DNA from: Thiotrichaceae bacterium
GTDB lineage: Bacteria > Pseudomonadota > Gammaproteobacteria > Thiotrichales > Thiotrichaceae
Reading direction: 5' to 3'
Assembly (NCBI GenBank): GCA_023144895.1
Contig: JAGLEV010000011.1
Coordinates: 1 to 31,914 of the forward strand
Length of the DNA stretch: 31,914 nt
A program made the translations under genes and the position numbers. Position 1 is the stretch's first letter. Each line of letters opens with the position of its first letter. Below are positions 1 through 31,914 of the stretch, one piece after another. The notes beneath the pieces were generated by a model. The model was not told the DNA's origin. It did no database searches and saw nothing but the letters and a program-made list of their open reading frames with translations.

Positions 1-369
1 ATTGAAGGAATAGGTCGCTGTTCAGCGACTCTTTACTCATTGTGATGAGATGTTGCTATCATTTTTCAGTAGTTTACTGAAGTTAGCAGGCGTCTATTTT
101 TTGCTATAGCCATAGATGCTTTCACATTATTTAGGTTTTGCAAATACCGTGTGTAGGATGTAGTGCGTTAGGATTAAATTAGAGGGCTTGCCCTAAAAGT
201 ACTCAACTTCTTTAGCTATTCCTTCGTTTAAATATTTTAGTTTTCAATGAGATAAATATAAAATATTGGTGCAATAAAAACGAGGAAACCTTGTATAACA
301 ATATTTTTGCTGTTCTATAGGGAGTCAACTACACTATAAGTCTATTATAAATAATAACTTGAGGAAGCG

Positions 370-705
370 ATGTTAATCACAAATTTAGAAGTACTACCTA
401 ATCAGGAGATTATTAAACATTTAGGTCTAGTACAAGGTAGCTCAGTACGAACAAAACATGTCGGGCGAGATATTATGGCAACCTTAAAAAACTTATTTGG
501 TGGTGAACTAAAAGGTTATACCGAGTTATTACAAGAATCTCGAGCAGAAGCAATGGAGCGAATGGAGCAACAGGCTGTAGCAGTAGGAGCTAATGCTATT
601 TTAAATGTGCGCTTCTCTACTTCAAGCATTGCTCAGGGAGCGGCAGAAATTTATGTTTATGGTTCAGCAGTTATCGTAGAAGATATTGCTAGTCATAGGA
701 GGTAA
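370..705 (+). CDS. YbjQ/UPF0145 (DUF74) family protein
   Basis: 111 aa. The size and the conserved GG..G(Y/F)TELL ... ANAI(L/V)NVR..(Y/F)..G..A motifs are typical of the YbjQ family. A purine-rich RBS (GAGGAAG) lies upstream of the ATG. Confidence 0.8.
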   Translation: MLITNLEVLPNQEIIKHLGLVQGSSVRTKHVGRDIMATLKNLFGGELKGYTELLQESRAEAMERMEQQAVAVGANAILNVRFSTSSIAQGAAEIYVYGSAVIVEDIASHRR

Positions 706-711
706 GTATTT

Positions 712-1167
712 ATGTATGAGTTATTTTTTATTTTTATCTTGCTGATTATTAGCTATTTTATCGGCACACATAGAGAAAAAAAACACTATAAATCACTTAT
801 TTCAAGGGAAAAGGTACTCAATAGCTTACCCGCCATTTCAGTAAAAACACCTCCTAAAGATAAAGCCTATAATCAACAGCTAGTGATTGGTAATGTCACT
901 ATTTCAGTTGATTATTTTAAGCGTTTTTTAGCAACATTACATAATTTTTTTGGTGGTAGAGTCACTTCTTATGAAACCCTATTGGATCGTGCCCGACGTG
1001 AAGCTTTATTAAGGATGAAAGAAGCCGCATCACTTGAGAAGGCGAGTTTAGTTGTTAACGTAAAGTATGAGACAGTTGCTATCTATACAGGGCGAAGAAG
1101 AGCGATTGGTTCTGTCGAAATCTTGGCGTATGGAACAGCAATGATCCCATTAGATAATGAGGCTTAG
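712..1167 (+). CDS. Membrane-anchored YbjQ/UPF0145-domain paralog
   Basis: 151 aa. N-terminal hydrophobic helix (LFFIFILLIISYFIG), then a YbjQ-like domain (FFGGRVTSYETLLDRARREALLRMKEAA...VVNVKYE...AYGTAM). Starts 7 nt after the previous gene, so the two are likely co-transcribed. Confidence 0.7.
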   Translation: MYELFFIFILLIISYFIGTHREKKHYKSLISREKVLNSLPAISVKTPPKDKAYNQQLVIGNVTISVDYFKRFLATLHNFFGGRVTSYETLLDRARREALLRMKEAASLEKASLVVNVKYETVAIYTGRRRAIGSVEILAYGTAMIPLDNEA

Positions 1168-1170
1168 ATC

Positions 1171-2022
1171 ATGACGGATAAGCAACCTTTCTATAGCAAT
1201 CCATTGATTCCTGAGGGTATTAATACTTCAAAAGCTCACCCTGTTAAGACTTTCTTTAAGCTTCTCGTGTCCTTTATTTTGATTGTTGCCTTGACTGCTT
1301 GGGTGCTGGGTAAGTCGGGAGGCTATTTATTTTCATTGATTCCTTTTGAGCGAGAAATTGAACTGGCAGAATTATACCCAGAAGATTTAGAGCCAGAAGA
1401 ATCGAAGATGCAGGCTTATCTAGAAAAGCTTGTTGGGAAAATAGAGCAAGCAATGGATATCCCCAACAACATGCCGATTCATGTGCATTATGTGAATGAT
1501 TCGACTCAAAATGCTTTTGCAACATTGGGAGGTCATCTATTTATACATAGAGGATTGCTCAATAAATTAAGCAATGAAAATACCATTACCATGTTATTAG
1601 CTCATGAAGTAGCACATGTTAAGCACCGTGATCCAATCCGCTCACTGGGTCAGGAATTGGCAATATCAACAGGAATGGCACTACTATTAGGGCAATCAGA
1701 TATTAAGTTATTAGGTGAAGCGGGTTTATACACTAGCTTGAAATTTAGCCGTGAAATGGAATTATCTTGTGATAAAGAAGCAGTGAATGCACTGGTTAAA
1801 ATTTATGGTCATGCTAATGGAGCGAGTGAGTTGTTTAATATCTTATCCACTCTCGGTGATGATGAGCTGATTACAAAGCCTGATTTTTTTGTTACTCATC
1901 CACAGGAGGAGAGCCGCTTGGGGCAGATTTCTCGCCTTATTACTCAAAAAAACTGGTCAGAAACTGGCAATACTCAAGCACTACCTAAAGCATTTAGAAC
2001 ATGGATGATGATAAAGGAATAA
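1171..2022 (+). CDS. M48-family Zn metallopeptidase (HtpX/Ste24-like)
   Basis: 283 aa. N-terminal TM segment and the HExxH motif (LLAHEVAHVKHRD), with a downstream E in 'ELSCDKEA' as candidate third ligand. Follows the YbjQ pair after a 3-nt gap. Confidence 0.75.
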   Translation: MTDKQPFYSNPLIPEGINTSKAHPVKTFFKLLVSFILIVALTAWVLGKSGGYLFSLIPFEREIELAELYPEDLEPEESKMQAYLEKLVGKIEQAMDIPNNMPIHVHYVNDSTQNAFATLGGHLFIHRGLLNKLSNENTITMLLAHEVAHVKHRDPIRSLGQELAISTGMALLLGQSDIKLLGEAGLYTSLKFSREMELSCDKEAVNALVKIYGHANGASELFNILSTLGDDELITKPDFFVTHPQEESRLGQISRLITQKNWSETGNTQALPKAFRTWMMIKE

Positions 2023-2078
2023 GCGATACCGCCTATTTTCTGATAGGATAATTTCTAGTAAATTTATGAGTAGATTGA

Positions 2079-2912
2079 ATGAAAAATATTTTAGTAACAG
2101 GCTGTTCCAGTGGTATTGGTTATTGTGTTGCATTGCGTTTGAAGGAGCGGGGCTATAAAGTTTATGCTACTGCACGTAACGAAGATGACTTACAGCGTTT
2201 ACGTGATAAAGGTCTTGTTGCAATGCCGCTAGATTATGCTGATCCAGAGAGTGTAGATGATTTAGCCAATGAGCTAATGTTGCGTACTAATAATGATATC
2301 TATGCTGTTTTTCATAATGGTGCTTATGGTCAGCCAGGTGCGGTTGAGGATTTAAGTCGTGCTGTGATAGAAGAGCAATTTGCCAGCAATGTGTTTGGCT
2401 GGATTCAATTAACCAATCGTTTAATTCCTCTAATGCGTCATGTCAACGCTGGGCGAATTATCTTTAATAGCTCGGTACTGGGTTTGATTAGCTTACCCTA
2501 TCGTGGTGCCTATAATGCGAGTAAATATGCGATTGAGGGCTTTGCTGACACCTTGCGATTGGAGTTGATGAATACAAACATTCGTGTTTCTTTGATTGAG
2601 CCAGGGCCAATAGAAAGTCGCTTTCGTGCAAATGGTTTGATTAAGTTTAAACAGCATATTGATACAGAAGGGAGCTTCCATCACCAACAATATAAGACAC
2701 AGTTAGCACGTTTAGAGGAGGAGGGGGTTGCAGTACCTTTTACCCTGCCTCCAGAAGCTGTTGCTAAGAAAGTAGAACATGCTTTATCTAGCTCAAGACC
2801 TCGTGTACATTATTATGTCACTTTTCCAACCTATTTATTTGCTACTTTAAAGCGAATACTGCCAGCAAGTTGGTTAGATCGTCTTTTATTGAAAGTAGCA
2901 GGTGATAAATGA
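2079..2912 (+). CDS. Short-chain dehydrogenase/reductase (SDR) family oxidoreductase
   Basis: 277 aa. N-terminal Rossmann motif TGCSSGIGYCVA, NSS...YNASKYAIEGF (catalytic S-Y-x3-K), and PGPIESRF. Confidence 0.85.
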   Translation: MKNILVTGCSSGIGYCVALRLKERGYKVYATARNEDDLQRLRDKGLVAMPLDYADPESVDDLANELMLRTNNDIYAVFHNGAYGQPGAVEDLSRAVIEEQFASNVFGWIQLTNRLIPLMRHVNAGRIIFNSSVLGLISLPYRGAYNASKYAIEGFADTLRLELMNTNIRVSLIEPGPIESRFRANGLIKFKQHIDTEGSFHHQQYKTQLARLEEEGVAVPFTLPPEAVAKKVEHALSSSRPRVHYYVTFPTYLFATLKRILPASWLDRLLLKVAGDK

Positions 2913-3346
2913 TTGAGTATTTGTTTTTTAATAAGAAAATCAGTAAGCTTTTTACCCAGATCGTGCAGGAAAAAGGAATTGTTTGGCAGCAAGATCATGA
3001 AGCGGTACAAGATGCTATTATTATAAAAATTCCTGAAGATGAAATCAGTGATGAACTTTGGGATGAGCTTGATAAGCGTTATGATGAGTTAAGTGATCAA
3101 GATCAGCACTTATTGGAACAGGAAGAAGCGCTAGGGGATGACCAGAGTGCAGCAGGTATTTATTTACAATTAGCGAATGGCAAACAAACGATTGCGAAAG
3201 TTGATCCTGCGATTATGAATCGCATTTTAGGTGTATTGAGCATTGAAGAGTTTAATGAGTTTCTAGAAGTGATTGTGAGTAGTGTAGAAAATCCTGATGA
3301 TACAGCGATTTGCCAAAACTCTCTTATTGATTCAACTGAAAAGTAA
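2909..3346 (+). CDS. Hypothetical acidic protein (Asp/Glu-rich)
   Basis: 145 aa. Its start overlaps the SDR stop (ATGA at 2909-2912), suggesting translational coupling. I recognise no family. Confidence 0.4.
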   Translation: MIEYLFFNKKISKLFTQIVQEKGIVWQQDHEAVQDAIIIKIPEDEISDELWDELDKRYDELSDQDQHLLEQEEALGDDQSAAGIYLQLANGKQTIAKVDPAIMNRILGVLSIEEFNEFLEVIVSSVENPDDTAICQNSLIDSTEK

Positions 3347-3842
3347 TATCCATTGCTGTGCTGATAATCTGATGATCAATAAGCCAAGCTTTTGCATCTT
3401 CAGCATCATGTAAAAACCATTGTTGTGCTGAACCTAGTCGAAAGCTATATCCCCAAGTATCCATATCATCCATCATACGTTGGCTACTAAAACCTTCTAG
3501 CCTATTGGCTAACAATATCTGTAAATAACACACCGCATTTTCTTCGTCATAATCCCCACCAGCGTTGGTATCAAGGGCATCACGGCGTTGTTTGTCCATG
3601 CAGACATAGTGACAGGCTTCATGAAATAAAGAGTGTAAGGGGGTATTGTTACGGATATATAAGCGATTAGCAATTAAGCCTGCTTCAGAGTCACCCCAAA
3701 AACTACCAGGAATGACATCATTATTATGATCACTAACGATAATACTGAGTTGATATTGACCCCAGAAGGACTGGAGTCTTTGATGGGGTATTTGCTCACA
3801 GAGTAAAACATTCTGTGAGCGGATATTATCTTGATGATCCAT
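3324..3842 (-). CDS. Hypothetical protein with HExxH motif (possible small Zn-metallopeptidase-like protein)
   Basis: 172 aa. Contains 'LFHEACHYVCM' (HExxH). Sits immediately downstream of the BY-kinase gene on the same strand with an 8-nt gap. No family assigned. Confidence 0.4.
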   Translation of the reverse strand: MDHQDNIRSQNVLLCEQIPHQRLQSFWGQYQLSIIVSDHNNDVIPGSFWGDSEAGLIANRLYIRNNTPLHSLFHEACHYVCMDKQRRDALDTNAGGDYDEENAVCYLQILLANRLEGFSSQRMMDDMDTWGYSFRLGSAQQWFLHDAEDAKAWLIDHQIISTAMDITFQLNQ

Positions 3843-3850
3843 TAAGGCTT

Positions 3851-5977
3851 TTATTGACCATAATGTAAATAGTTTTTACCTGTATCACGCATCAGAGCAC
3901 GATTGAGTAAAGTACCAATCACATTAGCTTTTGCTTGTCTTAGGCGTTTTAAACTATTGAGTACCGCATTCTTCTCAGTAGACTCAGCGCGTATAGTGAG
4001 CAGTGTTGCTTCTGCAATATTTGCAAGTACTAGTGCATCTGCCATGCCAAGCGTTGGAGGGCCATCAATAATGATATGGTCATAGCTATGTTCCGCACTT
4101 TCTATCAATGCTTTTGTTCTATCACCTGAAAGTAAGTCAACAGGATCAGGAGGAATAGGACCCGCTGCAATGACATGAAGCCCTAAGATTGCAGAATGCT
4201 GAGTAATATCCATTGCATCACTATTACCACTAAGGTAATTACTGAGTCCCACTTTATTATTCATACCAAAGATAGCGTGAATGGATGGCTTGCGTAAATC
4301 AGCATCAATTAATAACACCTTCTTACCTGAGTTGACATAAGCTGCCGCAAGGTTAATTGCAATACTGGTTTTACCTTCCGATGCGACTGCACTAGTAAAG
4401 AACAGGGTTTTTGGTGAACCATTTTTAGTAGAAAAGCGCAAAGTTGTACGTAATGAGCGAATAGATTCGGAGAGCGGGGAGCGAGGTTCCTTAATAATTT
4501 GCTGAGCAATACGTGTTCTTGTTGCACCTTTTTGTAAAGGAATAAGTCCCAGTAATGGTAGATTAGTGAAGCGTTCAACATCCTCAGCTTTTTTAAAGCT
4601 ATCATCGACAAATTCACGTAAGAAAATAAGACCAATACCTAAAAGAAAACCAACCACCGTACCGAACATTACGTTAGTTTTAACTTTGGGTTTAAATTTA
4701 TTCGTTGGTATGAGCGCTCTATCAACAATCGTTACATTATTGGTATTTAGGTCGCTAGAAATACCAATCTTCTCCATGCGCTCAACGAGCCCTTGATAGA
4801 TCGACTGATTTGCATGAACCTCACGCTTTAAACCTTCAAATATTTGAATGGATTTTTGATTGACCAGACTTTTTTCTTGCAAGTTTTTAAGGTGTTTATT
4901 GATAGAAATTTCATTGCCTTGTGCCGCCTTAAGTTTACTACTTAATGTGACTTGGTATCGCTTTGCTTCTCTGCGGATTTTACCACGAGCTAGCTCAATT
5001 TTCTTTGTAAGATTACGACCAGCACGGCGTTTATGTAATTTTCTATGCTCTAAATCACGATAACTATCTTCAAGGAGAGTGAGCTTATCTTTTAGAGCAA
5101 TAATTTTAGGCGTATCAAGCATCATTGAAGGATCAGGGCTTTTTGCCGCAAGCGTTAGGCGATGAGTTTCATTTTCTAATTCGATGCGTTTACGTTCAAC
5201 TTTTACCAGCTCATCTTGTAGAGACTTCATTAAATGTGTTGACGTTGTCTCATTATTATCAAGTACGATAATATTATTTTCTTGCGCAAACTTATTGAGT
5301 GCATTTTCTGAGCTACTGAGACGTTCTCTACCATTATCCATCTGCTTTTGTAGGAAATCTTTTGTTTGCTGAGTATTATCAAATTCACGTTTAAGCTGTG
5401 AAGTAATATATTCTTCTGCAAGTGCATTAACAATTCTTTGTGATAGTTCAGCATTTTGTGATTCATAGTTAATCGATAAGAGCTGAGAGGTGTTTAGAGG
5501 TGTTATCGATAAACCTTTAAGGAAGATGTCTTCAGGAGTAGGGGGTGCTGAGCGAATAAAAGAGAGGAGACCTGGTTTTGATTGAAAATGATCACGTATA
5601 CCCAGTTTCTTCATGACACTAACAGCCAATGTCCTGCTTTGTAGTAACTGTACCTGTGTTTGCCAATAATCACGTTCATTACGACGTTGTGCTGTTTGTT
5701 CAATCAGTATGTCGGCTGCAGCGGTTGCTTGACGTGCAATTTGAATCGTTGTCGTTGCCCTATAAATGGGTGTCATAAGGAAAGTAATAAGCAAAGACAG
5801 AATCAACCCCGCTAGGGTGATTATCATAAGAAGTTTTTTATTACTGGTGACAACACTCCAGAACTCTTTAATATTAATGCCTTTATTGGGTTCTAAAAGC
5901 TCATCAGGATAGAGGTTCTTTAATGCTTGATGACTCATTGTATCTTCAACTGTTTGCGAGTTAATTTTGTCACTCAT
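3851..5977 (-). CDS. wzc: Polysaccharide co-polymerase / tyrosine autokinase (Wzc/Ptk/ExoP family, BY-kinase)
   Basis: 708 aa. Two TM helices flank a long coiled-coil periplasmic region. C-terminal kinase has Walker A 'SEGKTSIAINLAAAYVNSGKKVLLIDADLRKPS', Walker B 'HIIIDGPPTLG' and a short C-terminal Tyr cluster (NYLHYGQ). Confidence 0.9.
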   Translation of the reverse strand: MSDKINSQTVEDTMSHQALKNLYPDELLEPNKGINIKEFWSVVTSNKKLLMIITLAGLILSLLITFLMTPIYRATTTIQIARQATAAADILIEQTAQRRNERDYWQTQVQLLQSRTLAVSVMKKLGIRDHFQSKPGLLSFIRSAPPTPEDIFLKGLSITPLNTSQLLSINYESQNAELSQRIVNALAEEYITSQLKREFDNTQQTKDFLQKQMDNGRERLSSSENALNKFAQENNIIVLDNNETTSTHLMKSLQDELVKVERKRIELENETHRLTLAAKSPDPSMMLDTPKIIALKDKLTLLEDSYRDLEHRKLHKRRAGRNLTKKIELARGKIRREAKRYQVTLSSKLKAAQGNEISINKHLKNLQEKSLVNQKSIQIFEGLKREVHANQSIYQGLVERMEKIGISSDLNTNNVTIVDRALIPTNKFKPKVKTNVMFGTVVGFLLGIGLIFLREFVDDSFKKAEDVERFTNLPLLGLIPLQKGATRTRIAQQIIKEPRSPLSESIRSLRTTLRFSTKNGSPKTLFFTSAVASEGKTSIAINLAAAYVNSGKKVLLIDADLRKPSIHAIFGMNNKVGLSNYLSGNSDAMDITQHSAILGLHVIAAGPIPPDPVDLLSGDRTKALIESAEHSYDHIIIDGPPTLGMADALVLANIAEATLLTIRAESTEKNAVLNSLKRLRQAKANVIGTLLNRALMRDTGKNYLHYGQ

Positions 5978-6529
5978 AGGTATCTTTCTTTTAATTTGTG
6001 CCTGAACTCACATTCAGGTTGTTAGTAGTATGCAGTATATAGTACTTTACTTTAAATTATTACTAGCACTTATAGAGCGTATTTTAGTAACGACAGACCC
6101 ATAAAATGGGAGGTCGAATTATAACAATAAACATAAAAGAGTCATTTGCTGACCTGACACAAGGAGGTATCCTGTGTTTTGCTATTATTCGGCATCCTTT
6201 CGGTGCTTTTGTAATGAATCGATTAAATCATACCCCTAGCATGCTTTAATGGAGAATACTAACAATTGCCTAATGTCATGGCAAGCCTGTTCCTTTTATG
6301 TTGGTTCTTATATAAATATAAGCTTGTTATGGAGCATAGTGTCTCACCCTATCTAAGTCTTAATTTTTATGCTGAAAGTTCAACATTCCCTGTTTTTATG
6401 TTGTAATAGGGAGAAATTAAGCGATAAGACATATAAGAGCATAGTAGTGCTTTATAGGATTTGGAATAGGGAATTGATACCAAGTGGAAATAAACTTGGT
6501 TTATTGGAGTGTAAGGCTTGGCATATAGC

Positions 6530-7210
6530 TTAATTCTTAGTCATTAGCTTTCGACAATGATCATACCAAATAGCAAATGTTGGATTATGTTTCTTTGCGT
6601 CATCAATTGGCCCTAGTGCATGAGATGAATATAAAACACCAAAAACACTGCAATCAATAAAATCAGCTTTCTCACCACCAAAAAACTGGCGACCCTGTAG
6701 CCCACTATCAACCCACTTATCAATTGCTTGAAGAAATTCCTTTTCAACATCAACGATATTATGTTTTAGCATAATTTTGCGTGATACTTTGGGCATAAAA
6801 ATAGCCCCTATAAACTGCGCTATTTTACGTTTAATGAAACCCATTTTGGTATTCTTAGTAATAATCTTAAAGTTACTAAAAGAGGTAAGAAAGTTAGGGT
6901 GAATTAACGGTGGCAGATAGTGTACTAAAATATTATCGATCCATAATACCCACTTAGTTGCGCCTTCTCCTTTGGGAAGTTTGCAATAATGTTGGTTAAT
7001 ATATTCAACAATACTGGCAGACTCGGTAATAACCTCATCATCATCGGTGAGAATAGGGACTTTCTTGTGATCAATAAAGTCAATTTCTTTCATACCTAGT
7101 GGTGACACCTCGACCACCTTATACTCCTGCTGAGTATAATTAAGTAAGGCTTTAACTTTCCAACAAAATGGACAAGAATCAAATTGATAGAGAGTTAACA
7201 TTAACGACAC
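6530..7210 (-). CDS. Glutaredoxin-2-like / GST-fold family protein
   Basis: 226 aa. N-terminal thioredoxin-fold with CPFC redox motif (LYQFDSCPFCWKVKALL...KKVPIL), resembling E. coli GrxB (CPYC), followed by a GST-C-like helical domain. The true start may be the second Met (about 7198). Confidence 0.6.
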   Translation of the reverse strand: MSLMLTLYQFDSCPFCWKVKALLNYTQQEYKVVEVSPLGMKEIDFIDHKKVPILTDDDEVITESASIVEYINQHYCKLPKGEGATKWVLWIDNILVHYLPPLIHPNFLTSFSNFKIITKNTKMGFIKRKIAQFIGAIFMPKVSRKIMLKHNIVDVEKEFLQAIDKWVDSGLQGRQFFGGEKADFIDCSVFGVLYSSHALGPIDDAKKHNPTFAIWYDHCRKLMTKN

Positions 7211-7360
7211 TCCGAGCGGTATTGATGTGAAAGAAAAGAGGATGATTTAAAATAGCCCTCTTCGAATAATTTACAGACAGTAATGATGGTATTGTACTTA
7301 AATAGTGGCAGAATGGAAGTTATAGCCTTCGTGAATACAAAAATGAGTCTTAACTAAGCA

Positions 7361-7999
7361 ATGGAAATAGAAGAAACCACTTCTTTATTACAAAATCTCT
7401 ACTGGATCACCTTTCTGGCAGTGATTGTTTCATCTGCATCAGGTGTGTTAAAAGCAGGCTTGAAACAGTTTGACTTATTTGGTGTCATTATTATTGCGGT
7501 TGCGACAGGCTTAGGTGGTGGCTCATTACGGGATTTGTTACTTGATAGGGAGGTATTCTGGATTAATGACCAAATATTCTTTATTGCATCATTAGGTAGC
7601 GCTCTTTCAATCTTTTTAATCGCACGATTTATTACTATTCCTCCTCGATATTTTTTAATTGCAGATGCCGCAGGTCTAGCAACTTTTGGTATTGCGGGGA
7701 CTTTGGTCGCACTTGTCATGGGTGCTCCTGCTTTAATTGCGAGCTTTATGGGGGTGATGACAGGAACAATGGGCGGCATATTTCGAGATGTTCTTTGTAA
7801 TGAAGAGCCTGTTGTCTTCCATAGCCCATTATATGCAACAGTTTCATGGGGTGGTTCTTTAGTCTTTGTTGGTATGGTTTATTTAGATGTCGATATTACT
7901 ATTGCAGCATTAATTGCAGGCTGTGGAATGTTTGTTTCGCGGATGATTGCTATTTATTATGATATTAGTTTGCCTAAATTTCGATTTAAGTCGGGCTAA
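7361..7999 (+). CDS. UPF0126 (YicG/YadS-like, TRIC-related) glycine-rich inner-membrane protein
   Basis: 212 aa. About 7 TM helices with two repeated Gly-rich motifs (GLGGGSLRDLL and GTMGGIFRDVL), typical of the duplicated UPF0126 domain. Confidence 0.6.
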   Translation: MEIEETTSLLQNLYWITFLAVIVSSASGVLKAGLKQFDLFGVIIIAVATGLGGGSLRDLLLDREVFWINDQIFFIASLGSALSIFLIARFITIPPRYFLIADAAGLATFGIAGTLVALVMGAPALIASFMGVMTGTMGGIFRDVLCNEEPVVFHSPLYATVSWGGSLVFVGMVYLDVDITIAALIAGCGMFVSRMIAIYYDISLPKFRFKSG

Positions 8000-8105
8000 A
8001 CACACATAACGAAGTATTTGTTTTCTGGCATAGTCGCGATGCTCTATTTTGCTACAAAATAAACCTGCGTTATGCGCAACTTAATAGGGTGTTAGATTCA
8101 AAAGA

Positions 8106-8363
8106 TCAATCGTAGTGGTAACGACATTGAGCAATAAGTACTTCATCATCTGCTACTGTGTAAACTAATCTGTGTTCTCTTGTGATTCTACGCGACCAGA
8201 AACCACTCCAGTTGTGTTTTAGGGGTTCAGGGCTACCAGTTCCCTCAAAGGGAGTTCTTTTGATTTCTTTGATCAGTGAGTTTATCTTTTTTAAATTTTT
8301 TTTATCGTTCGTTTGCCAATGGAGATAATCTTCCCAAGCTTGGTCTGCAAAAATAGGCTTCAT
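8106..8363 (-). CDS. yoeB: YoeB/Txe-family mRNA interferase toxin
   Basis: From MKPIF: 'AWEDYLHWQ...KKIN.LIKE..RTPFEG.G.PEPLKHN.SGFWSRRIT.EHRLVY.V.DD...IA.CRYHY', a near-canonical YoeB sequence. Start at the second Met, by alignment to E. coli YoeB. Confidence 0.9.
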   Translation of the reverse strand: MKPIFADQAWEDYLHWQTNDKKNLKKINSLIKEIKRTPFEGTGSPEPLKHNWSGFWSRRITREHRLVYTVADDEVLIAQCRYHYD

Positions 8364-8364
8364 C

Positions 8365-8625
8365 CTACTGTTTCTCTTCAATAAGCTGTTTTTCTAACCC
8401 ACCTTTATTTCTTAAGGATGAAATAGCATCATTGAGTCGCTTGGCATTTGCTGTACTCCCCATAAGGTGCATGGTTTCTAAGAAAGAATTGTAATCTTCT
8501 AATGAAAGTAAAACAGTAGGTTTAGAAGAGCCTCTTGTAATAACTATTGGATCATGGTCTTCTGATACCTTATCAAGCATGTGGGCTAGGTTTTGTCTTA
8601 ACTCTGTATATGTAGAGGTTCTCAT
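8365..8625 (-). CDS. yefM: YefM/Phd-family antitoxin
   Basis: 'MRTSTYTELRQNL...DHDPIVITR....PTVLLSLEDYNSFLET.HL..S.ANA.RL.D.I', a close YefM match. The start is chosen at the internal Met, since the longer ORF adds a non-homologous 20 aa. One nucleotide separates it from yoeB. Confidence 0.9.
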   Translation of the reverse strand: MRTSTYTELRQNLAHMLDKVSEDHDPIVITRGSSKPTVLLSLEDYNSFLETMHLMGSTANAKRLNDAISSLRNKGGLEKQLIEEKQ

Positions 8626-8660
8626 AATTTTTCTATCTGTGAATGAATGTGGATAGTTAT

Positions 8661-8682
8661 ACGTGTACTTATATGAGTACGT
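8661..8682 (-). promoter_or_regulatory. Inverted repeat with TGTAC half-sites upstream of yefM (candidate autoregulatory operator)
   Basis: ACGTGTACT-tatatg-AGTACGT sits about 40 nt upstream of the yefM start. The E. coli YefM-YoeB operator is built on TGTACA palindromes. Confidence 0.3.
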
Positions 8683-8931
8683 CAATTTATTTTAGTTCGA
8701 GTTGTAAATCTGATGAAAGGTAGTAAAATAAATCTAATTAGGTGGCTATGCTATTTGAATTAGGCAGAAGCTGTATAACTTGAATAGCATAGTCACTTGA
8801 GAAATAGATTTTAGTAAAATCAATTAGTTATAACTTTGGCTGTACTAGCTGAGTTATATAGAAGCTGTCTAGTAAACTGTTAGGTAGCATTAGATGAAGA
8901 TAACCCCGAGTATTTACTTAAAGCAGGGGAA

Positions 8932-16443: not shown

Positions 16444-16953
16444 ATGTCAAAAATAGGGCAAAAGAATAAACATAAGGGTTTTACTTTAATTGAGGTGATG
16501 ATTGTTGTCGCCATTGTTGGTATTTTAGTCGCCATTGCTTATCCCAATTACTCCAATCATGTGATGAAATCAAAGCGTATCGAAGCCATGAGTGAATTAA
16601 TGCATATGGCTCAATTACAAGAGAAGTTTTTTAGTCAGAATCTAAAGTATGCGTATGATTTCGAAGCGCTTTATGGTACTACTGCCTCAGGGGCTTCTGC
16701 AGGGGCTGCTGCTTCAGGGACAACCGTCGATACAGATAATCAATTATATAAGATCTCATTGGTTGCAACAATGGCCTCTAGTTCTGCTTGTAATTTAGGA
16801 TCAAACTGTATTGGATATACCTTAAAAGCGACAGCTAATTCTACAAAGCAACAATCAAACGATACGACTTGCAATACCTTTACCATTGCCCACACAGGAG
16901 CAAGAACGGCAAAAACGTTATTGGCGGCTGATAGTACGAATGACTGTTGGTAA
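16444..16953 (+). CDS. Type IV pilin (class III prepilin signal)
   Basis: Prepilin leader ending ...KG|FTLIEVMIVVAIVGILVAIAYPNY (G-1, F+1, E+5), about 169 aa, with two Cys pairs including a C-terminal disulfide loop (C...DCW). The leader is unusually long at 12 aa. Confidence 0.85.
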   Translation: MSKIGQKNKHKGFTLIEVMIVVAIVGILVAIAYPNYSNHVMKSKRIEAMSELMHMAQLQEKFFSQNLKYAYDFEALYGTTASGASAGAAASGTTVDTDNQLYKISLVATMASSSACNLGSNCIGYTLKATANSTKQQSNDTTCNTFTIAHTGARTAKTLLAADSTNDCW

Positions 16954-16991
16954 GTATTGACTAAAAATCAGTAGGTTCATTCATTACAATC

Positions 16992-18593
16992 TCATAAAGC
17001 CCACTGAATCTTAAACAATGCTCCACCCAAGTCAGAATGATGAATACTAATATCACCCTGATGTCCTTGCACAATACGTTTAACAATAGCCAGCCCTAGA
17101 CCAAATCCTCCTGAGCTACGGTTTCGGCTGTCATCGATTCTTGTAAAAGCATCAAAGAGTTTTTTACGCTCTTTCTCTTCAATGCCATCACCATCATCTT
17201 CCACTGTTAATTGATAATGGGTTGTTGTTTTGGTAAGGCTAACAAGCACCATGCTATCAGCATAGCGTAGTGCATTTTGAACAAGATTGTCCATCGCACG
17301 AGACATTAAGCGTGGTTCAAAGTGTACAATTTCATCTTCACTAATATGCGTTATTTGGGCTTTCAATTGCTTATTTTTAGCCAGAGGCTGTAGGCGTTCT
17401 AAGCTATGATCAAACCAATGTTGTAGGTTTTGAGCTTGAAACTTAATCTGGTGGCTATGTTGATCAAAACGAGCATAAGTCAATAGCTCGCTGAGCAGTA
17501 AATCCAGTTCATCAATATCGGTATTGATGTCATTAATATAACGCTCTTGATTCTTTTTATTGTCACAGTCAATCATCATCTCCAAAGAAAAACGCATACG
17601 TGCAACAGGAGTTCTTAGTTCGTGAGAAACCGCTGAAGTGAGTTCTTTTTGGGCATCAATACTGTGCTGGGTTTGTTTTGCCATTAAATTGAAAGCTTGG
17701 GATATTTGGGCAATCCGTGCATATTTTGAATGGGGAACACGGGTATCATATTGACCTGCACCAAAGTGTTCTGCTGCTGTTTTAAGTTGTGATAAATCAC
17801 GCCACAAAGGGTAAACCCAAATAAAGCTAGCAATGGCAATGAATAAGGCTAAAATAAATAAAAGGATGTAGGGAATATTATATATCAGCCATGGGATTTC
17901 CCCTGATTCCAAGATCAAAATATCAGAGGATGTTTTTAACTGGCGGGCAAAAACAATTTGCTGTTGACCTTGTGTAATATTCTTCACCTCATTCTGTTTT
18001 AAGGCAATACGGTCTTCATTGCTAATATCTAAATTGGCTAATTTTTCAATTCTTAGTGGGTAGATATGTAGCTTTTGTAATGCTTGTAGCTTCTCTAAAC
18101 GGGCATTAATAGGCACTGTTGATAGTGTATCTTCTACTAAATAAAACATCCCATTAATGAATTTTCCAGCCGTTATTTCTACGGTAAAAAAATTCATATT
18201 CAGCGAAAAATCTGTAGGGCTACGCCAGACTAAGTTAGAATTAGGCAGTTTTCGGTAGAGAAAATCTTCTACTTCATTAACAATAGAAACGGCTTTTCCT
18301 TGGTTTAGGCGTTGACGCTCTTTAGGAGTGAGTTTAATTTGATGGCTTTCAATAAGGTCAAATAAGATGGGAAAATGCTGTTGGTGTTGTGCTACTTTTT
18401 GGCGAATCTTTTGTTGATTAATACCTTCAACGGACTGATCTAACAAATTAAACATACCCTGAAATATCTTGTCCTCTATATCTCCGTTATCAAAGTGGTC
18501 GACGATTTTATCAGACAGTGTTTCGACAGTAACGATTACCGCAATAAAGGTAATAAATAAGGTAAGGTAAAGTGTAATAAAAAATTTAATCAT
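16992..18593 (-). CDS. Sensor histidine kinase (two TM, periplasmic sensor, HAMP, HisKA, HATPase_c)
   Basis: 533 aa. H-box 'SHELRTPVARM', N-box 'LVQNALRYA', G1 'VEDDGDGI', G2 'GGFGLGLAIV'. Overlaps the upstream regulator gene by 8 nt. Confidence 0.9.
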   Translation of the reverse strand: MIKFFITLYLTLFITFIAVIVTVETLSDKIVDHFDNGDIEDKIFQGMFNLLDQSVEGINQQKIRQKVAQHQQHFPILFDLIESHQIKLTPKERQRLNQGKAVSIVNEVEDFLYRKLPNSNLVWRSPTDFSLNMNFFTVEITAGKFINGMFYLVEDTLSTVPINARLEKLQALQKLHIYPLRIEKLANLDISNEDRIALKQNEVKNITQGQQQIVFARQLKTSSDILILESGEIPWLIYNIPYILLFILALFIAIASFIWVYPLWRDLSQLKTAAEHFGAGQYDTRVPHSKYARIAQISQAFNLMAKQTQHSIDAQKELTSAVSHELRTPVARMRFSLEMMIDCDNKKNQERYINDINTDIDELDLLLSELLTYARFDQHSHQIKFQAQNLQHWFDHSLERLQPLAKNKQLKAQITHISEDEIVHFEPRLMSRAMDNLVQNALRYADSMVLVSLTKTTTHYQLTVEDDGDGIEEKERKKLFDAFTRIDDSRNRSSGGFGLGLAIVKRIVQGHQGDISIHHSDLGGALFKIQWAL

Positions 18594-19347
18594 CTTGTTC
18601 CCATCCTGTTGTCACGAATAAATATCCTTTTCCACGGACTGTTTTAATTCCCTTGGGATCACTGGGCTCTACTTCTAAGAGTTTGCGTAAACGTGAAATA
18701 CGAATATCAACTGAGCGATCTAAACCATCGTATTCAATGCCTGAAAGTGCACTAAAAATGACATCCCGACTAAGAATTTCACCCGCATGAGTAGCGAGAA
18801 ACCATAATAAATCAAACTCTATTGTTGTCAGTGTGATGGCTTGTTGATGTAGTGTTACTGTACGTTCACTGTCATTGATTTTTAGCGCACCAAAGTGATA
18901 TTGTTTTTGAGGTGTTGAACTTGCTATTGTGGTAACTTTTGTCGTTTGTGATCGGCGTAATAAACTACGAATACGTGCTAATAAAATGCGGGGTTGCACG
19001 GGCTTTATAACATAATCATCAGCACCTAACTCTAAGCCTACGATTTGATCAATATCTTCATCTTTTGCGGTCAGCATTAAGATGGGCTTGTTATATTGAG
19101 AGCGTACTTCCTGACATACCGTTAAGCCATCTAAGCCTGGTAGCATTAAATCGAGAATAACCAGATCAGGCTGTAGTGTTAAAATACGCTGTACCGCAGT
19201 ATCGCCTCGGTATTCTACTTCTACTTGTAAGCCTTGTTTTTCTAAGTATTCAGCGATGACTGCTGAGAGACGCTTATCATCTTCGATTAATAAAATGGTG
19301 TGATAGCAGAAGCTTTGTTCTGTTGTAGTGTGCGTTATTTTAGCCAT
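18586..19347 (-). CDS. OmpR-family response regulator
   Basis: Receiver domain (ILLIEDD...LVILDLMLPGLDG...LMLTAKD) plus winged-helix domain (LTTIEFDLLWFLA...RSVDIRISRLRKKL...IKTVRGKGYLF). It carries an N-terminal extension of about 17 aa. Confidence 0.9.
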   Translation of the reverse strand: MAKITHTTTEQSFCYHTILLIEDDKRLSAVIAEYLEKQGLQVEVEYRGDTAVQRILTLQPDLVILDLMLPGLDGLTVCQEVRSQYNKPILMLTAKDEDIDQIVGLELGADDYVIKPVQPRILLARIRSLLRRSQTTKVTTIASSTPQKQYHFGALKINDSERTVTLHQQAITLTTIEFDLLWFLATHAGEILSRDVIFSALSGIEYDGLDRSVDIRISRLRKLLEVEPSDPKGIKTVRGKGYLFVTTGWEQDD

Positions 19348-19534
19348 AGAGAGAGTTTATGCTAATGGGTTTGTAGAACAAGGTGAAAAGTGTTGTTGTT
19401 GTGTAATGTACTATTGATGATCACTACATAACTTTACAATTCAATAACAAAGCTAACACAGACCTTAATCAGTTTTAATCTTATTATAATTCGCAGTAAT
19501 GACATTTTTATTAATTTTTGATGAAGAGAAACTG

Positions 19535-20320
19535 ATGCATATTATAAATACAACAACGGTACGTTTACTGGCTTCTACTTTACTATTTTCAAGCCTTTTT
19601 CCTTTGAGTGCTTCAGCAGAGTGGGGCGTGGGTTTTTCAATGGACAACACGCAATCTATGTATAAGTCAGATACAAAAGGAGATACAGAGATAAAAGGAG
19701 AAATGAGCCCTGATATTTATTACAAAGGGGAGCGAGCTAACCTTGATCAGAATAGCTTCTCCTATTCAGCTATTAAGAAAGATCAATATATTGTTGATGT
19801 ATTAGCCACAACAAAGCGGCGGGGTTATGAGTCAAAGGATAAGAAGATTTTTAATGGAATGAAAACACGTGAACAATCGCTTGATGCTGGTGTGCGTTTA
19901 ACGATGAATACGCCTTATGCACCCGTTAATTTATCGGTAATAGGGGATATTAGTAATACACATAAAGGTCAGGAAGTTGGTTTCTCTGTGGGTGGTATTG
20001 GCAAAGGTAAGAAGTGGAACGGTCAGCGTAGCCTTAATGCAGCAGTAATAGCGGGTGCGAATTGGCAAAGTGAGGAAGTGGTGGATTATTATTATGGTGT
20101 GAAAACATCGGAAGCAAATGCTAATCGCAAAGCGTATCAAGGTAAGGCGGCAGTGACTCCCTTTCTCGGTTTCGAGACTCAGATGCAACTTTCTCCTCAT
20201 TTATCATTACAAGGCAAGGCCCTTTATAAACATTTGCCCAATGAGATTAGTGATAGCTCAATTACCAAAGATAAAAAACAAGACTATGAAGTGGGTCTTA
20301 GTTTATCATATTGGTTTTAA
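19535..20320 (+). CDS. mipA: MipA/OmpV-family outer-membrane protein
   Basis: Signal peptide from the internal Met (MHIINTTTVRLLASTLLFSSLFPLSASA|EW), beta-strand-rich sequence ending in the aromatic C-terminus ...LSLSYWF, about 260 aa. Divergent from the two-component operon. The longest ORF starts at 19499. Confidence 0.75.
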   Translation: MHIINTTTVRLLASTLLFSSLFPLSASAEWGVGFSMDNTQSMYKSDTKGDTEIKGEMSPDIYYKGERANLDQNSFSYSAIKKDQYIVDVLATTKRRGYESKDKKIFNGMKTREQSLDAGVRLTMNTPYAPVNLSVIGDISNTHKGQEVGFSVGGIGKGKKWNGQRSLNAAVIAGANWQSEEVVDYYYGVKTSEANANRKAYQGKAAVTPFLGFETQMQLSPHLSLQGKALYKHLPNEISDSSITKDKKQDYEVGLSLSYWF

Positions 20321-20369
20321 AATAAGGGCGTAGCTGAGGTTATAAAGTCAGTGAGGTAGAGATTATTCC

Positions 20370-22058
20370 TTAAAGCGGTTGTGTTACAGGAAGTTCAAGT
20401 TCTTGCTGCCATTCCATCCACTTCTTTAGCTGTTCGTTTTCAATATCATATTGACTTAATACGGTGGTAGCAATATCGAGTCCTTTAGGAAAGCTTTGTT
20501 CAATGACTGCCTGCATTCCAAGGGCAGAAAATTGTTCTCGTTGCGCCATATTTTCCACCGAAATCAGCAGTGATAAATTGGGATAACGTGCTTTAACAAT
20601 AGGCGCTAGCTCGCGAGCCATAGCATAATCTGCAAAGGTGACAACAATCATTTTTGCATGAGCAAATTTAATTGTATCCATTAAACGCAGGTCGGTAGCA
20701 TCACCAAAGCCGACTAAATAGCCATTAGTGCAAGCATTGACAAAGCAATCGTGATCCACCTCGATTCCTCGATAGCTAATATCATAGTTTGTCAGTCCAT
20801 CGGCAACTCTTTGTCCGACTGGACCCATACCAATAATGATCACCGATGCCTCGCTATGATCAATGCTAGCGGGGTCATGTCCATCTTCCCAGTTTTTATC
20901 GGCTTGGTGTCTGGAGATTTTTTTACCTAGCGCAACAATCACGGGGGTGAAGACCATGCTCGTTGCAACAGCAATAATCAGTACAGAGGCTTTCTCACTT
21001 CCAAGGGCATTTTGCAAGGCTGGCATGGCGAAGATAACAAAAGCGAACTCACTACCTTGGGAGAGTAAAATTCCCATGGAAAAGGAGTGGCTAGGAGGTA
21101 TTTTGAGCAATCGGGCAGCGGTGTAAATAAGTACCATTTTAATTAACATTAATGTGATAGCAATACTCAGGATTTGCCACCATTGGTCAATAATCACCTG
21201 AGTATCCAGTGACATGCCGACGGTAATAAAGAAAAAGCCTAATAGCAAGCCTCTAAAGGGAGTGATTTCTGTTTGGATTAAATGGCGATAGGGGGTTTCT
21301 GAAATAATCATTCCAGCAAGAAATGCTCCCAGTGTTAGGGATAAACCAAGGACTCCTGTTGCTGAGGCTGTTGTCAGAACAATGAGTAAAGCAACAGCAG
21401 TAAATATCTCATTATCTTTTAATCGTGCGATTAATTTAAACAAGGGACCAATGAGGAAGCGACCAATGAGAATGGCGGTAATAAAGGCGGCTAATGCCTT
21501 GAGTGCGGCAAATCCAATAGCACTGCTGATACTCGTGCTAGGGTCTTCCATTGAATGTGCGAGAATTAATAAGAAAATAGCACAAATATCTTGGAAAATG
21601 AGTACCGCTGTTGAAGAGATGGCAACAGGGCAGTGGCTTTGATTTTGATCAGCAAGGATTTGGGCAACAACAGCGGTGGAAGAGAGTGCTAAGGTTGTAC
21701 CAATAACAATTGAAATATCAGTATCTAATCCCATCATCAAAGCAATAAGAGCAAAGCCAGCCGTACAGAAAATAATTTGTAAAGGACCTAGCCCTAGAAT
21801 GTCTTTACGTGCATCCCAGATATGCCCAAGTGAAAAGTGTAAACCAATATCAAAGAGCAGGAAAACCACACCTAATTCAGCCAGCAAATGTGTTGTATGG
21901 TCTGCTTCAATCCAGCCAAAACCATGCGTGCCAATAATCATTCCTGCAATAAGGTAGCCAACAATGGGGCTCATTTTAAGCGGTCTGGTAATGGCAATCG
22001 CTAAGACACTAACAAAGAGGATGATGATAACGGGCAAAAGGGTGTGCAATGCTTCCAT
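20370..22058 (-). CDS. kefB: CPA2-family K+ efflux antiporter with C-terminal RCK/TrkA-N domain (KefB/KefC-like)
   Basis: 562 aa. About 12 TM Na+/H+-exchanger domain, then a Rossmann RCK domain ('VIIIGMGPVGQRVADGL'). Confidence 0.8.
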   Translation of the reverse strand: MEALHTLLPVIIILFVSVLAIAITRPLKMSPIVGYLIAGMIIGTHGFGWIEADHTTHLLAELGVVFLLFDIGLHFSLGHIWDARKDILGLGPLQIIFCTAGFALIALMMGLDTDISIVIGTTLALSSTAVVAQILADQNQSHCPVAISSTAVLIFQDICAIFLLILAHSMEDPSTSISSAIGFAALKALAAFITAILIGRFLIGPLFKLIARLKDNEIFTAVALLIVLTTASATGVLGLSLTLGAFLAGMIISETPYRHLIQTEITPFRGLLLGFFFITVGMSLDTQVIIDQWWQILSIAITLMLIKMVLIYTAARLLKIPPSHSFSMGILLSQGSEFAFVIFAMPALQNALGSEKASVLIIAVATSMVFTPVIVALGKKISRHQADKNWEDGHDPASIDHSEASVIIIGMGPVGQRVADGLTNYDISYRGIEVDHDCFVNACTNGYLVGFGDATDLRLMDTIKFAHAKMIVVTFADYAMARELAPIVKARYPNLSLLISVENMAQREQFSALGMQAVIEQSFPKGLDIATTVLSQYDIENEQLKKWMEWQQELELPVTQPL

Positions 22059-22441
22059 AATGGCTTATTCGCTTCCTATTTGTCTGAAGTCTGGTGGAGG
22101 ATGTTTGTTAGAAATAAAAGAATCTGGCTATGTTCAAGCTTTTATGAAATCAGTTTGCGACCTTCTAAAAAGAGTTCGGAAAATAATTATGGCTAACCAT
22201 AGCAATATTGGCTAAGAAATGCCAAAAACCCTAATGATATTTTTTTAAACACATTCTTTATCGGGAGTTCGCATTAGATTTTAGCTTGAGATTGATAGCC
22301 CTCTGTGCGATTGACAGAGGCAAGGGGAACAGCGGATATTTGATGAAAGGCTGGAAAGTGCTTTTTGAGGTAATTCAACCAGACAAATCAGTGTAATATC
22401 AGTGGCTGAATTGTAAATTTTTTAGCAATCAGATGAATGAA

Positions 22442-23209
22442 CTAGATAATAAACTTTCGAAATAATAGATTCATATTTTCATAATTCGTTGATGGAGCAT
22501 AAAGATTATCAGTATCATTCGATAAGCGTTCTATTTCATCACGAATAAACTGATTAATACTTTTAATTGAGGAGGATGTTTTTGATTCAAAACCTACTTT
22601 TTTGCGCTCAATCAGCGCGGCAATATCCTCTTTTAGCTGTCCTTCAGGAATGAGCTTATTAACCATAACATCGAATTCAAGAGGGACAATGCCAAGGTCT
22701 TTTTCCAGCCATTGCATTGCTAACAAAGGACGCAATACATAAAAGTACTTTTTGATTTGTACTTGCTCACTTTTTAGGTATTGGCGGTTGTTCTTTTTTG
22801 CCATATGAAAATAGTGATAAAAACAGGCTTTCGGTGAATAGTGCTGTTTCATTAAGTCTTTCATCGCATGAGTGAACTCATTATCTTGTCGATAAATAAT
22901 TGATGAGCTGAGCCATTCCATTAGTGCAGGGTTAGATTTTTTCATTAATTTTAATGATTTACGCAAATCCCAGCCATTAATATCAAATACCTCATCAACG
23001 GGTAGTTCAATCACATCACGCTGACTCTCAGCATTGACACTTAAATACCAATCACGTTGATTAGCATAAATAAAGCGTACATCATAATCACTATCTTGAG
23101 ATTCAAAACCCCATGCACGACTACCCGACTCACAGGCATAGAGAATTTTTACTGAGTGATCGATTTCTATTTGATCCAGTTTACTTTGTATTGCTGAGAT
23201 TATATTCAT
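22442..23209 (-). CDS. Small Pol-beta-superfamily nucleotidyltransferase (RtcB-operon-associated type)
   Basis: 255 aa. N-terminal NTase signature 'LYACESGSRAWGFESQDSDYDVRFIY' (GS...D.D). It lies downstream of rtcB and an SPFH gene on the same strand. Confidence 0.55.
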   Translation of the reverse strand: MNIISAIQSKLDQIEIDHSVKILYACESGSRAWGFESQDSDYDVRFIYANQRDWYLSVNAESQRDVIELPVDEVFDINGWDLRKSLKLMKKSNPALMEWLSSSIIYRQDNEFTHAMKDLMKQHYSPKACFYHYFHMAKKNNRQYLKSEQVQIKKYFYVLRPLLAMQWLEKDLGIVPLEFDVMVNKLIPEGQLKEDIAALIERKKVGFESKTSSSIKSINQFIRDEIERLSNDTDNLYAPSTNYENMNLLFRKFII

Positions 23210-23264
23210 CGCTCTTTGCTCATATAAAAGTGAGACTTAAAAAATAAAGTCCCACCTTTTTTTA

Positions 23265-24842
23265 TTATTTTAAACGTACCATGTCATTCATCATGCCATC
23301 AATACCACCATAGACATTTAGCGTATTGACATCACTAATGACACGCTCTAGAACTTCCAGTTCTTTTAGGCGCAATAGTGTTGGATTACCTTCCATCATC
23401 TTGGCTGTATTATGCAGTGAACGAGTGGCTTGTGTCTCTTCTCTACGACGAATCAAGTTAGCTTCAGCAATCTTTTGTGCTTCAACAACTTGCTCCAGAA
23501 TCTCCTTCATTTCACCAGGAAGAATAATATCCTTAACACCCGTGGATTGTAGCTCAATACCAAAATCAGAAACTTTATCTACAACGATATCAAGTACATC
23601 TTTATTGAGAAGATTCTTATCCTCAAGTAATTCATCTAAGCTACGAGTGCTAACAACAGCACGTAATGCGAGCTGAAGTTCACGGTACAAGTAGTCCTCA
23701 TGGTCGGCGAGCTTTCTTTCTACTGTTTCAGCATCTGTAACTTGCCATGTAGCGGATAGGTTAATACGCAGACTGACTCGATCCTTAGTTAAAATTTCCT
23801 GACCATTGACCGCCATATTTTGTAGGCGCATATCAAGGTGTTTAATCGTGATGTTACGATTAAACTTCCACCATGAGTAAGCACCTGCCGTTAGCATTTG
23901 CTCTAACTTGCCATCAATCCATAGAAAACCGACATGATTTTCAGTAATTTCAGTATGACAAACACAATCGCTGACCGAAGAACCTAATAGGGATTCTCGT
24001 GGTAGGCGCAACTGTCGAGCAAGTGTTTTATCAATGGCAAGTTGTGCTGTATCCTCAATATTCAGCTTTCTCACTTCTAATAGACGCTTACTTTTCCAGT
24101 ACATACCTTGCTGCCCTGGTGATAGAATATCGCGCAGTACATTATTTTCATAAACCAGACCTACCTCATTATCCGCCGTTGTCCAGTGCATAACATGGTC
24201 TTCAAATAGTGCCATATGTTGTTCAACTAATTGTAATAGGCGTGAGTTTGTTCCAATGCTTAATGGGTCATCTATTGCAATTTTTTCCAGTGTTAGCGCC
24301 TTCGACTGATCCCAAAAACGATAATGTCCATGGTTCAATACTTGTATCAATTGATCATTGCAAAACAATAGTGCACGTTTATCCATCGCTAAAGTAAAAG
24401 TACGAGTATGTTGCTCTACCTTGTGTAGGGCATGTGTTGTGCGAATTTCTTGATCAACATGACTAGGCAAACAAGGTTGCTCATCCACATTTTGTTTGAT
24501 GACCTTTAGCTTAGAAAGTGCTTTCCATAGGGCAAATTCACTAGATTCTGGAATAATATGAACAAGTTTATCATTTTGATAGATCAGTGCAATTTCACCT
24601 TTTCCAGAGCTAACGACTTGTAAATCATTAGCAAACTGTTCTGGATAAAGCTCCATGAGTTGTTGTAATCTTTTATCAATCACGATACCGACAGATTCCG
24701 TCATATCGTATACTTTTGCTTCAATAGGCGATAGGCCCCAAAAATGATGTTCGCCAGCCCCTAGAATCCTGTGAAACTGCTTTTTCTTAAAGAATAAAGC
24801 ACGTTGAGTGTCAGATAGTATCAATTTTTCAGTGATAAACAT
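23265..24842 (-). CDS. SPFH/band-7 (stomatin/prohibitin-like) domain protein with a repeat-containing N-terminal extension
   Basis: 525 aa. The C-terminal about 130 aa is a clear SPFH core ('GIELQSTGVKDIILPGEMKEILEQVVEAQKIAEANLIRRREETQATRSL...GNPTLLRLKELEVLERV'). The N-terminal about 390 aa holds 4-5 degenerate repeats of a beta-hairpin-like motif (N/D-(D/K)-x-L-x-x-h-L-x-x-G-x-(H/Y)-x-F/W-W). Confidence 0.7.
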   Translation of the reverse strand: MFITEKLILSDTQRALFFKKKQFHRILGAGEHHFWGLSPIEAKVYDMTESVGIVIDKRLQQLMELYPEQFANDLQVVSSGKGEIALIYQNDKLVHIIPESSEFALWKALSKLKVIKQNVDEQPCLPSHVDQEIRTTHALHKVEQHTRTFTLAMDKRALLFCNDQLIQVLNHGHYRFWDQSKALTLEKIAIDDPLSIGTNSRLLQLVEQHMALFEDHVMHWTTADNEVGLVYENNVLRDILSPGQQGMYWKSKRLLEVRKLNIEDTAQLAIDKTLARQLRLPRESLLGSSVSDCVCHTEITENHVGFLWIDGKLEQMLTAGAYSWWKFNRNITIKHLDMRLQNMAVNGQEILTKDRVSLRINLSATWQVTDAETVERKLADHEDYLYRELQLALRAVVSTRSLDELLEDKNLLNKDVLDIVVDKVSDFGIELQSTGVKDIILPGEMKEILEQVVEAQKIAEANLIRRREETQATRSLHNTAKMMEGNPTLLRLKELEVLERVISDVNTLNVYGGIDGMMNDMVRLK

Positions 24843-25357
24843 GATTTTTCTCCTTGGTCATGTTGATAATTGTTAATGAGGCTTCTGCCACATTTTAAAA
24901 TAGGGAGGAATGACCTTCACATTCATCGCTGTCTGTTAGCTTGTACGAATAAGAAATCAGTACTGCCACCTTGCGAGTACACTCTATAACGTGCACTGTT
25001 TAGGCTTATAGAGACTGATCGGTTATTCGCAAACCCACTCACTAAGAGCGGTAAATGCTGACTAATCCAGTAACAAACAATATTGGCAACGGTAAACACT
25101 AAAAGCTTGTTTACGATTGACCCTATTGATTATCGCTAGCATCGTCTGAAAGTCATCCCAAGGTTATGTGATGTTAGTCACGCGTCTTTTAAGGACGTTG
25201 CTCCATTTTTTTTAGAGATCAAGCATTCTCTCCTGGTTGTGTCAGTGAAGACACTTAAATGATCGGGGAAGGATCAGTTATCGTCGAGTGGATTTGCACC
25301 ACCTTCCTATAGATTATTGAATCTATCGCTCTTCTGTCTGAGCCGCTAACGACATGT

Positions 25358-25382
25358 TGCCTCTTGTCGAGGCAGGTTTTTT
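25358..25382 (+). terminator. Rho-independent terminator-like hairpin (plus-strand orientation) inside the noncoding block
   Basis: TGCCTC-ttgtc-GAGGCA followed by GGTTTTTT. There is no annotated plus-strand gene upstream, so it may terminate an unannotated RNA. Confidence 0.4.
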
Positions 25383-25543
25383 ACCTAAAAACACATGATG
25401 AATAGGTACATAGCGAGATAGAATCTCTTATGCCAGACAGGTATATCGAACCTGTTATTGCTTATTACATCAAGGTTATTAGGTAAATTAGGTTGGGGAA
25501 ATAGGCTACCTATTTCCCAAAATTTTATAGTGATATCGCATAT

Positions 25544-26770
25544 TTATCCTTTGACACAAACGACTTGCTTTAGGGTATGTACAATTTCTACCAGATCTTT
25601 TTGTGCTTCCATCACCTTTTCAATCGGCTTGTAAGCAGAAGGTGTTTCATCAATAATACTGCTATCTTTACGACATTCAACGCCTTCGGTGGCTTTAAGA
25701 TGCTCATCTAAACTCACTTCTTTTTTAGCCTGAGTACGTGACATCACACGACCTGCACCATGACTACAGCTACAAAAGCTATTTTCATTACCTAGACCAC
25801 GAACAATAAAGGACTTAGCGCCCATGCTTCCAGGGATAATTCCCATCTCGCCTTTTTGGGCACTAACCGCACCTTTACGTGTTACCCATACATCCGTATC
25901 AAAGTGATTTTCACGACTAATGTAATTATGGTGACAATTCACTGCTTCAACATCAGCGGCAAAAGGAATACCCATTTCATCATTCAGTGCTTGAATCGCA
26001 TTAACCATCATCACTTCACGATTAATACGAGCAAAATCTTGTGCCCAAGCCACTGCCATTGTGTATTCACGAAACATCGTTGACCCTTCAGGAATATAGG
26101 CTAAATCTTTATCAGGTAACTGGATAAAATAACGCTCCATATCTTTTTTAGCCTGATCAATAAAATACGTTCCAATACGGTTACCTACACCACGTGACCC
26201 GCTATGTAGCATAATCCAGACATTATTTGATTCATCGAAACAAACTTCAACAAAGTGATTACCTGTGCCTAATGTTCCAAGATGATTAATGTTATTGGTA
26301 TTTTTTAGTACAGGGTGTTTTTCCTTCATGATTTCAAATTGATCATTTAAAGGGCTCCACGCCTGAGCAACCTGAGTAGAAATTTCTCCCCAGCTTCCTG
26401 AATCACGCTTTCTACGGTTCACCTTACGACCATGTGGAATAGCACGTTCAATACGGCTACGCAAAGAGGTCAAGTTATCGGGGAGTTGATGTGCTTTTAG
26501 GCTAGTTTTCACTGCCATCATTCCACAGCCAATATCCACACCTACCGCAGCAGGGATAATCGCGCCTGTCGTTGGAATCACACTACCAATGGTTGCGCCT
26601 TTACCTAAATGTACATCAGGCATTGCTGCAACCCACTTATGGATAAAAGGCAGCTGAGCAATATTTTTTAACTGTTGTTTTGCGTTATCGTTAAAAGGTA
26701 CGCCTCGTGTCCACGACTTAATAGGAAAGTGACCTTTTTCGTGTAGTACTTCGTAGTGTGTTGAGTGCAT
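25544..26770 (-). CDS. rtcB: RNA-splicing ligase RtcB (3'-phosphate/5'-OH RNA ligase)
   Basis: 408 aa, the same length as E. coli RtcB, and near-identical over the N-terminus ('W.KGVP....A.QQL.N.A.LPFI.K..A.MPDVHLGKG.TIGSVIPT.GAIIPAAVGVDIGCGM'). Catalytic His/Cys clusters are conserved (HSGSRGVGN, CHHNY). Confidence 0.95.
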   Translation of the reverse strand: MHSTHYEVLHEKGHFPIKSWTRGVPFNDNAKQQLKNIAQLPFIHKWVAAMPDVHLGKGATIGSVIPTTGAIIPAAVGVDIGCGMMAVKTSLKAHQLPDNLTSLRSRIERAIPHGRKVNRRKRDSGSWGEISTQVAQAWSPLNDQFEIMKEKHPVLKNTNNINHLGTLGTGNHFVEVCFDESNNVWIMLHSGSRGVGNRIGTYFIDQAKKDMERYFIQLPDKDLAYIPEGSTMFREYTMAVAWAQDFARINREVMMVNAIQALNDEMGIPFAADVEAVNCHHNYISRENHFDTDVWVTRKGAVSAQKGEMGIIPGSMGAKSFIVRGLGNENSFCSCSHGAGRVMSRTQAKKEVSLDEHLKATEGVECRKDSSIIDETPSAYKPIEKVMEAQKDLVEIVHTLKQVVCVKG

Positions 26771-26807
26771 GGCTATTTACCTTTTACAATAATGATGGTT
26801 TAGGTAA

Positions 26808-26823
26808 AGCAATAGCTATGCCA
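26808..26823 (-). promoter_or_regulatory. Candidate sigma54 (-24/-12) promoter for rtcB
   Basis: The minus strand reads TGGCAT-AGCTA-TTGCT. The GG and GC are spaced exactly as in the TGGCACG-N4-TTGCW consensus. The element lies about 40 nt upstream of the rtcB ATG. In E. coli, rtcBA is transcribed from a sigma54 promoter activated by RtcR. Confidence 0.5.
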
Positions 26824-26947
26824 AAAATTATTTTTAATTAAATTTTACCTTTAATGTGTTGTTATTTATTGTGATATTTTTTATTTGTATTTTTTATTAA
26901 ATAAGTGGGATTTTATTGGTGCTGAATATTACTATCTTTTTTGATAT

Positions 26948-26991
26948 CTAATTATCAAAAAAGATAGTAATGCGGATGTTATTTTTGGCGA
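26948..26991. promoter_or_regulatory. Perfect 19-bp inverted repeat with 6-nt spacer (candidate enhancer-binding-protein UAS or strong hairpin)
   Basis: ATTACTATCTTTTTTGATA-tctaat-TATCAAAAAAGATAGTAAT. It is centred about 150 bp upstream of the candidate sigma54 -24 element, the typical position for a bEBP upstream activating site. Confidence 0.4.
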
Positions 26992-27557
26992 CCAAAGATT
27001 TCTTTGTGCATATAGTGACTATATTGGGTGTCAGGTCATTTGCTTAAAAAGTAGTAAAGCTCTGCTATTTTTAGCTTTATATCGCACGGTCTACAGCTTA
27101 TGGGAGTTGTTGGTTTCTTGAATCTTGTTAAGGCTAAATATTATTAGTAATAAAATAATTCAATCATCGATTTTTTTACGACTCATGATCTTATTAAAAC
27201 GTCGTATAATCTTGTAATCATAAAGTATTTTTTTCTTAAAATAGCAAGAAAAATGTAGGTTTAATCAATATTAAATTGCTATTGTGAAAAAAATAATCAG
27301 AAAAAGACTATTTTTATAGCTACTCTTTATTAATGGTAATTAATTATGCGAATCAAGTAGCGGGTATAAAATCAGCAGTTCCTATTTTATAGTATTTATA
27401 AAATAAGTTGATAACTATTTAAGCTTTGATTTTCTGTTGCTAAAATATTGCAACTCTCTTGCTTTATAACTAAAACGGGAACTGCTGGTGTAAAATATTA
27501 TTCAATTAACGTTAATTATCAATCATTATTTTCTATAAATAATTAATTTTAAGGGAC

Positions 27558-28001
27558 TTGGCTATGAATATAAAAAATATTGCAGTATCTGTTTTAATTG
27601 CACCTCTATTGATGATTACTGGAGATGTATCATCAGCATCATCAAAGGATGCTTCTTTAAAAAAATTAGCAGCACTTAGTGTATTCTTTGCCAGTAAAGG
27701 ATTTTCTTGTAGAAACTCAGCGAGTGGGAAATACTTAGCTCAAGGTAATACTTATACAGTTTATACTGATTTGTATAAAGAAAATGCGTATATACTAGTC
27801 GCTGCAGGTAATGAGCACGTAAAAGATATTGATATTATTTTACATGATCAAAACCATAATGTTATTTCAAAGGATGGTAGTACTGATCCCATTCCAATGG
27901 TGACGGTTTCTCCTAAGTGGTCTGGTAGCTTTCATGCTAAGGTGAAGATGTATCGAGGCAGAGGTTATTCAAACTTGATGGTTTGCTGGAAAAAACGTTA
28001 A
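27558..28001 (+). CDS. Hypothetical small exported protein
   Basis: 147 aa. Signal peptide (…IAVSVLIAPLLMITGDVSSASS), RBS AAGGGA, 4 Cys. It sits between rtcB and rtcR in a very AT-rich tract. Confidence 0.45.
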   Translation: MAMNIKNIAVSVLIAPLLMITGDVSSASSKDASLKKLAALSVFFASKGFSCRNSASGKYLAQGNTYTVYTDLYKENAYILVAAGNEHVKDIDIILHDQNHNVISKDGSTDPIPMVTVSPKWSGSFHAKVKMYRGRGYSNLMVCWKKR

Positions 28002-28081
28002 TCTGTTTAGCTTATGTGTTCTTAATCTGTGTGAGATGATTGCTATTGAAATAATATCATTTTATCAGGGCTTTACTCACT

Positions 28082-29689
28082 ATGAAAAATGTCATTATCG
28101 GTGTGCTAGGTACACGATTAGATCACGGTGGTCTAGGAAATCGGCGTTGGAAAAAATGGCGACCCAGCTTATCGATGCTATTACAAAAAGGGATTCCTAT
28201 TGATGAATTTATTCTTATTCATCATGTGGATGATACAAAGTTAGCTGAATTGACCTTTAAAGATATGGCAACCGTTGCCCCCGACACTAAACTAAGCTCT
28301 CATATTGTTGATTTCAAAAATGCATGGGATTTTGAGCAAGTTTATGCACAACTCCATGATTTTACGACACAGCAAAATTTTGATGCAGAAAAGGTAAACT
28401 ACCTTGTTCATATCACTACTGGCTCACATGTGGTGCAGATTTGTTTGTATTTATTGACTGAAGCAAATTATATTCCTGGTAAGTTGTTACAAACCTCGCC
28501 GAACCAAAAGGGAGCGACAGAAATAGAGCGTGTTACGGGTAAATTTCAGATTATCAACCTTGATTTATCACGTTATGATTTAATTGCATCACGTTTTGAA
28601 CAAGAGTCACGACAAGCGATTAGCTATTTAAAAGGGGGTATTGCAACACGTAATAAAGCTTTTAATGATTTGATCGTACAACTAGAGCAGGTTTCTATTC
28701 GTTCAACAGAGCCTATGTTACTCACAGGGCCAACAGGAGTAGGGAAGTCTCGTCTGGCTCGGCTGATTTATGATCTGAAGAAACAACGGGGTGATCTGCG
28801 TGGCAAATTGGTTGAAGTCAATTGTGCAACGCTACGGGGTGACAATGCCATGTCCGCAATGTTTGGGCATGTAAAAGGTGCTTATACAGGTGCAACGACG
28901 GGTCGTACAGGATTATTGCTAGAAGCCGATCAGGGTTTATTATTTCTTGATGAAATTGGTGAGCTGGGTCAGGATGAGCAAGCGATGTTGTTACGTGCAA
29001 TTGAAGATAAAACCTTTCTTCCCTTTGGTTCTGATAAGGAAAGTCATAGTGATTTTCAGTTAATAGCAGGGACAAATCGTAATTTATTTGAGCAAGTGCA
29101 AAAAGGTTTATTTCGTGAGGACTTACTCGCTCGGATTAACCTTTGGACTTACGAAATGCCTTCGTTAAAACAACGTATTGAAGATTTAAAACCAAATATT
29201 GATCATGAATTAGAGTTGTATACTCAAAAAGCAGGCTATAAAGTCCATTTTAATAAAGTGGCAAAGGAGCAGTATCTAGACTTTTCCTATTCTGAGCAGG
29301 CACTATGGCAGGCTAACTTTCGTGACTTAAATTCTAGTATTGTTCGGATGGCAACACTAGCGAGTGGTGGACGTATTACTGAGGCGATTGTGAAAGCAGA
29401 AATTCAACGGTTAATGCGAGATTGGCAAATCTATCAACAGCCTACAGTGCAGGATAAGACGCTCGCTATTGTAGAGTCCTGTCTTGGTGAGGATGGAGCT
29501 AAGGCAATAGATTTATTTGAACAAGTTCAATTAGCTGAAGTGATTCGTATCTGCCGAGAAAGTAAAAGTATGGCAGTCGCTGGGCGTAAATTATTTACTA
29601 TCAGCCGAATCAGTAAGGCGAAGAATAATGATAGTCATCGAGTGAGACAATATTTGCAGAAGTATGGTTTAGAGTTTAAATCTCTTTAA
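28082..29689 (+). CDS. rtcR: Sigma54-dependent transcriptional regulator RtcR (CARF, AAA+, HTH)
   Basis: 535 aa (E. coli RtcR is 532 aa). N-terminal CARF domain matches E. coli RtcR ('G.VGT.LD..G.G..RW.KWRP.L.....D...L.H........L...D.A.V.P.T...S..VD..N.WDFE.VYA.LHDF'). AAA+ Walker A 'GPTGVGKS', the sigma54-contact loop 'GAYTGA' (GAFTGA variant), and Walker B 'LFLDEIGEL'. Confidence 0.9.
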   Translation: MKNVIIGVLGTRLDHGGLGNRRWKKWRPSLSMLLQKGIPIDEFILIHHVDDTKLAELTFKDMATVAPDTKLSSHIVDFKNAWDFEQVYAQLHDFTTQQNFDAEKVNYLVHITTGSHVVQICLYLLTEANYIPGKLLQTSPNQKGATEIERVTGKFQIINLDLSRYDLIASRFEQESRQAISYLKGGIATRNKAFNDLIVQLEQVSIRSTEPMLLTGPTGVGKSRLARLIYDLKKQRGDLRGKLVEVNCATLRGDNAMSAMFGHVKGAYTGATTGRTGLLLEADQGLLFLDEIGELGQDEQAMLLRAIEDKTFLPFGSDKESHSDFQLIAGTNRNLFEQVQKGLFREDLLARINLWTYEMPSLKQRIEDLKPNIDHELELYTQKAGYKVHFNKVAKEQYLDFSYSEQALWQANFRDLNSSIVRMATLASGGRITEAIVKAEIQRLMRDWQIYQQPTVQDKTLAIVESCLGEDGAKAIDLFEQVQLAEVIRICRESKSMAVAGRKLFTISRISKAKNNDSHRVRQYLQKYGLEFKSL

Positions 29690-29732
29690 TCTATTCCGTC
29701 ATCTTTTTTATAACAACGCAATAGAAAAAACA

Positions 29733-29761
29733 CGGCTATACGATCACTTTATTCATAGAGT
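29733..29761. terminator. Hairpin between convergent rtcR and the PilY1-like gene (bidirectional terminator candidate)
   Basis: GATCACTTTA-ttcatagag-TAAAGTGACC (9 of 10 bp stem). A T-run (TTTTTT at 29695-29700) lies nearby. Confidence 0.35.
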
Positions 29762-29803
29762 AAAGTGACCGATAGCGCTAATAAAACAATACACTATAAA
29801 CTA

Positions 29804-31914
29804 TTATTTCCGTAGCTCTCGCCAACTTCTAATACCTGTTGTTATTGCATCATTAATATAAATAGTCGTATTGATTCCTGTTTGACCATTGATTTTTTGT
29901 GCTGAAATACCCATGCCAAGCAATTTATTTGTTGTTGTGAAATCGAGTAGCTGAAGTGTTTTTGCATCACCTAAACCTACTGAAATCTTAGAGTTAATAG
30001 CGCTATTGTCGCTACTTTTGGTAAAGGTGTTAGTGGGAAAATAACCATTGGTTAATGAGTACAGATAATAATAAGCGGTTCCAGGACAATTAGCTCCAAT
30101 AGATACATGGGTAACAGGAAGAATGATACTGTTAGCTGCAATGGTTGCATTATCACTGATAGTCGAATTTGCTGGCAGTGCTGTAATGCTAGGATCTGCT
30201 GTTAATGTTCCACCACTCCATTTACCCGCACTGTCTCCAACAATCGCACTCCATTGTCGGATCCAGCTTGAATTTGGACTATCATATTTGAAGACAGTGA
30301 GGCGATCTTTTGATTGTGCGCGAAGGTAGTAGGCTCTATTTGTGGATCTTGATGCGCCAATATAGGTCACAGGCGATGTATCTGATGAACCGAGTGCTGC
30401 CACTGCGCCGTTGTTGATCTCTGTTTCTATTGCACTATCTGTTGCTAAAGTATTATCTACCGCTAACAATGGTGCAGAATGAATATTACCATTTGAATCA
30501 CCAAGATAGAGTGTTTTCTTGGCAGGTGCATTATTTCTTGCGTAATCCATCATAATATAAGGACTGGATGTTGCAATGAAATTGAGTGATATTAAATAAG
30601 TCGTACTTGTGTCTGCTAGGCTTCTGATATGAAGCTTAGAACTAGTACCTTCAGTTATTGTATAAACACTATAAACCTTACCGTTTTTATCAGAGAAATA
30701 AGCACGTTGCCCATGGTTGGGCGCAGTATAGACCTTTGTATTGTCAACTTCATGGTCAATATCCCAAACAACCCCATTGAGATCACTCGAGCTGTCTAAT
30801 TTTAGTACATACTGTCCCAGACCTTTTTTATAGCTCCCAATAACATAACTGTTATAAGTTGCTGATGATTTAATATCTAATACATCCGTTGTGCCGTGCA
30901 TAAAATGATGACTGCTAAAGGTATTATAATCTTTTAGTTCTTTTACTAAAGTTCGTGGAATCCACCCCCACCCTAGGTCACCACTTTCCTGATAAATAGA
31001 ATAAATAAAACCATCATTACTGCTGAGTAAGACACGTTTTTTTAGATTGATACGCTTTGAAACAACATCCGTATTATAGCTACGATAAGTACTATCACTA
31101 AGGTATTGCATCACATTCATATCTTGCCCAACCAGTGCCATTGTATTGTGTGAAATAGCCCCTAAAAAAGAGTTTTCCTTACGGTCACCAATATAAGCGG
31201 GATGATCATTTGATGGATCGAGAGTATAGTCTTTAATCGTACTAACATTAGGGGTGTTATTAATGGCAAAAGCACTCGCATCAAGTACCTCAAATTTGAC
31301 TTTGTTACCGCCTTGATTGGTTGAATAGAGTCGATTCGCTCTTTTTGTCTTATCCATTGTGCTTGCGGTATCTACAAAGCCAGTCGTCTTGACGGTAGTC
31401 ATACCATTATTACCGATGACATAAGAATTTAGATGTCCTTCAACAGGTGATAATGTTGTTGTGGCAAGAAATAACTGCTTATTATCTTTTATTTGCAGGC
31501 TACTATTAACTTCTCCTGTTAATGCTGTGCAATTAGAATTATTATCCCGATAATCTAAATCTTTCCCCATAGGAGCAGCACTGGAGCCATCTTCAAGCGT
31601 GTCATTGTCGGTATCGGCTAGTGTAAAAATATTCGTTGCATCGGTATAGCTAAGCCCATTCACATCCGTATAGCTATCATAATTAGCAGGTGTTTCAAGT
31701 ACAGGGCTATTGAATAAACCATTAACACCAAAAGCATTGCTATTATCAATAATGCCATCACTATCAGCATCAACCGTTGCAATCGTCGCTACGGTTAATA
31801 AGCCTGATTCAACAATATCTTTGATATTATCGTTATCAGAGTCAGGATCAAGATAATCGACTTGATCAGCTCCATCGGTATTGACAGGGGTTAAACCTGC
31901 TGTGTAAGCAGTAT
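29804..31914 (-). CDS. pilY1: PilY1/PilC-like type IV pilus-associated adhesin, C-terminal part (5' end outside the window)
   Basis: The reading frame stays open on the minus strand to the window edge. The ORF-track 'start' at 31663 is a GTG codon internal to that frame. Beta-propeller-type motifs 'LLSSNDGFIYSIYQESGDLGWGWIP' and 'LYLGDSNGNIHSAPL' resemble PilY1 hallmark blades. The C-terminus ends ...GIRSWRELRK. The upstream part has Asp-rich DxDxDG-like Ca-binding-type repeats (DSDNDNIKD, DADSDGIIDNSNAF, DTDNDTLEDG). Confidence 0.45.
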   Translation of the reverse strand, partial: TAYTAGLTPVNTDGADQVDYLDPDSDNDNIKDIVESGLLTVATIATVDADSDGIIDNSNAFGVNGLFNSPVLETPANYDSYTDVNGLSYTDATNIFTLADTDNDTLEDGSSAAPMGKDLDYRDNNSNCTALTGEVNSSLQIKDNKQLFLATTTLSPVEGHLNSYVIGNNGMTTVKTTGFVDTASTMDKTKRANRLYSTNQGGNKVKFEVLDASAFAINNTPNVSTIKDYTLDPSNDHPAYIGDRKENSFLGAISHNTMALVGQDMNVMQYLSDSTYRSYNTDVVSKRINLKKRVLLSSNDGFIYSIYQESGDLGWGWIPRTLVKELKDYNTFSSHHFMHGTTDVLDIKSSATYNSYVIGSYKKGLGQYVLKLDSSSDLNGVVWDIDHEVDNTKVYTAPNHGQRAYFSDKNGKVYSVYTITEGTSSKLHIRSLADTSTTYLISLNFIATSSPYIMMDYARNNAPAKKTLYLGDSNGNIHSAPLLAVDNTLATDSAIETEINNGAVAALGSSDTSPVTYIGASRSTNRAYYLRAQSKDRLTVFKYDSPNSSWIRQWSAIVGDSAGKWSGGTLTADPSITALPANSTISDNATIAANSIILPVTHVSIGANCPGTAYYYLYSLTNGYFPTNTFTKSSDNSAINSKISVGLGDAKTLQLLDFTTTNKLLGMGISAQKINGQTGINTTIYINDAITTGIRSWRELRK

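Follow-up and report, generated by a model that had tools for sequence, protein, structure and literature searches.

The pairing of the RNA ligase RtcB with a Band-7 protein and a tRNA-like noncoding RNA ("b7a-tRNA") is attributed to the survey of Burroughs and Aravind (2016, Nucleic Acids Res) in a preprint that cites it (bioRxiv 10.1101/312249). The same preprint relates that the Band-7/b7a-tRNA pair was proposed as an equivalent of Ro60/YrlA and describes the b7a-tRNA as a prediction that has "not been validated experimentally." RlaP is credited to the same survey (PMC6514570) and has later been characterized biochemically, adding one or two NMPs to RNA 3'-OH ends and restoring aminoacylation of repaired tRNA (PMC12776372). 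Related combinations are found in the rsr-yrlBA-rtcBA operon of Salmonella, in which RtcR/sigma-54 control and the RtcB ligase are joined by a noncoding RNA with a tRNA-like module and by a ring- or cage-forming protein partner, and in the rtc locus of P. aeruginosa, an RtcR-associated locus that holds both SPFH and RlaP genes (PMC13086221 and PMC12776372 combined).

Here, we describe a locus in a 31,914-nucleotide stretch of DNA from a Thiotrichaceae bacterium (GenBank assembly GCA_023144895.1, contig JAGLEV010000011.1, positions 1 to 31,914), referred to below as the window. Judging from the papers that cite the 2016 survey, the locus is a member of a widely conserved, already predicted type of RNA-repair cluster, and the proposal of an initial annotation of this DNA that it may be a variant not yet recognized does not hold. 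Like the systems described there, the window has rtcB beside a Band-7 gene with a tRNA-like RNA 5' of it, and RlaP, a recurrent RNA-ligase partner in those systems, is also present; the reading as counter-ribotoxin RNA repair, with the Band-7 protein and its RNA as scaffold or cofactor, is shared. The window differs in that its Band-7 protein carries a duplicated N-terminal module and its tRNA-like RNA is single and degenerate. Relative to the survey as its citing papers present it, the present analysis adds that the tRNA-like genes usually form abutting pairs and are followed by a covarying structured RNA of 240 to 440 nt, here called S2.

The window shares with Salmonella the elements named above; however, the Salmonella operon encodes Ro60/TROVE and RtcA, both missing here, and the protein partner is of the SPFH type instead of TROVE/vWA. 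A YrlA model found nothing in the window and reached 26 to 38 bits in relatives, against a threshold of 69. The P. aeruginosa locus has the RtcR, SPFH (PaFlo8/PA14_60630), RtcB, and RlaP families in common with the window but, unlike it, retains RtcA, with RlaP between rtcB and rtcA.

Gene content of the locus

The locus comprises the following features.

22442-23209, minus strand: rlaP, RNA-ligase-associated Pol-beta nucleotidyltransferase, 55 nt 3' of the Band-7 gene
23265-24842, minus strand: Band-7/SPFH ("slipin family") protein, 525 aa, PF01145 at aa 298-469
24843-25278, minus strand: S2 structured RNA, about 436 nt, from the tRNA-like gene to the Band-7 start codon
24850-24855, minus strand: Shine-Dalgarno sequence AAGGAG ahead of the Band-7 gene
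25149-25159 with 24907-24918, minus strand: S2 long-range helix P3, closing off a variable region and the long, conserved helix P5
25239-25254, minus strand: S2 hairpin P2
25261-25275, minus strand: S2 hairpin P1
25279-25353, minus strand: tRNA-like RNA (b7a-tRNA type), from Rfam tRNA and family model R2
25354-25543, minus strand: spacer S1, from the rtcB stop to the tRNA-like gene
25544-26770, minus strand: rtcB, 3'-phosphate/2',3'-cyclic-phosphate RNA ligase
26808-26823, minus strand: sigma-54 -24/-12 promoter TGGCATAGCTATTGCT, TGGCAT-N5-TTGCT, 37 nt upstream of the rtcB ATG
26928-26971, no strand assigned: perfect 19-nt inverted repeat ATTACTATCTTTTTTGATA / TATCAAAAAAGATAGTAAT, about 105 to 150 nt upstream of the sigma-54 promoter
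27558-28001, plus strand: 147-aa ORF with a signal-peptide-like N terminus, between the promoter region and rtcR
28082-29689, plus strand: rtcR, CARF-type sensor domain, sigma-54 AAA+ activator, and HTH, divergent from rtcB

Pfam upheld the initial identification of RtcR, RtcB, an SPFH protein, and a nucleotidyltransferase, together with the name RlaP. RtcR matched the RtcR (E = 4.9e-70) and Sigma54_activat (E = 1.8e-44) families, exceeded the cut-off of 650 for the NCBIfam equivalog RNA_repair_RtcR with 740 bits, and was matched by the PADLOC model RtcR--CARF_AAA_HTH at 770 bits. RtcB matched PF01139 over its full length (E = 5.3e-132), and RlaP matched PF10127 over positions 3 to 248 of 249 (E = 7.4e-90). 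No RtcA (RTC) or Ro60 (TROVE) Pfam domain was detected in window ORFs of at least 100 aa, in line with the reported lack of rtcA and rsr. The 147-aa ORF had no family match in Pfam, NCBIfam, or PADLOC, and tblastn detected nothing like it in 80 related loci; on this comparison of sequences, it lies outside the conserved system.

Conservation of gene order

In 54 of the 80 related loci, rtcB is located upstream of the Band-7 gene on the same strand, and its product is 70 to 81% identical to that of the window. A noncoding gap of 330 to 1,200 nt separates the two genes in 46 of those 54 loci, and a divergently oriented rtcR is present in 47/80. The conserved order of rtcR, rtcB, gap, and band-7 is not a chance adjacency.

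RlaP is a non-constant partner, its gene adjoining the Band-7 gene in just 3 of 81 loci. The view that the SPFH and nucleotidyltransferase genes are true operon partners was borne out: the pair adjoins rtcB in related loci L036 and L047, where RlaP homologues follow Band-7, and recurs in the P. aeruginosa rtc locus and as a separate island in 1,625 of 5,426 complete E. coli genomes. This yjbD-lysC island, like the window, pairs a Band-7 gene (39% identical) with RlaP, and a zeta toxin gene adjoins it. In the gap of about 530 nt before its Band-7 gene are a hairpin resembling a T arm and the sigma-54-like motif TGGCACGCTTCTCGCA; no full tRNA-like RNA or S2 was detected there by the models built in this analysis or by Rfam. 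Unlike the window, the island adjoins neither rtcB nor rtcR.

Sigma-54 promoter and RtcR control

The promoter motif TGGCATAGCTATTGCT is the sole match in the window (0.16 expected), which taken alone is weak because 16 of 100 shuffles also yield a match. However, 36 related loci have the same motif 5' of rtcB or 5' of the tRNA-like pair, and this shared position supports the sigma-54/RtcR control claimed initially. In loci without an adjacent rtcB, the unit formed by the tRNA-like RNA, S2, and band-7 possesses its own sigma-54 motif about 100 to 130 nt upstream; the RNA and the Band-7 gene are therefore co-regulated and travel together. The perfect inverted repeat lies at a distance from the promoter typical for enhancer-binding-protein sites and is a candidate RtcR binding site.

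The noncoding block between rtcB and band-7

The noncoding block (24843-25543, 701 nt) has a GC content of about 40%, versus 27% in the rtcR-rtcB intergenic region, and is far more stable in folding than its shuffles (z = -7.0). A lost rtcA was rejected as its origin, the contents being a tRNA-like gene and S2. The "candidate regulatory RNA" suggested earlier was thus right as to the presence of an RNA, which is more specifically a tRNA mimic with a large structured domain.

Genes for tRNA-like RNAs are found 240 to 450 nt upstream of the Band-7 gene in 77 of the 80 related loci. Encoded CCA is absent in 96 of 122, and the anticodon loops are highly variable or abnormal, the upstream copy often having "anticodons" of 2 or 4 nt; anticodon aside, the downstream copy is 72% identical between genera. 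The minimum free energy structure of the window copy is a cloverleaf (-19.4 kcal/mol). Its "anticodon" loop has 8 nt, or 4 nt if the stem is taken as 7 bp; the T-loop reads UGCAAAU, the acceptor stem is bulged, and CCA is not encoded. The window copy scored 29.2 bits with Rfam tRNA (E = 8e-4 in a 1-kb scan) and was the sole window match of model R2, which was derived from 50 loci with the window excluded (32.7 bits; E of about 5e-8, a rough estimate). ARAGORN made no tRNA call for it. This degenerate copy (29 to 33 bits) stands alone; 43 relatives have a pair.

S2 matched no Rfam family. Model R1, which was derived from 35 loci with the window excluded, matched the window at 24900-25065 on the minus strand with 39.8 bits (E of about 6e-11, likewise approximate); the second-best window match reached 9.6 bits. 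The conserved core was present in 61 of 81 sources, always immediately 5' of band-7. In an alignment that was itself fitted to the model, 92.5% of cells were paired, compared with 30 to 41% in slid controls, and 26 of 27 pairs showed double changes. Helix P3 was also put through the partner test and is counted as covariation support for S2. Its 5' strand is a conserved, anti-Shine-Dalgarno-like CCUCC, and its 3' strand, GGAGG, lies 20 to 60 nt upstream of the real AAGGAG; many loci have a U-rich tract after P3. Since 50 to 60 nt separate the end of S2 from the downstream ribosome-binding site of Band-7, S2 may in addition set the translation of Band-7.

The Band-7 protein

The Band-7 protein consists of N-terminal beta-rich modules (residues 1-145 and 146-293), an SPFH domain (294-440), and a long C-terminal helix (443-506). 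The first module, of about 145 aa, is duplicated in the following 150 or so (28% identity; E = 1e-13), a feature common only to L001-L004 and a few metagenomic proteins. The predicted fold combines a stomatin-type SPFH domain with the long helix and is partly major-vault-protein-like; its top structural matches were stomatin, HflK, and prohibitin. The eukaryotic vault particle contains major vault protein, vault RNA, and the TROVE protein TEP1. Major vault protein has nine repeat modules versus two here, with a TM-score of about 0.3 and an identity of about 10%, and the model suggests a partial resemblance to the fold of that protein. Membrane-protein models gave no significant match, and no N-terminal hydrophobic hairpin was predicted in the beta-rich, helical model, leaving the membrane scaffold envisaged for the SPFH protein unsupported. 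When PaFlo8 was deleted from the rtc locus of P. aeruginosa, no phenotype appeared in the assays used, which were of a kind other than RNA damage (PMC13086221).

Proposed function and alternatives

Taken together, we favor, with some reservation, the view that the locus is a Band-7/b7a-tRNA-type RNA-repair operon under RtcR/sigma-54 control, comprising rtcB, the tRNA-like RNA, S2, band-7, and rlaP. A ribotoxin or stress nuclease would cleave tRNAs to leave 2',3'-cyclic-phosphate ends, and by analogy with Salmonella RtcR, for which this is established, fragments of the damaged tRNAs would activate RtcR. It counts against this scheme that induction in Salmonella required RtcA, and rtcA is absent here; the PaFlo8 deletion result and the single, degenerate tRNA-like copy of the window also weigh against the overall view. 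RtcR would then oligomerize and fire the promoter at 26808-26823, and the five elements would be made as a single transcript, which we infer because all of them lie on one strand and no other promoter was convincing. RtcB would seal cyclic-phosphate/5'-OH breaks, RtcA being dispensable for ligation because RtcB acts directly on cyclic-phosphate ends, and RlaP would restore one or two nucleotides on trimmed 3'-OH ends, an activity known from Pseudomonas enzymes. The tRNA-like element is probably excised or recognized in the manner of a tRNA. With S2, it may be the RNA partner of a soluble, oligomeric Band-7 protein, and such an RNP could fill the role of Ro60-Y RNA in rsr-yrl-rtcBA operons, either acting as a tRNA decoy or, as a scaffold or cofactor, presenting the ligase with damaged tRNAs.

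S2 might instead work chiefly in cis, as a riboswitch-like or autoregulatory leader for translation or termination of the Band-7 mRNA; the tRNA-like element would then serve mostly for RNase P/Z processing, splitting the rtcB message from that of band-7. The invariable abutment of S2 on the Band-7 start region, the two P3 strands and their distance from AAGGAG, the U-rich tract, and the mere 0 to 5 nt between the tRNA-like 3' end and hairpin P1 are all consistent with this. However, the Shine-Dalgarno sequence lies outside every conserved helix, neither a ligand nor an alternative terminator/antiterminator pairing was found, and S2, with its highly conserved internal-loop core, exceeds most leaders in size. 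We consider a mainly cis-acting S2 rather unlikely, and it would be compatible with the operon and RNP explanation.

Improbable, in our estimate, is a role for the tRNA-like RNAs as sentinels or decoys for invading anticodon nucleases, in which their cyclic-phosphate 5' halves would be the physiological RtcR ligand and Band-7 would store or present them in a feed-forward alarm. In a molecule that is otherwise 72% identical, it is the anticodon triplet that is hypervariable, the loops include stop or unused anticodons, and the putative decoys are encoded within the regulon, including stand-alone sigma-54 units; yet this reading is purely inferential, the variability is equally consistent with a lack of constraint, and neither the frequent 2- or 4-nt "anticodons" of the upstream copy, poor mimics of a target loop, nor the 8-nt loop of the window copy favors it. 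An anti-phage role was also raised initially; that the cluster is an anti-phage or abortive-infection system instead of a repair system, with the nucleotidyltransferase and Band-7 protein as effectors on RNA during infection, appears very improbable. PADLOC does include RtcR-type CARF regulators, the E. coli island is variable (30% of genomes) and adjoins a toxin gene, and the patchy distribution has the appearance of lateral transfer. However, PADLOC gave no meaningful match for Band-7, RlaP, or RtcB, homologues numbered none in a phage collection and one in IMG/VR, and such a role thus has no direct support. The window operon also contains no toxic effector domain, and what is known of RlaP biochemically points to RNA 3'-end repair (PMC12776372), although counter-toxin repair and defense can coexist.

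Spacer S1

Within S1 lie two hairpins, one of 10 bp at 25496-25518 and one resembling a T arm at 25437-25455, as well as a sigma-54-like match of poor quality at 25420-25435. It is weakly similar to the equivalent spacers of L002 (nhmmer E = 4e-4) and L010 (E = 9e-3).

Gene content of the RNA-repair locus

The genes of the locus were assigned from the list of open reading frames (ORFs) in the window and a Pfam scan, as follows.

22442-23209, minus strand: RlaP (PF10127, E 7e-90, 301 bits, positions 3-248 of 249, full length)
23265-24842, minus strand: Band-7/SPFH protein of 525 aa (PF01145 at aa 298-469)
25544-26770, minus strand: RtcB (PF01139, E 5e-132, full length)
27558-28001, plus strand: 147-aa ORF (no family match)
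28082-29689, plus strand: RtcR (Pfam RtcR and Sigma54_activat; NCBIfam equivalog at 740 bits, where the cut-off is 650)

These assignments bore out every gene name in the initial annotation, which had been made from the sequence alone, as well as its view that rtcA and rsr are missing, since no RTC (RtcA) or TROVE (Ro60) domain was found in any window ORF of at least 100 aa. RtcR combines a CARF-like N-terminal domain with sigma-54 AAA+ and helix-turn-helix domains, as in the canonical regulator of the rtcBA operon. RlaP lies in the same operon as rtcB, and both the full-length family match and this linkage to an RNA ligase support its identity. The locus shares RtcR, a predicted sigma-54 promoter and RtcB with the canonical RtcR-regulated rtcBA operon but lacks a co-encoded RtcA. 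The 147-aa ORF, which is encoded on the same strand as rtcR and separates that gene from the promoter region, has a signal-peptide-like N-terminus and has no counterpart in 80 related loci. A 619-aa ORF at 29804-31663, located 3' of rtcR on the opposite strand, had no match in Pfam or NCBIfam, and a type III secretion gene set (secretin N0 domain, YscD-like, YscJ/FliF, YscK and SctL/FliH-like) was observed upstream of the locus at 10227-16284.

In the Band-7 protein, the module in front of the SPFH domain is duplicated at the N-terminus (28% identity, E 1e-13), a feature common to only a few relatives (L001-L004). Its AlphaFold2 model (pLDDT 84) consists of two beta-rich modules (residues 1-145 and 146-293), the SPFH domain (294-440) and a long helix (443-506). 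Judged by this model, the protein looks soluble and stomatin-like in fold, and its resemblance to the major vault protein is suggestive but partial.

Conservation of the arrangement in related genomes

Homologues of the window Band-7 protein number more than 7680, most of them about 387 aa long, and the closest protein match gives a Thiotrichaceae metagenome-assembled genome as the source. Genomic relatives number at least 332. The 80 related loci came from a scan in which each species was represented by one genome; they belong to Thiotrichales, Methylococcales and Cellvibrionales and to some Gallionella and Methylophilaceae. In 54 of the 80, rtcB was located upstream of the Band-7 gene on the same strand, and in 46 of those 54 the gap between the two genes was noncoding and 330-1200 nt long; a divergent rtcR was present in 47 loci. 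RlaP directly followed Band-7 only in the window, L036 and L047, and the rtc locus of P. aeruginosa also holds a Band-7 and RlaP pair (PMC13086221; PMC12776372). Because the gene order is kept in relatives and the Band-7/RlaP pair recurs elsewhere, this neighbourhood survey excludes chance adjacency of the SPFH and nucleotidyltransferase genes with rtcB, the outcome that the initial annotation had named as fatal to its proposal. Carriage of Band-7 by phages or plasmids was also rejected: no homologue was found in phages, copies on non-chromosomal DNA were confined to chromids and large replicons, and IMG/VR held a single contig. Downstream of the Band-7 gene in L009, a cobalamin riboswitch (2771-3139, 59 bits) was seen that appears unrelated to the system.

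A tRNA-like gene downstream of rtcB

The 701 nt that separate rtcB from the Band-7 gene have a GC content of about 40%, compared with 27% in the rtcR-rtcB intergenic region, and their predicted fold is far more stable than that of shuffled sequence (z = -7.0). An Rfam scan of the whole window at gathering thresholds gave no match, and ARAGORN called no tRNA in the window. When a small region was scanned, and only then, a tRNA-like element was detected at 25279-25353 on the minus strand (Rfam tRNA, 29.2 bits, E 8e-4). A tRNA-like covariance model trained on 50 downstream-type copies, with the window left out, had its sole window match at 25278-25356 on the minus strand (32.7 bits, E ~5e-8), the runner-up reaching 9.9 bits. 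Folded alone, the element forms a cloverleaf; it has an 8-nt anticodon loop, the T-loop UGCAAAU and a bulged acceptor stem, and CCA is not encoded. The marks of a genuine decoding tRNA, namely a 7-nt anticodon loop, a canonical T-loop and detection by a tRNA finder, are missing from it.

Relatives carry clear tRNA-like genes at the same position (48-67 bits). ARAGORN found tRNA-like genes upstream of Band-7 in 77 of the 80 loci, with a pair in 43, a single copy in 33 and three copies in one; paired copies abut, with gaps of -2 to +1 nt. Their "anticodons" are very diverse, including att, aaa, aag, tta (a stop) and loops of 2 or 4 nt, and are often impossible for decoding. An encoded CCA was missing from 96 of 122 copies. 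Outside the anticodon, the downstream copy retains 72% identity across genera. [quoted passage not shown] Two relatives carry further elements in this region. In L051, a long, near-perfect hairpin of about 100 nt (6306-6406), with many weak matches to miRNA precursors, occupies part of the stretch from rtcB to the tRNA-like pair; it may be a repeat element or a structure for processing or termination. In L001, the closest long-form relative, whose short contig is without rtcB, ARAGORN predicted three more tRNA genes (Asn-gtt, Glu-ttc and His-gtg; 386-721) some 1 kb 5' of the tRNA-like/Band-7 unit.

A covarying RNA domain, S2, precedes the Band-7 gene

The region from the last tRNA-like gene to the Band-7 ATG (S2, 240-440 nt; 24843-25278 on the minus strand of the window) is conserved among relatives. 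RNAalifold predicted 36 pairs from 26 S2 sequences, with compensatory changes in 29 of them. A model of the S2 3' core (133 positions and 27 pairs, built from 35 loci with the window left out) was run with filters off and had a sole window match, at 24900-25065 on the minus strand (39.8 bits, E ~6e-11; runner-up 9.6 bits). Among 81 sources it recovered 61 copies, many of them from loci outside the training set, all on the Band-7 strand and directly 5' of Band-7. In the model-fitted alignment, which favours structure, 92.5% of core cells were paired, compared with 30-41% with slid partners; double changes were present in 26 of the 27 pairs, and the covariation score was 0.78, compared with 0.07-0.10 in slid controls. 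The elements of S2 in the window are as follows.

25261-25275, minus strand: hairpin P1
25239-25254, minus strand: hairpin P2
25149-25159 with 24907-24918, minus strand: long-range helix P3
24850-24855, minus strand: Shine-Dalgarno sequence

P3, which closes S2, pairs GGAGG and its extensions with a strand that has CCUCC at its end. Column-wise covariation in a MAFFT alignment was uninformative for this helix because CCUCC and GGAGG are nearly invariant, and it was replaced by a duplex test of self against non-self partners. Own partners gave a mean of -18.0 kcal/mol versus -13.2 kcal/mol for non-self partners, and the 3' strand paired best or near-best with its own 5' region (rank 1-4 of 59 in 32 loci), with partner sequences that diverge widely from locus to locus. 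The alignment and the duplex test led to GAAGGTCATTCC as the P3 3' strand, and an earlier assignment, AAATGTGGCAGAAGCC, was rejected. A second degenerate tRNA after the tRNA-like gene was likewise rejected, as those bases form P1 and P2.

Rfam 15 gave no match to S2 at E <= 10 for the window block and L051, or at E <= 1 for seven further loci. An nhmmer comparison of the window block with the other gaps gave almost no match, and HMMs derived from the S2 alignments missed the window; only structure-aware models detect its S2 and tRNA-like gene. Since these two elements account for the block, it is RNA-coding and not a decayed rtcA, and its sole ORF (58 aa, 24923-25099) falls within the covarying S2 core. 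The candidate RNA that the initial annotation had placed here is supported by two models built without the window, and the hidden rtcA that it had allowed for gives way to RNA elements. Identity with YrlA or Y RNA was also rejected: YrlA (RF02553) had no match in the window block, and scores in relatives were no higher than 26-38 bits, where the gathering score is 69; these sub-threshold matches arise because the tRNA-like module is common to both. The window differs from the Ro60 (Rsr)-Y RNA module in having neither a TROVE protein nor a YrlA/Yrn-type Y RNA match. In seven Cellvibrio-group loci (L005, L007, L008, L012, L015, L019 and L033) the tRNA-like pair is present and the S2 model misses the spacer, and the related L026 and L011 gave weak S2-model matches. 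Alignment of the Cellvibrio-group spacers revealed a shorter, divergent form that keeps CCUCC...GGAGG and may be a distinct S2 subtype.

Predicted sigma-54 promoters

A predicted sigma-54 promoter, TGGCATAGCTATTGCT, lies at 26808-26823 on the minus strand, 37 nt 5' of the rtcB ATG. It is the single occurrence of TGGCAY-N5-TTGCW in the window, and the motif also precedes rtcB in many relatives. The rtcR-rtcB intergenic region, which is AT-rich, also contains a perfect inverted repeat (26928-26971; two 19-nt arms separated by 6 nt) about 105-150 nt upstream of the predicted promoter; judged by its position, the repeat is a candidate RtcR enhancer site. A second, internal sigma-54 promoter at 25420-25435 was unconvincing owing to its poor -12 element, and scans for sigma-70 promoters and terminators gave nothing beyond shuffled expectation. 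In loci of the Thiothrix/Thiolinea type that lack an adjacent rtcB, the sigma-54 motif was found ahead of the tRNA-like pair, at a distance of about 100-130 nt. Because of this placement, the tRNA-like genes, S2 and Band-7 look like a sigma-54 unit by themselves, an independent target presumably of RtcR. In four Methylophilaceae-type loci, the stretch from the sigma-54 promoter to the rtcB start codon contains a tRNA-Pro(tgg)-like element, which scored 59-63 bits in the three loci that were scanned with the Rfam tRNA model; a tRNA-like sequence would therefore stand at the start of the rtcB transcript.

Promoter motifs and tRNA-Pro(tgg)-like elements in related loci
Sigma-54 motif upstream of the tRNA-like pair: L024 6471-6486; L049 6475-6490; L062 6559-6574; L064 6514-6529; L072 6486-6501; L075 1541-1556; L057 809-824
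tRNA-Pro(tgg)-like element: L073 2980-3057; L076 5045-5122; L077 161-237; L078 4738-4815

Possible function of the RNA and the Band-7 protein

Rtc operons are widespread, and their accessory parts are poorly understood. In Salmonella, RtcR binds 5' tRNA halves with a 2',3'-cyclic phosphate end and then oligomerises (PMC7790460), and Pseudomonas RlaP adds 1-2 NMP onto an RNA 3'-OH, so that over-trimmed repaired tRNA regains function (PMC12776372). In the window, tRNA damage would activate RtcR, which would drive sigma-54 transcription of rtcB, the tRNA-like gene, S2, band-7 and rlaP; RtcB would then carry out ligation and RlaP would rebuild 3' ends, while Band-7 and the tRNA-like/S2 RNA could form a ribonucleoprotein (RNP) analogous to Ro60-Y RNA. 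A fuller reading, which we put forward tentatively and regard as rather doubtful in its entirety, is that S2 is an undescribed class of large structured bacterial RNA (240-440 nt), joined to one to three tRNA mimics, that a soluble, stomatin/vault-like cage built from Band-7 uses as its dedicated RNA subunit. Such a bacterial vault-like or Ro-like RNP would be induced through RtcR and sigma-54 on tRNA damage; it would occur widely among Gamma- and Betaproteobacteria, and 30% of E. coli genomes would encode a divergent version. Should the RNA-Band-7 particle exist, bacteria would have a second counterpart of the Ro/vault-type RNPs known from eukaryotes, this one linked to the signalling of tRNA damage.

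Rival readings concern both the RNA and the cluster as a whole. S2 could act in cis, as a leader, instead of as an RNP subunit, and the tRNA-like genes could supply decoys or alarm ligands. An anti-phage role of the cluster is weakly supported: PADLOC 2.0 matched RtcR, but it had no match for Band-7 or RlaP, and its 16.6-bit match to RtcB was spurious.

The gene combination in the window is of a known, computationally predicted kind, and since 2016 the Band-7/tRNA-like branch of Rtc operons has existed purely as a computational prediction. The RNA extends beyond the tRNA mimic, usually comprising a head-to-tail pair of mimics and then a large, strongly covarying domain without an Rfam match, and with the Band-7 gene it appears to make up a sigma-54 unit even when rtcB lies elsewhere in the genome. 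The tandem tRNA-like genes, S2, the stand-alone sigma-54 units and the island in E. coli may be new; no priority is claimed over Burroughs & Aravind 2016.

A related island in E. coli

Of 5426 complete E. coli genomes, 1625 (~30%) were found to carry an island with Band-7 and RlaP genes, located between yjbD and lysC. In strain WAT it spans L082 1567-4982 and encodes a 375-aa Band-7 protein, RlaP (323 bits) and a convergent zeta-toxin gene, and L081 carries the same island. With this island in about 30% of E. coli genomes and genes of these families in the rtc locus of P. aeruginosa, genetics is feasible. The 530-nt gap upstream in the island gave no full tRNA-like, S2 or Rfam match; it contains a sigma-54-like sequence, TGGCACGCTTCTCGCA, at L082 ~1782-1797 and a perfect T-arm-like sequence, UGGGUUCGAUUCCCA, at L082 1908-1922.

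Follow-up and report, generated by a model that had tools for sequence, protein, structure and literature searches.

Since 2016 the part played by Band-7/SPFH proteins and a predicted tRNA-like RNA in bacterial RNA repair has been at issue, and the operon described here raises the matter in a specific form: what do the 701 nt between the rtcB stop and the start of the neighboring SPFH gene (24843–25543) encode? It is known that RtcR is activated by damaged tRNA fragments (PMC7790460), that the biochemistry of RlaP relatives includes repair of the 3' ends of damaged tRNA (PMC12776372), and that translational stress in Anabaena co-induces rtcB, a slipin gene and a tRNA array (PMC10272220). We analyzed the window, i.e., the whole stretch of 31,914 nt containing this operon, and with moderate confidence take the block to be a multi-domain RNA of the RtcR-controlled RNA repair operon that would act as the RNA partner of the slipin.

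The RNA repair operon and its noncoding block

The module is ordered rtcR (NF038308, 740 bits), divergent rtcB, RNA block, SPFH and rlaP, with all four genes intact and with rtcB, the block, the SPFH gene and rlaP all on the minus strand (Table 1). The SPFH protein carries the database name “slipin family protein” (Thiotrichaceae MAG) and is of the long form, with an additional N-terminal module of ~145 aa, in which inspection of the whole protein by eye revealed no hydrophobic membrane segment. No TROVE (rsr/Ro60) gene was detected among the 20 window ORFs scanned against Pfam, in line with the absence of Rsr reported by the initial annotation, and the operon partner is the SPFH gene. A σ54-type promoter 5' of rtcB is the likely start of a predicted rtcB–RNA–SPFH–rlaP transcript, from which the RNA would be co-transcribed with rtcB and SPFH. 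The loose σ54 pattern is not significant by itself (6 matches vs. 3.0 expected), and the site is credible because it lies beside the divergent rtcR, as expected for a σ54-dependent RtcR operon. Within the block the pattern search found no σ54-type site, and σ70 promoter-like sites did not exceed the shuffled expectation.

The ORF boundaries agree with the noncoding gap as initially delimited. The accompanying statement that it holds no ORF longer than a few codons was right as to the noncoding character but loosely worded: there is no ATG-started ORF of at least 30 aa inside the block, but non-ATG ORFs of 58 and 33 aa (minus) and 39 aa (plus) occur, and a further 58-aa TTG ORF (plus, 25458–25634) extends from the block into rtcB. 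The block ORFs had no match in the related loci (E ≥ 0.6). A small protein or an rtcA remnant was considered and rejected, as these ORFs are without homologues and the distance from the rtcB stop to the RNA is ~58 nt. The block is richer in GC than other intergenic DNA, as had been noticed (39.8% vs. 25–36% in ten other window intergenic stretches of >120 nt), and is thus coding-like, the flanking genes being at 0.39–0.41. The local GC of 45–50% ascribed to the block applies to ~100 nt around the tRNA-like element, where the highest value per 100 nt is 0.48 (starting at 25277), but not elsewhere.

Folding, which the initial annotation had suggested as a check, gave z = −7.0 for the minus strand, which is beyond chance, and z = −4.0 for the plus strand, and the family models (Rfam tRNA and junction model R1) match the minus strand only. 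The block encodes a conserved structured RNA of ~580 nt, whose strand is that of rtcB and the slipin gene. The 10-bp hairpin described just past the rtcB stop exists and is possibly an mRNA 3' stabilizer or a processing mark; a related locus, L001, has a different hairpin at the matching position.

Table 1. Features of the operon and the noncoding block, in 5' to 3' order on the minus strand.
Feature	Position	Strand	Remarks
σ54-type promoter, TGGCAT-N5-TTGCT	26809–26823	minus	pattern match; 38 nt 5' of rtcB ATG
rtcB	25544–26770	minus	408 aa; Pfam PF01139, E = 5e-132; 5' neighbor of the RNA block
10-bp hairpin	25496–25518	minus	25 nt past rtcB stop; no U-tract on minus
Three-way-junction motif (UM)	25381–25486	minus	covariance model R1 match 25485–25389
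UM outer stem P0	25479–25486 with 25381–25388	minus	
UM outer stem P1	25463–25472 with 25396–25404	minus	
UM P2, T-arm-like hairpin	25437–25455	minus	conserved CUGGCAU next
UM stem P3	25408–25433	minus	after CUGGCAU, before conserved UGUACCUAU
Hairpin UGCCUC/GAGGCA, 6 bp, then ACAU	25356–25376	minus	z = −3.2
Degenerate tRNA-like cloverleaf	25279–25353	minus	“type 2” band-7-associated tRNA homologue
Two small hairpins, then AACC	25238–25277 (25260–25276; 25239–25254)	minus	z = −3.6; directly 3' of cloverleaf
Long-range helix, 5' strand GGGAUGACUUUCA	25147–25159	minus	
Inner helix, 5' strand UCGUAAAC	25109–25116	minus	pairs with GUUUGCGA at 25027–25034
Conserved segment GUGAGUGGGUUUGCG	25027–25042	minus	contains GUUUGCGA, inner helix 3' strand
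Long-range helix, 3' strand UGAAGGUCAUUCC	24907–24919	minus	~64 nt 5' of SPFH ATG
Shine–Dalgarno AAGGAGA of SPFH gene	24849–24855	minus	outside long-range helix; arrangement alike in relatives
SPFH/Band-7 “slipin” gene	23265–24842	minus	525 aa; PF01145, E = 1e-27
rlaP	22442–23209	minus	PF10127, E = 7e-90; RNA-ligase-associated Polβ nucleotidyltransferase; last gene of the module

Junction motif, tRNA-like units and 3' domain

The 5' module is a three-way-junction motif (UM), for which regular expressions were too fragile and a covariance model was used instead. Model R1 matches the window with 36.2 bits (E = 9e-10; whole window, filters off) over its full length, and the match is unique, the next best scoring 9 bits. 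Compensatory changes are seen in 17 of the 22 base pairs of the family alignment (A3), in which pairing stands at 90.8% vs. 32–37% with slid partners, a value reached by 0 of 500 shuffles. The model finds one match per locus in 80/87 sources, and the window copy alone folds to the same junction (z = −4.8). Single-stranded AGCGG, CUGRCRC and GUGUAYC are invariant in the family; the window diverges in the AGCGG segment (AGCAAUAA), as do L001 and L081. The window copy shows the architecture that defines the motif, a P1–P2–P3 junction followed by a tRNA-like element and the SPFH gene. The end of the junction and the first tRNA-like are separated by 5–13 nt in most loci and by a 35-nt hairpin spacer in the window.

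The hairpin between the junction and the cloverleaf is probably the reduced remnant of a first (“type 1”) tRNA-like unit, judging by what occupies its position in relatives: a hairpin then CCA in L001 and, in L081, L090 and L083, a hairpin and behind it a complete type-1 tRNA-like with a CCA end. The position is kept in relatives and the sequence differs. A plus-strand terminator had been proposed here; its hairpin and T-run (25357–25375) do exist, but as the reverse complement of this minus-strand intermodule hairpin, and minus-strand helices read in reverse complement account for most of the plus-strand features of the initial annotation.

The “type 2” cloverleaf has a 7-bp acceptor stem with one bulge, a 4-bp D stem with D loop AGACAGAA, an anticodon arm that can be drawn with 5 bp and an 8-nt loop or with 7 bp and a 4-nt loop, and a 5-bp T stem with T loop UGCAAAU. 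It is without G18G19, without TΨC (T-loop UUC) and without CCA, so that as a decoding tRNA (7-nt anticodon loop, G18G19, T54-Ψ55-C56, constrained anticodon) it fails. All four stems are intact and form the minimum-energy fold, both alone and within the 701-nt fold; a GGGGAAGG/CCTTCC stem that had been suggested competes with the T-arm and with the hairpin at 25260–25276, and was not confirmed. The suggested Rfam comparison did return a tRNA-like match: searched over 1 kb, RF00005 scored 29.2 bits (E = 8e-4), its gathering score being 29. This match is absent from the whole-window gathering-level scan, and ARAGORN called no tRNA in the window. Conservation in related genomes, the absence of which had been named among the grounds for abandoning a structured RNA, was found: block positions 42–647 align to L001 (nhmmer, E = 5e-15), whose tRNA-like (58.9 bits, 1677–1749) aligns with the window cloverleaf at the homologous position, and a GAUAGA/UCUAU anticodon stem is common to the window, L083 and L089. 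The two small hairpins that follow have as their counterpart in relatives a GNRA-capped hairpin, then ACAACC or AAAC.

Across the family, one or more tRNA-likes lie on the SPFH strand, no further than 700 nt 5' of SPFH, in 77 of 80 loci. These score 36–72 bits against Rfam tRNA (47–68 in the closest relatives), type-1 units encode CCA in 21/29 tandem loci, and in type-2 units the 1:72 pair is mismatched. Their anticodons are scattered (CAT 19, GTT 11, ATT 10, AAA 6, TTA) and some loops are malformed at 5–6 nt; for annotation, odd-anticodon tRNA calls at these loci (AAA, ATT, “Stop”) should not be taken as decoding tRNAs. In the window's lineage the mimic may be losing function, given the loss of the elbow nucleotides, the score at threshold, the rejection by ARAGORN and the reduced type-1 unit. 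The window element lies beside a Band-7/SPFH gene, on the same strand and in an RtcB operon, and it matches the elements of related Band-7 loci. On these grounds of context and homology, the tRNA-like part is taken to be the b7a-tRNA predicted by Burroughs and Aravind (2016), as far as that prediction is described in a later preprint.

The 3' domain of ~250 nt is closed by a contiguous 13-bp long-range helix. RNAduplex of the leader ends was not discriminating (z about 0) and a shuffled contiguous-helix search was substituted, in which the helix scored 29 against a shuffled mean of 18.2 and a maximum of 24. Homologous helices with compensatory changes occur in L001, L083, L087 and L086, the group A helix is 79.5% paired vs. 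43–51% when slid, and RNAalifold finds it unprompted. The inner helix corresponds to a GCAAAC/GGGUUUGC helix in the Methylococcales consensus, and all three groups of loci keep the UGGGUUUG motif. For the window, the domain's internal structure is based on few close relatives (L001, L081/L090 and L083); a two-sequence RNAalifold of the window and L001 was set aside, as MAFFT had misaligned the long-range strands. The plus-strand Shine–Dalgarno and mini-ORF (GGGAGGAATGACC, ~24909) initially read as a leader peptide are the reverse complement of the 3' strand of this helix.

The UM–tRNA-like leader stays with SPFH when gene order changes. Of the 80 genomes retrieved via the SPFH protein, about 50 have rtcB upstream and in the same orientation, with a gap to SPFH of 330–1,120 nt in ~29 of these and of ~1.4–2.6 kb in most of the remainder (the single gap of this kind that was checked, in L047, holds rtcA). 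Elsewhere the leader accompanies SPFH–rtcB, SPFH–rtcA or SPFH alone, and SPFH-first relatives have a σ54 site, TTGGCAC-N5-TGCA, at the 5' edge of the RNA. Cultured carriers include Methylomicrobium, Thiothrix, Thiolinea, Cellvibrio, Simiduia, Aliikangiella and Microbulbifer. Six contigs with the identical protein have a block that is 100% identical, without microdiversity, and a metagenome scan with four sequences gave one locus. True tRNA arrays adjoin the operon in several related loci. The initial annotation had made no mention of the three-way junction, the cloverleaf at 25279–25353 or the long-range helix, which are the carriers of the comparative evidence.

Candidate roles of the RNA

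By analogy with YrlA and Rsr, the RNA is most likely an RtcR/σ54-induced partner of a slipin–RtcB–RlaP repair module. It would be made only when RtcR fires the σ54 promoter before rtcB or, in slipin-first relatives, the one directly before the RNA. It would then persist as a stable structured RNA or be freed from the transcript, the borders of the tRNA-likes providing RNase P/Z-type processing sites, and could partner a cytoplasmic slipin oligomer much as, in other rtcB operons, the Y RNA YrlA does with Rsr/Ro. The protein-binding handle would be formed by the junction and 3' domain, and the tRNA mimic(s) may recruit tRNA-directed repair enzymes, i.e., the RtcB ligase and RlaP, which adds nucleotides to 3' ends, or may alternatively compete with anticodon nucleases. 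The initial annotation had likewise suggested an RNA partner of an Rsr-less Rtc variant, an idea which is plausible although its particulars were mostly wrong.

More tentatively, and with the balance of probability somewhat against it, this can be generalized: the slipins of proteobacterial RtcB/RtcR operons would be preceded by an uncatalogued 0.5–0.7 kb RNA class comprising the strongly covarying junction with its T-loop-like hairpin, 1–3 tRNA mimics (one type with an encoded CCA) and a long-range-helix domain of 250–350 nt, and this RNA and the cytoplasmic slipin oligomer would form a stress-induced RNP that organizes tRNA repair by RtcB, RtcA and RlaP. By analogy, such a particle would be for bacteria what Ro–Y RNA or vault particles are elsewhere.

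The whole structure could instead be the 5' UTR of slipin–rlaP, controlling translation, stability or 3'-ward transcription and yielding no free RNA; for example, the tRNA-like might detect an anticodon nuclease, RtcB or RNase P and refold the leader in response. In every gene order the slipin mRNA has this RNA in its 5' leader, directly 5' of the SPFH start and on the same strand, so that a purely cis-acting role keeps a real though minor share of the probability. It also accords with the position of the long-range helix, which ends 20–65 nt before the start codon in the window and relatives, and with the lack of any minus-strand terminator-like site in the block, and hence between the RNA and SPFH. 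However, the Shine–Dalgarno is outside the 3' strand of this helix in every group, the window included, where the helix ends ~50 nt before the slipin ribosome-binding site. Sequestering by the group A helix (…CCUCC/GGAGG…) was considered and rejected, the true site, AAGGAGA, being another 15–20 nt downstream. The leaders showed neither a conserved terminator/antiterminator pair nor an expression platform of the riboswitch or T-box type, and a length of 500–700 nt with several autonomous covarying domains and 1–3 tRNA mimics is far above that of known cis-regulators. The RNase P/Z-compatible borders of the tRNA-likes and the CCA encoded by type-1 units (21/29 tandem loci) point to release as separate RNAs.

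These same borders, situated between cistrons and accompanied by flanking hairpins, would also suit a punctuation or decoy function, in which the tRNA-likes are RNase P/Z sites that split rtcB from the slipin–rlaP mRNA, or else decoys sacrificed to toxins that cleave tRNA, and the neighboring structures are stabilizing hairpins with no protein partner. The decoy variant gains support from the proposal of Hughes et al. that YrlA's tRNA-like domain is a competitive inhibitor. We judge this improbable, since the RNA is kept where the upstream cistron is absent and the σ54 promoter abuts it, and the invariant single-stranded AGCGG, CUGRCRC and GUGUAYC of the junction exceed the needs of a stabilizer. 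Moreover, the anticodon loops of the family are unconstrained and often malformed, and would therefore make poor decoys for anticodon-specific nucleases.

A more skeptical reading takes the window copy for a relic in decay, with function being lost in this Thiotrichaceae lineage and the block being neutral DNA in which the ancestral sequence can still be recognized. The tRNA-like, at 29 bits vs. 47–68 in the closest relatives and with its elbow signature nucleotides lost, and the type-1 unit shrunk to a hairpin are what such decay would leave. Against this, the four cloverleaf stems, the complete three-way junction and the long-range and inner helices are all intact, GC stays at the coding level unlike that of other intergenic DNA, the flanking rtcB, SPFH, rlaP and rtcR are intact, and conservation with L001 extends over ~600 nt (E = 5e-15), which makes a relic very unlikely. 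Finally, the initial annotation was right to see an unannotated structured RNA, and one that has a tRNA-like element, but its placing of an sRNA with its end at ~25382, a leader peptide (24909–24946) or both on the plus strand, founded on the hairpin with T-run at 25357–25375 and a GGGAGG-N-ATG at ~24903, is hardly credible, as each of these features is the reverse complement of a minus-strand helix whose position or pairing is conserved in relatives, terminator-like sites are at chance level (4 found vs. 3.7 expected in shuffles, 22000–28200), the plus strand folds more weakly and matches no family model, and its 39-aa ORF has no homologue.

The analysis turns what was a single predicted “tRNA-like gene” into a multi-domain RNA with exact borders, a covariance model and invariant nucleotides that can be mutated, and the candidate RNA partner of this RNA repair system is now directly testable.

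Comparison with known RNA systems

The gathering-level scan of the window against Rfam 15 returned no match, 14 related loci gave tRNA matches only, and in permissive scans of six further loci and two complete leaders neither the junction motif nor the 3' domain was matched; matches to Plastid-ycf2, snoRNA and miRNA models were far below thresholds and were treated as chance. We found no paper describing the junction motif or the 3' domain, the description compared here being that of the preprint rather than the 2016 original. The tRNA-like part was already predicted (2016), as reported there, and the junction motif and 3' domain are uncatalogued in Rfam 15. The preprint (bioRxiv 10.1101/312249) gives the b7a-tRNA prediction, unvalidated as of 2018, and proposes redundancy with YrlA. 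Like the window element, the b7a-tRNA is a same-strand tRNA-like beside a Band-7/SPFH gene in an RtcB operon. It is said in that description that it “strongly resembles an authentic tRNA,” whereas the window copy is much more degenerate and makes up ~75 nt of a ~580-nt conserved structure; the junction, the two tRNA-like types and the long-range-helix domain are outside what the preprint describes.

The likeness to canonical tRNA lies in the cloverleaf, in the near-consensus D and T loops of the relatives and in the CCA encoded by type 1. The family differs in anticodons that are unconstrained and often impossible (AAA, ATT, TTA), and the window copy in its lack of G18G19, TΨC, a 7-nt anticodon loop and CCA.

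In size class (0.5–0.7 kb), multi-domain build and association with tRNA, the block resembles the “ornate” large RNAs GOLLD, ROOL, OLE and raiA. No Rfam model of these matches the block or the related loci scanned. Unlike them, the block RNA contains tRNA mimics rather than having tRNAs as neighbors, and it is chromosomal, goes with a single protein gene and did not turn up in viral contigs (IMG/VR). The block had no blastn match to plasmids or phages, and a phage origin was rejected, as the five IMG/VR pattern matches all failed the junction model and ARAGORN.

The vault particle consists of MVP, which has an SPFH-like shoulder domain, the TROVE-domain protein TEP1 and vault RNA. As no more than a lead, it resembles the proposed slipin–RNA particle in pairing an SPFH-fold cage protein with a small structured RNA, and is linked by evolution to the theme of Ro/TROVE and Y RNA. 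The vault is eukaryotic and has no sequence relationship to the window, and for this slipin a closed cage and RNA binding are hypothetical.

The closest counterpart by operon is YrlA, the Y RNA that accompanies Rsr (Ro60) in rsr-yrlBA-rtcBA operons (Chen et al., 2014, PMC4201824; Rfam RF02553). Both are operon-encoded non-coding RNAs of an RtcR/RtcB operon with tRNA-mimicking and, here putatively, protein-binding modules, and in both the partner is a scaffold protein presumed to form rings or cages. The window has no Rsr/TROVE gene, however, and the Y-RNA/YrlA-like candidate raised initially did not hold up, with RF02553 giving nothing at E ≤ 10 in 24700–25700 and, in relatives, no more than 26–32 bits (gathering score 69), which come from the tRNA-likes only. 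The modules of the window RNA are serial (junction, tRNA-likes, 3' domain) rather than nested within a Ro-binding stem, and the window RNA is 5x longer and lies within an mRNA leader. Should it bind the slipin, RtcB operons would have in it a second Y-RNA-like solution, a scaffold protein with a tRNA mimic, and a new class of large structured RNA would have been added.

An RNA fold between rtcB and the slipin gene

The 701-nt block between rtcB and the SPFH/Band-7 ("slipin") gene (24843–25543) encodes, on the coding strand, a multi-domain RNA fold that is conserved and covaries; the fold invariably sits immediately 5' of the slipin gene. The block contains no ATG-initiated ORF of at least 30 aa, and its three non-ATG ORFs have no homologue in any of the related loci. 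With a GC content of 0.398, it exceeds the ten other intergenic stretches longer than 120 nt (0.25–0.36) and resembles the flanking genes (0.39–0.41); the 45–50% local GC of the initial annotation holds only for the 100 nt from 25277 (0.48) and not for the remainder. The folding z-score is −7.0 for the minus strand vs. −4.0 for the plus strand, and a cloverleaf is already present in the minus-strand minimum-energy fold. Six contigs from different public samples (L093–L098) carry a 100% identical block and the same slipin protein; the block reads as one clonal population, with no microdiversity for structure testing.

Comparison was made with 80 loci from one-genome-per-species contigs, obtained with an alignment of SPFH homologues, and with additional loci found in metagenome assemblies by exact protein. 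Read across all loci, the 170 nt 5' of the first tRNA-like share a three-way-junction pattern consisting of an outer stem, AGCGG, a hairpin carrying a T-arm-like GGUUCUGNAUGCC, CUGRCRC, a second stem and GUGUAYCRA. When 49 loci were aligned with MAFFT without regard to structure, RNAalifold gave a consensus of 22 pairs, and compensatory changes occur in 17 of these; standard pairs fill 90.8% of cells (32–37% with partners slid), the covariation score is 0.632 (0.09–0.14 with partners slid), and none of 500 shuffles equaled either observed value. The covariance model built from this alignment, R1, matches exactly once in each of 80 sources out of 87 (19–78 bits), in every case immediately 5' of the tRNA-likes; the sources it misses are mostly loci truncated on the motif side. 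With filters off, R1 has a single match in the window (Table), the next best reaching 9 bits, and this copy folded alone gives the family junction (z = −4.8).

The last tRNA-like is followed by a 3' domain closed by a long-range helix. Another 200–450 nt of non-coding sequence always precede the SPFH start here. Searching the two ends of this spacer for their best contiguous helix, against shuffled controls, yielded homologous long-range helices across groups (GAGGCCCAU/GUGGGCCUC, with variants GGGCUUCU/GGAAGCCC, GAGGCUCAU/GUGAGCCUC and GAAGCUCAU/GUGAGCUUC) and a second homologous set (GAUAGGGCCUCC/GGAGGCUUUAUC, with variants CGGCAAACCUCC/GGAGGAAUGCCA and CGGCGGACCUCC/GGAGGUUCCGUC). With the 5' and 3' sides aligned separately in MAFFT, the 12-bp helix of group A (25 loci) is 79.5% paired vs. 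43–51% when slid, and the 9-bp helix of group B, in which some 5' strands are misaligned, 70% vs. 31–47%. Given ten Methylococcales spacers, RNAalifold recovered the long-range helix unprompted and also an inner GCAAAC/GGGUUUGC helix. The 13-bp helix of the window scores 29, whereas shuffles average 18 and peak at 24; the corresponding helix shows one-sided and compensatory changes in L001 (the closest relative), in L083, and between L087 and L086. The true Shine–Dalgarno lies downstream of the 3' strand of the window helix and outside it; the leader mini-ORF initially proposed here ("GGGAGGAATGACC") is the reverse complement of that strand.

Features of the window and tRNA arrays of related loci
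Feature	Source	Position	Strand	Details
rtcR	window	28082–29689	plus	NF038308, 740 bits
σ54-type promoter	window	26809–26823	minus	TGGCATAGCTATTGC; 38 nt 5' of rtcB start
rtcB	window	25544–26770	minus	PF01139
Three-way junction	window	25485–25389	minus	R1, 36.2 bits, E = 9e-10
tRNA-like element	window	25353–25279	minus	RF00005, 29.2 bits (gathering score 29), E = 8e-4
Long-range helix, 13 bp	window	25147–25159 with 24907–24919	minus	GGGAUGACUUUCA with UGAAGGUCAUUCC
Inner helix of 3' domain	window	25109–25116 with 25027–25034	minus	UCGUAAAC with GUUUGCGA
SPFH/Band-7 "slipin" gene	window	23265–24842	minus	PF01145
rlaP	window	22442–23209	minus	PF10127
tRNA array	L043	6585–10396
tRNA array	L047	6995–10706
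tRNA array	L055	881–3830
tRNA array	L060	3064–3793
tRNA array	L044	2868–3708
tRNA array	L075	3426–4349
tRNA array	L068	3764–4398

tRNA-like units in the window and its relatives

In 77 of the 80 loci, ARAGORN calls one or more tRNA-likes on the SPFH strand in the 700 nt upstream of that gene, with Rfam scores of 36–72 bits. Their "anticodons" differ even where loci are closely related, and many are impossible (CAT 19, GTT 11, ATT 10, AAA 6; also TTA and 5–6-nt loops). Tandem loci (L002–L042; e.g., L018 4594–4742, L021 4593–4742) carry two distinct conserved types: a distal type 1 with a GCYGCC… acceptor stem and an abnormal anticodon loop, and a proximal type 2 without CCA, in which the sequence starts AUYRCUAUAGCUCA… and the 1:72 pair is mismatched. 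The encoded CCA of type 1 abuts the 5' end of type 2, or overlaps it by 1 nt, in 21 of 29 tandem loci, so that RNase P cutting of unit 2 would give unit 1 a mature-looking 3' end. The junction ends 5–13 nt before the first tRNA-like in most loci, and a hairpin spacer separates the two in the window, L001, L081, and L083. In group B loci (L043–L080), the first 60–70 nt past the tRNA-like hold a hairpin and then a "mini-elbow" (e.g., L064 4617–4680) that consists of UGGUAAAGG, a GNRA-capped stem and then a perfect T-arm GGGGUUCGAAUCCCC, with neither acceptor stem nor D stem, which may substitute for a second tRNA-like unit.

In the window, a permissive Rfam scan of 24700–25700 gave a single meaningful match, to the tRNA family (Table); at gathering thresholds, scanning the whole window listed no hit, and ARAGORN called no tRNA. 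All four stems are kept, however the anticodon loop has 8 nt (or 4 nt), the D loop is without G18G19, the T loop is UGCAAAU and CCA is absent, therefore the element is a tRNA mimic and not a tRNA. By nhmmer, block positions 42–647 align to L001 (E = 5e-15), with the element falling on the 58.9-bit tRNA-like of that locus; it is a type 2 homologue, and its GAUAGA/UCUAU anticodon stem is common to L083 and L089. The type 1 position holds only a 6-bp hairpin and then ACAU (25356–25376), corresponding to a hairpin and CCA in L001 and to a complete type 1 unit in L081, L090, and L083. Both hairpins named in the initial annotation exist; terminator-like sites occur at chance (4 found vs. 3.7 expected), and the supposed plus-strand terminator is the reverse complement of this minus-strand hairpin. 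Comparison with L001 is blocked at window 25255–25278, since the homologous stretch of that locus is masked: 24 N (1748–1771), starting within the final bases of its tRNA-like call.

Operon context

The genes around the block run in the order rtcR, rtcB, block, slipin gene, rlaP and a KefC-like transporter gene, with a small ORF and AT-rich sequence between rtcR and rtcB. No σ54-type promoter pattern was found inside the block. RtcR binding sites must lie within the unusually AT-rich spacer at 26771–27557 (787 nt, 25% GC). The adjoining small ORF (27558–28001, plus), between rtcB and rtcR, has a signal-peptide-like N-terminus (MNIKNIAVSVLIAPLLMITG…, from an ATG near 27563) and no Pfam/NCBIfam match, as is also the case for a 619-aa ORF downstream of rtcR (29804–31663, minus). 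Type III secretion-like genes (secretin N0 domain, YscD-like FHA protein, YscK) occupy 10227–15668, ~10 kb from the Rtc locus, and include a 978-nt stretch (12263–13240) without an ORF of at least 90 aa. The window slipin, 100% identical to a protein named from a Thiotrichaceae metagenome-assembled genome, is a long form (525 aa vs. ~387 aa in most relatives) in which no hydrophobic membrane segment was seen. Its extra N-terminal module (residues 1–145) is kept in a small clade (homologues P0002–P0012 and P0017) and by eye repeats the opening motif of the standard protein (DTQRALFFKKKQF…HHFWG vs. DKRALLFCNDQL…YRFWD).

Among the 80 loci, rtcB lies upstream of SPFH on the same strand in ~50, with a gap of 330–1,120 nt in ~29 of these; most other gaps are ~1.4–2.6 kb, the single one of these checked (L047) containing rtcA, and a few exceed 3 kb. 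When the order is SPFH–rtcB, SPFH–rtcA or SPFH alone, the long non-coding leader stays 5' of SPFH with a σ54 promoter (TTGGCAC-N5-TGCA) at its 5' edge. In Thiolinea disciformis (L010 2461–4344), σ54 promoter, RNA and slipin gene form a stand-alone module that has rtcB nowhere within 5 kb and, ahead of it, a gene encoding an FtsH-like AAA + M41 peptidase; HflK/C-type SPFH proteins are partners of FtsH. A Gilliamella sp. locus (L074, 37% SPFH identity) has a long-form slipin gene (3340–4869) followed by rtcB (4966–6174) and keeps the σ54 promoter and a tRNA-like (2953–3027, ACC "Gly") 5' of slipin; R1 did not find the junction motif there, and either the motif or the model reaches its limit at this locus. 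Arrays of 3–18 canonical-looking tRNA genes adjoin the operon in several related loci (Table), downstream of SPFH in L043 and L047 (Kangiellaceae) and upstream of the junction motif in Cellvibrionaceae and others.

Proposed function and known systems

The RNA sits within or heads an RtcR/σ54 operon encoding RtcB, often RtcA, and RlaP. The activators of RtcR are tRNA fragments that end in a cyclic phosphate (PMC7790460), RlaP extends damaged RNA 3' ends by one or two nucleotides and is required to restore over-trimmed tRNA (PMC12776372), and translational stress in Anabaena co-induces rtcB, a slipin gene and a tRNA array (PMC10272220). We propose that tRNA damage would cause the RNA to be made, that it would be trimmed at the tRNA-like borders, and that the product may be the RNA partner of slipin, in which the junction and 3' domain would be the handle and the tRNA mimics would bait tRNA-directed enzymes or compete for them. 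We have little doubt that this is a real conserved structured RNA homologous to the b7a-tRNA locus (b7a for band-7-associated); the specific slipin-partner mechanism is offered tentatively, and its main rival, a purely cis-acting leader, seems unlikely. As the mimic is degenerate in the window, some loss of function is possible in the Thiotrichaceae lineage, although a dead relic would not be expected to keep its junction, cloverleaf stems and long-range helix intact.

The tRNA-like part is a member of a class already predicted as b7a-tRNA (Burroughs and Aravind, 2016). The composite architecture around it appears undescribed, has strong covariation support and is testable. Rfam 15 gave no match to the junction motif or 3' domain, including in permissive scans of complete leaders, and the literature searched on RtcB with slipin/SPFH, tRNA-like, covariation or RlaP, a scope outside which the 2016 paper falls, gave no description of a larger RNA. 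A pattern scan of viral contigs gave chance matches only. Reverse complements of tRNA-likes (L021, L053, L085, L087) match the Plastid-ycf2 5'UTR RNA (RF04354) at 19–36 bits (gathering score 65.7), which suggests that this model is partly tRNA-antisense-like; these matches are an artefact.

The initial suggestion of a structured, possibly tRNA-like RNA partner for an Rtc system without Rsr survives in substance, though not in its strand or most structural details; the Rfam scan it called for supplied the minus-strand tRNA match and no YrlA (RF02553) in the window, and in relatives YrlA reached 26–32 bits (gathering score 69) on tRNA-likes only. The bait or competitor role would be like that proposed for YrlA with its partner Rsr, and the tRNA arrays of relatives recall the stress-induced trn array of Anabaena, which is co-regulated with rtcB and a slipin (PMC10272220).
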